Virus record (IMG/VR): IMGVR_UViG_3300045988_053781
Coordinates: 1-37,737 of that record
Origin: a virus
Length of the DNA stretch: 37,737 nt
Strand: one strand, 5' to 3'
The notes beneath the pieces are model-generated. The model worked only from the letters and a program-made list of their open reading frames with translations. It was not told the DNA's origin and made no database searches. Below are positions 1 through 37,737 of the stretch, piece after piece. Made by a program: the position numbers and the translations under genes. Positions within the stretch are counted from its first letter, which is position 1; each line of letters opens with the position of its first letter.

Positions 1-1
1 C

Positions 2-1078
2 GACGCAAAGGACGACGACGCAAAGAACGACGACACAAAGGACGATGCAGAACGCATGAAGGCGCTGGCATCTTACGGCACACGTTCCGCAGTTGTAACC
101 GGCAGCACAAAGGCTGATCTGGAAAAGCGTGTAGCATTCGCAAACTATGTCACTCTTGGTCGGGAAATTCCGGCGGAAATGCGGGCAGCAACCACAACCA
201 CCAACACCGCGAACGCGATTCCGGAAAATCTGATCGAGGAAATTCTGGAAAAGATTGACGCTGTGGGCATGATCCTCCCGCTGCTGACAAAGACCAGCTT
301 TCCGGTCGGTCAGAAAATCCCGATCGACAGCGTGAAGCCGTCCGCCTCTTGGGTTGGAGAAGGACAGGGCTCCGCTGTACAGACAAAGGGAACTCTGGGT
401 GCAATCGTCTTTGGTGCTTTTAAGCTGCGTTGTGAAATTGGCATGACGCAGGAAGTTACAGTACAGACAATTGCCGCTTTCGAAAAGCTGTTTGTAAAGC
501 AGGTTTCAGAAGCTATGGTAAAGGCGATTGAAAGCAAGGTTGTTTCTGCCGACGACGGCAGCACCGGCAACCCGAAGGGCATTTTGTACAACGCGAACGA
601 AGCAAGCACGCCTGACGCAAAGGTTGAGATTGCTGCCGGTACCACAGAGCACCTCACATACAAGACACTGTGCGATATGGAAGCTATGATTCCGCAGCAG
701 TATGAAACCGGCTCGAAGTGGTTCATGACCAAAAAGACCTTTATGGCGTTTGTGGCTATGGTTGACAGCGTAGGACAGCCGATTGCACGTATCAATTACG
801 GCATCAATGGCAAGGCAGAACGTACCCTCATGGGGCGTGACGTTATCCTGTGCGGTGACTACATGGACAGCTACGACGAAGCCACAGCGACAAAGGATAA
901 GGTCGTTGCGTTCCTGTTTGATCCGTCTGACTACGTCCTGAACACAAGCTATGATCTGGGTATCCAGTCTAAGATTGATTGGGACAACGAAGATCACAGA
1001 ACAAAGGCGGTCATGAGTGTTGACGGTGCTGTCATTGACAGAAACAGCCTTGTAAAGCTGGTAAAGAAGTATAAGTAA
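2..1078 (+). CDS. Major capsid protein, HK97-fold family. This is the 3' part; the 5' part is at 37531..37737 across the circular junction.
   Basis: The ORF-track entry 56..1078 stays open upstream to nt 2 in the same frame (DAKDDDAKNDDTKDDAER-MKALASYG...). It follows portal and prohead protease. Length and sequence style fit HK97-type capsid proteins. Confidence 0.8.
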   Translation, partial: DAKDDDAKNDDTKDDAERMKALASYGTRSAVVTGSTKADLEKRVAFANYVTLGREIPAEMRAATTTTNTANAIPENLIEEILEKIDAVGMILPLLTKTSFPVGQKIPIDSVKPSASWVGEGQGSAVQTKGTLGAIVFGAFKLRCEIGMTQEVTVQTIAAFEKLFVKQVSEAMVKAIESKVVSADDGSTGNPKGILYNANEASTPDAKVEIAAGTTEHLTYKTLCDMEAMIPQQYETGSKWFMTKKTFMAFVAMVDSVGQPIARINYGINGKAERTLMGRDVILCGDYMDSYDEATATKDKVVAFLFDPSDYVLNTSYDLGIQSKIDWDNEDHRTKAVMSVDGAVIDRNSLVKLVKKYK

Positions 1079-1094
1079 GAAAGGGTGATCCAGA

Positions 1095-1712
1095 ATGGCA
1101 GATGTAACGATTTTAACAAAAGTGAAAAATGCACTGGGAATTACAAGCACATACATGGACGAAACGATCTCAATTTATATCGATGAAGTTGTTTTTTACA
1201 TGGAAAACGCTGGTATGACTGATGCAATGATTTCCGCATCTGCCGGACTGGTCACCCGCGGCGTAGCGGATTTGTGGAACAATTCCGCGGGACAGGGGAA
1301 GCTGTCGCCGTATTTTTACGATGCGGTTACACAGCGGGTATTATGTAGCAAAAAGGCAAATTGTTCGTATTCTGTTTACATTCCGAAAAGTGATGCGTCT
1401 GCGTTTGGCTGGCTCACGACTGCCGCAGGAAAATTCGTTAAAAATATGATGTTGAACGAATTTCATATAAAAAACGACGACAAACTTGTTGCGTCAGTGA
1501 AATTTCCAGATGGCAGCGTAAAAACCGATACAAACAACGCACTGGGAGATGTGCGGGAAGTATCATTTGACGGAAAAACCGTGACGGTTACAACGGGAAG
1601 AATTTACAGCGTGGAAGAATCAAAGTTTGTGGAAAGCGGTGAATCCGCCGCGATCATGATTGATGAATCTCTTGCCGGCTGTGAAATCCTGTTGGAAGCT
1701 TACTCGAAATAA
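1095..1712 (+). CDS. Head-tail connector (gp6-like N-terminal domain) with an extra C-terminal domain of about 110 aa
   Basis: RBS AAAGGGTGA precedes the ATG. The N-terminus ILTKVKNALGITSTYMDETISIYIDEVVFYMENAG resembles gp6-like DNA-packaging/connector proteins. The gene lies directly after the capsid gene. Confidence 0.55.
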   Translation: MADVTILTKVKNALGITSTYMDETISIYIDEVVFYMENAGMTDAMISASAGLVTRGVADLWNNSAGQGKLSPYFYDAVTQRVLCSKKANCSYSVYIPKSDASAFGWLTTAAGKFVKNMMLNEFHIKNDDKLVASVKFPDGSVKTDTNNALGDVREVSFDGKTVTVTTGRIYSVEESKFVESGESAAIMIDESLAGCEILLEAYSK

Positions 1713-1724
1713 GGCGGTGAAAGT

Positions 1725-2072
1725 ATGTACAGACCGAACGCGATCAATGAGTTGCGGACACCGGTTAAACTTTTGATACCGACAACGGAAAAATACAACG
1801 GAGTTTCAAAAAAGGTTTATCCAAAGGACAGCGAGATCATTTTGTTTGTCAACTGGAAAACATTCGGAGGAACGGAAACAACAGTAAACGGCGTTGTTTC
1901 AATCGTTGACACGGCAGAAGTTACAACGTGGTACCGTCCGGACATCGCGGCAAATTGCCGATTGCTACGGGAAAATGGATCGGTATATGAAATTATTTCA
2001 GAACCTGAAAATTGTGACATGAACAACCAATTCTGTGAATTCAAGGTTGAACGTGTTAAAGGCGGTGTATAG
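1725..2072 (+). CDS. Head closure / head-tail adaptor protein
   Basis: 115 aa with RBS AAGGCGGTGA. Position and size fit the SPP1 gp16 / HK97 gp9-like head-tail joining family. Confidence 0.55.
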   Translation: MYRPNAINELRTPVKLLIPTTEKYNGVSKKVYPKDSEIILFVNWKTFGGTETTVNGVVSIVDTAEVTTWYRPDIAANCRLLRENGSVYEIISEPENCDMNNQFCEFKVERVKGGV

Positions 2073-2075
2073 TGC

Positions 2076-2504
2076 ATGGCAAAAAATAAGTTGACGATTG
2101 ATTTTAAAGGGTTCGACGTGCTGAAAAATCAGCTGGAGCAACTGGGCGGAAACGTCAAAGAAGCCACAGAGAACGCATTGAAAAAGTCTGAAAAAATCGT
2201 GGAGCAAAATTTGATTGAAGCCATGAATCCGCATAACCGAACCCACGATACAGAACGATCGATCATTCGAAACCCGCCTGTTGAATGGACGGGAGAAACA
2301 GCGACGGTAAACGTCGGTTTTGATTTGGAAAATGGCGGTATGCCCTCAGTGTATATCATGTATGGTACTACCCTACACGGACAACCTCATATAGCACCAG
2401 ATCAAAAGCTATACGATGCGATCTATGGGGCGGCGGTGAAGAAAGAAATCAAGAAAATTCAAGAGCAAATTTTTAAGAAAGCAGTTGAGGAGGTAATGAA
2501 GTAA
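2076..2504 (+). CDS. HK97 gp10-like tail-attachment / neck protein
   Basis: 142 aa. The N-terminus KLTIDFKGFDVLKNQLEQLGGNVKEATENALKKS is typical of the HK97-gp10-like family. It sits in the head-tail joining block. Confidence 0.55.
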   Translation: MAKNKLTIDFKGFDVLKNQLEQLGGNVKEATENALKKSEKIVEQNLIEAMNPHNRTHDTERSIIRNPPVEWTGETATVNVGFDLENGGMPSVYIMYGTTLHGQPHIAPDQKLYDAIYGAAVKKEIKKIQEQIFKKAVEEVMK

Positions 2505-2857
2505 TGAAATCTGAGTTGGTTGAACTGCTGGAAACACTTGATTTTCCGGTGTTTTTACAAGGCAGCTTGAACGCTGATGAAGCGTACCCAGATAGCTTTT
2601 TCACCTTTTGGAATTTCAGCAATCCGGAATCTGCTTTTTATGACGACGACGCGAACCGATGCGTCTGGGGCTTTTGGATTTACTTTTACTCAACCGATCC
2701 GAAGCTTGTGGAAGAAATGCCGGAGAAAGCCCGACGGCTTTTGAAAAATAACGGGTGGATCTTACAAGGAAAAGCGGCAGACGTTTCCGTGGACAAGCCC
2801 ACTCACACCGGAGCACTTTTCACAGCGTACAAATTTGAAAATTATGGAAAGGAATGA
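2504..2857 (+). CDS. Putative tail terminator / tail completion protein
   Basis: 117 aa. TAATG start overlap with the upstream gene, RBS GAGGAGG. Assignment is by position only, immediately before the major tail protein. Confidence 0.4.
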   Translation: MKSELVELLETLDFPVFLQGSLNADEAYPDSFFTFWNFSNPESAFYDDDANRCVWGFWIYFYSTDPKLVEEMPEKARRLLKNNGWILQGKAADVSVDKPTHTGALFTAYKFENYGKE

Positions 2858-3492
2858 TTTTTATTATGGCAGATACACAGATCAGCGGAAAGACCGTAGA
2901 ATTTCGCGGCTGCGACAATCTCGTTGTGGCAGAAGTCACCGCGGACAGCAAAAGCGATCCGTATACCGCTGGAAAGGTGGAAATCCTTGCACCAGTAGCG
3001 GAAATCGCAAAGACTGTGGAAAACTCCACAGAAACACACTTTTACGACAACGTCGGCATGATTAACATCAGGTCAGAGGGTTCTGACGAAGTAACGCTGA
3101 CAGTTCCCGCACTTGCACTAGCAACACTGGCGAAACTGATCGGAAAGAACGTGGATGCAGACACCGGAGCATTTCTTGACGGTGACGCAGAGGAACGCTA
3201 TTTTGCTATCGGTTATCGTCTGAAACTCACTGACGGTACATACCGCTATGTATGGCGACTCAAAGGAACTTTCAACATTCCGGACGAAACCAGTTCCACA
3301 GAGAACGACGGCACCGACACCAACAATCAGGAATTAACCTTTACAGGACTGAAAACAATTCATGAATTTACAAACGGCGGTCGGGCAAAGTCTGTTGTTA
3401 TCGATGAACGTGACGGAAAGTGTAATCTGGCGACATTCTTCAACACGGTTCAGACACCGGACACAATCGCAAAGCTGAAAAAGGCGGGCTGA
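2854..3492 (+). CDS. Major tail protein (phi13-like family)
   Basis: 212 aa. An alternative start is the ATG at 2866 (MADTQISGK...). It lies before the chaperone pair and tape measure. A strong hairpin follows the stop codon. Confidence 0.65.
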   Translation: MIFIMADTQISGKTVEFRGCDNLVVAEVTADSKSDPYTAGKVEILAPVAEIAKTVENSTETHFYDNVGMINIRSEGSDEVTLTVPALALATLAKLIGKNVDADTGAFLDGDAEERYFAIGYRLKLTDGTYRYVWRLKGTFNIPDETSSTENDGTDTNNQELTFTGLKTIHEFTNGGRAKSVVIDERDGKCNLATFFNTVQTPDTIAKLKKAG

Positions 3493-3498
3493 TTTTAA

Positions 3499-3516
3499 GG
3501 GGCGGAATGCCGCCCC
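3499..3516 (+). terminator. GC-rich stem-loop after the major tail gene (possible attenuator or mRNA-stabilising hairpin)
   Basis: GGGGCGG (3499-3505), loop AATG, CCGCCCC (3510-3516). No immediate T-tract follows, so termination is probably partial at best. Confidence 0.3.
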
Positions 3517-3551
3517 ATGTACATAATCTTAATTTTTTGGAGGTATAGCAA

Positions 3552-3872
3552 ATGGAACTTAAACTGAAAATCTATGAAGGTAAGAACGTAATCAAGACAT
3601 ATACAGCAGAAACCATTGATTTTTCTTTCGGCGTTGTGGAAGATATTCTTGACATTCTGGACTTCGAGCACATGACCACGAAGTCTGAAATCGGTATCAT
3701 GGTTGTAAAGGCATCGAAGCAGCTGAAACCGTTTTTAAAGGATATTTTCGACGGCGTGACAGATGAGGAAATCAGACACACGCACGTTCAAAACTTGATC
3801 GAAGTGTTCCGCGGACTGTACCACTATGCAGAAACGGAACTCGGTGCCGCGGTTGGTGGCGAAAAAAACTGA
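3552..3872 (+). CDS. Tail assembly chaperone (gpG-like, zero-frame product)
   Basis: 106 aa with RBS GGAGG. It lies between the major tail protein and the tape measure, and ends at a slippery heptamer. Confidence 0.7.
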   Translation: MELKLKIYEGKNVIKTYTAETIDFSFGVVEDILDILDFEHMTTKSEIGIMVVKASKQLKPFLKDIFDGVTDEEIRHTHVQNLIEVFRGLYHYAETELGAAVGGEKN

Positions 3873-4114
3873 GTTCGGGGGAGCAAACCCCCGAAACCAT
3901 GTACCAGATTCTTTTTGATCTTAACACAAATCTGTGTGACCGCTTCCCCGCCCTTGATCCTTTTCGGGTTCGGGAACAGCGGTTTCACGACGTTCTTTTA
4001 ATTTTTCGTAGATTAAATGAACAAGTGAAAGATAAAAAGAGAACACCACAAGCAAGCACAACGAATCGAAATGGCGTAATTCGACGACGGGCAACGAAAG
4101 ACGATTGGTATTAA
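3552..4114 (+). CDS. Tail assembly chaperone frameshift product (gpGT-like), made by a -1 frameshift at 3863-3869
   Basis: The -1 frame is open from the slip site (AAA AAA CTG AGT TCG GGG GAG CAA ACC CCC GAA ACC ATG...) into ORF 3899..4114, which is exactly in the -1 frame relative to 3552. Confidence 0.65.
3863..3895 (+). promoter_or_regulatory. Programmed -1 ribosomal frameshift signal: slippery heptamer A_AAA_AAC plus downstream hairpin
   Basis: A_AAA_AAC at 3863-3869 is in the correct zero-frame register (GAA AAA AAC TGA). An 8-bp stem TTCGGGGG (3874-3881) / CCCCCGAA (3888-3895) begins 5 nt downstream. Confidence 0.7.
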
Positions 4115-4131
4115 AAAGGCGGTGAAAACCA

Positions 4132-7086
4132 TTGGCAGAAGAAAACTTTACTACAAAATTCAAGGTTGATATATCCGATCTGAAAAAAGGTATCAGTGAC
4201 GCGAACAAAACGATCAAAACCGCGAACGCGGAATTTAAAAACGTTGCTGCCGGTATGGAGGATTGGGGCAAGAGTGCCGACGGCGTAACCGCGAAAATTG
4301 AAGCACAAGAAAAAATTGTCGATGCTGAGAAAAAGAAACTCGATCTTTTAAAGCAGCAGTTGGAACGCCTGAACCAGTCGCAGGAAAAAGGAAAGTCGAT
4401 AATCGCAGATCTGACCGCTAAGCATCAGAAAGCCGTTGACACTTACGGTGCATCAAGCGACGAAGCGAAAAAGTATGCAAAGCAGCTTCTTGACGCTCAA
4501 AATGCACAGAACAGAAACGCAAAAGCCGCGGACGATCTGAACACAAAAATTTTAAATCAGGATACCGCCGTAAAAAAAGCGGAAAGAGAACTCGAAAAGT
4601 ATCACGGTGCACTTGACGAAATCAAGGGTACCTCTGACTATCTGAGATCCAAACAGGAACGGCTTACGACTGAGTATAAAAAAGCCGCGAAAGAGTACGG
4701 CAGAAACTCCACCGAAGCGAAAGCCCTGAAAGGTGAACTGAAAGACGTATCCGGACAGCTGAAAAACGTTGAAAAAAGCACCGAAGATACAGAAGCCGCA
4801 ACGAAAGAGTTTACCGGCTCTATGGAAAAAGTCGGCGACGGCTTTTCCGTGGCAAAAGGTGCCATTGCGGATTTTATCGGGAATGCACTCTCGAAGCTAG
4901 CGTCCTCTATCGGTGACGCAATCACCGGTGTAGCAGGGCTGGCAGATGAAACACGCGAATACCGCACAATCATGGGAAGTCTGGAAAACTCTTCACAGCG
5001 GGCAGGATACTCCACCGAAGAAACAGCGGAAACTTTTAAGCAGCTGAACGGCGTTTTAGGTGACACCCAGAGTGCAGCCACGACGACTGCAAACTTGCAA
5101 GCAATTGGGCTGGAGCAAGGAAAGCTGGAAGATCTGACCAACTCCGTGATCGGTGCTTGGGCTAAGTATGGCGACAGTATCCCGATTGACGGATTGGCAG
5201 AAGCTACCAACGAAACAATCAAAGTCGGACAGGTTACCGGCACATTTGCAGACGCGTTGAACTGGGCTCAGATGTCAACTGATGATTATCGGGAAGCCCT
5301 CAGCAGCAACGACGACGCATTGACAGCTTTTAGCAAATCCATTGAGGCCGGAGAAAGCGTTGAAGATGCGTTTTCCGCAGCGTTGGCAGCATGCACTGAC
5401 CAGACACAGCGGGCGGACATTGTCACCCAGACCTTTACAAAAATGGGGCTGAATAAAGCCGGCGAAGCATGGCAGAAAAATAACCAATTCATTGTAGATG
5501 CGAACAATGCACAAGCAGATTATGAACAGTCTACAGCAGAACTTGGTGAAACAATTGAACCTATCACTACCAAAATCAAAGAGGGATTCGGGCGGATCGT
5601 CGAAAAAGTTGTAGAACTCGTGAAGAAAGCGGACTTTTCAAAAGTAGAAGCCGCACTTGATACGGCATTCTCATTTTTCGTTGACACGGTAATTCCCAAA
5701 ATTGAGGACGGTATAAACTTCATCGTTTCACACAAGGACGACATAACAGCATTTTTCGAACCAATCGGTTCCCTTGTTCAAACCGCGTTTACATTTCTGA
5801 TCAACACAGTTTTCCCCGCTATTCAGGCGGGCTTCGGCTGGCTTGTGGATCATAAAGATGAAGTTCTTGCCGCTGTTGCGGGTGTAGCTGCTGCGTTTGT
5901 CGCGTTCAACATTGTAACGATGATTCAAGGCATTGTATCAGCATTTACCACACTGGTAACAGTTATTCGATCTGTCGGCGTGGCACAGGCTGCCTTGAAC
6001 GTAATCATGAGTTTAAACCCCGTCGGTTTGATCGTTGCGGGAATCGCGGCACTAATTGCAATATTTGTTGTTTTATGGAATAAATGTGACGGATTCCGCG
6101 AATTCTGGATCAATTTGTGGGACAAAATCAAGGAAATTGCGTCGGTGACATGGGACGCTATCAGCGGATTCTTTTCCGCTGCATGGGATACGATCAAAGG
6201 TGTTTGGGATACAGTTCAGCCGTATTTCGAAGCAATCTGGGGATCTATCAAAGCCGTGTTCGCAGTCGTCATTGACGTACTGGGCGGATACTTCTCAATG
6301 GCGTGGAACAATATCAAAATCGTTTGGGACGTTGTGACAGGTTATTTCAAAATGATCTGGAACAACATTAAACTAATTTTTTCCGTGGTCAAGAAAGTAC
6401 TCTCCGGTGACTTTTCCGGAGCATGGGACGCAATCAAAAAGATCTGGAACAACGTCAAGACATATTTTTCCGGTGTATGGAACGGAATCAAAGGAATCTT
6501 TTCCAACGTCACCGGATTTTTTAAAGAACATTTCACAGGTGCTTATAATGCGATCAAAAATGTTTTTAATGGAATCGGTGAATTTTTTAGCGGAATTTGG
6601 GAAAACATCAAAGGCGTGTTTACTGGCATCGGCGAAAAAGTCGGTGATGCAATCGGCGGGACATTTAAAAGCGTTATCAACGGAGCGTTGTACGCTGTAG
6701 AAAATGCAATTAATTTGATCCCGAACGCTCTAAATGGTGCGTTGGACGTAATCAACAAACTGCCTGGAATAAATATTCCAAGCGTTCCAACTGTCAGCTT
6801 GCCACGATTGGCAAAAGGCGGCATTGTTGACAAGTCCACACTTGCTGAAATCGGTGAAAATGGTGCCGAAGCAGTAATCCCGCTGGAAAAAAATAAAGCC
6901 GGATTGAAGAAAATTGCTTCCCTACTGTCCAAAGAAATGGGCGGCGGAAAAGCCGGTGGCGGAAATTCTGGCGGTGATAAAGTGTACAACTTTACACAAA
7001 ACGTTTACAGCCCGAAACCGGTTTCCAGATATGACATTTACAGAGATACGAAGAATTTGTTAAACACGGTAAAAAGTAAGGGGTGA
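4132..7086 (+). CDS. Tail tape measure protein
   Basis: 984 aa, TTG start after RBS AAGGCGGTGA. It has a coiled-coil-rich N-terminal half, hydrophobic segments, and a long run of W-x-x-I-K-x-x-F repeats. Its position is canonical. Confidence 0.9.
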   Translation: MAEENFTTKFKVDISDLKKGISDANKTIKTANAEFKNVAAGMEDWGKSADGVTAKIEAQEKIVDAEKKKLDLLKQQLERLNQSQEKGKSIIADLTAKHQKAVDTYGASSDEAKKYAKQLLDAQNAQNRNAKAADDLNTKILNQDTAVKKAERELEKYHGALDEIKGTSDYLRSKQERLTTEYKKAAKEYGRNSTEAKALKGELKDVSGQLKNVEKSTEDTEAATKEFTGSMEKVGDGFSVAKGAIADFIGNALSKLASSIGDAITGVAGLADETREYRTIMGSLENSSQRAGYSTEETAETFKQLNGVLGDTQSAATTTANLQAIGLEQGKLEDLTNSVIGAWAKYGDSIPIDGLAEATNETIKVGQVTGTFADALNWAQMSTDDYREALSSNDDALTAFSKSIEAGESVEDAFSAALAACTDQTQRADIVTQTFTKMGLNKAGEAWQKNNQFIVDANNAQADYEQSTAELGETIEPITTKIKEGFGRIVEKVVELVKKADFSKVEAALDTAFSFFVDTVIPKIEDGINFIVSHKDDITAFFEPIGSLVQTAFTFLINTVFPAIQAGFGWLVDHKDEVLAAVAGVAAAFVAFNIVTMIQGIVSAFTTLVTVIRSVGVAQAALNVIMSLNPVGLIVAGIAALIAIFVVLWNKCDGFREFWINLWDKIKEIASVTWDAISGFFSAAWDTIKGVWDTVQPYFEAIWGSIKAVFAVVIDVLGGYFSMAWNNIKIVWDVVTGYFKMIWNNIKLIFSVVKKVLSGDFSGAWDAIKKIWNNVKTYFSGVWNGIKGIFSNVTGFFKEHFTGAYNAIKNVFNGIGEFFSGIWENIKGVFTGIGEKVGDAIGGTFKSVINGALYAVENAINLIPNALNGALDVINKLPGINIPSVPTVSLPRLAKGGIVDKSTLAEIGENGAEAVIPLEKNKAGLKKIASLLSKEMGGGKAGGGNSGGDKVYNFTQNVYSPKPVSRYDIYRDTKNLLNTVKSKG
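6100..6630 (+). repeat. Degenerate tandem peptide repeats inside the tape measure (W[DN]xIKxxF periodicity)
   Basis: FWINLWDKIKE..WDAISGFF..AWDTIKGVWDTV..IWGSIKAVF..AWNNIKIVWDVV..IWNNIKLIF..AWDAIKKIWNNV..VWNGIKGIF..AYNAIKNVF..IWENIKGVF. Confidence 0.6.
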
Positions 7087-7091
7087 CGTTC

Positions 7092-7940
7092 ATGTTTACG
7101 TTAAAAATTGAAAATTCAAGCGGTGAAATTTTTGAACTGTCACATAATCTTAAAAATTACGCGATTGTCGGTATAGAGGGATTGACACCACCGAAAACCG
7201 TTGTAAACACCAGCACAGGCGGCGGTCTGGACGGAACTTTCTATAATTCGTCACGTGTCGAACAAAGAAATATTGTAATCGATACCATATTAAACGGTGA
7301 TATTGAAGCGAACCGCCAACGGCTGTACAGGATTTTTCCGCGAAAACTCCCCTGCACGATCTATTTTGAAAACAAATATCGGCATGTGAAAATTCTGGGA
7401 TACGTCGAAATTTTAGAGGGAAATTTGTTCGAACAACGAGAACAAATGCAAATTTCAATAATTTGCCCGCGTCCATTCTTTGAAGATATGGAAACAATTT
7501 ATACAGAATTGTCGAGAGTTGTTTCAATGTTCGAGTTCCCTTTTTCAATTTCCGTTCCTATTCCGTTCTCAGAAATTCAACAATACCCCCTCTGCACCAT
7601 CAAAAACACCGGTGATGCGGAATGTGGCTGCACCATTACGGTGGCGATTTCTGGAAATTGCAAAGATCTGACAATTTACAACGTAACAACACAAACGTAC
7701 TTCGGAATTAAGTATGAATTTGTGGACGGCGACGAAATCACGATCAGCACCGTTTCCGGAAAAATGGGCGTAACGCTGAACCGAAAGGGACAGACCAGAA
7801 ATTTATTAAACTACGTCACAGCAGGATCCTCATGGTTCCGGCTGGCGTTGGGTGATAACGATTTCACATTCAAGCAGACTGGAGATTCTGACGCGGTGAA
7901 AATCATGTTTGCAACTGCGATCTTGTACGGGGGTGTATAA
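7092..7940 (+). CDS. Distal tail protein (Dit, siphovirus tail family)
   Basis: About 282 aa. RBS AAGGGGTGA lies 7 nt before the ATG at 7092; the track start 7083 is a GTG overlapping the tape-measure stop. The gene lies immediately after the tape measure. Confidence 0.65.
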   Translation: MFTLKIENSSGEIFELSHNLKNYAIVGIEGLTPPKTVVNTSTGGGLDGTFYNSSRVEQRNIVIDTILNGDIEANRQRLYRIFPRKLPCTIYFENKYRHVKILGYVEILEGNLFEQREQMQISIICPRPFFEDMETIYTELSRVVSMFEFPFSISVPIPFSEIQQYPLCTIKNTGDAECGCTITVAISGNCKDLTIYNVTTQTYFGIKYEFVDGDEITISTVSGKMGVTLNRKGQTRNLLNYVTAGSSWFRLALGDNDFTFKQTGDSDAVKIMFATAILYGGV

Positions 7941-7941
7941 T

Positions 7942-9006
7942 ATGATTTTGTACGTCTGGCATTACTTACAAGGTTCATATTTCAAGGTTTCCGTGATTGA
8001 TTATTCAACCTCGGTGATTTGGGTTAAAAGATTTAACGATGCAGGAGAGTTTGAAATATATTTACCAGCATCAACGGAACTTTTGGAACTCTTTACAGAT
8101 CAAACCATCATCACACGCGACGACGAAGAAACAGTGATGATTTTTGAAAAAATCAAGCTGACAACAGACGACGAAAACGGCGACTATCTCACAATTTCGG
8201 GAAGATCGATTGAAAGCATTATCGAACGACGAATTATTTCCAAACAGACAAATTTCAACGGAAAAGCAGAAAGCTGCATTCGGAAATTTATGGAAGAAAA
8301 TATAATTTCTCCGTCCGACGGAAACCGAAAAATTGATCTTCTGGAACTGGGTGCAGTTCAGGGATATACGGAAACGATTGACAAGCAAGCAACAGGCAAA
8401 AATTTACTTGACACGATCAAGGAAATTTGTGTTTCCTACGGCTACGGTTTCAAAATTCGATTTGTGAACGGAAAATTTATTTTTGACTTGTACAAGGGCA
8501 CAGACAGAAGCTTACATCAATCAGAAAACACGCATGTGGTTTTTTCGTCACAATTCGAAAATCTTGGGAATACAGAATATTCTTATGATATTACAAGTTT
8601 TTACAATTCTGCATACGTCGGCGGCGAGGGTGAAGGAAAAGATCGTGTGATTGAAAACGCTTCTGCTGCTTCTGCCGTCGGCATGTATCGGCGGGAAATG
8701 TGGGTTGACGCTCGAAGCACGTCCAGCAACACCGAGGAATCAACGCTCACACCAAAGCAGTACGCCGCACTTCTGGTACAGCAAGGAAACGAGGAATTGC
8801 GGAACGCGAAAGAAACGAAAGAATTTTCTGGGGAACTGCTGGATATAAACCAGTATGTTTATGGTAAAGACTACCAGCTTGGTGACAAGGTAAGCGTTGT
8901 GAACGAATACGGGATCAGTGGCACGGCAACTGTGACGGAAATCACCGAAGTTGAGGACGAAAACGGCTATAAAATTACGCCGACTTTTAGCGAATGGAGT
9001 GAATAA
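7942..9006 (+). CDS. Tail-associated / baseplate hub-like protein (Sipho_Gp37-like, Tal position)
   Basis: The ATG at 7942 follows the Dit stop by 1 nt. The N-terminus MILYVWHYLQGSYFKVSVIDYSTSVIWVKRFNDAGEFEIYLP resembles the Gp37-like minor structural family. Confidence 0.5.
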   Translation: MILYVWHYLQGSYFKVSVIDYSTSVIWVKRFNDAGEFEIYLPASTELLELFTDQTIITRDDEETVMIFEKIKLTTDDENGDYLTISGRSIESIIERRIISKQTNFNGKAESCIRKFMEENIISPSDGNRKIDLLELGAVQGYTETIDKQATGKNLLDTIKEICVSYGYGFKIRFVNGKFIFDLYKGTDRSLHQSENTHVVFSSQFENLGNTEYSYDITSFYNSAYVGGEGEGKDRVIENASAASAVGMYRREMWVDARSTSSNTEESTLTPKQYAALLVQQGNEELRNAKETKEFSGELLDINQYVYGKDYQLGDKVSVVNEYGISGTATVTEITEVEDENGYKITPTFSEWSE

Positions 9007-9008
9007 AA

Positions 9009-10778
9009 ATGGCGTTAAGATATGGATTTTTTAATTCTGTTAATCACGATCGGCTGTATGATGCAGACGACATCTCAAACTACTACCTGAAATTGATTTC
9101 CAACGGCGTATTTGCTACGCCCGCGAACTCGATGCAAGTGCAAGCCCGTGAGGGAATGACGGTGAGTGTAACGGCTGGCTGGGGCTTCATCAACTGCAAA
9201 TGGCTTGATAACTCTGCGGCGTATATGCTGACTTTGGACGTATCTGACGTGGTACTAAACCGAATTGATCGGATCGTTATGCGACTGAATCCGGACGAAG
9301 CACACCGAAATATGGAAATCGCGATCAAAAAAGGCACTCCCGCAAGTACTCCCGTGCCCCCGTCACTCACACGCATTGAAAACGGCGTTTGGGAACTCTC
9401 TCTTGCACAGGTGTATATTGGTGCTGGCGTAACAGAAATTACACAATCCAAAATCACGGACGAACGCGGAAACAACGAAGTGTGCGGCTGGGTTACGGGA
9501 TTGATAGACCAGATCAACACGACGAACCTTTTTGCACAGTATGATGCGGCTTTTTGGGAGTGGTTCCGGACGATTAAAGACGCCGTTTCCAGTACTACCC
9601 TGCTCCGGCAGTACACAAGCAGCTACACGACAGCCGCAGAAAGTGAAGAAAATATTCCAATAAATATTCCAGAATATAATGAAACTTTGGATATTCTTAA
9701 CATATATGTGAACGGATTAAAATTGATCCCAAATGTTGACTATACCAAAACCAACACGGCTATCAGACTATCAAAACCGCTGGACGTAATCGGAACACCC
9801 GTCGAATTCGAAGTGTTGAAATCAATAGACGGAGAAGATGCTGGAAGCGTCGTCGATATTGTATACCAGCTGCAACAGGAAATTGGAAAACTTGACCAGA
9901 ACAATTATTATTGCAATGGTGTAAACGATAATGTGAAACTTCGTGAACATCTGACAAAGTGGGAAGCACAGCAGAAAAAAACGCTGAACGTCGTCGGAAC
10001 CTTTGGTGTCGATACCAGTACAACCGCAGTTGACGGCACCGCATACAGCATGACGTACACCAGCGGAAAAAATATCGTGATCGACTTTTCCCAGTGCGAC
10101 ACGATTTCCGCGAAAAACAAAAATTTCGCGTATTTTTCCGGTTGCACTGTGCAAAATCTGGCGGTAAAGTATGATGATGTAGTACAGACGGACAGCTGCA
10201 CCGGTATCACATGCAAAAATGCAACGCTGGAAAATTGTAGCATCTCCGGTACTCTTGCCGGAACTGGAGAATTTACGGGATACAGTGCAACGGACAGCAG
10301 AATGATCGCATGTGACGTAGATATTTCGTCAGCGGGCGACGTGACAGGCGTTAAAATTTCTGAAACATCTACTTGTGACAACTCACGCTTTACGACAAAG
10401 ACCACCGGCAGCAGTGCGACAGCATGCGGCGGTTCTGGCGGCGGTGCGTACTCCAATTGTGAGTTTGTGGGAATTGCGGAAAAATCCGGTTATGGATTTT
10501 TTGTGAACGCTTCGAACGTGTTGCAAACTCAAAACTGTACGTGCAGGGGATACAGTAAGACCGGCAGCGGTTACGGGTTAAGTGGTGAAACGGGAAGCGA
10601 AAAAACGTTGTTCTTAACCGGAATCAACTGCAACCAAATTCCAGTAACCGGTTATACACAAACGGGATCCATGAAATTTTCGGACGGGTACGGATTTTTC
10701 TCCGGCTGTTTTTATGCGGCTGTTTCCATGCCTGACACGGTGGTTTCATACGGATCTATCACCCGAAATGTGACTTAA
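9009..10778 (+). CDS. Tail fibre / receptor-binding protein 1
   Basis: 589 aa, lying after the Tal-like gene. The C-terminal half is rich in G/S/T/C, as in beta-helical fibre or spike domains. Confidence 0.5.
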   Translation: MALRYGFFNSVNHDRLYDADDISNYYLKLISNGVFATPANSMQVQAREGMTVSVTAGWGFINCKWLDNSAAYMLTLDVSDVVLNRIDRIVMRLNPDEAHRNMEIAIKKGTPASTPVPPSLTRIENGVWELSLAQVYIGAGVTEITQSKITDERGNNEVCGWVTGLIDQINTTNLFAQYDAAFWEWFRTIKDAVSSTTLLRQYTSSYTTAAESEENIPINIPEYNETLDILNIYVNGLKLIPNVDYTKTNTAIRLSKPLDVIGTPVEFEVLKSIDGEDAGSVVDIVYQLQQEIGKLDQNNYYCNGVNDNVKLREHLTKWEAQQKKTLNVVGTFGVDTSTTAVDGTAYSMTYTSGKNIVIDFSQCDTISAKNKNFAYFSGCTVQNLAVKYDDVVQTDSCTGITCKNATLENCSISGTLAGTGEFTGYSATDSRMIACDVDISSAGDVTGVKISETSTCDNSRFTTKTTGSSATACGGSGGGAYSNCEFVGIAEKSGYGFFVNASNVLQTQNCTCRGYSKTGSGYGLSGETGSEKTLFLTGINCNQIPVTGYTQTGSMKFSDGYGFFSGCFYAAVSMPDTVVSYGSITRNVT

Positions 10779-10793
10779 TGGGAGGATTTAAAA

Positions 10794-12206
10794 ATGGCAC
10801 AAGATTTTGATTTGACAATGCCAACGGAACGGGCGGAAAAATATCTTGCAAAAATGGCAAAGACATATGACGGAACACTTCCAGAACCGATTTCAAACAT
10901 TGACAAATACTTAAAAATTCTGGCGGAAAATGGTACAGGTGGTAGTTCTGGCGGCGGGATCACTCCGAAAAAGCTGGAAAATACAGATCTGAACACAGTA
11001 ACGGAAACGGGATCTTACTATGCGGATTTCGATCATACTTGCAAAAATGTTCCGAGTAAAGTAGGTAGCTATGGATTTTCTATCATCGTCACAAATGGCG
11101 GCGGCGTTGTGTATCAGCTACTAATGAAAAATACCATCGCCGAAGAAAACCGGCTCTTTATGCGTGTGATCGACAGTGACGGGGAAGTTTATCCGTGGTC
11201 GAACTACATGCAGGAAAGTGACGTAAGCGTTGACAGCGTTCTTTCGGAAACCTCTACCCGTCCCCCGCAAAATGCAATTGTTACAAAACGATTAAATGAA
11301 ATTGAATCAAATTCAGCTAAAAATACCGACTTGATAGCGTACTTGCCAAAAGACGGAACGGCGAAAAAAGCTGATGCTTTAAGCACAGGTCAGATAAAAT
11401 TTGGATATATTTACAATAGCACGAGCACGGCAACCGCTGGAAAGACGTGGGCAAGGGTGGCTTATTGTGTAGTACCAAAAGGCTATACAACGATCACAAT
11501 GGCGATGCTTGTAACAAGCGGAAATTCCGGCGTGGCACTATTTGACATAGATTTCAGAAGTAATGCAAACAATGACGGATTTGAGTATTTCAATGTTAAA
11601 CAAATTATTACAAATTTTCCGGAAAGAGTATCGATAAACGACATAAAAGCTTTTGCGAAAAGCACGAGTGACGGAATACAGTATGAGATATGGTATAACG
11701 TCAAATCTATTTACGGGACACGGCAATTCACTTGCCTAGCAGAGCAACGGTATGGCGGGGCAAATTCCGACGAATGGAAATTTGAAACGCATACCGCCGC
11801 CGACTTTGAAGCAGCTCCACCTACCGACGGCACAGAAGCTACATACAGCAGCTGCGGCGTTGTATCGACTGCCGAAACGCTGACGGATAGCGGTTGGATC
11901 GTTCCCGATCCCATATGCGAAATGAAAGCCACGTCCATAAAATATAAAAAGTATGGAAATATTGTAGAAATAAGTGGATCCATTACATTTTCTAAGGCGT
12001 ATACAGACGCTAAAATATTTCAACTTCCTAAGGATTGCAGACCACCGGCGGAAATAATCATTCTTGGTTCGTCATTCCCTTCTCCATATGATTATTTTCC
12101 GGCAAAAATCAGTGTCGATGGATATATAACATTTCTTGGAAAGACAGAAAATTTCTTTAAAGCAATGACTGATTATGCTATCCATGCCACTTTTTTTGTG
12201 GACTAA
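10794..12206 (+). CDS. Tail fibre / receptor-binding protein 2
   Basis: 470 aa with RBS GGGAGGA. It has a GGSSGGG linker followed by LENTDLNTVTETGSYYA (a knob-domain-like motif). It is the last gene of the structural operon and is followed by a strong terminator. Confidence 0.5.
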   Translation: MAQDFDLTMPTERAEKYLAKMAKTYDGTLPEPISNIDKYLKILAENGTGGSSGGGITPKKLENTDLNTVTETGSYYADFDHTCKNVPSKVGSYGFSIIVTNGGGVVYQLLMKNTIAEENRLFMRVIDSDGEVYPWSNYMQESDVSVDSVLSETSTRPPQNAIVTKRLNEIESNSAKNTDLIAYLPKDGTAKKADALSTGQIKFGYIYNSTSTATAGKTWARVAYCVVPKGYTTITMAMLVTSGNSGVALFDIDFRSNANNDGFEYFNVKQIITNFPERVSINDIKAFAKSTSDGIQYEIWYNVKSIYGTRQFTCLAEQRYGGANSDEWKFETHTAADFEAAPPTDGTEATYSSCGVVSTAETLTDSGWIVPDPICEMKATSIKYKKYGNIVEISGSITFSKAYTDAKIFQLPKDCRPPAEIIILGSSFPSPYDYFPAKISVDGYITFLGKTENFFKAMTDYAIHATFFVD

Positions 12207-12212
12207 ACAAAA

Positions 12213-12255
12213 GGCACCGCAGGGGCTTCCCCACGGTGCCGTTTTTTGTTTTTTG
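12213..12255. terminator. Bidirectional rho-independent terminator between the fibre gene and the convergent cargo gene
   Basis: GGCACCG (12213-12219) pairs with CGGTGCC (12234-12240). It is flanked by an A-run upstream and TTTTTTGTTTTTT downstream. Confidence 0.7.
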
Positions 12256-12271
12256 ATTTAGCTTAGGTGAA

Positions 12272-12559
12272 TCAGTCCCACCAGAACTTCAATTCGTCTT
12301 CGGAGATACCGTACTTTGCAGCCTGTTCCACGATTTCTTTCCGCAGAACCGGATAAACATCTTCGTCAATTTCTTCCGGATCAAAATCTTCGCTATCGAA
12401 GTCAATGCCGTGATCGTCGCACCAGTTCTTAACAACGATCTCACTGTACAGCTCTACCGGTTCGCCGTCCACTTCACAGCTTGCGAGCATGTAAGTGCAA
12501 GCCTGCAACGGCTTAACTCTGGATTCTCCGCTTTTGAATTCTACGTTGATTTTGTTCAT
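12272..12559 (-). CDS. Small, strongly acidic hypothetical protein (cargo gene C)
   Basis: 95 aa from the ATG at 12559 (RBS GGAGGAA 6 nt upstream); the track ORF extends to 12574. By my count there are about 25 D/E versus about 9 K/R, with an acidic block DDHGIDFDSEDFDPEEIDED. Confidence 0.6.
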   Translation of the reverse strand: MNKINVEFKSGESRVKPLQACTYMLASCEVDGEPVELYSEIVVKNWCDDHGIDFDSEDFDPEEIDEDVYPVLRKEIVEQAAKYGISEDELKFWWD

Positions 12560-12618
12560 GATAAATTCCTCCATGTTTTTATTTTTGGGTTTCGGGCTTT
12601 TCCCTAACCTCTGTATCT

Positions 12619-12647
12619 ATTATACACCCATAAGGAACTTTTGTCAA
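12619..12647 (-). promoter_or_regulatory. Consensus sigma-A-type promoter for cargo gene C
   Basis: Minus strand reads TTGACA-AAAGTTCCTTATGGGTG-TATAAT (17-nt spacer). Confidence 0.6.
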
Positions 12648-12705
12648 TAGGTTTTTATAAAAAAATTCCTTCTGTGCGTATATTTGTATGATTGCACAAA
12701 ATAAA

Positions 12706-13047
12706 TCATTCTGATTTGTGCATTTTGTCAATGTTTATCGTGGCATACGCCAACAACATCAGCACGTATTCCGACGGGTTCCGTTCCTCGATGCTCCATT
12801 TCTGGGCTGTGGAATAGGGAATAGAAAAAAAATTGCACATTTGCTTCATGTTTTTATACTGGCTCACGATTTCAGAAAAACCGCCGTTCGCCATGCTATA
12901 AATTTTCCGGAGCATGCTTGCGATTTCGTCCGCATCATCAAGCCCGTTCATCCACTCTTGCCACCCCCTTTTCATGATATATTTTCCCTCAGAATCATAG
13001 TTTTTCGCTTCGGCGTAGAGGGTGCGAAATGTGTTAAAATCGATCAC
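12706..13047 (-). CDS. Hypothetical protein with a C-terminal HTH-like segment (cargo gene B)
   Basis: 113 aa from the GTG at 13047 (RBS AAAGGAAG 7 nt upstream). The longer track ORF would start inside or upstream of its own promoter. The C-terminus FFSIPYSTAQKWSIEERNPSEYVLMLLAY resembles XRE/MqsA-like HTH regulators. Confidence 0.5.
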   Translation of the reverse strand: MIDFNTFRTLYAEAKNYDSEGKYIMKRGWQEWMNGLDDADEIASMLRKIYSMANGGFSEIVSQYKNMKQMCNFFSIPYSTAQKWSIEERNPSEYVLMLLAYATINIDKMHKSE

Positions 13048-13084
13048 AATTAAACTTCCTTTCTGCTTCTTTTGGTATGGGTTT

Positions 13085-13113
13085 AGTATACACCCAATCG
13101 GAACATTTGTCAA
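13085..13113 (-). promoter_or_regulatory. Near-consensus promoter for cargo gene B
   Basis: Minus strand reads TTGACA-AATGTTCCGATTGGGTG-TATACT. It starts 2 nt after the stop of gene A. Confidence 0.55.
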
Positions 13114-13115
13114 GA

Positions 13116-13562
13116 TTAAGCGTGAAAAGTAGCGTTCAGCTTTTCCATGAAATCATCTGTATATCTGCCTACGCACTCGTACACTTTTCCACTTGCAAGG
13201 TCAATATATGCTCTGGAGTAAGCTTCTCTTACACGGAAACTTTCGCGGTTGCTGATCTTTTCGTCGTTCAGCCATGCACCGCAAACATTGCCACTCTTGT
13301 AAAAATCCAGTTCCAGATTCATGAGAGCATCACCAGTTTCACTAAGATACATGCGATCTTTGCCGTACTTAGTCCAGCGGCTTGCACCAGCCTTTTCCAG
13401 CTTGGTGATGTTCCAGCCGTTCAGAATTTCGTCTGCCGGTGCCTTAGCTTCTGCCCATGCGAATTTCATAGCGTAGGACAGCTTAGCGATTCTGTCACCG
13501 CTCAATGTTCTGTAGATTTCCCATGCTCTTCTCATGATGCTTGACAGATTGTAATTTTTCAT
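13116..13562 (-). CDS. Hypothetical protein (cargo gene A)
   Basis: 148 aa from the ATG at 13562 (RBS GGAGGAAACGAAA). The track ORF extension to 13730 runs through the promoter and is unlikely to be real. The N-terminus is MKNYNLSSIMRRAWEIYRTLSGDRIAKLSYAMKFAWAEAKA. Confidence 0.6.
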   Translation of the reverse strand: MKNYNLSSIMRRAWEIYRTLSGDRIAKLSYAMKFAWAEAKAPADEILNGWNITKLEKAGASRWTKYGKDRMYLSETGDALMNLELDFYKSGNVCGAWLNDEKISNRESFRVREAYSRAYIDLASGKVYECVGRYTDDFMEKLNATFHA

Positions 13563-13617
13563 TTTCGTTTCCTCCGATTTTGTGTTTTTCTTAGCGCCTC
13601 TCGTGCTTTCTGTAATC

Positions 13618-13646
13618 ATTATACACCATTCGGGAACATTTGTCAA
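13618..13646 (-). promoter_or_regulatory. Consensus promoter for cargo gene A
   Basis: Minus strand reads TTGACA-AATGTTCCCGAATGGTG-TATAAT (17-nt spacer). Confidence 0.6.
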
Positions 13647-13756
13647 GCGTTTTATGACAATGGGAACACTTTTGTATACATGCACAAAATACAATCTTAT
13701 GATTTGTACAATATTCACAATACAGAGCAAATCGCTCAGAATGCCATTAAAATCGA

Positions 13757-13819
13757 TTCTAAGGCGTTTTAAATTTTAGGGTATAGTTTTGAGGGGGAGC
13801 ATTCGAAAACGCCTTAGAA
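13757..13819. other. Perfect 14-bp inverted repeat with a 35-nt spacer, 7 bp past the integrase stop (attP candidate or int terminator)
   Basis: TTCTAAGGCGTTTT (13757-13770) and AAAACGCCTTAGAA (13806-13819). Confidence 0.4.
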
Positions 13820-13825
13820 CGAACG

Positions 13826-15358
13826 CTAGACACCTCTACAGCGAAATATGCCAGCGGGGAGAGGAACATAGAGCAATAGCAAGGGCGGAACAAGCTTAAT
13901 TTTGGATATAGTCGGATAGAGGGAGGACTTGACGACAGTATCCGAAAAGGATTTTTCCAAAATTATCCGTTCTGGGGGATCCACGTTGCCATTCGTCAAG
14001 TTTATGGCAATGACCACGTGGTCACGGTACAGCGTCACGCTGTGGATCACGGCGTTAAAAAATTTCTTTCGGTCGTCGGCACGGTCAAGGGCTTTCGTGA
14101 TCCAGCAGAAAAACTTTACGAAATCCTGCTGGGTGAGTTTCGGCGGCTCTGGGGGTGCTTGTTCCAACTGCTGCTTTTGCTGCTCTAGGTCTGTCAGCCG
14201 TGCCTGCAATGCTTCTGACTGCGGGCAAGCTATGAGGGCATTCACAGCACCCTGAATCTGTTTTTCGAGTGCTTGTATCTGCTTGCTGCGGTCTGGCTCG
14301 GGGCTGTCCTCGGCTAGATACATGCGATACAGACAATCGGCAAAGTCTGTCACATGCTCCGGCGTAAAGTAATCTGCTAGTGCTGCTATCACGGTGGACT
14401 CCACTTTTTCGCTGCTGATCGTCAAGCTGTGATCGTGCGGGAGCGTTTTGCAAGATTTTGCTATGCACGTGTAGTAAAAATATTTTCGCTGTACGGACGT
14501 ACCAACGACTTTTCGCCCGCATATGCCGCACTGTAGCAGCCCTGTGAGGGCGAACACGTGACCCGTGCGGTTTATACGGGCGTTGTGTGCAGAGTGCTTC
14601 AAACGCTCCTGTGCAGCGTCATAGAGGCTTTGTGGGACGATCTGCGGGCAAGTTTCAGGTTCGGCTATATCCGTGACATAGTACGTGCCCGTGTACTTGG
14701 GATTGTGCAGTATGTCGCTGACGCTGTAGCGTCTGAACAGGTTGCCCTGCCGCGTTCTGTGTCCGGCGGCGTTCAGCTTGTCTGCGATGCTTTGCAAAGT
14801 CGCTCCCCCTACGTACTGCGTGAAGATCTGCCGGACGTTGCTCGCTTCGACTTCGTCCACCGCAAGCCGTTTCTCGGTCTTGTGGTATCCATACGGGGCA
14901 CGGGTGAAGGTATTGCCCTTGATGATCGTTTCACGAATCCCCCGCTTGCACTTGCGGGAAAGTTCACGGGAAAAGTATTCGTCCATGGATTCCAGAAGAC
15001 CTTCGATCAGGATCCCCTCAGGGCTGTCCGTAATGCGTTCGGTGGCGGACAAGACCTTCACGCCACAGCGTTTTAGTTTTTGCTTATATACGGCACTGTC
15101 ATAGCGATTGCGGGCGAATCGGTCAAGCTTGTACACAAGCACGTACTCCCAGCAGCCGCGTTTGCTGTCGGAGATCATCTGCTGGAACTGGTCGCGGTGG
15201 TCGGTGGACGTTCCAGAGGTCGCACGGTCGATGTATTCAGCAACGATGTGGATCCCCTCAGCTTTTGCGAATTCCGCACACACGCGGCGTTGCCCTTCGA
15301 TTGACTGTTCCGTTTGCCGGTCGCTTGAATATCTGCCGTAAAAAACGGCTCGTTTCAT
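13826..15358 (-). CDS. Large serine recombinase (phage integrase)
   Basis: 510 aa. It has an N-terminal resolvase-type catalytic domain (AVFYGRYSSDRQ...IEGQ), a recombinase domain, a Cys cluster (CGICGRKVVG...YYYTC), and a coiled-coil Q/E-rich segment. RBS is AAGGGAG. Confidence 0.9.
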   Translation of the reverse strand: MKRAVFYGRYSSDRQTEQSIEGQRRVCAEFAKAEGIHIVAEYIDRATSGTSTDHRDQFQQMISDSKRGCWEYVLVYKLDRFARNRYDSAVYKQKLKRCGVKVLSATERITDSPEGILIEGLLESMDEYFSRELSRKCKRGIRETIIKGNTFTRAPYGYHKTEKRLAVDEVEASNVRQIFTQYVGGATLQSIADKLNAAGHRTRQGNLFRRYSVSDILHNPKYTGTYYVTDIAEPETCPQIVPQSLYDAAQERLKHSAHNARINRTGHVFALTGLLQCGICGRKVVGTSVQRKYFYYTCIAKSCKTLPHDHSLTISSEKVESTVIAALADYFTPEHVTDFADCLYRMYLAEDSPEPDRSKQIQALEKQIQGAVNALIACPQSEALQARLTDLEQQKQQLEQAPPEPPKLTQQDFVKFFCWITKALDRADDRKKFFNAVIHSVTLYRDHVVIAINLTNGNVDPPERIILEKSFSDTVVKSSLYPTISKIKLVPPLLLLYVPLPAGIFRCRGV

Positions 15359-15425
15359 ACGAAAAACTCCCTTCTGTTAATAATTCGGAAATACAAAGTG
15401 GAAAAAAGCACGCAAATGCGTAAAA

Positions 15426-15693
15426 ACGGTTCAAGATGGTTCAAGATGAAAAATCATCTTGAACCGGTGAAAATGACGCAATTTCGGGCTTTTTCGGCGT
15501 TTCGGTTCAAGTTCAAGATGCCCCTTATATTTATATATATTTATATATTATTTTATACTGTAGAATAGATAGTAATATATAATATAATATATATATAAAT
15601 AATAATGTTATCTTGAACTTGAACCGTTTTTCAAGAAAACGCCGAAATTGCGTGCAAAACAGCGGTTCAAGTCGGTTCAAGTTATCTTGAACC
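15426..15693. repeat. Array of eight GGTTCAAG octamers in both orientations around a 90-bp AT-rich core
   Basis: Direct copies are at 15428, 15438, 15504, 15664 and 15674. Inverted copies are at 15458, 15618 and 15686. Perfect 16-bp inverted arms at 15504-15519 and 15610-15625 flank the AT-rich segment 15520-15609. Confidence 0.75.
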
Positions 15694-15715
15694 GTTTTAC
15701 AGCATTTACCATATT

Positions 15716-15763
15716 ATCAATAAAAAATCCGCTTATAGCATCTGTTGACGCTCTAAACGGATT
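15716..15763 (-). terminator. Rho-independent terminator after immA
   Basis: On the minus strand, AAUCCGUUUA pairs with UAAGCGGAUU (10 bp including one G-U pair, 18-nt loop), followed by UUUUUAUU. Confidence 0.55.
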
Positions 15764-15772
15764 TTCTCTCAC

Positions 15773-16282
15773 CTACCTTCTATTGTAAATAAAGTTTTGA
15801 AATTGTATGAATAATTCATGTTCGAGAGGGTGTCTGATGAATTGATCATACTCCAGAAGCCAAAACAGCCGCTTGGAACGACGTTCGGCGGCAGCCTTGG
15901 ACACCCCGCAAATACCGGAGATTGTGACCGGATCGAGGGCATTTGCACCCAATAAAACGCATGCCGGCATGAGTACACCGGCAGCGAATCGGTCTGCCGC
16001 TGGCTCACAGTCGCCTAGTAAATAATGCCCTAACTCGTGTAAGATCGTGAAGCGTTTCTGGGTGTCGGTGTCCTTTGGATTCACGACAATTTGAACTTTT
16101 CCCGACTGCCTACGGATCAATTTTTCGGCTTCTCCACCCGTCAGAAATGCGTCTGTCAAACGGCACTCTATACCATATTTAGACGCTATCTGGACGGGCT
16201 TCACGGGCAGCTGTACAACCTTACAATCGAGTAAGCATTTCCAGCTGGCACGTAACGCAAGCTTGTAAATTTCACAATGCAT
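15773..16282 (-). CDS. immA: ImmA/IrrE-family zinc metallopeptidase (anti-repressor protease)
   Basis: HEXXH motif (ILHELGHYLL). It lies immediately downstream of the HTH repressor on the same strand. The ATG at 16282 with RBS GAGGTGA is preferred over the GTG at 16291. Confidence 0.8.
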   Translation of the reverse strand: MHCEIYKLALRASWKCLLDCKVVQLPVKPVQIASKYGIECRLTDAFLTGGEAEKLIRRQSGKVQIVVNPKDTDTQKRFTILHELGHYLLGDCEPAADRFAAGVLMPACVLLGANALDPVTISGICGVSKAAAERRSKRLFWLLEYDQFIRHPLEHELFIQFQNFIYNRR

Positions 16283-16285
16283 ATA

Positions 16286-16321
16286 ACTCACCTCTACGGT
16301 TATTATACCATAGAGGTGAGT
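16286..16321 (-). promoter_or_regulatory. Intercistronic hairpin that sequesters the immA ribosome-binding site
   Basis: Perfect 11-bp inverted repeat on the minus strand: ACTCACCTCTA (16321-16311) and TAGAGGTGAGT (16296-16286). The 3' arm contains the GAGGTGA RBS. The 14-nt loop carries TGGTATAAT. Confidence 0.45.
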
Positions 16322-16326
16322 TTTTA

Positions 16327-17046
16327 TTATGGATTGTCGTCTACAAGCGGGGCATTATCTGCCTTTTCGCCCTCTGCTACTGGGTAGCTTTTTACTTGGG
16401 TTCCGCTGCCGTTTTTCGCGGATTCCTTGACGGTTTCCCACTTGGTCAACGTGATTCCTTGCCGATCGGCTTCTTCTTGAATTGCCCGACGTAAGAAGTC
16501 AAGCACTGCCTGACGCTGTGCGTTCGGTAACTCCAGATACCGTCTGATTAGTATATCTTCCAGTTCTTCAACACCGGAATTCTTTACTACTGTGCTCAGA
16601 TCGTCACGTTCCGGAGCAGGTTCACACCCTAATAAATAATCCGTTGTAACTCCGAAATGATGTGATATTTTCGAAATCATTTCTATACTTAGTTCTCGTT
16701 TTCCGTATTCGTAGCTTGCATATGCGCCTTTTGGGATTCCGAGAAATTCCGCGGTTTTTGACATGGATTCACCTGATTTTTCACGCAGTAATTTCAATGT
16801 TTCATACCAATGTACTGTGTTGCCTTCTTGTAGATCTTCCATTGGATTCACGTCCGATCTACCTAACAAATAATCAGTTGTCACGCCAAAAAGATCTGCA
16901 AGTGCTACAATCGTATCCCCGTTTGGCTCCCGTAAACCGCATTCGTAATTTTTATATGTGGACTGTCCAACTCCGAGAGAATTAGCGATTTCTTTTTGTG
17001 TTTTTCCACTCTTTTTTCGTGCGGCTTTTAGATTTTCGGTATTCAT
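16327..17046 (-). CDS. immR: Phage repressor with two tandem XRE-type HTH domains (ImmR/CI-like)
   Basis: It has two HTH_3-like units (KTQKEIANSLGVGQSTYKNYECGLREP...TTDYLLG and MSKTAEFLGIPKGAYASYEYGKRELS...TTDYLLG). It is divergent from the early operon and followed by immA. Confidence 0.85.
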   Translation of the reverse strand: MNTENLKAARKKSGKTQKEIANSLGVGQSTYKNYECGLREPNGDTIVALADLFGVTTDYLLGRSDVNPMEDLQEGNTVHWYETLKLLREKSGESMSKTAEFLGIPKGAYASYEYGKRELSIEMISKISHHFGVTTDYLLGCEPAPERDDLSTVVKNSGVEELEDILIRRYLELPNAQRQAVLDFLRRAIQEEADRQGITLTKWETVKESAKNGSGTQVKSYPVAEGEKADNAPLVDDNP

Positions 17047-17069
17047 GCTATCACCTCCCTTCTTTTTAT

Positions 17070-17098
17070 ATTATAGCGCGAAATGAAGATTTTGTCAA
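17070..17098 (-). promoter_or_regulatory. Repressor (lysogenic) promoter
   Basis: Minus strand reads TTGACA-AAATCTTCATTTCGCGC-TATAAT (17-nt spacer), about 24 nt upstream of the immR ATG. Confidence 0.6.
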
Positions 17099-17182
17099 TA
17101 CAAAATTTGATTGATGCTACGTTTTGTGTGTGTTGCACAAAATAGTAGACTTTTTTTTGTATACTTTTTTGCAAAAAAAGGC

Positions 17183-17211
17183 TTGACATAGTCTTTATAC
17201 TATGCTATAAT
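17183..17211 (+). promoter_or_regulatory. Early (lytic) promoter
   Basis: TTGACA (17183-17188), 17 nt, TATAAT (17206-17211). It is divergent from the repressor promoter and preceded by the palindrome TTTTTTGCAAAAAA (17165-17178). Confidence 0.65.
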
Positions 17212-17286
17212 TGAATCATCGAAAGCACGATATGAAGACCGTCAACAAGAACGACTGAGCAAGAAATATCACGGAGGAATAAAGAA

Positions 17287-17622
17287 ATGAAATGGATTAA
17301 CGAAAGCAATGTGGAGTTCAATTGTGGAAACCATGCACTGTGTATTTTTAAGTTTGATAACTCTCGCGTGTGGTTTATGTTTGATGCACTTTGCAGCACA
17401 CAGACCGTAAGAACCGAAGCGAGAAAATTAGGTCAAGCGTATGGAGCGAAAGAAGTTACTATCAAATATCTTTGGGACGGTGGTAAAGGTACAGAACCCC
17501 GTGAAAATGTTGTGGATTTTTACTGTTACGCTGGGAAATATTATTTTCGAATCCCGTTGCTTGCACAAGGGTGGGAACGGTGTGAATTCAAAAATTTTGA
17601 GGATTCTGAACTTTTTGTATAA
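17287..17622 (+). CDS. Hypothetical early protein (first gene of the lytic operon; no HTH recognised)
   Basis: 111 aa with RBS GGAGGAA. Confidence 0.55.
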   Translation: MKWINESNVEFNCGNHALCIFKFDNSRVWFMFDALCSTQTVRTEARKLGQAYGAKEVTIKYLWDGGKGTEPRENVVDFYCYAGKYYFRIPLLAQGWERCEFKNFEDSELFV

Positions 17623-17718
17623 CACTTATACATAGCCGTCCGGCGGTACGGCTCTAAACTGACCGTTTCCACATGTCCGCGACTGGCGGACACATTGAAA
17701 GAAAAGAGGTGGGAATAA

Positions 17719-17892
17719 ATGGCGACCGTGAGTGAGCAGAATCTCCGTGATCTACTGGGAATTGCTCTGGAACTGAATGGAGCGTCAGATCTGATCGTTG
17801 CAAAAACACTCGGTTATGTGGAGGGCATTCAGGACACACTGCGAGAAGTAGAGCGAGAAGCGGAACGCACAGACGAAAAGGAAGCTGAATGA
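17719..17892 (+). CDS. Small hypothetical early protein (57 aa, below the ORF-track length cutoff)
   Basis: RBS AAGAGGTGGG lies 5 nt before the ATG. Manual translation gives MATVSEQNLRDLLGIALELNGASDLIVAKTLGYVEGIQDTLREVEREAERTDEKEAE. Its stop overlaps the next start (ATGA). Confidence 0.4.
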   Translation: MATVSEQNLRDLLGIALELNGASDLIVAKTLGYVEGIQDTLREVEREAERTDEKEAE

Positions 17893-18050
17893 TCGAAAAA
17901 GCAGTTCCAGAGGATTTGTGTGCAAAGAAATTGATAGAACTTATTAAAGAATTTTACGCAAAATATCCGGAATTGCTCGAACGAGAACAGGAGAAAAATC
18001 ATGATACTGAAACAGAAGCATGTGAACGAGAACGGGGACACAGTCCTTGA
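17889..18050 (+). CDS. Small hypothetical early protein (53 aa)
   Basis: ATGA coupling to the previous ORF, RBS AAAGGAAG. Manual translation gives MIEKAVPEDLCAKKLIELIKEFYAKYPELLEREQEKNHDTE... Confidence 0.3.
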   Translation: MIEKAVPEDLCAKKLIELIKEFYAKYPELLEREQEKNHDTETEACERERGHSP

Positions 18051-18171
18051 TGTAACTGTGTTTATGCCGTTGGCAAAGCTGGAGAACGTCCACAAGAATG
18101 AGAACGGGGACACAGAATTTGATTGCATCATTCCGTTTGGGTTTCTTTTCCCGATCGTGAATGAAAAGTGA
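18001..18171 (+). CDS. Small hypothetical early protein (56 aa) with an internal NENGDT repeat
   Basis: RBS AGGAGAA precedes the ATG at 18001. It overlaps the end of the previous small ORF in another frame, so only one of the two may be real. Confidence 0.3.
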   Translation: MILKQKHVNENGDTVLDVTVFMPLAKLENVHKNENGDTEFDCIIPFGFLFPIVNEK

Positions 18172-18188
18172 AAGGAGCGAAAGAAACG

Positions 18189-18956
18189 ATGAAAATCGAG
18201 GTTGGAAAGGTGTATCGCGTTGGTAGTAGCGGTTTGGAAACAGGCAATATAATTCAGATCACAAACAAGTACAAAAATTCTGGAAATGTGCGATACGCTT
18301 ATAGTACTATTTCTGGAAAAAAGCCGTGGAATAACTATGAGTTTTTTGACGCCGGTTCTACTTTTTCGAAACGTCTGGAACCCGTGGTACAGTATGAAAA
18401 GCCGGAGATCCTATTGCGAGAACCGAAAATCGTGGTGTGTCGGGACGGAAACCGCGTTACTGCATCATGGTATGAGAACGGAAAGAAAGTCTCTGCCGGC
18501 GTTGCGAAATGCTCTCCAGAAGATACTTTCGACTTTGCGACAGGTGCACGGATTGCGTTTGATCGGCTTATGATCGAAAAACCATCTCTGATTCGTGAGG
18601 ATATGTATCATAAGACAAAAGAAGTTTTATCCACCGTAAAGGATTCGAAAAGTGTTGTCAGCTTGTCAATGTGGACACGGTTTGAACTCGGAAAAATGGC
18701 GGTTCAGGTGAACCGCGAAACGATTAACGATTTCTTGAAAGAGTGTGAAGAACGCGGGTATAAGTGGCGGTGTGGCGATAAAGCAACGGAACGAAATCCG
18801 TTCCGCGATTATGACGGGCTTTCCCCCGTCGGCGTGACCGTGTTCGAGATCCTCAAAATGGTTCCGAAAGACAGTATCTGGATCCGCATGCATGAGGGCA
18901 AGCTTGCGATGGACATTGACGAAAAACCAGACGACGTAGAGGTTTACGAGTGGTAA
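18189..18956 (+). CDS. Hypothetical early protein
   Basis: 255 aa from the ATG at 18189 (RBS AAAGGAG); the track start 18168 is a GTG. The central segment is KIVVCRDGNRVTASWYENGKKVSAGVAKCSPEDTFDFATGARIAFDRL. Confidence 0.55.
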   Translation: MKIEVGKVYRVGSSGLETGNIIQITNKYKNSGNVRYAYSTISGKKPWNNYEFFDAGSTFSKRLEPVVQYEKPEILLREPKIVVCRDGNRVTASWYENGKKVSAGVAKCSPEDTFDFATGARIAFDRLMIEKPSLIREDMYHKTKEVLSTVKDSKSVVSLSMWTRFELGKMAVQVNRETINDFLKECEERGYKWRCGDKATERNPFRDYDGLSPVGVTVFEILKMVPKDSIWIRMHEGKLAMDIDEKPDDVEVYEW

Positions 18957-18990
18957 TAACCATTCGGCTAGCTGTAAAGGGGGTGGTTTT

Positions 18991-19071
18991 GTGGTAAAAT
19001 TGTACAAACATCAGGAAGCAGCTTTACAGGATACGGCTGATTTTACACACGTTGCGTTTTATCACGATTAG
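18991..19071 (+). pseudogene. Detached N-terminal fragment of the SNF2 helicase (26 codons, different frame from the main ORF)
   Basis: RBS AAAGGGGGTG lies 5 nt before the GTG at 18991. Translation VVKLYKHQEAALQDTADFTHVAFYHD* is the usual lead-in to the GLGKT motif. It ends at a TAG, 5 nt before the ATG at 19074. Confidence 0.5.
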
Positions 19072-19073
19072 TT

Positions 19074-20255
19074 ATGGGTTTAGGTAAGACGTTCACAGGT
19101 TCGGAAAAGATGCTGCGGCTCGGTGGGCGTGTGAATCTTGTGATCTGTCAGAAGTCCAAAGTATCTGACTGGGTGGAGCATTTTTGTAAAGAGCGTGAAC
19201 TTGCCACAAGCACGTTTGACTTGACCACCAAAAGCGGATTTGCGGATTTTCTGCGGGAAGCGTCGAATGATTTTGCTGTTGGTGTCGTCAACTACGATCT
19301 TGTTTTTCGTCGTCCGGAATTGCTGAAACTGGAATTTGATACCATTATGTTAGATGAAAGTTCCATGATTCAAAATGATCGGGCAAAGAGAACAAAAGCA
19401 ATTTTGAAGATGAAAACCGACAATGTGATTTTGTTATCTGGTACACCTACGGGTGGTAAGTATGAAAATTTGTATTCACAGTTAAAATTGCTTGGGTGGA
19501 ATATCACAAAAAAGCAATATTATACCGAATTCATCTTAACAAAAAATATTGATGTAGGCGGTTTTAAGATCCCCGTTGTGGTCGGGTATAAAAATATCGG
19601 ACGTTTGAAGCGTCGCATGCGTCAATTCGGCTGTCATTTTCTGAAAACTGAGGACGTTTTCGATCTTCCCCCGCAGACGTTTCAAGATATTTCAGTTCCA
19701 GTTTCATCGAAATATAAACAATTTGTGAAAAATAAAATTGTGGAAATTGACGGAAAGGAACTGGTCGGGGATACCACCTTGACGCAAATGCTATACCAAC
19801 GGCAGTTGTGCGGGGCGTATTCTGCGGAAAAAATGGCATCGTTCACGGATTTGTTAAGTAGTACCGAAGATCGACTGATTGTTTTTTACAATTTCAACGA
19901 TGAACTTGACATGTTGCAATACGCTTGCAAAGAGTGGAACCGCCCTGTTTCAGAGGTAAACGGACAGAAAAAAGACCTGACAGCCTATGAAAACAAGGCG
20001 AACAGCGTTACTTTGATACAGTATCAAGCTGGAGCAATGGGGTTAAATTTACAAAAAAGTAACAAAATTGTATATTTTACTCCCCCGCTGTCCTCTGAAC
20101 TGTACGAACAGAGTAAGAAGCGAACTCACCGCATCGGACAGGAAAGACCGTGTTTTTACTATCGGCTGATCTGTAAGGGCAGTGTGGAAAAGAAAATTTA
20201 TGCCGTTCTCGAAACACGGCACGATTTCACAGAAAAACTATTTTTGAAAGGGTGA
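19074..20255 (+). CDS. SNF2-family DNA helicase / translocase (main body)
   Basis: It starts exactly at motif I (MGLGKTF) and has motif II DESS, LLSGTP, and C-terminal helicase motifs (QAGAMGLNLQ, KKRTHRIGQ). Confidence 0.8.
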   Translation: MGLGKTFTGSEKMLRLGGRVNLVICQKSKVSDWVEHFCKERELATSTFDLTTKSGFADFLREASNDFAVGVVNYDLVFRRPELLKLEFDTIMLDESSMIQNDRAKRTKAILKMKTDNVILLSGTPTGGKYENLYSQLKLLGWNITKKQYYTEFILTKNIDVGGFKIPVVVGYKNIGRLKRRMRQFGCHFLKTEDVFDLPPQTFQDISVPVSSKYKQFVKNKIVEIDGKELVGDTTLTQMLYQRQLCGAYSAEKMASFTDLLSSTEDRLIVFYNFNDELDMLQYACKEWNRPVSEVNGQKKDLTAYENKANSVTLIQYQAGAMGLNLQKSNKIVYFTPPLSSELYEQSKKRTHRIGQERPCFYYRLICKGSVEKKIYAVLETRHDFTEKLFLKG

Positions 20256-20261
20256 AAAGTA

Positions 20262-20564
20262 GTGGGAAGTGCAAAAAAAGTAAGTGGGCTTGATGCGGAC
20301 AAGCTGGGGGATTATCTGCGGGAGCATGGTATACAGCCCTCTGTGCTGTCTGTCAATATGGGGGCTAGCCCCTCATACATGAGCCGGATCCTCAGCGGTG
20401 GAAATGTGATGTCACAAATGGCATACACTTCCATGTGCCACTGTCTGAATGTTTCGGAAACGGAATTTATCAAGAAGAAGCCTTCTGAACTCTCTCTTGA
20501 TGAAGTGTATCTGAAACGCATAGAAGAAAAGCTTGATGTGATTCTTCGGCGGCTGGGGTGCTGA
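20262..20564 (+). CDS. Small HTH-like protein
   Basis: 100 aa with a GTG start. The LGDYLREHGIQPSVLSVNMGASPSYMSRILSG segment resembles an XRE-like HTH. Confidence 0.4.
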   Translation: MGSAKKVSGLDADKLGDYLREHGIQPSVLSVNMGASPSYMSRILSGGNVMSQMAYTSMCHCLNVSETEFIKKKPSELSLDEVYLKRIEEKLDVILRRLGC

Positions 20565-20565
20565 C

Positions 20566-20898
20566 ATGGGAGCAGAAAAACTTTTTGAAAACAAAGTCAA
20601 AACTTTTCTGCAAAGTCGTGGAGCATGGTTTGTGAAATATTGGGCTGGTGCTCAGTACACAAAAAGCGGCGTGCCTGATATTTTAGCATGTGTCAACGGC
20701 TATTTTGTTGGGATCGAGGTCAAGGCTCAGAACGGGAAACCGTCTGAAATACAACTTTATAACGTCCGGAAAATCGTTGCGGCTGGTGGATTTGCTTTCG
20801 TGCTATACCCGTCAAAATTCGAAGAATTCAAGTCTTTTGTTGACGGATTGCGAATTGATTCATACAACCGTGATGAAATTCCGGAAATTTGGAGGTGA
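20566..20898 (+). CDS. VRR-NUC domain nuclease
   Basis: The GVPDILACVNGYFVGIEVKAQNGKPSEIQ motif pattern (D...E-x-K). VRR-NUC genes typically sit next to phage SNF2 helicases. Confidence 0.7.
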   Translation: MGAEKLFENKVKTFLQSRGAWFVKYWAGAQYTKSGVPDILACVNGYFVGIEVKAQNGKPSEIQLYNVRKIVAAGGFAFVLYPSKFEEFKSFVDGLRIDSYNRDEIPEIWR

Positions 20899-20904
20899 AA
20901 AAGA

Positions 20905-21402
20905 ATGTCAACCATGTACGAGTTAACTGCGGATTATCTGGAAGTTCTGGATCTGGCAAATGATCCGGATATTCCGCCGGAGGTAGTCGCTGATACTCTG
21001 GAGGGTATCGACGGGGAAATCGAAGTCAAGGCGGAAAACACCGCGAAAATTCTGAAAGAGTTGGAAGCGAGTGTCACTGCATCAAAGGCAGAGGAAAAGC
21101 GACTGGCGGAACGCCGGAAACAGCTGGAAACCAACGTTCAGAAAATTAAGGAACGGCTGTTTGACATGATGAAAACAACGGGTAAAGTAAAGTTCAAGAC
21201 CGACTTGTTTTCATTTTCCATTCAAAAGAACGGCGGTAAGTTGCCGGTCGTCCTTGATGTGAAAGACACGTCGGAACTTCCCGACGATCTTGTAAAAATC
21301 ACGGAAACCGCAGATCTGGAAGCAATCCGTGAACTGCTGGACAGTGGTGATACCAGATTCGCCCATTATGGCGAACGTGGCGAAAGTTTAAGGATTAAGT
21401 GA
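20905..21402 (+). CDS. Siphovirus Gp157-like protein
   Basis: 165 aa coiled-coil protein. The N-terminus MYELTADYLEVLDLANDPDIPPEVVADTLEGIDGEIE is typical of this family. It precedes the AAA_24 ATPase as in many Gram-positive phages. Confidence 0.6.
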   Translation: MSTMYELTADYLEVLDLANDPDIPPEVVADTLEGIDGEIEVKAENTAKILKELEASVTASKAEEKRLAERRKQLETNVQKIKERLFDMMKTTGKVKFKTDLFSFSIQKNGGKLPVVLDVKDTSELPDDLVKITETADLEAIRELLDSGDTRFAHYGERGESLRIK

Positions 21403-21418
21403 AAGCGAGGTAAAAACA

Positions 21419-22300
21419 ATGGGAATTCCTGTATTTATTCTTGGACATAGCGGCACCGGAAAAAGCACGAGCCTGCGAAATTTCAAAAGTGATGAAATTT
21501 TGCATATCAATGTTATACGAAAGCCGCTTCCTTTTAAGGGACGTTTTGCAGAAACCTACGAAGGCGACGACTACGCCGGCATTGCGAAAGCGATTAACGC
21601 CACCAAAAAGAAAACGATTGTCATTGATGATGCACAGTATCTTATGGCGAACGAGTTCATGCGGCGTTCTTTCGAAAAGGGCTATGACAAATTCACAGAA
21701 ATTGGCTATAATTTCTGGACGCTTGTAAATGGTGCATCTATGGATCTGCCGTTTGACACGATCGTATATTTTTTGATGCACACCGACAGCGACGACAACG
21801 GCAACGAGAAAGCGAAAACAATCGGGAAACTGCTGGACGAAAAGATCACTCTGGAGGGCATGACGAGCATTGTGCTCAAAACGGCAGTGAAAGACGGCGT
21901 GTATACATTTACGACACAAAACAATGGTCACGATACTGTGAAAAGCCCGCTGGGAATGTTTTCCACGTATGAGATTGACAACGATTTGAAAGCGGTTGAC
22001 ACCGCGATCCGGAAATACTGGGAACTCAGAACGCCGATTGAAGATTCTGCCAAAATCATGGCGGAACATGATGCTGAAGTAGAATGCGGCGGTGTGTCTA
22101 CAGACGCTCCGAAGCCGGAAAAGCGTACACGTCGGAGAAGAACCGAAGAACAGCCCGCAGAAGCACCCAGCCGCCCCGCAGAGAGCGAGAACGAAGAAAC
22201 CGAGGAAACTACACCCCCGCGAGAGCGTCGCCGCAGACGGGCAACAGAAGCAACTACAGAGGAAGAACCGAAACCCCGACGCAGACGCACATGGGAATAA
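21419..22300 (+). CDS. AAA_24 / Sak4-like ATPase with an Arg/Glu/Pro-rich low-complexity tail
   Basis: Walker A GHSGTGKST and Walker B-like IVIDDAQ. The C-terminal 80 aa or so carry three RRRR(R) clusters. Confidence 0.6.
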   Translation: MGIPVFILGHSGTGKSTSLRNFKSDEILHINVIRKPLPFKGRFAETYEGDDYAGIAKAINATKKKTIVIDDAQYLMANEFMRRSFEKGYDKFTEIGYNFWTLVNGASMDLPFDTIVYFLMHTDSDDNGNEKAKTIGKLLDEKITLEGMTSIVLKTAVKDGVYTFTTQNNGHDTVKSPLGMFSTYEIDNDLKAVDTAIRKYWELRTPIEDSAKIMAEHDAEVECGGVSTDAPKPEKRTRRRRTEEQPAEAPSRPAESENEETEETTPPRERRRRRATEATTEEEPKPRRRRTWE

Positions 22301-22315
22301 TAGGAGGAACGAAAG

Positions 22316-22729
22316 ATGAAGTTTGAAAAGTTTGTGAAGCTGGTGAGAATTCCGGAGGGTGCGAACGTCGTTGCTGCAATTGCCCGCAAAATGCCAGAAT
22401 GGTATGAAGAAATTCTGAACGATGTGGAGGACGATTGCACATACAAGGCAGAGTTGACCGGTGCAGAACTGCCGACACCCGACGCAAGCCCCGCACAGAT
22501 CCTACGGATTTTCACGGATTCTTGTGGCGGTCGAGTTGCGATTGATAACAAGACCTTCGCAATTATCGAAAAGTCGGACAAGGTTTTCATTTGTCCGGAT
22601 ACCTACGACGACAGCAAGAGTGCTGCGGCGTTGGCAGTCTGCCACGGTTTTGGTGATGATGCAGAAATTGCTGGGATTGTTTTCAGTGAGGACTATTTCA
22701 GAAAGATGAATGAAAAGGAGAAAGTATAA
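22316..22729 (+). CDS. Hypothetical protein
   Basis: 137 aa with RBS AGGAGGAA. Confidence 0.5.
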   Translation: MKFEKFVKLVRIPEGANVVAAIARKMPEWYEEILNDVEDDCTYKAELTGAELPTPDASPAQILRIFTDSCGGRVAIDNKTFAIIEKSDKVFICPDTYDDSKSAAALAVCHGFGDDAEIAGIVFSEDYFRKMNEKEKV

Positions 22730-23172
22730 TGGCTATTGATTTCAAGAAGTTTAACGAACAGTTTCCGGCGGATAAGATGAAATCTGCAATGGCAGAAGCC
22801 AAGGAAAACCAGCTGTCCGATGGTGAGTATACCGCACGGCTGGAGAAAATGGAACTGGGAGAATCTAGCAAGGGTGCTCTGATGCTTAAAGCACAGTTCC
22901 GGATCACAGAGGGAGAGCACAAGAAGCAGTGCATTTTCAAGAATCAGGTGTTGACCGGAACAAAGAATGACGGCTTCATGTTGGTAAAGGCAAATGAATT
23001 TCTGGAAAGCCTTGACAGCGGAATTCCCGTAGTCTTTGAGGACTGGGAACAGTATAACGATCTGATTCTTGACATCGCTGAAGCAGTGCAGGAAGATAAG
23101 TTGCGGTACTTGATTGTGTTGGATACAGAGGGAAAGTACCAGAATGCGGACATCGCAGACATTTTGGACTAA
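22729..23172 (+). CDS. DUF669-like protein (putative ssDNA-binding accessory of the replication module)
   Basis: 147 aa with TAATG coupling. Pattern: FKKFNEQFP...GEYTARLEKMELGESSKGALMLKAQFRITEGEH. It shows the usual Gp157-ATPase-DUF669 synteny. Confidence 0.55.
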   Translation: MAIDFKKFNEQFPADKMKSAMAEAKENQLSDGEYTARLEKMELGESSKGALMLKAQFRITEGEHKKQCIFKNQVLTGTKNDGFMLVKANEFLESLDSGIPVVFEDWEQYNDLILDIAEAVQEDKLRYLIVLDTEGKYQNADIADILD

Positions 23173-23260
23173 TTGTAAACGGGAACGCTGCAAGAGATAT
23201 GCGGGAAACGGGTGCAGTAAAGAAAAGGGCGTGGTTTCCCTTTTCGGAAAAGGAAATATT

Positions 23261-24973
23261 ATGTTAAACTTTTTTGACTTTGAAGTTTTTAAATATGATT
23301 GGCTGGTTGTTTTCATTAATCCATACACTGGAGAAAAAACGGTCGTTATCAATAACGAAATGACACTGGAAGGATTCTACGATCAGCACAAGGACGAAAT
23401 TTTCTGTGGATATAATTCACGGCATTATGACCAATATATTTTGAAAGGTTTGCTATGTGGATTCAATCCAAAAAATATCAATGATTACATTATTGTTAAT
23501 AGGTGTGCGGGCTGGACGTTTTCCGACGTGTTCCAGAAAATTCCACTATACAATTACGACGTGGCAAAAATCAATGACGGCGGTTTAAAAACTCTGGAAG
23601 CATATATGGGAAACGATATTCGGGAAACATCTGTTTCATTCGATATTGATCGAAAACTGACAGATGCAGAAATTGCCGAAACGGTGAAGTATTGTACTCA
23701 TGATGTTGAACAGCTGATCGAAGTTTTTATGCATCGTAAGAGTGATTTTGATGCACATATGGCGTTGATAACGACGTTCGGCTTGCCGCTGTCGTATATC
23801 AACAAAACACAAGTACAGCTATCTGCTAAAATTTTGAACTGCCGAAGAATTGAACACCACGATGAATTTGAAATCGATTTTGTTCCAACACTGCGACTAG
23901 AAAAATATGCTTTTGTGAAAACGTGGTTCGAAGAACAATTGAAACGGAAAGAATACGGTTCCCGTTTGGAAATCGAAATCGCTGGTGTACCTCATGTCTT
24001 TGCGTGGGGTGGTGCACACGGTGCCCGCCCGAAGTATCACGGCAAAGGCTTATATCTACATGTGGACGTTACAAGTTATTACCCATCACTTATGATAAAA
24101 TACGGATTTTTGACACGTAACAGCCAAACACCGGAAAAATTCAAAGAAATTTATGACACGCGGGTAGCACTGAAAAAAGCAGGTAAAAAAGAAGAACAGG
24201 CACCTTATAAAATCGTTCTGAATGGTACATATGGAATCAGTAAAGACCGAAATTCCCCCGCTTATGATCCGAAGCAGGCAAACAACATTTGCATCAACGG
24301 GCAGCTACTTTTGGTTGATCTGATTGAAAAGCTGGAAACGGTAAAAGGATTTGAATTGATACAGTCCAACACGGACGGTTTGATTATTAAAATTCCAGAC
24401 ACCGACGAAGCATTTTATCAGACTGACGATATTTGCTACGAGTGGGAACAGCGTACCGGAATGGGGCTTGCTTTCGACGTTATCACAGAGATTTTTCAGA
24501 AAGACGTTAACAACTATGTTTTCCGGTTCAATAATGGCAAAATTGAAAGAAAAGGCTCATATGTGCAAGAATACAGTCCGTTAAAAAATGATTTAACAAT
24601 TGTTAATACTGCACTTGTTGAATATATGATGAACGGGGTTCCGGTGGAAGAAACCATTCAGGGTTGCGACGATCTGAACCTTTTTCAAAAGGTCGTAAAA
24701 GTCAGTAGCAAGTACTTGTGTGCATGGCATAATGGCGAACGGCTGCAAGATAAAACATTTCGAATTTTTGCGTCAAAATCGAAACGTGATGGATTCATTG
24801 GGAAACAAAAACGCGAGGGAGCGACGATTGAAAAATTTGCCAATACCCCAGAAAATTGTTTCATTTTTAATAAATCTGTCTTGGGTGTGAGTGTGCCGGA
24901 CAAGCTGGATCGTCAGTGGTACATGGACCTTGCAAAAAAGCGTCTGGAAGACTATGGCGTGGAGGTGAAGTAA
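23261..24973 (+). CDS. Family-B DNA polymerase with an N-terminal 3'-5' exonuclease
   Basis: Exo I is FDFE. Pol motif A is DVTSYYPS, motif B is KIVLNGTYG, motif C is NTDG. The ATG at 23261 (RBS AAAGGAAA) is preferred over the track start 23114. Confidence 0.8.
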   Translation: MLNFFDFEVFKYDWLVVFINPYTGEKTVVINNEMTLEGFYDQHKDEIFCGYNSRHYDQYILKGLLCGFNPKNINDYIIVNRCAGWTFSDVFQKIPLYNYDVAKINDGGLKTLEAYMGNDIRETSVSFDIDRKLTDAEIAETVKYCTHDVEQLIEVFMHRKSDFDAHMALITTFGLPLSYINKTQVQLSAKILNCRRIEHHDEFEIDFVPTLRLEKYAFVKTWFEEQLKRKEYGSRLEIEIAGVPHVFAWGGAHGARPKYHGKGLYLHVDVTSYYPSLMIKYGFLTRNSQTPEKFKEIYDTRVALKKAGKKEEQAPYKIVLNGTYGISKDRNSPAYDPKQANNICINGQLLLVDLIEKLETVKGFELIQSNTDGLIIKIPDTDEAFYQTDDICYEWEQRTGMGLAFDVITEIFQKDVNNYVFRFNNGKIERKGSYVQEYSPLKNDLTIVNTALVEYMMNGVPVEETIQGCDDLNLFQKVVKVSSKYLCAWHNGERLQDKTFRIFASKSKRDGFIGKQKREGATIEKFANTPENCFIFNKSVLGVSVPDKLDRQWYMDLAKKRLEDYGVEVK

Positions 24974-25291
24974 ATGGAATTTGGAAAGAATCTGCGGTTA
25001 CTGCGATATGCAAGCGGACTGTCCGCAGAAGTACTTGCGGAACGGATCGGAATCACGAAAAATATGCTCTATCTATATGAATCGGAGCACTGTTTACCGA
25101 GGTTGACAACGATATTGAAGATGTGTGCAGTATTGAATGTTACACCGAACCGCCTACTTGGGTATGATGTTGAATCAGATCTGAATGAAGCACAGATACA
25201 GCTTGACGGCATAAGCGAACAGCTTGGAACGCTGTGTGATACTCTGGAATATGCACAGAAAAAATTGAACAAATTGAAAGGTGGTGAATGA
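24974..25291 (+). CDS. XRE-family HTH transcriptional regulator
   Basis: FGKNLRLLRYASGLSAEVLAERIGITKNMLYLYESEHCLPRLTTILKMCAVLNVTPNRLLG. Confidence 0.75.
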   Translation: MEFGKNLRLLRYASGLSAEVLAERIGITKNMLYLYESEHCLPRLTTILKMCAVLNVTPNRLLGYDVESDLNEAQIQLDGISEQLGTLCDTLEYAQKKLNKLKGGE

Positions 25292-25292
25292 A

Positions 25293-25998
25293 ATGAAAGT
25301 TTTAGTAGCGTGTGAGGAATCGCAACGTGTCTGCACAGAATTTCGGCGGCTTGGACACGAAGCATACAGCTGTGATATACAAAAATGCTCCGGTAGTCAC
25401 CCAGATTGGCACGTAGTAGAGGACGCACTGCACATATCTCAGCAACGCCGGAGCACGTCACCTTTGGAAAGGTCACGTGCTTAACCAAGAGAGATACGCA
25501 AAGGGACTTGATGCAAAAAATTTTTTTCTGAAATTTTTGAATGCCGACTGCCCCAAAATTTGCGTTGAAAACCCAGTCCCAAGCCGCGTGTATGAGTTGC
25601 CTAAGTACACGCAGACAATACAGCCGTATGAGTATGGACACCCATATAGCAAGCGGACGTGTCTGTGGCTTAAAAATTTGCCGCCGTTACAGCCGACGGA
25701 CATCGTGGAGCCTGTAGGGGCATGGTGTCCGTCTGGTAGCTACAGCCATAAGCACGATACCAAGCATAAAGGGCTTTTTACAAAAGACAGAGCCAAAAAC
25801 AGAAGCAAGACTTTTTCTGGGATTGCAAAAGCAATGGCGGAACAATGGGGAGGTGAAGCTGTGAAAAATTTCTGCATCTGCAATGCGTTTAAGTACTTGT
25901 GGCGGCACGGGAAAAAGAACGGCGTTGAGGACGTGAAAAAAGCCGTTTGGTATCTGAACAAATTCATAGAGTTGGAGGAAAAGAAAGATGAAGATTGA
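25293..25998 (+). pseudogene. C5-methyltransferase-like gene disrupted by a +1 frame change near 25420-25445. Its 3' end is fused to a DUF3310-like segment.
   Basis: ORF 25281..25484 (MKVLVACEESQRVCTEFRRLGHEAYSCDIQ...) and ORF 25477..25998 overlap in different frames. The second frame is open from 25420 and reads THCTYLSNAGARHLWKG...VENPVP...RSKTFSGIAKAMAEQWG, then NAFKYLWRHGKKNGVEDVKKAVWYL. Confidence 0.45.
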
Positions 25999-26419
25999 AA
26001 AGTACATGCTAGAAACGGCGAAAGCCATGCTGAAAGAAAAGAATGTCATGCTCTGGGAATACGAAGATTCGATCGTGGTTTCCAACGACGGCTATTTTGC
26101 GATGTTCGTTCCCCGTGAAAAGTTTATTTTCAATGCTGAACCTCACGGAACATTTATGGGAAAGCTCCCGCGTAACTGGGAATGCAATGAAATACGGTAT
26201 ACTGATGTTTGCGAACAGCATGGTAAAAAATTGTGCAGAGTGCTAGAACCCGTTTCGGGAAAGTGGAAAACGCTGATCGACGAAAAATTTTTGAAGTATT
26301 TCGATATGAGCACAAGGGTTAAGTTTTATCAGCCGTATGAAAAGGCGGCTATCGTTGCTACAGAAGGCGGAAAGGTGTGTGCTGTGATCATGCCGATTGT
26401 GAAAAGTGGGGTGAAGTAA
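25988..26419 (+). CDS. Hypothetical protein
   Basis: 143 aa with RBS GGAGGAAAA. It overlaps the upstream stop by 11 nt. Confidence 0.5.
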   Translation: MKIEKYMLETAKAMLKEKNVMLWEYEDSIVVSNDGYFAMFVPREKFIFNAEPHGTFMGKLPRNWECNEIRYTDVCEQHGKKLCRVLEPVSGKWKTLIDEKFLKYFDMSTRVKFYQPYEKAAIVATEGGKVCAVIMPIVKSGVK

Positions 26420-26420
26420 G

Positions 26421-26852
26421 ATGAAATTTGAACCGCTTTCGTGTAAACATTGTGTTTTTGGTTTGTGCGTGGAAAATTGCAGTTGTAAAAACTGCGAACT
26501 TGGGAAAGGAATGTTACGCGTTATTACTGGAAACGCATACCAAAAGGAAGCAATACGAACCGCAAACGGAATGCACGGTGATTTGCTGCAAAATGGCGTT
26601 ATGGGCTTGTGTGGCGAAGCTGGTGAATGTGTCGATCTGGTCAAGAAACATTTGTTTCAGGGGCACGAACTCGATAAAGAGCACCTTGCCAAAGAACTGG
26701 GAGATGTGGCTTGGTATCTGGCAGTAACAGCCGAAGCAATTGGATACGATCTGAACGTAATTTTGCAAATGAATGTTAAGAAATTGCGTGATTGGTATCC
26801 AGACGGTTTTGATGAAGAACGTTCGAAACATAGAAAGAAAGGTGATATTTAA
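26421..26852 (+). CDS. MazG-like nucleoside triphosphate pyrophosphohydrolase with a short Cys-rich N-terminal extension
   Basis: AYQKEAIRTA..GLCGEAGECVDLVKKHLFQGHELD..LAKELGDVAWYLAVTAEAIGYDL..NVKKLRDWYP. Confidence 0.7.
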   Translation: MKFEPLSCKHCVFGLCVENCSCKNCELGKGMLRVITGNAYQKEAIRTANGMHGDLLQNGVMGLCGEAGECVDLVKKHLFQGHELDKEHLAKELGDVAWYLAVTAEAIGYDLNVILQMNVKKLRDWYPDGFDEERSKHRKKGDI

Positions 26853-26929
26853 TGAATGTTATCGGCTATATGTTTATCGGTTTCTGGTGTTTCGTCGCCG
26901 GTTTTCTGCTGGGAGGTGTGATTCTGTGA
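26852..26929 (+). CDS. Tiny hydrophobic peptide (25 aa), translationally coupled on both sides
   Basis: TAATG overlap with the mazG-like stop and GTGA overlap with the next start. Manual translation gives MNVIGYMFIGFWCFVAGFLLGGVIL. Confidence 0.3.
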   Translation: MNVIGYMFIGFWCFVAGFLLGGVIL

Positions 26930-27654
26930 TAAAGATTGAAAATGTATCTGTCTATGGTTGGGGAGCCGCTATTCGTGGAATGCGGAACCCGCTGAATAGC
27001 TGGGACAAGTCCGACAGTGCTGCATGCTATGACACGTCCTGTGAAGAATGTCTTGCAGAAAAAGGCTGCGATTTTTTCACGGAAGATGAATTTGTTGCCG
27101 GCGAAAATGATCTGGCATTAATGAAACAGCTTGTGAAAGCCGGAACGGATCACCGGAAATTTATGCGGTTTATCATGGTTACTTGTGACATTACCGCCCC
27201 ACTTTACTGGTGGAAAGAGGCGGACACTTACAAGGTTGGAACGGTTTCGAATGGCTGTTCTACGATGCACACGCTTCCAAAAAAAGAATTTACGCTTGAT
27301 GATTTTTCACATGAACATCTTGTGATGGACAAAGATCAGGCTGGATCTGAACTTTTGAATGCTGACGGAAAGGATACGAGCATTCTTGTGACACCGAAAG
27401 CACTGTTAAAAATAACCATTGGCCGCCTAAACAATTGTAGAATGATGTTTTTGAAAACCAAGGAAAAATTTTGGTGGTGGCAGATGATTCAGCTGTTGCC
27501 CTCGTCATATAATCAGCGGCGCACAGTGCTTCTAAATTATGAAGTGCTTATGAACATGTACCACGCCCGCAAAAATCACAAGTTGGACGAATGGCACGAT
27601 TTTTGTGGATGGGTTGAGAGCCTACCATATATGGGGGTGTTTTTGAATGCTTAA
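26926..27654 (+). CDS. ThyX-like (Thy1-fold) protein lacking the canonical RHR..S..R signature
   Basis: GTG at 26926 after RBS GGGAGGTG. By eye, segments parallel ThyX (LMKQLVKAGTDHRKFMRFIMVTCDITAPLYWW; LLPSSYNQRRTVLLNYEVLMNMYHARKNHKLDEW), but the motif region reads KEADTYKVGTVSNGCSTMH. Confidence 0.4.
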   Translation: MIKIENVSVYGWGAAIRGMRNPLNSWDKSDSAACYDTSCEECLAEKGCDFFTEDEFVAGENDLALMKQLVKAGTDHRKFMRFIMVTCDITAPLYWWKEADTYKVGTVSNGCSTMHTLPKKEFTLDDFSHEHLVMDKDQAGSELLNADGKDTSILVTPKALLKITIGRLNNCRMMFLKTKEKFWWWQMIQLLPSSYNQRRTVLLNYEVLMNMYHARKNHKLDEWHDFCGWVESLPYMGVFLNA

Positions 27655-27751
27655 AATCATGTTGCTTGTTTTTGCTCTGATTGCAATTCCGCTTCTCTAC
27701 GCAGATAATAAGCGGCTGGAAGAAGAATTGAAGATGTCCTTTGACGAATAA
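27647..27751 (+). CDS. Small single-pass membrane peptide (34 aa) with an acidic tail
   Basis: Manual translation gives MLKIMLLVFALIAIPLLYADNKRLEEELKMSFDE. It overlaps the upstream stop and ends 13 nt before the mazF-like ATG. Confidence 0.3.
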   Translation: MLKIMLLVFALIAIPLLYADNKRLEEELKMSFDE

Positions 27752-27764
27752 CGGAGGTGTGAAG

Positions 27765-28079
27765 ATGTCACAATTGAAACGCGGTGATGTATTTTTTGCC
27801 GATATGGGAAATAAGTGCAGACCTTATCTTGTCGTACAAAATGACACTGGAAACTACTACTCTGGGCGGACTATTGTATTACCGCTGACATCTAAAATAA
27901 ATAAACAGTTGCCAACACACTGTGTTGTGTGCTACGGAAAAATTTACCCTTCTGCGGTGCAGTGTGAAGAAATCACGTGCGTGGAAGTGAAGCCGGATTG
28001 GGAAGCGGCGGAACATTTTCCGCCGGAGATTATGCGACACATTGACAGCTGCCTGAAAATTGCAATCGGTTTGGAGTGA
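27765..28079 (+). CDS. MazF/PemK (EndoA)-family endoribonuclease toxin homologue
   Basis: KRGDVFFADMG...RPYLVVQNDTGNYYSGRTIVLPLTSKINKQLPTHCVV...AVQCEEI closely follows the B. subtilis EndoA pattern. RBS GGAGGTG precedes the ATG at 27765. Confidence 0.7.
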   Translation: MSQLKRGDVFFADMGNKCRPYLVVQNDTGNYYSGRTIVLPLTSKINKQLPTHCVVCYGKIYPSAVQCEEITCVEVKPDWEAAEHFPPEIMRHIDSCLKIAIGLE

Positions 28080-28086
28080 TTGAGAT

Positions 28087-29970
28087 ATGTTTTTTCGTGG
28101 GTATGTAAAAATAAATGGAAAATCTGCAACGGAAAAATTTAAAAATGTCCCGTTGCGAACTCTGGACGAAGTGCAGGAGTGTGACAGCTACGGCGGTGTT
28201 CTGAGTGATGATGCGATTATGATTGACGTGGACGATTTCGAGCAATCAGAAATTTTGATGAACATCGTTGAAAAGGAAGAAATCCTCTGCCGTGTTTCCA
28301 AAACTGAACGCGGCAAACACTTCTTTTTCAAAAACTCGAAAATTCAAAAGTGTGCGACGGGTGCACATTTAGCATGTGGTTTGACGGCTGATGTGAAAAC
28401 CGGTAAGGCTAACAGCTACGCTATTTTGAAAAAAGACGGTCGCGAACGCGAAATAATTTATGATATTCTGGAAAATGAACAGTATCAGGAAATTCCCGCG
28501 TGGTTGTTTCCGGTAAAATCCAAAGTTAAGTTTGAAGATATGACGCAGGGTGACGGGCGAAATCAATCGCTATTCAACTACATTTTAACGCTGCAATCTG
28601 CGGGATTTTCGAAAGAAGAAGTACGCGAAACCCTCCATATCATAAACAACTACATTTTGAAAGAGCCGTTAAGTGAATATGAACTCATGACACTATCACG
28701 GGACGAAGCTTTTCTGAAAGAAACGTTCTATAATGGCAACAAGTTTCTTTTCGAAAAGTTCGCCCAGTTTATGAAGTCGGAATACCATATCATTCGCATT
28801 GACAACCAGTTACACATGTACGATGATGGAGTATATCGGGGCGGGTACTCGACGATTGAAGCGAAAATGATTAAACATATTCCGGCACTGAATAAGTCGA
28901 AACGCTCTGAGGTTCTGGCATATTTGGAACTACTCTGCGACAAAGAGGAAGAAATGTGTGATGCAGAATACATTGCATTTCGAAACGGCGTGTACAATAT
29001 CAACACAGGAAAATTACAGCCGTTTGATCCCAGCTTAATCATCTTAAATAAAATCGATTGGAATTTCAACCCAGTTGCATATAATTCTGACGTTGACAAA
29101 ATGCTCGATCGTTTAGCGTGTCATGATTCACAAATTCGGCAGCTTTTATGTGAAGCTGTTGGATACTGCTTTTATCGCCGGAACGAGTTGCGAAAAGCGT
29201 TTATCTTAACCGGTGAAAAACAAAACGGCAAAAGTACATATCTATCCTTGATTAGTGATCTTTTGGGAAGCCACAACGTCACAAATCTGGACTTGGGAGA
29301 GTTGGGGCAGCGGTTCAAAGCTGCGGAACTTTTCGGAAAACTTGCAAATATCGGTGACGACATAGGCGACGATTTTATTTCAAATCCCGTTATTTTCAAA
29401 AAGGTGGTTTCCGGTGATCCGGTCAACGTAGAAAGAAAAGGCGAAAATCCGTTCGATCTAAAAAACTATTCAAAATTCCTTTTTTCTGCGAATAACATTC
29501 CCCGTATTAAGGACAAGTCCGGTGCAGTTATCTCCCGTCTTGTGATTATCCCTTTTAACGCACGTTTCACAAAAAACGATCCTGATTATGATCCATATAT
29601 CAAGTACAAGCTGCGGACAGAGTCCGCAATGGAATACTTGGTGCAGCTTGGAATACAAGGTTTAAAGCGTGTTTTGAAAAATTACAGCTTTACGGAATCC
29701 GCCAGCGTCCAGAAAGCACTTACGGAATACGAAGAAGATAACAATCCGATCTTACTCTTTTTCAAAGAATTAGAACGAGATGATGTTGTACACAGATCAA
29801 CCCGTGACATTTATTCCCGCTATGGGCTGTTTTGTGCGGAAAACAATTTCAGTCCGATGTCAAATATCGAGTTTTCCAAAAGAATCAAACAGCAGTTTTC
29901 ACTTGAAATTGCAGACAAAAAGATTGGCGGGAAAAAATACCGTGTATTTGTAGAAAGGAAAGATGTATGA
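28087..29970 (+). CDS. Primase-helicase (N-terminal prim-pol-like domain plus a P4/D5-family NTPase domain)
   Basis: 627 aa. The acidic catalytic cluster is IMIDVDDFE. Walker A is LTGEKQNGKST. The C-terminal region is typical of phage/plasmid primases of the P4 family. Confidence 0.8.
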   Translation: MFFRGYVKINGKSATEKFKNVPLRTLDEVQECDSYGGVLSDDAIMIDVDDFEQSEILMNIVEKEEILCRVSKTERGKHFFFKNSKIQKCATGAHLACGLTADVKTGKANSYAILKKDGREREIIYDILENEQYQEIPAWLFPVKSKVKFEDMTQGDGRNQSLFNYILTLQSAGFSKEEVRETLHIINNYILKEPLSEYELMTLSRDEAFLKETFYNGNKFLFEKFAQFMKSEYHIIRIDNQLHMYDDGVYRGGYSTIEAKMIKHIPALNKSKRSEVLAYLELLCDKEEEMCDAEYIAFRNGVYNINTGKLQPFDPSLIILNKIDWNFNPVAYNSDVDKMLDRLACHDSQIRQLLCEAVGYCFYRRNELRKAFILTGEKQNGKSTYLSLISDLLGSHNVTNLDLGELGQRFKAAELFGKLANIGDDIGDDFISNPVIFKKVVSGDPVNVERKGENPFDLKNYSKFLFSANNIPRIKDKSGAVISRLVIIPFNARFTKNDPDYDPYIKYKLRTESAMEYLVQLGIQGLKRVLKNYSFTESASVQKALTEYEEDNNPILLFFKELERDDVVHRSTRDIYSRYGLFCAENNFSPMSNIEFSKRIKQQFSLEIADKKIGGKKYRVFVERKDV

Positions 29971-30362
29971 CTATCAATGACGTGATCGAAAGCACGGCAC
30001 GAAAGACTGCCCGAAGTGTCGTATCGGAAATGAAGCGAAAAGCCATGATTAAAAGTAACGCGTTGAACAGTTTCAAAAAGACCGAAAAGGTGCTGTACGA
30101 ATATCCGGCATGGAAGAAAAGCGACAGTGACGAAACGCGGAAATTTTGTGAACTGATCGAACGGGCACTGAAAGAAGTAGAGCATGATCCATATTACGAA
30201 CTGATCGAATTAAAGTATTTCGAACGCTGGACACACGAAAGGATTGCGGAATATTTCGATGTAGATGTATCTGTTATCAGCAAACGCCGAACAAAGCTGA
30301 TTGATAAACTACGCCCGATTATTTTTTCAGAGGACTTCATAAAAGAGTTGTTCGGACTATAA
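29967..30362 (+). CDS. Putative late-gene transcriptional activator (sigma-70 region-4-like HTH; RinA/ArpU-type position)
   Basis: 131 aa with ATGA coupling to the primase. LIELKYFERWTHERIAEYFDVDVSVISKRRTKLIDKL resembles a sigma region-4 HTH. It is the last gene before a strong terminator and the lysis and packaging genes. Confidence 0.45.
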   Translation: MTINDVIESTARKTARSVVSEMKRKAMIKSNALNSFKKTEKVLYEYPAWKKSDSDETRKFCELIERALKEVEHDPYYELIELKYFERWTHERIAEYFDVDVSVISKRRTKLIDKLRPIIFSEDFIKELFGL

Positions 30363-30372
30363 AAAAGAAATG

Positions 30373-30420
30373 AACGCCGTAGATGTGCGAAAATGCCGTC
30401 TACGGCGTTTTTGTGTTTAT
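30373..30420 (+). terminator. Rho-independent terminator ending the early/replication operon
   Basis: AACGCCGTAGA (30373-30383) pairs with TCTACGGCGTT (30399-30409), followed by TTTTGTGTTTATTT. Confidence 0.7.
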
Positions 30421-30518
30421 TTCACAATTTGTGCATAGCTAAGGCACAAATGCGGCACAATTTAATTTCTGTTTTGTTTGTACAGATTGGCGTATAATGG
30501 TTGACAGGTGATGAATGA

Positions 30519-30770
30519 ATGAATGCAGAAATAGTAACGTCAATTATTGTGTCCGCTGCCACACTGCTGGGAACGATTCTCACGGTGTGGAGTGGTAGCA
30601 AGTTGACAGCGTACAGAATAGAACAACTGGAAAAACGTGTCAATGAATACAACAACACGAAACTGCGAATGTATGAAGCTGAAAAGAAACAGGAAGTGGA
30701 CGAAAACCGGCTGAAAGTTTGTGAATACAGACTTTCGGACATTGAGGAAGAGATCAGACATGAAAAATAA
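30519..30770 (+). CDS. Membrane-anchored coiled-coil protein (holin-associated or lysis regulator candidate)
   Basis: 83 aa with one N-terminal transmembrane (TM) segment (IVTSIIVSAATLLGTILTVW) followed by a charged helix. It lies directly upstream of the holin. Confidence 0.4.
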   Translation: MNAEIVTSIIVSAATLLGTILTVWSGSKLTAYRIEQLEKRVNEYNNTKLRMYEAEKKQEVDENRLKVCEYRLSDIEEEIRHEK

Positions 30771-30945
30771 ATTGCTGGGGCTGCTTACAGTAAAAAGCAT
30801 TGTTACAATTTTGCTGACAATCGTGTTTTGTGTGTTGTCGTGGTTTGGCAGCATTGAGGGTGACAAATTTCTAACGATTTTTACAACCGTCATTGCGTTC
30901 TACTTTGGAACGCAAACTGAAAAGAACAGGAGTGAAACGAAATGA
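30760..30945 (+). CDS. Holin (two predicted TM segments)
   Basis: 61 aa from the ATG at 30760 (RBS GAGGAAGAG). TM segments are LLGLLTVKSIVTILLTIVFCVLSWF and FLTIFTTVIAFYFG, with a charged C-terminus. Its stop overlaps the endolysin start. Confidence 0.6.
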   Translation: MKNKLLGLLTVKSIVTILLTIVFCVLSWFGSIEGDKFLTIFTTVIAFYFGTQTEKNRSETK

Positions 30946-31709
30946 GTGTACAAGGTATTGATGTGTCAAGACATAACACGATCACAGACTTTCGAAAAGT
31001 CAAGGCATCTGGAATTGATTTTGTAATTATCCGTGCCGGTTATGGTCGGGAAATCTCCCAGAAAGATCCAAAGTTTGAAACCAACTATAAAAACGCAAAA
31101 GCGGCTGGGCTGAACGTGGGTGCATACTGGTACAGCTACGCACAGAGCGTGGAAGAAGCAAAGATTGAAGCAAAGGTTTGCTTACAGGCAATCAAGGGAA
31201 AGAAATTCGAATACCCGATTTATTTCGATCTGGAAGAAAATACCCAGCTGTCACGCGGCTCTGCGTTTTGCTCTGCACTGGTCAAGGCGTTCTGCGGCGA
31301 ACTCGAAAAGGCAGGATATTTTGCAGGGTTGTATATGTCAAGATACTATCTGCAAACCGTGATTTCAATCGACGTTGCGAAACGCTATGCGGTTTGGGTT
31401 GCAGAGTATAACGGTAAGTGTAACTACAGCGGCAACTATGGCATCTGGCAAAACAGTTCTACATGGCGTGTAAACGGGATCTCTGGAAACGTAGATCACG
31501 ATTATGCTTATATCGATTATCCCTCAATTATCAAGAAAAAGGGATTGAATGGATATAAGGCAGCGACTGCGAAAAAATCCATTGATACAATCGCCCGTGA
31601 AGTGATTGCGGGCAAGTGGGGCAATGGCAACGAACGGAAAAAGAAGTTGACGGCTGCGGGCTATGATTTTGCAACAGTTCAGAAGCGTGTAAACCAGTTA
31701 ATTCCGTAA
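30942..31709 (+). CDS. Endolysin: GH25 muramidase plus a CW_7 (Cpl-7-like) cell-wall-binding repeat
   Basis: GIDVSRHNTITDFRKVKASGIDFVIIRAGYG and GAYWYSYA are GH25 motifs. The C-terminal IAREVIAGKWGNGNERKKKLTAAGYDFATVQKRVNQL is a CW_7 motif. Confidence 0.85.
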   Translation: MSVQGIDVSRHNTITDFRKVKASGIDFVIIRAGYGREISQKDPKFETNYKNAKAAGLNVGAYWYSYAQSVEEAKIEAKVCLQAIKGKKFEYPIYFDLEENTQLSRGSAFCSALVKAFCGELEKAGYFAGLYMSRYYLQTVISIDVAKRYAVWVAEYNGKCNYSGNYGIWQNSSTWRVNGISGNVDHDYAYIDYPSIIKKKGLNGYKAATAKKSIDTIAREVIAGKWGNGNERKKKLTAAGYDFATVQKRVNQLIP

Positions 31710-31729
31710 TTTTTTGAGGGCGTGAGGAC

Positions 31730-32194
31730 ATGGGAAAACGTGGGCGGAAAAGTGCCTATGAAACTACGATAAAACCCCGATTTTCCGACATTTCTGAATG
31801 GTTAAAGAGTGGAGCAACAGAAAAGCAGATTGCTCATAATTTGGGCGTTTCATACTCTACTTTTAACAAATATAAAGCGGAAAAAAAGGAATTCGCGGAG
31901 TTTTTAAAAAATGGTCGGGAAACGCTGGTGTTGCAGCTACGAGGTGCACTTGTGAAAAAGGCACTGGGATTTGAATACGTAGAAAAAAAGCATTATCGAA
32001 AAGTAGATGAAAACGGAAAAGTCTGCGAGTACACGGAAGAAGCCACGAAGCAATCCGTTCCAGATGTAGCTGCGTTGAATCTCTGCTTGAAAAACTACGA
32101 TTCTGAAAACTGGGCGAACGATCCGCAGATGCTGAGGATTAAAGAAAAAGAACTGGCACTGCGGAAAGAAATTGCCGAAAAAGATAACTGGTAA
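31730..32194 (+). CDS. HTH DNA-binding protein resembling small-terminase N-termini
   Basis: 154 aa. MGKRGRKSAYE...GATEKQIAHNLGVSYSTFNKYKAE. A separate P27-type terS lies at 33654, so the role of this gene is unclear. Confidence 0.45.
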   Translation: MGKRGRKSAYETTIKPRFSDISEWLKSGATEKQIAHNLGVSYSTFNKYKAEKKEFAEFLKNGRETLVLQLRGALVKKALGFEYVEKKHYRKVDENGKVCEYTEEATKQSVPDVAALNLCLKNYDSENWANDPQMLRIKEKELALRKEIAEKDNW

Positions 32195-32208
32195 AGAGGT
32201 GTGAGAAA

Positions 32209-32826
32209 ATGGCGTTATTTGGAGTAAAAGGAAACAAATGTTTTGAGGACATTTCAGGTCTTAATGATTTGAAAAAGCAAGTTGCGGATCTTTCGGAGCG
32301 TGTTTCGAAGCTGGAAAACACGATTCCGATTGAAAACGGCTATCTCAACGATGATGGGACAGTTGCATGGAAGCTTTACAAAAGCGGCAATCTGGAAATC
32401 ACCGGAACAGGAAACACAAAGTCATATGACAACAAAACCAGCTTTTCCCCGCTGTATAATCTGAAAAATGTGAATGATGTCAGTGTTGCATCTGGGGTTA
32501 TCCTTGTGAATTCTGGGGCTGTAGCTTTTGCAAACTCGGAGCCGATAACACTCGATGTGGATTGTAAGACGATTGCCGGTGAAGCGTTCAAGGGTGATTA
32601 TGCAACGTCAATCCAGATCGGAAAGAATGTCACCATGATTGGAACAAATGCCTTCTATGGTACCGGTTCAAAGTATCATGTTGGCATCACACAAAATGCA
32701 CCAATTCTGTACTATGCCGGTACAAAAGCAGAATGGGCGAAAATCACACTGTCTGAGGGCTGGGCGGCTGGAACGTATTTTGACGGAAACCACGTTGTCT
32801 GCACAGACGGCACGGTTGCTATATGA
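32209..32826 (+). CDS. Protein with an N-terminal coiled coil and a BspA-type leucine-rich-repeat-like domain
   Basis: 205 aa. IAGEAFKGDYATSIQIGKNVTMIGTNAFYGTGS...YYAGTKAEWAKI resembles LRR_5 / cell-surface repeat proteins. Confidence 0.4.
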   Translation: MALFGVKGNKCFEDISGLNDLKKQVADLSERVSKLENTIPIENGYLNDDGTVAWKLYKSGNLEITGTGNTKSYDNKTSFSPLYNLKNVNDVSVASGVILVNSGAVAFANSEPITLDVDCKTIAGEAFKGDYATSIQIGKNVTMIGTNAFYGTGSKYHVGITQNAPILYYAGTKAEWAKITLSEGWAAGTYFDGNHVVCTDGTVAI

Positions 32827-33518
32827 TAAGCAAACTACAGGCGTTTTATAAATCCCGACGGTGGGAAGAATTTGTAAAGCGTTTACGGCTAGAGCGTAGC
32901 ACGGCAGACGGTTTGCTTTTATGTGAACACTGCGGAAAGCCGATATTCAAAGCCTACGACTGTATCGCACACCATGCGCAGGAGTTGACACCGGAAAACG
33001 TGGACGATGTGCAGATAAGCTTGAACCCTGACAACGTGATCCTTGTGCATTTCAAATGTCACAATGAGATACATCAGCGGTTCGGCTATCAGCGGCGTTT
33101 GATGCAGAGCGTGTATATCGTGTATGGTTCACCGTGTGCCGGTAAGACCACATGGGTGGATAGTGTGGCAGAAAGCAGTGACATAGTGCTTGATGTAGAT
33201 CGGCTATGGAATGCGATTCGTGCCGGCAGATGTGGGAACTATGATAAGCCGGCAGAGATAAAAACTAACGTGTTCGGCTTACGGGATACGCTGCTAGACA
33301 TGATTCGTGTGCGTCGTGGCAAGTGGCAGAACGCTTATATTATAGGCGGGTATCCGTTGCAAGGTGAACGTGAACGACTGGCGGACACGATGAACGCGAA
33401 TAAAATTATTTTCATCGATACCCCGAAAGACGTTTGCTTGAAACGTGCGAAGCTGCGTGATATAGACTATTCGCCGTTTATCGAAGAATGGTTTTCGCGA
33501 TATACCCCCCACTCATGA
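32823..33518 (+). CDS. HNH endonuclease fused to a P-loop NTPase/kinase-like domain
   Basis: The HNH core is CEHCGKPI...HH...NVILVHFKCHNEIH. A Walker A (VYGSPCAGKTTWV) and a Walker-B-like IIFIDTP follow. It lies upstream of the P27-type terS, as in HNH-dependent cos packaging systems. Confidence 0.7.
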   Translation: MISKLQAFYKSRRWEEFVKRLRLERSTADGLLLCEHCGKPIFKAYDCIAHHAQELTPENVDDVQISLNPDNVILVHFKCHNEIHQRFGYQRRLMQSVYIVYGSPCAGKTTWVDSVAESSDIVLDVDRLWNAIRAGRCGNYDKPAEIKTNVFGLRDTLLDMIRVRRGKWQNAYIIGGYPLQGERERLADTMNANKIIFIDTPKDVCLKRAKLRDIDYSPFIEEWFSRYTPHS

Positions 33519-33645
33519 CGAAAATATTTTCGGCTGGGGATTGCAGAGGGGTACCTAATTTTCACAGACTGCGAATTTTTGAGATTTTCCGAAAAGTTTT
33601 ATCAGGATTTTTCAAAGGTCTTTTAGATTTTGAAAAGTTGTGAGG
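33519..33645 (+). promoter_or_regulatory. Putative cos / terminase-recognition region
   Basis: A 14-bp palindrome CGAAAATATTTTCG (33519-33532) and a G-rich patch. Three AGATTTT-n-GAAAAG-like repeats lie at about 33582, 33604 and 33625, with a period of about 21-22 bp. Location is between the HNH gene and terS. Confidence 0.3.
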
Positions 33646-33653
33646 TGTTGCAA

Positions 33654-33974
33654 ATGGACAGAAAAGAAAAGTTGGAGAAACTCTGTGATGAACTAGACGA
33701 CGGAGCCAAAACAGCAACGTCACAACTGGTTGATGAAATTGTATTTCTGGAATCCAGATTGACGGAATTGAAGAAGTACCCGTTTATCGCAGTGAATCCA
33801 AAGAATCCAGTGCAGCAGCGAACAACTCACGCCGCAAAACAGTACAAGGAACTATTGCAGCAATATAACAATTGCATCAAGATCATGCTGGGAGTTTTGG
33901 GAAAGATTGAAACCGCAGAGGTTTCCCCTCTCCGACAGTACTTGAACCAGCTAAGAGGAAATGCAGAAGCATGA
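33654..33974 (+). CDS. terS: Terminase small subunit, P27 family
   Basis: 106 aa from the ATG at 33654 (RBS GAGGTG). It is a coiled-coil protein (LVDEIVFLESRLTELKK...AAKQYKELLQQYNNCIKIM) directly before terL, with an ATGA overlap. Confidence 0.65.
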   Translation: MDRKEKLEKLCDELDDGAKTATSQLVDEIVFLESRLTELKKYPFIAVNPKNPVQQRTTHAAKQYKELLQQYNNCIKIMLGVLGKIETAEVSPLRQYLNQLRGNAEA

Positions 33975-35659
33975 GTACATGGCTATTGCAATACCGTGAA
34001 GCGATTCGCAGCGGTGAAATTATCGCCGGAATCGAGTTAGTCACGGAACTGGATAATCTGATTGCTGACATGGACGATCCACGATACATTTACGACACCA
34101 GCGACGCGGAACTTCGAATTGACTTCATGGAACACTGCATCAGGCTCACGAAATCCCCGTTTTACGGGAAACCCATGAAATTGATGTTGTGGCAAAAAGC
34201 ATTCATTGAAGTGGTCTACAGTTTCAAACTTGCCGATAGAACATACATAAACGCTTACGGTCAAGAAAAACACGTTGACCGATTCCAAAAAATTGTGCTC
34301 CTGATTGGCAGAAAGAATGCGAAAAGTGAAACGTGCTCCGGCTTGGAATTGACTGAAAGCATCGTTGGAAACGAAGGTGCAGATCTGGTGTGCTCCAGTA
34401 ATGACGATGTACAAGCTTCGATTTTGTATGATGCGATTGACACGATGCGTTTAATGATCGATCCACAGCAAGAGGATACGCGAAAGAATCAGCGGTTTAT
34501 CAAAATTCTGGCGACGAACTCAAAGATTTTCAAGTTGTCTGACCGCACCCGAAACAAGGAGGGGCGGAACATTGATTTTGCTGTAATTGACGAAGTGCAC
34601 GAAATGAAAGACAACGTAATTTTGAAATCAATCGAACAGTCCCAAAGTTTGAAAGATAATCCGAAACTGATCATCATTACAACGGAGGGATTTGTAAACG
34701 ACGGAGCACTTGATGAAATCTTGCGGGACTGCCGGCGAATTATCAACGGTGAAGATGATGGAGTGGCGGCAGAAAAAACGCTACCTTGGTTATACACACA
34801 AGATAGTGAACAGGAAATTTGGTCTGACGAAAAAACATGGCAGAAAAGCAATCCGTCACTTGGAATCATTAAGAAATGGGATTATCTGCGAACCCAGATT
34901 GACCTTGGACGGAAAAATAAAAGCGATCGAATGTTCGTGCTTTCGAAAGATTTCAATTTCAAGCAAAATAACGCTCGTGCATGGCTCAACGTCGAGGATT
35001 ACAAATATTCCGCCGTTTATGATCTGGAAGATTTCCGAAAATCTCTATGCTTGGGTGCCGTCGATCTCTCTGAAACCACAGACATGACCAGTGCAAAAGT
35101 GCTGCTGATGCGGAAAGACGATAAAACGAAATACATATACAGCCACTATTGGATCCCAGAAAGTAAACTGGAAAATTCAGATGATAAAGAAGCCGGAGCA
35201 AAATATAAAGAATGGGCGAAACAGGGGCTTTTGACCATTTGCGACGGAAACGACATCGATTTGACGCAAGTCGCAGACTGGTTTTTTACCTTGTATAAAG
35301 ACTATGGGCTGCGGCTCTATAAATGTGGTTACGACGTGAAATTTTCCAAAGAGTTTCTAAAGCGTATGGACGAATACGGTTTTGACACCGAAATAGTGAT
35401 TCAGAACAAGGCAACGCTGTCCAACGCAATGAAACTATGTGAAGCGGATTTGATAGCACGGCTGGTGAACTACAACGAAAATGAAATTGACGCGTGGTGT
35501 CTGGGAAATGCTGCAATGGAAATGGATAATCTGGGAAATGTACAGGCGGTGAAAATTGCCGGTCAGCCGTCAAAACGAATCGACGGTGCCGTTACTCTGA
35601 TTATCGCTTACGAGATGTACAGAAGATACAGAAGCGAATTCACAAAAGCGTTGAAATGA
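33971..35659 (+). CDS. terL: Terminase large subunit
   Basis: 562 aa. Walker A-like LIGRKNAKSE and Walker B AVIDEVHE, with a C-terminal nuclease half. Position is canonical. Confidence 0.9.
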   Translation: MSTWLLQYREAIRSGEIIAGIELVTELDNLIADMDDPRYIYDTSDAELRIDFMEHCIRLTKSPFYGKPMKLMLWQKAFIEVVYSFKLADRTYINAYGQEKHVDRFQKIVLLIGRKNAKSETCSGLELTESIVGNEGADLVCSSNDDVQASILYDAIDTMRLMIDPQQEDTRKNQRFIKILATNSKIFKLSDRTRNKEGRNIDFAVIDEVHEMKDNVILKSIEQSQSLKDNPKLIIITTEGFVNDGALDEILRDCRRIINGEDDGVAAEKTLPWLYTQDSEQEIWSDEKTWQKSNPSLGIIKKWDYLRTQIDLGRKNKSDRMFVLSKDFNFKQNNARAWLNVEDYKYSAVYDLEDFRKSLCLGAVDLSETTDMTSAKVLLMRKDDKTKYIYSHYWIPESKLENSDDKEAGAKYKEWAKQGLLTICDGNDIDLTQVADWFFTLYKDYGLRLYKCGYDVKFSKEFLKRMDEYGFDTEIVIQNKATLSNAMKLCEADLIARLVNYNENEIDAWCLGNAAMEMDNLGNVQAVKIAGQPSKRIDGAVTLIIAYEMYRRYRSEFTKALK

Positions 35660-35669
35660 GGTGGTAACA

Positions 35670-36896
35670 ATGGGTTTATTTGATTATTTACGGCAGCGAA
35701 TTGACGAAAAGAAACAAAAAATGCAGTTTGCTCGAATGATGAACGGGCAAACACCGATATTTTCCCAGTTTGGAAATAATATCTATGCTTCGGACGTTGT
35801 TCAGCAGGCGGTTTCTTGCATCGTTCAGGAAATTTCAAAACTGAATCCAACACATGTGAAACTGATTGACGGTGTGGACAGTATCCCACAAGACAGCGAC
35901 ATTCAGAACGTTTTGGACGCTCCGAATGAAGTCATGTCAACTTCGGACATGCTGGAAAAAATCACGTGGAACTTGTTCTTGAACTATAATAGTTTCATTT
36001 TGCCGACGTGGAACGGCGGACGCTTAACCGGCTTGTACCCTTTGCAGCCGGCGAACGTGGATTTCTTCGAAGATCCTTCCGGAAAGCTGCTTGTGAAATT
36101 TCATTTCAATAACGGTTATGATTCGGGTATGATTAAATATTCTGATGTTATCCACATTCGCAAAAACTTTTCCGTCAATGACTACATGGGCGGCAATTCA
36201 CAAGGGCAGCCGGACAACGGAGCACTTTTAAAAACGCTGGAACTGAATGACGTTTTACTACAAGGCGTTGGTAAAGCACTAAAAAGTAGTTTTGCGGTGA
36301 ATGGTATCGTCAAGTATAACACACTAGTTGACGACGGCGAAACAGAAGCAGCACTGCGAACGCTCGAAGCGAAATTGAAAAATTCTGAAAATGGTTTTCT
36401 CCCGCTGGATCTGAAAACGGAGTTTATCCCTTTCCAAAAACAGATTGAAATGGTGGACGCTGACACGCTGAAATTTATAGATGAAAAAATTCTCCGTCAA
36501 TTCGGCGTTCCGCTGTGCATTCTCACCGGCGATTATACAAAAGAACAGTATGAAGCATTTTACCAGAAAACGCTTGAACCAATCATAATCAAGTTGGGGC
36601 AGTGCTTCACAAAGGGCATTTTTTCCACGCGTGCAAATTTGGGCTACGGAAACAAGATTGTCTTTTACGAAAAAGAACTGATCTTTATGACCATGACGCA
36701 GAAGCTTGAATTGGCTCGTATCTTGGGCGATCGTGGAGCAATCTACGAAAATGAAATCCGCGTTATGTTTGGATTGCAGCCGCTGCCGGAACTGAACGGA
36801 AAGCGAAAGCAATCTCTGAACTACGTCGATGTGGAAATTGCAAATGACTACCAACTTGGAAGCAATTCGGGAGGTGCTGACAATGCAGAAAGCTAA
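35670..36896 (+). CDS. Portal protein (HK97 family)
   Basis: About 408 aa from the ATG at 35670 (RBS GAGGTGG). It lies between terL and the prohead protease. Confidence 0.85.
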   Translation: MGLFDYLRQRIDEKKQKMQFARMMNGQTPIFSQFGNNIYASDVVQQAVSCIVQEISKLNPTHVKLIDGVDSIPQDSDIQNVLDAPNEVMSTSDMLEKITWNLFLNYNSFILPTWNGGRLTGLYPLQPANVDFFEDPSGKLLVKFHFNNGYDSGMIKYSDVIHIRKNFSVNDYMGGNSQGQPDNGALLKTLELNDVLLQGVGKALKSSFAVNGIVKYNTLVDDGETEAALRTLEAKLKNSENGFLPLDLKTEFIPFQKQIEMVDADTLKFIDEKILRQFGVPLCILTGDYTKEQYEAFYQKTLEPIIIKLGQCFTKGIFSTRANLGYGNKIVFYEKELIFMTMTQKLELARILGDRGAIYENEIRVMFGLQPLPELNGKRKQSLNYVDVEIANDYQLGSNSGGADNAES

Positions 36897-37527
36897 AGAA
36901 ATGCTCCGAAGAAATTACGCGTTTGAAGTTCGTGCAGAACAGGACGACAAACACGGGGCAATCATCACAGGAACCCCGATCGTGTATGAATCCAAAACAG
37001 ATCTCTTTGATTTTTTTGAAATCATTGATCGGGGTGCACTGGACAAAGCGGATCTTACGGACGTTCGATTTTTGGTCAACCACGACACAAGCAAAATTCC
37101 GCTGGCACGTAGTCGGCGAAATAATGAGAATTCCACGATGCAGCTTAGCTTGGACAAAGACGGCATGAAAATTCGTGTCGATCTGGATATTGAAAACAAT
37201 GCCGAAGCAAAAGCATTGTATTCTGCCGTTCAGAGGGGCGATATTACAGGCATGTCCTTCATGTTTGCGATTCGTGAGGATTCTTGGGAGGATCTGGACA
37301 CAGACAAGCCAACCCGACACATTCGGGCAATTGACACAGTTGTTGAAGTTTCTGCGGTGACTTTTCCAGCATACGAAGAAACTGACATACAAGCACGCAA
37401 TAAAAAGGCATTGGAGAATGCCCGTCAAACGCTGGACAGTGTAAGACAGAAGCGTGGAAAATCGGTGAATACCGATCAAATCGAACTGGAAAAAGAAAAA
37501 ATCAAAATTTTGTTTGGAGGTATGTAA
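36883..37527 (+). CDS. Prohead maturation protease (HK97 family, S78/U35-like)
   Basis: ATG at 36883 after RBS GGGAGGTG. FEVRAEQDDKHGAIITGTPIVYESKTDL...DRGALDKA...DVRFLVNHDTSKIPLARS is typical of the family. Confidence 0.85.
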   Translation: MQKAKEMLRRNYAFEVRAEQDDKHGAIITGTPIVYESKTDLFDFFEIIDRGALDKADLTDVRFLVNHDTSKIPLARSRRNNENSTMQLSLDKDGMKIRVDLDIENNAEAKALYSAVQRGDITGMSFMFAIREDSWEDLDTDKPTRHIRAIDTVVEVSAVTFPAYEETDIQARNKKALENARQTLDSVRQKRGKSVNTDQIELEKEKIKILFGGM

Positions 37528-37530
37528 ACT

Positions 37531-37737
37531 ATGAAAAAGTATTTTGAAAATCTGATCCGTGCAAAGGAACAGCAGGCACAGGAAATTCGTGACAAGGTGA
37601 AGAAGTCCGAAGATGTGAACGAAGTTCGGTCACTGGGTGAAACTCTGGAAAAGGTTTTGCAGGAACTGAACGACGCAAAGGAACAGCTGGCAAAGCTGGA
37701 AGATGATAATTCCGACGCAAAGGACGACGACGCAAAG
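37531..37737 (+). CDS. Major capsid protein, 5' part (coiled-coil N-terminal delta/scaffold-like region), continuing at nt 26 after the 25-nt overlap is removed
   Basis: ATG at 37531 after RBS GGAGG. There are 69 codons with no stop before the window end. The last 8 codons (DAKDDDAK) are the same nucleotides as window positions 2-25. Confidence 0.8.
   Translation, partial: MKKYFENLIRAKEQQAQEIRDKVKKSEDVNEVRSLGETLEKVLQELNDAKEQLAKLEDDNSDAKDDDAK

Follow-up and report, generated by a model that had tools for sequence, protein, structure and literature searches.

The DNA analysed here, referred to as the window, is the whole 37,737-nucleotide stretch of IMG/VR record IMGVR_UViG_3300045988_053781, and it belongs to a temperate siphovirus whose host is a gut bacterium of Ruminococcus-like type. 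A trio of small minus-strand genes within it, A (148 aa), B (113 aa) and C (95 aa), had been singled out in a preliminary description and was confirmed. The three genes, each with a good Shine-Dalgarno sequence (GGAGG for A and C, AGGAAG for B), form an island of three transcription units, each behind its own near-consensus sigma-A promoter and all with one terminator in common (Table 1). The island had been given an end coordinate of 13730, which is the TTG of a longer mechanically called ORF; because homologues of A begin at the methionine of an MK(N/K)Y motif, the true start of A is placed at 13562. Protein C is indeed strongly acidic, with 25 D+E vs 9 K+R and a net charge of -16. No hydrophobic segment was found in A, B or C (maximum 19-residue hydropathy at most 0.63), which makes superinfection exclusion by a membrane protein, one function considered earlier, unlikely.

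Table 1. Positions of the island's features and of the neighbouring recombination functions in the window
Feature	Position	Strand	Properties
Large serine recombinase (int) ORF	15358..13826		
Inferred attP crossover region	13914..13924		in non-conserved 3' tail of large serine recombinase ORF
P1 upstream element	13671..13710	minus	imperfect inverted repeat GTACAA-N16-TTGTGC, then ATGTATACAAA
Promoter P1	13618..13646	minus	TTGACAAATGTTCCCGAATGGTGTATAAT; 12/12, 17-nt spacer; predicted start ~13611, leader ~49 nt
Gene A	13116..13562	minus	ATG start, 148 aa, pI 8.8, basic, soluble
Promoter P2	13085..13113	minus	TTGACAAATGTTCCGATTGGGTGTATACT; 11/12 vs TTGACA-17-TATAAT
Gene B	12706..13047	minus	GTG start, 113 aa, pI 5.4
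P3 upstream element	12683..12722	minus	perfect inverted repeat GCACAA-N16-TTGTGC, then AATCATACAAA
Promoter P3	12619..12647	minus	TTGACAAAAGTTCCTTATGGGTGTATAAT; 12/12; predicted start ~12612, leader ~53 nt
Gene C	12272..12559	minus	ATG start, 95 aa, pI 4.1
Mobile C transcription unit	12211..12625	minus	-10 box, leader, ORF, terminator
Intrinsic terminator	12206..12247	minus	after C; 12 pairs, 9 G-C, T tract

None of the three proteins could be placed in a characterised family by Pfam, NCBIfam, PADLOC or PDB sequence searches or, for B and C, by fold searches. The profile and fold comparison that had been proposed for the trio left the original impression intact, with B showing weak XRE matches only. 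In the curated libraries Pfam, NCBIfam, PADLOC and PHROGs nothing functional was returned for A, B, C or the alternative cargo protein C' described below; in PADLOC, A and B had no match and C a single one (E 0.026, 11 bits), while in PDB profile searches A and C returned nothing and B weak XRE matches only. Similarly, Pfam and NCBIfam searches revealed no toxin or enzymatic domain in A, B or C, and no homology of the three to any named Acr, Ard or Aca was found in Pfam, NCBIfam, PADLOC, PHROGs or the PDB. When the island DNA was compared with deposited phages, two 59-nt fragments were the only matches, and tblastn of B and A against the same phages recovered hypothetical proteins only, for example Streptococcus phage PH15 ORF58 and Javan273_0003.

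The earlier statement that no terminator separates the genes was correct, as the terminator scan detected no site in the A-B or the B-C interval. The terminator after C is the island's only one and serves all three transcription units; its hairpin (12240-12213) has a predicted energy of -27.3 kcal/mol (z = -5.4), and it is kept in sister phages and in the inoviruses discussed below. Weak 5-pair stems occur elsewhere, one ahead of P1 (13737..13725) and one within C (12401..12388). As nothing inside the island should stop transcription, the three promoters are expected to give nested, co-terminal transcripts, with predicted starts near 13611, 13078 and 12612 and a common end at ~12210.

The position of the island relative to the prophage ends was defined by an integrated copy on a 43.7-kb IMG/VR contig (loci L002, L016, L018 and L059). 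This copy stops matching the window at 13924 at one junction and at 13914 at the other, and both of its flanks appear from their sequence to be pieces of a terminase large-subunit gene (Pfam TerL_nuclease; L059 1-445 read as DNA). Because attP sits in the 3' tail of int, at ~13914-13924, the island would lie opposite int in a lysogen. Therefore, the placement of the trio between tail fibres and integrase holds for the circular map but not for the integrated state, in which the island and int occupy opposite prophage ends. With the island ~270 bp inside one junction, the mapping bears out the view of the trio as accessory cargo at a prophage end.

Promoters, spacers and upstream elements

Each gene is preceded by a near-identical minus-strand promoter of the form TTGACA-17-TATAAT with a common spacer, as had been described. 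P1-P3 are the window's sole matches to the 29-nt consensus at up to 3 mismatches, there were 0 matches in all 100 shuffles, and the motif GGTGTATAMT occurs 4 times vs 0.03 expected. P1 is kept in loci L001-L004 and L016-L020. P2 begins 3 nt past the A stop codon and has no upstream element, while P1 and P3 are preceded by 40-nt elements, missed in the preliminary description, that are 78% identical to each other. The element ahead of P3 overlaps the final codons of B, and that ahead of P1 is a copy of a generic element, TTTTGTGCA-N4-TACAAA, which in 38 of its 79 viral-contig matches has a promoter scoring at least 11/12 within 70 nt downstream. In many contigs of gut phages the P1/P3 element also stands ahead of cro-like early genes. 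That P1 and P3 have both the promoter and the 40-nt element in common supports the earlier suggestion that a promoter module was duplicated. A second GTTCCC copy, likewise overlooked before, lies 30 bp upstream of the copy in the P1 spacer.

Several other identities were considered for the upstream inverted repeat. It is not a terminator, because its RNA hairpin is weak (-8.9 kcal/mol, z -1.3) and lacks a U tract. It is not attP, as the junctions lie at 13914-13924 and, in a sister lineage, ~140 bp upstream of P1. A solitary CRISPR repeat found no support, since each of the 120 viral-contig matches beyond the contig of the island is single and lies in a promoter context, and a lineage-specific operator was ruled out by its being unchanged in phages whose spacer palindromes all differ. 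A SAM-III riboswitch match in the P3 leader was also dismissed (22.7 bits vs a gathering score of 45).

The preliminary description had called the promoters operator-flanked, and had proposed a shared factor that binds the spacer. The first claim did not hold in the window, where no dyad is visible and the spacers keep a CC..GG core together with the -10-proximal half GGTG. At the position used in the family, P1-P3 spacers form 2-3 of 6 dyad pairs by manual count; a free search gave at most 3-5 of 6, at other positions, with P(shuffle) from 0.2 to 1.0. The window's own rightward early promoter carries an ATAGT-N6-ACTAT dyad in its spacer, which P1-P3 lack, and GAAAGCACGA is common to the leaders of P1 and of this early promoter. 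The second claim gained support from distant relatives of the B locus, which have clean palindromes at the equivalent spacer position, among them the S. oralis locus L050 and the Dorea sp. D27 locus L055. Indeed, a fixed-position spacer dyad of at least 5/6 was present in 14 of the 30 promoters listed, with 9 different arm sequences, and a second operator copy just upstream of the -35 box was found in L046, L054, L056, L062 and L119. In both L058 and L062 the recognition helix PIRT[LV]EDW is paired with the operator CCACGCAWTGCGTGG, and the N-terminal domains of the two proteins differ. Comparable spacer palindromes also accompany other HTH proteins (L063, L064, L119), so the operator-in-spacer design is general and no proof that B binds.

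A conserved HTH gene among exchangeable cargo

Gene B encodes a member of an unnamed family of 327 representative clusters in Bacillota prophages. It is a full-length match to phrog_25567, a PHROG without annotated function (E 8.1e-35), with residues 1-104 aligned to positions 2-104 of the 115-position profile. The N-terminal domain carries an ERGWQEWM signature and has no known relative. The C-terminus, described earlier as HTH-like, was borne out as an XRE-type helix-turn-helix with recognition helix PYSTAQKW by several profile and fold matches. For example, B aligned weakly with the P2 C repressor (E 0.069), its profile matched proteins made of HTH_3 repeats (hhalign probability 89% for an HTH_3 protein), and a weak match to an MqsA-type HTH was found as well. 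Window B had no match to Pfam HTH_3 (PF01381), and distant members of its family scored 18-19 bits vs a cut-off of 23. The profile alignments to HTH_3 repeats and P2 C, together with these sub-cut-off Pfam scores, indicate a divergent relative of HTH_3 rather than a scored member. The predicted structure is all-helical (pLDDT 87) and gave no significant match in a fold search; its weak matches included the Xre antitoxin 3omt and P2 C (E 3.3 and 5.8, neither significant).

Comparison with related prophages, as had been recommended, revealed that the trio is not kept as a unit: B is constant, A and C vary. In fact, B is the sole component kept across all related loci. It stands alone in R. callidus (ATCC 27760), and in the prophage studied here it is flanked directly by A and C, small genes without known function. 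Elsewhere the B-family gene nearly always lies beyond lysis or tail genes and behind a consensus promoter, the spacer of which contains a palindrome in many lineages. In many loci it anchors variable cassettes there, with a mapped prophage-host junction alongside in L003 and L009. Most of the distant loci have, directly upstream of B, a small ORF with a pI of 4.1-4.6. In L046, L047, L049 and L052 a solo type I-C Cas7/Csd2 gene directly follows B (PF05107, E 1e-60 to 1e-67; the L049 gene is also above the cut-off for TIGR02589), and further solo Cas7 genes after B were recognised by sequence in L030 and L040. One carrier of a solo Cas7 gene is Anaerobutyricum hallii DSM 3353. We found nothing specific on phage-borne solo Cas7 genes in the literature. 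CapR/AP2-like proteins, from Streptococcus oralis, Dorea and Roseburia loci, follow B or a B-adjacent Cas7 (as in L047) in L047, L050 and L055; their assignment as CasPR-like is based on PHROG matches to homing-endonuclease DNA-binding modules and weak Pfam matches (AP2 E 0.0024, CapR E 0.041). CasPR (CapR+AP2) proteins are experimentally shown anti-CRISPRs of acr loci in Bacillota prophages (Sanderson et al., bioRxiv 10.64898/2026.02.23.707548), and AP2 genes are known to flag acr loci (PMC10732046). The window island itself contains neither Cas7 nor CasPR-like genes. B is a candidate autoregulator of the island.

A and C are mobile cargo, each occurring independently in other phages. Protein A reached 11.7 bits (E 0.4) against Pfam PF07410 (Phage_Gp111), under the gathering cut-off of 27.1. 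A precomputed PF07410 match is present in many homologues that are 50-85% identical to it, which places A at the edge of that family, as a distant relative; no function is assigned to PF07410. In other phages, A homologues are found singly, inserted antisense behind an equivalent promoter design, and A is missing from three of the related loci (L005, L009 and L011).

The mobile unit that carries C spans 415 bp and is 89.9% identical to L012 and 74.9% identical to L014, both of which are circular, inovirus-like contigs of 7.5 kb. These carry a 55-nt terminal repeat and genes for Zot and a rolling-circle Rep, along with small coat-like ORFs. The siphovirus and the C-bearing inoviruses probably have one host in common. 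In L001, L003, L004, L016 and L017 C is swapped precisely for an unrelated acidic ORF of 168 aa, C'; the flanks of this slot are conserved, with homology lost at 12566 and 12253. L062 has a protein in which a C'-like domain is joined to an HTH. C was modelled as a three-stranded sheet with two helices (pLDDT 93), for which Foldseek found no structural relative (best E 0.11 in the PDB, 0.024 in BFVD). The build of the slot, with a variable ORF between a conserved promoter and leader and a conserved terminator, suggests a mechanism of diversification.

Functional interpretation

Judging from sequence comparison, we give even chances to the reading that the trio is an accessory counter-defence island of modular, acr/aca-like build, with B as its autoregulator. 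P1 and P3 would be early-type promoters that fire on DNA entry, because they carry the upstream element of early genes and lack the ATAGT-N6-ACTAT spacer dyad, and they are probably also active in the lysogen. Expression is predicted to rise from A to B to C, a pattern that would suit an inhibitor acting stoichiometrically, as the highly acidic C might. Once B has accumulated, its dimers may bind the conserved spacer at GTTCC-N4/5-GGTG, right next to the -10 box, and turn down P1, P2 and P3 alike, as Aca proteins do; since the window spacers are not dyad-symmetric, binding here is extrapolated from the relatives. C, C' and perhaps A could then bind and block a host immunity protein, possibly of a CRISPR-Cas or restriction system and possibly by nucleic-acid mimicry.

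More tentatively, and with doubt about the proposal as a whole, the sequence data might be joined into a wider picture in which the B family (ERGWQEWM plus XRE HTH) would be a widespread anchor, of a new Aca-like kind, for the anti-defence islands of Bacillota prophages, and would repress each copy of the consensus promoter via an operator within its spacer. Its cargo proteins C, C' and A would be new inhibitor families, C the first such inhibitor common to tailed and filamentous phages of one host, and the solo type I-C Cas7 proteins of Lachnospiraceae phages decoy anti-CRISPRs.

We regard it as unlikely that the island is instead lysogenic-conversion or defence cargo, expressed from the prophage and acting not through counter-immunity but through altered host physiology or through protection of the lysogen against other phages by cytoplasmic exclusion or abortive infection. 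Its site at a prophage end, antisense to the structural operon and with strong promoters and a terminator of its own, would suit such a role, and P1-P3 may be on in lysogens because the spacer dyad of the early promoter is missing from them. Expression in a lysogen is nevertheless compatible with anti-defence, since CasPRIB1 acts during lysogeny (bioRxiv 10.64898/2026.02.23.707548). PADLOC offered nothing convincing, its single hit, to C, being at E 0.026, and membrane segments, enzymatic domains and toxin domains are all absent; moreover, the Cas7 and CasPR-like neighbours of B elsewhere point to counter-defence, and C recurs in inoviruses, whose small genomes leave hardly any space for genes.

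That A and C are dispensable and exchangeable, C giving way to C', A being absent from three loci and B alone remaining in R. callidus, weighs against the trio being regulatory early genes, with B a transcription factor of the phage programme (anti-repressor-like or timing) and A and C host-takeover proteins without a link to immunity. The island also lies outside the switch and replication modules, and B-family members adjoin lysis or tail genes, with a mapped prophage-host junction beside them in L003 and L009. Such a role, which would explain an HTH protein, an early-type promoter module in common with cro-like genes and GAAAGCACGA in both the P1 and the rightward early leaders, therefore seems improbable to us. 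We hold it very improbable that the locus is a toxin-antitoxin or addiction-like module, with the toxin encoded by a neighbour and B serving as XRE-type antitoxin and autorepressor: XRE-HTH antitoxins do autoregulate via promoter palindromes, and B weakly resembles the Xre antitoxin 3omt in fold and an MqsA-type HTH, but no neighbour resembles any toxin family, the partners of B vary from locus to locus, and each gene has a promoter where a tight bicistron would be expected.

Wider meaning and comparison with known systems

Most anti-defence genes in phages of gut Firmicutes have gone unrecognised because they resemble nothing known. If the counter-defence reading is true, the anchor gene and promoter design would provide a handle for mining prophages of Ruminococcus, Lachnospiraceae, Streptococcus and Enterococcus, and the survey already offers C, C', A, the small acidic ORFs upstream of B and the solo Cas7 genes as candidate inhibitors. 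That a siphovirus and inoviruses carry the C unit with 90% identity offers a tangible case of accessory genes being exchanged between unrelated virus realms. Should the function of the island lie elsewhere than in anti-defence, it would still illustrate neatly how modular cargo is built with several promoters, although its wider interest would be limited.

With the CasPR anti-CRISPRs the island shares an equivalent type of prophage locus, and CapR/AP2-like genes follow B-family genes; the window island, however, lacks a CapR/AP2 gene, and its B is of XRE-HTH type and not a CasPR. The link is by neighbourhood only. C and C' resemble the DNA mimics Ocr, ArdA and AcrIIA4 in being small, soluble and strongly acidic, C reaching a net charge of -16 over 95 residues behind a strong and probably early promoter, but C has no sequence or fold similarity to a solved structure (Pfam, NCBIfam and PDB; no PDB fold at E <0.1). 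Unlike classical morons, the island has three chained modules with near-identical promoters and a common regulator gene, and its G+C content is not deviant (42.3% vs 44.1%). The moron likeness lies in the C unit, a promoter-leader-ORF-terminator module that moves between genomes, and in the homologues of A inserted antisense in other phages.

The resemblance to Acr/Aca loci seen in the preliminary description holds in part. In classical acr-aca loci the genes form one operon, whereas here there is a promoter copy per gene, and the HTH gene is the central one and precedes the acidic gene. B also bears the extra conserved N-terminal ERGWQEWM domain, the window operators are not symmetric, and the island proteins have no homology to a named Acr or Aca. 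What stands is that B relatives adjoin solo Cas7, CapR/AP2 and small acidic genes. As in acr-aca loci, including those of Listeria and Clostridioides prophages, small, often very acidic proteins without a family adjoin an HTH gene, at a locus beyond lysis or tail genes at the prophage end; a very strong promoter with inverted repeats is seen in relatives of the B locus, and the fusion of a C'-like domain to an HTH in L062 recalls Acr-Aca fusions. Similarly, AP2/CapR genes occur in B-family loci, and cargo turns over fast around a conserved HTH anchor.

One promoter for each gene

The window resembles a complete phage genome. In it the island is flanked by int, a 510-aa large serine recombinase (15358..13826), and by the final tail-fibre gene (10794-12206, plus strand). 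Each of its three genes, A, B and C, comes with its own promoter (P1, P2 and P3, see table) and a Shine-Dalgarno sequence. The preliminary description had called these promoters near-identical and had seen no terminator between the genes. Both points hold: P1-P3 are the sole matches to their own 29-nt consensus in the 37.7 kb, with zero matches in all 100 shuffled sequences, and a terminator scan gave zero sites between A and B and zero between B and C. A strong terminator (12240-12213, -27.3 kcal/mol, z = -5.4) is located 3′ of C. Since it is the only one to follow the genes, transcripts from P1-P3 would be nested and co-terminal, with expression predicted to rise from A through B to C. A SAM-III (SMK box) Rfam match over the P3 leader (12557-12649, minus strand) was sub-threshold (22.7 bits versus 45) and was judged to be chance.

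Features of the window and solo Cas7/Csd2 genes beside B homologues
Feature	Sequence	Position	Strand	Remarks
Gene A	window	13562..13116	-	148 aa, pI 8.8
Gene B	window	13047..12706	-	113 aa, GTG start
Gene C	window	12559..12272	-	95 aa, pI 4.1, net charge -16
P1	window	13646-13618	-	12/12 versus TTGACA-17-TATAAT
P2	window	13113-13085	-	11/12 versus TTGACA-17-TATAAT
P3	window	12647-12619	-	12/12 versus TTGACA-17-TATAAT
ImmA protease	window	16291..15773		
XRE repressor	window	17046..16327		
Endolysin	window	30942-31709		
Terminase large subunit	window	33971-35659		by ORF size and order
Portal	window	35661-36896		by ORF size and order
Solo Cas7/Csd2	L049	6326-7177		Anaerobutyricum hallii DSM 3353
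Solo Cas7/Csd2	L030	1076-1924		L049 lineage
Solo Cas7/Csd2	L040	4326-5174		L049 lineage
Solo Cas7/Csd2	L047	879-1754		Roseburia
Solo Cas7/Csd2	L052	3575-4426		
Solo Cas7/Csd2	L046	6350-7234		

Elements of 40 nt, 78% identical to each other, precede P1 (13710-13671) and P3 (12722-12683), and in each a motif containing TACAAA (ATGTATACAAA ahead of P1, AATCATACAAA ahead of P3) comes after an inverted repeat, GCACAA-N16-TTGTGC. A role as terminators was ruled out, their RNA hairpins being weak and a U tract absent. The generic form of the element, TTTTGTGCA-N4-TACAAA, matched more than 120 viral contigs, and in many gut phage contigs with no relation to one another it stands 25-50 nt ahead of the -35 box of a consensus promoter; of its 79 occurrences in loci L067-L145, 38 are followed within 70 nt by a promoter scoring at least 11/12. 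The spacer operators of these promoters are mutually unrelated, and the promoters drive, among others, cro-like HTH genes, genes for replication and small acidic ORFs. In the window, a degenerate copy (17135-17162) is positioned between two perfect promoters that diverge, one at 17098 (minus) and one at 17183 (plus), and that the XRE repressor and ImmA protease genes adjoin. The rightward switch promoter carries a spacer dyad, ATAGT-N6-ACTAT, that P1-P3 lack, and from these sequence features we infer that P1 and P3 are probably early-type promoters outside CI operator control. Within this lysogeny switch (17070-17211) the rightward promoter also has a TG-extended -10 box, and its leader and that of P1 have GAAAGCACGA in common.

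Spacer dyads and neighbours of the B family

We surveyed 50 loci of the B family, drawn from metagenomes, IMG/VR and GTDB genomes and spanning Ruminococcus callidus, Oscillospiraceae, Lachnospiraceae, Dorea, Anaerobutyricum, Roseburia, Streptococcus and Enterococcus. In many of these B is found just past holin, endolysin or tail genes, as judged by ORF size and order and, where checked, by annotation; it is convergent with them in the window, L009 and Javan273, and co-directional in S. oralis (L050), S. gordonii phage PH15 and Dorea (L055). A promoter scoring 11/12 or 12/12 is nearly always located upstream of the B cassette. In some loci, L027, L048 and L050 among them, one promoter is repeated ahead of successive units, so the multi-promoter layout is a habit of the B family.

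In distant B lineages a dyad occupies a fixed position within the 17-nt promoter spacer, for example CACGCA-A-TGCGTG, TGCTCA-A-TGAGCA, CACACA-A-TGTGTG, CACGTA-T-TACGTG or TACCCA-W-TGGGTR. It has at least five of six pairs in 14 of the 30 listed promoters, with nine different arm sequences, and in several loci a second copy lies directly upstream of the -35 box. By our own collation, the recognition helix Y[STG]TAQKW pairs with an ACC(N)A / T(N)GGT operator and xRT[LV]xxW with ACGCA, ACACA or ACTCA, while the helix PIRT[LV]EDW and the operator CCACGCAWTGCGTGG occur together in two proteins with differing N-terminal domains. This covariation, in outline, is suggestive of binding by the B family rather than proof of it; similar palindromes accompany other HTH genes (L063, L064, L119). 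The spacers of P1-P3 keep GTTCC-N4/5-GGTG, and by our own count only two to three of six pairs form at the family position, a free search for a dyad doing no better than chance. A perfect TTCCAAATTGGAA directly upstream of a window-like promoter in L042 hints that GTTCC is one half of a different dyad. By extrapolation from relatives, B is a candidate for binding the asymmetric spacers of the window.

The neighbours of B are informative as well. In most distant loci a small ORF (55-143 aa, pI 4.1-4.6) lies immediately upstream of B. Four diverged lineages from Lachnospiraceae, seen in prophages and viral contigs, have a solo type I-C Cas7/Csd2 gene that overlaps the B stop codon (table), with PF05107 matches of E 1e-60 to 1e-67 and, for L049, a TIGR02589 score of 244 bits (cut-off 182). 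No further cas genes were recognised on the ORF maps near B, the scan with cas models covering only the ORFs just downstream of cas7. These solo genes may be decoy-subunit anti-CRISPRs; a limited literature search found no description of such a gene beside B. In L050 and L055 the gene after B, and in L047 the gene after cas7, codes for a protein with a zinc motif, CxCxC...CxC, and a C-terminus resembling AP2; these proteins match PHROG homing-endonuclease DNA-binding modules (E 1e-17 to 1e-31), and that of L047 has weak Pfam matches to AP2 (E 0.0024) and CapR (E 0.041). CasPRs, which combine CapR and AP2, have recently been demonstrated to act as anti-CRISPRs that silence cas genes and are abundant in acr loci of Bacillota prophages (bioRxiv 10.64898/2026.02.23.707548), and AP2 genes had earlier been reported as markers of acr loci (PMC10732046). 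The window island has neither a Cas7 nor a CapR/AP2-like gene, and its tie to these genes therefore runs through B only.

The acidic proteins of L050 (5613-5987), L055 (5632-5973) and viral contig L108 (a 139-aa ORF downstream of its promoter) appear, by eye, to be one family (113-139 aa, pI 4.1-4.3) whose sole match is phrog_18666, of no assigned function. The first two share G(T/S)(C/S)..(I/L) and YP.(I/L)YLV motifs and are the first gene after an operator-bearing promoter. Separately, on the Ruminococcus callidus ATCC 27760 chromosome (L041, 3245-4810), four tandem promoter modules of ~140 bp (TTGACATTTTTCGCGTAGTGTGATATAAT) adjoin a B gene with a 3′ remnant of an A gene upstream; a hydrophobic peptide of 44-48 aa, similar to type I toxins and with a tail rich in Lys, is listed after three of the four copies.

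Exchange of A and C at the prophage end

Homologues of C with 60-87% identity were found on circular contigs of ~7.5 kb that encode Zot, a rolling-circle Rep and tiny coat-like ORFs, and that are inovirus-like genomes. One of them, L012, matches window 12625..12211 over 415 bp at 89.9% identity, and the common DNA comprises exactly the -10 box, leader, ORF and terminator. For its C promoter the inovirus uses a -35 and operator region of its own, in which the palindrome TTTGTAGCTACAAA lies. The whole contigs L012 and L014, of a Gram-positive gut host, also have 35-aa coat-like ORFs, a NikA-like gene and two CATGTTTACAAAA repeats upstream of this promoter.

In five loci (L001, L003, L004, L016, L017) C is replaced by C′, an acidic 168-aa ORF with no relation to C by BLASTP (E 0.096). 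The flanks are conserved, and homology is lost 7 nt ahead of the ATG (12566) and 19 nt past the stop (12253); the third island position is thus a slot. L062 encodes a fusion of a C′-like domain (46% identity) with an HTH_26 domain, in a cassette whose promoter carries two copies of CCACGCAWTGCGTGG. This cassette (4001-6422) comprises an A homologue, a 176-aa ORF, the 334-aa fusion and an HTH_3 protein whose C-terminus is like that of B. Solo A homologues, each preceded by a consensus promoter whose spacer is palindromic, occur antisense to lysis genes (L063, L064) and between replication and packaging genes (L065).

An integrated copy of the phage is present on a 43.7-kb IMG/VR contig (loci L002, L016, L018, L059), where homology to the window ends at 13924 at one junction and 13914 at the other. 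On either side lies a piece of a terminase large-subunit gene (L002 3200-3420; L059 1-446, the latter identified by reading its DNA), followed by portal and ClpP genes that belong to a different prophage-like element; the copy is thus a prophage inside a gene of that element. These end points place attP within the 3′ tail of the int ORF, which is not conserved; the match to the PHROG integrase stops at residue 459 of 510. The earlier placement of the island next to int is correct for the window sequence, but in the lysogen it lies at the opposite end from int, with P1 ~270 bp from the junction. Among B loci the prophage-host junction was mapped in L003 and L009 only; in L003 the island is ~140 bp from the junction with a broken host ABC-transporter gene. 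This sister lineage (L001, L003, L004) keeps the island with a different lysis module. In the window the endolysin gene is directly upstream of the small terminase genes rather than 3′ of the tail genes, so the island abuts the tail-fibre gene directly. The portal gene has PF04860 on the related contig L002.

Candidate functions

In Pfam, NCBIfam and PADLOC all three proteins stayed below the curated thresholds. A has 51 homologous clusters, many with PF07410 (Phage_Gp111, no assigned function), to which A itself scores 11.7 bits, under the cut-off of 27.1. B matches phrog_25567 (E 8e-35), likewise without assigned function, and 327 representative clusters, mainly stand-alone proteins of 105-125 aa with an N-terminal ERGWQ[ED]WM signature. 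The HTH proposed for B was borne out: its C-terminal third is XRE-type, residues 67-102 matching HTH_3 repeat proteins by profile, and B also has a weak profile match to the P2 C repressor. The model of C (pLDDT 93, three strands and two helices) has no structural relatives in PDB or BFVD.

The best-supported reading, to which we give about an even chance, is an acr/aca-like anti-defence island, in which B would act as an Aca-like autoregulator on copies of one promoter and A, C and C′ would serve as exchangeable inhibitors, C being the one that the predicted nested transcripts would favour. Exclusion, defence or conversion cargo expressed from the prophage is unlikely; the island does lie at a prophage end, and no hydrophobic segments were found in A, B or C. 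Slightly less probable again are regulatory early genes of the phage, a reading to be set beside the probably early-type P1 and P3 on one side and the C/C′ slot on the other. The all-helical model of B (pLDDT 87) has as its sole fold matches, both weak, an Xre antitoxin and P2 C, and a toxin-antitoxin-like module is very improbable. As an anti-defence island with an HTH regulator, the preferred reading is of an already known kind; new are the B family, the modular layout of one promoter per gene with a swappable slot, and a unit held in common with inoviruses.

What the first reader, a model, noticed from the sequence alone, without database searches (positions are those of the whole stretch)
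15426..15693. Octamer iteron array (GGTTCAAG x8) symmetrically flanking a 90-bp AT-rich core between immA and int
This 414-bp non-coding gap contains eight perfect copies of GGTTCAAG/CTTGAACC plus partial copies.
- Two modules have the same direct-direct-inverted pattern (15428, 15438, 15458 and 15664, 15674, 15686). The direct copies in each are exactly 10 bp apart.
- The first module forms a 12-bp-arm palindrome, GGTTCAAGATGA-AAAA-TCATCTTGAACC (15438-15465).
- Between the modules, perfect 16-bp inverted arms GGTTCAAGTTCAAGAT (15504-15519) and ATCTTGAACTTGAACC (15610-15625) enclose a segment that is almost entirely A/T (15520-15609).
- Further inverted arms TTTCGGCGTTT (15492-15502) and AAACGCCGAAA (15637-15647) lie outside these.

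Iterons in both orientations around an easily melted core are the architecture of a replication origin. Phage P4 ori and crr use octamer iterons bound by its primase-helicase, and this phage encodes a P4-family primase-helicase at 28087. The region could instead be the attP/RDF-binding region or an int regulatory region.

A terminator at 15716-15763 separates it from immA, so int must be expressed from within this region.
Basis: partly seen in the sequence, partly recalled or inferred. Interest (0 to 1): 0.65.

Follow-up and report, generated by a model that had tools for sequence, protein, structure and literature searches.

The report
Phage replication origin beside integrase gene
The octamer-repeat array between the integrase and immA genes is most likely this temperate phage's replication origin, of the type known from staphylococcal pathogenicity islands, and it is not the phage attachment site.

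Summary
Eight of the window's 11 GGTTCAAG copies lie in 15428-15693, around the most AT-rich 90 nt of the genome (7.8% GC).

- **Same architecture elsewhere.** At least 40 other phage loci encoding a homologous P4-family primase-helicase carry it. These include Bacillus, Paenibacillus and Staphylococcus phages. The layout is outer iteron modules, spacers, inner inverted tandem pairs and an AT core. There it usually lies 0-5 kb downstream of the primase gene.
- **Covariation.** The short repeat differs between lineages (GTTCAAG, CATTCAA, TGTTACA, GGTTACA, TAAGACA and others). It tracks the last ~25 residues of the primase-helicase, which form the recognition helix and wing of a C-terminal winged helix. 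It does not track the rest of the protein.
- **Homology.** The protein is homologous to SaPI5 PriRep5 (PDB 7OLA). Published work shows that the C-terminal winged helix of SaPI Rep proteins binds such iterons around an AT-rich centre.
- **attP is excluded.** Four integrated prophages keep the array intact. The junction lies about 1.5 kb away, inside the 3' end of int (about 13914-13924).

Verdict: a SaPI/P4-type iteron origin, unusual in lying 12.4 kb from its initiator gene, in the lysogeny module. It is a new member of a known kind. No experiment supports this yet.

The parts
15428..15465 (+). int-proximal outer iteron module. GGTTCAAG at 15428 and 15438 (direct, 10 bp apart) and an inverted copy at 15458. 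The last two form the palindrome GGTTCAAGATGA-AAAA-TCATCTTGAACC.
   Evidence: I17. Conserved in L002, L014, L020, L027 and L106-108.
15476..15487 (-). Spacer motif CCGAAATTGCGT, copy 1. It lies within the 38-nt spacer between the outer module and the inner arm.
   Evidence: Exact copies occur only at 15476(-) and 15642(+) in the whole window. The motif is conserved in the L020/L027 and L015 lineages. It is absent from the immR operator region 17047-17286.
15504..15519 (+). Inner arm: overlapping tandem pair GGTTCAAGTTCAAGAT, pointing into the core.
   Evidence: (I2)
15520..15609 (.). AT-rich core, the proposed DNA-unwinding element. It is polar: the int-facing end reads ...TATAAAATAATATATAAATATATATAAATATAAGGGGC.
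   Evidence: It contains the lowest-GC 90 nt of the genome (7.8% GC). It is 86-88% A+T. Its orientation relative to the downstream gene is conserved in all relatives. TA-run length varies between the window and L002.
15610..15625 (-). Inner arm, the inverted tandem pair ATCTTGAACTTGAACC.
   Evidence: I2
15642..15653 (+). Spacer motif CCGAAATTGCGT, copy 2, inverted relative to copy 1.
15664..15693 (+). immA-proximal outer iteron module. GGTTCAAG at 15664 and 15674 (10 bp apart) and an inverted copy at 15686.
15724..15765 (-). Hairpin plus T-run: the intrinsic terminator of the immR-immA operon. It bounds the element.
   Evidence: I9, 19-nt arms, 84%. The minus-strand sequence shows the T-run. 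The simple scan did not flag it because of stem mismatches.
15403..15422 (-). Small hairpin ACGCAnnnGCGT plus T-run between the array and the int ribosome-binding site. It is also a degenerate third copy of the spacer motif.
   Evidence: terminator-like, 5-bp stem; I7
28087..29970 (+). Primase-helicase, the proposed initiator: primase domain with PriCT_1, D5_N, an SF3 helicase (DUF5906) and a C-terminal winged helix.
   Evidence: Pfam. TIGR01613, P4-family primase, 192.6 bits against a cutoff of 108.7. PriRep5 7OLA, E 1.1e-44, residues 242-601.
29878..29952 (+). Codons 598-622 (KRIKQQFSLEIADKKIGGKKYRVFV): the end of the recognition helix plus the beta-hairpin wing. This segment covaries with the iteron sequence.
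   Evidence: In the AlphaFold model H593-604, E606-613 and E616-623 have pLDDT of about 73-90.
13826..15358 (-). Large serine integrase, the gene immediately downstream of the element. attP lies in its 3' end at about 13914-13924, not in the array.
   Evidence: Pfam Resolvase+Recombinase+Zn_ribbon_recom. Junction mapping.
29967..30362 (+). Sigma-70 region-4-like gene. Its homologue follows the origin in relatives, but here it abuts the primase gene directly, which marks the vacated canonical origin position.
   Evidence: 64% identical to L061:13371-13766, which lies just after that phage's GTTCAAG array.

Best explanation
The region 15426-15693 is the phage's origin of replication, of the SaPI/P4 iteron type.

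**Proposed mechanism**
- The C-terminal winged-helix domain of the phage's own primase-helicase (28087-29970) recognises the (C)GGTTCAAG(AT) iterons.
- The two inner tandem pairs point toward each other across a 90-bp core of about 8-13% GC.
- Protein bound on both sides assembles two SF3 hexamers that melt the core and move apart, with the primase domain of the same protein priming.
- The outer modules are two copies 10 bp apart on one face of the helix plus one inverted copy. They would act as extra high-occupancy loading or anchoring sites.

**Shown here**
- The repeat architecture.
- Its conservation across many phages that share the initiator family.
- The covariation of iteron sequence with the initiator's wing.
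- Homology of the initiator to PriRep5.
- Exclusion of attP.

**Inferred**
- Actual binding, melting and initiation.
- Double-hexamer loading.
- Any role of the CCGAAATTGCGT spacer motif.

**What is unusual.** The origin sits 12.4 kb from the initiator gene, between the immR-immA operon and int. The canonical place would be just after the primase-helicase gene.
For: 1. **Clustering.** The clustering is far beyond chance and includes the genome's AT extreme.
2. **Same architecture elsewhere.** An exact-motif scan and a primase-based scan of IMG/VR found the same architecture with GTTCAAG in at least 18 contigs. Their primase-helicase is only 50-60% identical to the window's. The array usually lies 0.5-5 kb downstream of that gene and no integrase is adjacent.
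3. **Other motifs, same layout.** Homologue loci with other clustered motifs keep the same layout right after the primase gene. These include cultured Bacillus phage BMBtp15 (GGTTACAG), Paenibacillus phage Wanderer (TAACAGAT) and Staphylococcus phage PI-Sepi-HH2 (TAAGACA).
4. **Covariation.**
   - All 19 loci with a GTTCAAG array have the wing D[KR]K[IV]xGxK[YR]R. None of the 21 loci with another motif has it (Fisher p 7.6e-12, loci not independent).
   - L069 and L075 are 78% identical over the protein body but 24% in the wing, and their motifs differ.
   - The window and L082 are 50% identical in the body and 64% in the wing, and share the motif.
   - The match also holds where the origin is unlinked from the gene: the window, L111 and L112/L113.
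5. **Initiator homology.** The initiator is a P4-family primase (TIGR01613) and a homologue of SaPI5 PriRep5 (7OLA, E 1e-44).
6. **Published mechanism.** PMC9371898 states that the C-terminal winged helix of SaPI Rep proteins binds 5-6-nt iterons. It describes 6-12 of them around a central AT-rich region, with at least two on each side pointing in opposite directions. It proposes two self-loaded hexamers.
7. **Structure model.** The AlphaFold model shows a helix-helix-helix-beta-hairpin winged helix at 554-623. The covarying residues lie on helix 3 and the wing.
8. **Integrated prophages.** They keep the element intact.
Against: - There is no experimental evidence of binding or replication for this phage or any relative in the family.
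- In most relatives the origin lies next to the 3' end of the primase gene. Co-inheritance by linkage could therefore produce part of the wing-motif association. The unlinked lineages argue against this but are few and related to each other.
- The Fisher test counts related loci as independent.
- The element is not next to the initiator gene here, which is a defining SaPI feature.
- The L015 lineage has a close lysogeny module but a different repeat. Its primase could not be retrieved, so that prediction is untested.
- L105 (primase 77% identical, different wing) shows no array within 10 kb, which is uninformative.
- The helicase core of the structure model is poorly predicted.
Confidence: 0.8

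Rival explanations
1. The array is mainly a regulatory operator region for int, and perhaps insulates int from the immR-immA operon. A phage DNA-binding protein, possibly the primase-helicase itself, occupies the iterons and controls a promoter in or near the AT core. Replication would start elsewhere.
For: - int has no other upstream space, and a terminator separates it from immA.
- Weak promoter-like matches pointing toward int lie at 15634-15605 and 15611-15584.
- In other phages the element also sits directly upstream of the first gene of a block, a sigma-r4/DUF1492-like regulator.
- A conserved polar motif (CTAAAAATAAG.ATATA) lies at the gene-facing end of the core.
Against: - Promoter-like matches are no more frequent than in shuffles: 5 against 2.0 +/- 1.6, all 9 of 12.
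- The same element precedes unrelated genes (int, or a sigma-like gene) but always accompanies the primase-helicase family.
- No other iteron cluster exists in the window that could serve as the origin.
- Regulation and origin function are not mutually exclusive.
Confidence: 0.1
2. It is an auxiliary cis-acting replication element like P4 crr, or a second origin like SPP1 oriR, rather than the primary start site.
For: - L082 carries two arrays, one beside its cI-like repressor and one after the primase gene. L069 has a partial second cluster, and the L044/L100 array also lies by a cI-like repressor.
- The lysogeny-module position is therefore a recurrent second site in the family.
Against: - The window has only this one cluster. 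The canonical position after the primase gene is occupied directly by the sigma-like gene.
- The element has the full architecture, including the AT core.
Confidence: 0.06
3. It is attP, the recombination site of the adjacent large serine integrase, or a recombination-directionality-factor binding region.
For: - It is adjacent to int.
- It has inverted repeats.
- Several metagenomic contigs end inside the AT core (L001, L021).
Against: - Integrated prophages keep the whole array: L002 (window species) and L106, L107 and L108 (L020 lineage, on 267-kb, 78-kb and 38-kb contigs with bacterial genes beyond int).
- Homology between the phage and prophage forms ends at window 13914 on one side and 13924 on the other, inside the int 3' end.
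- Contigs also end in the core in phages with no integrase nearby (L025, L042).
- The element is about five times longer than a serine-integrase attP.
Confidence: 0.01
4. It is a packaging (cos/pac) site, a partition centromere or an invertible promoter switch.
For: - Arrays of short repeats around an AT-rich segment occur in cos regions and in parC-type centromeres.
- Perfect inverted arms around about 90 bp resemble an inverton.
- Some contigs end in the core.
Against: - It is 18 kb from terS/terL in the window.
- In Paenibacillus phage Wanderer the deposited linear genome ends about 1.7-1.9 kb beyond the homologous array.
- No ParA or ParB gene was seen among the proteins scanned with Pfam.
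- The core has the same orientation in all 10 or more genomes examined.
- The repeat covaries with the primase-helicase wing.
Confidence: 0.03

Closest known systems
SaPI replication origin with its Rep/PriRep initiator (Staphylococcus aureus pathogenicity islands; Ubeda 2007 and 2012 as cited in PMC9371898)
   Same: - Short iterons in two sets flanking a central AT-rich region.
- At least two iterons on each side pointing in opposite directions.
- The initiator is a self-loading SF3 helicase, fused to a primase in SaPI5, with a C-terminal winged helix that gives island-specific iteron recognition.
- The window's protein is a sequence homologue of PriRep5 (7OLA, E 1e-44).
   Different: - It is in a complete temperate siphophage genome, not a satellite.
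- The iteron is longer, 7-8 nt with an AT extension.
- It has extra structure: outer direct-direct-inverted modules, spacers of about 38 bp with their own conserved motif, overlapping tandem inner pairs and a polar core.
- It is not next to the initiator gene but 12.4 kb away, between immA and int.
Phage P4 ori and crr bound by the alpha primase-helicase (from established knowledge, not re-read here)
   Same: - P4-family primase-helicase (TIGR01613).
- Octamer iterons recognised by a C-terminal winged-helix domain.
- The origin can lie away from the 3' end of the gene.
   Different: - P4 needs two separated cis regions, ori and crr. The window has one cluster.
- The P4 iteron sequence is unrelated.
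- P4 lacks the symmetric inner-pair and AT-core layout seen here.
Origins of dairy Streptococcus thermophilus phages (Sfi21/7201 type), non-coding repeat regions downstream of the primase gene (recalled from memory, not checked here)
   Same: - The primase is a distant homologue (about 30% identity over residues 234-612).
- The origin is a non-coding repeat region following the primase gene, as in most relatives found here.
   Different: - I did not examine their repeat architecture.
- Their position differs from the window's.
Origins of eukaryotic SF3-helicase viruses (SV40 large T antigen, papillomavirus E1)
   Same: - Short recognition motifs in inverted orientation beside easily melted AT-rich DNA.
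- They load two SF3 hexamers head to head.
   Different: - This is an analogy of design only.
- The origin-binding domains are different and there is no sequence relationship in the DNA element.

Membership tests
SaPI-type iteron origin (Rep/PriRep) | 6-12 short iterons | tested here: met
   There are 8 perfect octamers and 10 heptamers in 266 bp.
SaPI-type iteron origin (Rep/PriRep) | Central AT-rich region with iterons on both sides, at least two per side pointing in opposite directions | tested here: met
   Inner tandem pairs at 15504-15519 and 15610-15625 are inverted around a 90-bp core. That core holds the genome's lowest-GC 90-nt stretch, 7.8% GC.
SaPI-type iteron origin (Rep/PriRep) | Located immediately downstream of the initiator gene | tested here: not met
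   In the window it is 12.4 kb from the primase-helicase gene, between immA and int. The feature is met in at least 20 relatives.
SaPI-type iteron origin (Rep/PriRep) | Cognate initiator is an SF3 helicase with a C-terminal winged-helix domain, homologous to Rep/PriRep | tested here: met
   Match to 7OLA with E 1.1e-44 over residues 242-601. Pfam D5_N, DUF5906 and Pox_D5. Modelled winged helix at 554-623.
SaPI-type iteron origin (Rep/PriRep) | Initiator binds its own iterons specifically, and the origin supports replication | not testable with these tools
   There is indirect support only, from the wing-iteron covariation.
P4 ori/crr system | P4-family primase-helicase initiator | tested here: met
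   TIGR01613 scores 192.6 bits against a cutoff of 108.7.
P4 ori/crr system | Two separated iteron regions (ori and crr), both required in cis | tested here: not met
   The window has a single cluster. The other three octamer copies are isolated. Relative L082 does have two arrays.
attP of a large serine integrase | The prophage-host junction falls within the site | tested here: not met
   The junctions are at window 13914 and 13924, and the array is intact in L002 and L106-L108.
Invertible promoter (inverton) | The segment between the inverted repeats is found in both orientations | tested here: not met
   The orientation is the same in the window, L002, L014, L020, L027 and L106-108 and in more distant loci. 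Read-level data were not available.
Repressor (ImmR) operator array | The same motif is present at the immR/early divergent promoter | tested here: not met
   Neither GGTTCAAG nor CCGAAATTGCGT occurs in 17047-17286.

The most novel reading that the evidence does not exclude
Placing the origin in the lysogeny module is functional rather than incidental. In the prophage it lies only about 1.5 kb from the prophage-host junction and directly upstream of int.

- Initiator loading at the array after induction could couple replication to int expression and excision.
- It could also start in-situ bidirectional replication that runs straight into neighbouring host DNA before excision, as in lateral transduction by staphylococcal phages. 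In the window species that neighbouring DNA belongs to another phage-like element.

The recurrence of a second array beside the repressor gene in L082, L044 and L069 suggests the position is selected.
Probability: 0.12. Interest if true: 0.65.

Novelty: new member of a known kind. Interest (0 to 1): 0.45.

Why it matters
- **Annotation.** It gives a concrete, testable origin for a widespread group of uncultured gut Firmicutes phages. It also covers cultured Bacillus, Paenibacillus and Staphylococcus phages whose records, in the regions examined, carry no origin annotation.
- **Reach of the design.** The SaPI Rep-ori design appears not to be special to satellites. It looks like the ordinary origin type of a large phage family.
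- **Recognition data.** The natural series of iteron variants paired with wing variants in otherwise similar proteins is a ready-made data set. It could be used to work out how this winged helix reads DNA, and to design orthogonal replicons.
- **Movable unit.** The unlinked position here shows that origin and initiator gene can be separated.

Tried and rejected
- **Rfam and tRNA scans** of the window found nothing.
- **blastn of 13800-17300 against GenBank phages** gave only short integrase-internal matches.
- **Full-text search for the octamer** returned only unrelated primer hits.
- **Integrase scan of GTDB genomes** found only distant relatives and no close prophage. Integrated forms came instead from cluster members of the integrase.
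- **ImmR as the binder** was rejected because its own regulatory region lacks both motifs.
- **An inverton** was rejected because the core orientation is constant.
- **attP** was rejected by junction mapping.
- **The L015 lineage primase** could not be reached. That lineage has the same lysogeny module but a different repeat. Its primase was not among the top 120 homologues. A Dam-based IMG/VR scan found no member of that lineage.
- **L105**, a prophage on a 397-kb NCBI contig with a 77% identical primase and a different wing, has no array within 10 kb. It was uninformative.
- **(AACAGCGGCAATCGG)n clusters** in several loci are coding tandem repeats and irrelevant.
- **The two SaPI origin papers** (PMC1964853, PMC3804134) are not held. 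Their content is cited through PMC9371898.

Full report
**1. Observation**

The gap 15359-15772 (414 bp) lies between a large serine integrase and immA/immR.
- The integrase is at 13826-15358 on the minus strand, with Pfam Resolvase, Recombinase and Zn_ribbon_recom.
- immA is at 15773-16291 (Peptidase_M78) and immR at 16327-17046 (two HTH_3 domains).

The repeat claims all hold.
- GGTTCAAG occurs 11 times in the window and 8 of these lie in 15428-15693. Shuffles give 1.4 copies for the entire window.
- The heptamer GTTCAAG occurs 10 times in 15429-15692.
- The core between the perfect 16-nt inner arms contains the lowest-GC 90 nt of the genome, at 7.8% GC. The minimum elsewhere is 23%.
- A hairpin plus T-run after immA (15724-15765, minus strand) is present.

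The window corresponds to an ENA scaffold of 37,782 bp (L013). The 45-bp excess of the scaffold over the window, and the window ends falling inside the structural gene block, suggest a circular assembly of the free phage form. This is my inference.

**2. It is not attP**

The integrase clusters contain shorter called products (479-487 aa against 509-510 aa) on long contigs. Three of these are integrated prophages of the L020 lineage.
- They are L106 (267-kb contig), L107 (78 kb) and L108 (38 kb).
- The L020 integrase is 58% identical to the window's and that lineage has the same octamer array.
- Ordinary bacterial genes lie beyond int.
- All three keep the complete array. They diverge from the free phage form only at codon 472-473 of int.

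For the window's own species, IMG/VR contig 3300045988_055272 holds both junctions.
- Homology to the window stops at 13914 on the int side (L002).
- It stops at 13924 on the other side (L154).
- The shared core is therefore about 11 bp, inside the 3' end of int and 1.5 kb from the array.
- The array in that prophage is intact.

Contigs that end inside the AT core (L001, L021) at first looked like junction evidence. The same happens in phages where the element has no integrase beside it (L025, L042). It is more likely an assembly problem at a TA-rich core of variable length.

**3. It travels with the replication module**

- An exact scan for the inner arm (CATCTTGAACTTGAACCG) in IMG/VR found the same layout in contigs with quite different neighbours.
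- tblastn showed that these share the window's SNF2 helicase, its 619-aa polymerase-like protein and above all its primase-helicase.
- A scan with an alignment of two primase-helicases returned 70 loci at 43-98% identity.
- In 18 of them a GTTCAAG array of 8-12 copies with the full layout lies 0.5-5 kb downstream of the primase gene. The layout is outer module, spacer of about 45 bp, inner tandem pair, AT core of 80-100 bp, inverted inner pair, spacer, outer module.
- The array sits directly upstream of a DUF1492 or sigma-70-region-4-like gene.
- L061 has a primase 76% identical to the window's and shows this canonical order. Its sigma-like gene is 64% identical to window 29967-30362, which in the window abuts the primase gene with nothing between.
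- So in the window lineage the origin is missing from the canonical site and present in the lysogeny module.
- That position recurs. L082 has a second array beside its S24 cI-like repressor, L044/L100 have one beside a cI-like repressor, and L069 has a partial second cluster.

**4. The repeat changes and the layout stays**

A de novo search for clustered 7-mers and a search for tandem pair, AT core and inverted tandem pair showed the same architecture with other motifs.

| Motif | Loci |
|---|---|
| GGTTACAG | Bacillus phage BMBtp15 |
| TAACAGAT | Paenibacillus phage Wanderer |
| TAAGACA | Staphylococcus phage PI-Sepi-HH2, L091 |
| GGTTACAC | L101, L078 |
| TGTTACA | L068, L070, L075, L079, L085 |
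| CATTCAA | L045 and seven others |
| TCAAGATG | L074 |
| GGAACAGATG | L049 |

In most of these, including the three cultured phages, the array lies just after the primase gene.

Two features outside the iterons are conserved across these classes.
- A polar motif at the gene-facing end of the core, CTAAAAATAAG.ATATA.
- A spacer motif, AAA(C/G)CCTTGA.

In the window, L020 and L015 lineages the spacer motif is instead CCGAAATTGCGT. It is present in the window only at 15476(-) and 15642(+).

**5. Covariation with the initiator**

Seventy primase-helicases were aligned. The iteron class tracks the last ~25 residues.

| Iteron class | Wing sequence |
|---|---|
| GTTCAAG | xEIxDKKIxGKKYR |
| CATTCAA | RVENKWLNGKKHR |
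| TGTTACA | QVVVKRIGNKTHR |
| GGTTACA | KSVVKKIDGKPIR |

Further classes follow the same pattern.
- The wing pattern D[KR]K[IV]xGxK[YR]R is present in 19 of 19 loci with a GTTCAAG array and in 0 of 21 loci with another motif. The loci are related, so the p value of 7.6e-12 overstates independence.
- The signal is not simply phylogeny. L069 (GTTCAAG) and L075 (TGTTACA) are 78% identical over residues 1-590 but 24% over 598-622. The window and L082 are 50% and 64% identical and share the motif.
- At every level of body identity, same-motif pairs have higher wing identity than different-motif pairs.
- Because origin and wing-coding DNA are usually adjacent, linkage could contribute. However, the match persists in the window, L111 and L112/L113, where they are 12-14 kb apart.

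**6. What the initiator is**

- Pfam finds PriCT_1, D5_N, DUF5906 and Pox_D5.
- NCBIfam TIGR01613, the P4-family primase, scores 192.6 bits against a cutoff of 108.7.
- The only PDB relative by sequence is 7OLA/7OM0 (E 1.1e-44, residues 242-601). That entry is PriRep5 of SaPI5.
- PMC9371898 summarises the biology of SaPI origins. The C-terminal winged helix of Rep recognises 5-6-nt iterons. Six to twelve of them lie immediately downstream of rep around a central AT-rich region. At least two on each side point in opposite directions. Binding and melting need no ATP. Two hexamers are thought to self-load, one on each side.
- An AlphaFold model of the window protein has mean pLDDT 71.6. Its helicase core is poor, but residues 550-627 score 73-90. 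It shows helices 554-561, 572-585 and 593-604 followed by a beta hairpin at 606-613 and 616-623, which is a winged helix. The covarying residues are the end of helix 3 and the wing.

**7. Mechanism proposed**

The winged helix of the primase-helicase binds the iterons. The inner pairs face each other across the core and position two hexamers. The core melts and the primase domain primes.
- Shown: the architecture, its conservation, the covariation, the homology and the exclusion of attP.
- Inferred: binding, melting, the number of hexamers, and the roles of the outer modules and the spacer motif.
- Open: whether int is transcribed from inside the element. Promoter-like matches are weak and no more frequent than in shuffles. 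A small hairpin plus T-run lies between the array and the int ribosome-binding site (15409-15422).

**8. Comparison and novelty**

By design and by initiator homology this is a SaPI/P4-type iteron origin. One SaPI-defining feature is not met here: it is not adjacent to the initiator gene. The P4-defining ori+crr pair is also absent. Other differences are the phage context, longer iterons, the more elaborate module structure and the lysogeny-module position.

I rate it a new member of a known kind. The added value is that the family is large, apparently unannotated, and offers a natural wing-iteron specificity series. Confidence in the origin reading is about 0.8, and all of the evidence is computational.

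Noticed in passing
window 13905-13925 (int 3' end); L002 5430-5450; L154 11600-11625: attP of the serine integrase lies inside the integrase gene's own 3' end. Integration replaces roughly the last 30 codons. The free form encodes 510 aa. In L002 the frame reads on into the flank (512-aa ORF), and several cluster members are 480 aa. The Int C-terminus therefore differs between phage and prophage.
   Followed up: partly
L002 5338-6816 (-) and L154 beyond 11620 (IMG/VR contig 3300045988_055272): In this contig the window-type prophage is inserted into a large-terminase gene of another phage-like element. The TerL ORF is cut within its nuclease domain, at profile position 215 of 286. The remaining C-terminal coding sequence reads off the far side of the other junction. 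This looks like one phage integrating into, and disrupting, another phage's packaging gene. L020-lineage relatives integrate next to ordinary bacterial genes instead.
   Followed up: partly
L001 1-12, L021 1-46, L025 1-57, L042 end, L022 start: Five independent metagenomic contigs end in the element. Four end inside its AT-rich core and L022 starts at the left inner arm. They include phages with no adjacent integrase. An assembly failure at a TA-rich core of variable length is the probable cause. Real DNA ends or replication intermediates were not excluded.
   Followed up: partly
L082 131-318 and 16627-16921; L069 17-89; L044 70-330: Some relatives carry two origin-like arrays, one beside the cI-like repressor and one after the primase gene. 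This is reminiscent of P4 ori/crr or SPP1 oriL/oriR.
   Followed up: partly
window 15476-15487 (-), 15642-15653 (+), degenerate copy 15403-15421: A second repeated motif, CCGAAATTGCGT, sits in both spacers in inverted orientation and occurs nowhere else in the genome. It is conserved in the L020 and L015 lineages. Most other lineages have AAA(C/G)CCTTGA-type palindromic spacers at the same place. The binding partner is unknown.
   Followed up: partly
L015 1980-2250: A phage with a closely related lysogeny module (ImmR 77%, Int 63%) has a shorter array at the same position built from a different repeat (CTGACAGATG / ATCTTGTCAA). It keeps the ACGCAATTTCGG spacer motif. Its primase-helicase could not be retrieved.
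   Followed up: partly
window 30363-30941 and 30942-31709: A strong terminator follows the sigma-like gene. Small membrane-protein ORFs and a lysin homologue then lie between the replication and packaging modules. The lysin matches the Glyco_hydro_25/Peptidase_M15 gene of L016.
   Followed up: no
L090 1456-1730 (also L050, L055, L059, L070, L072): There is a long coding tandem repeat of 15 bp, (AACAGCGGCAATCGG)n, about 8 kb upstream of the primase gene in several relatives. It encodes a pentapeptide repeat and is unrelated to the origin.
   Followed up: yes
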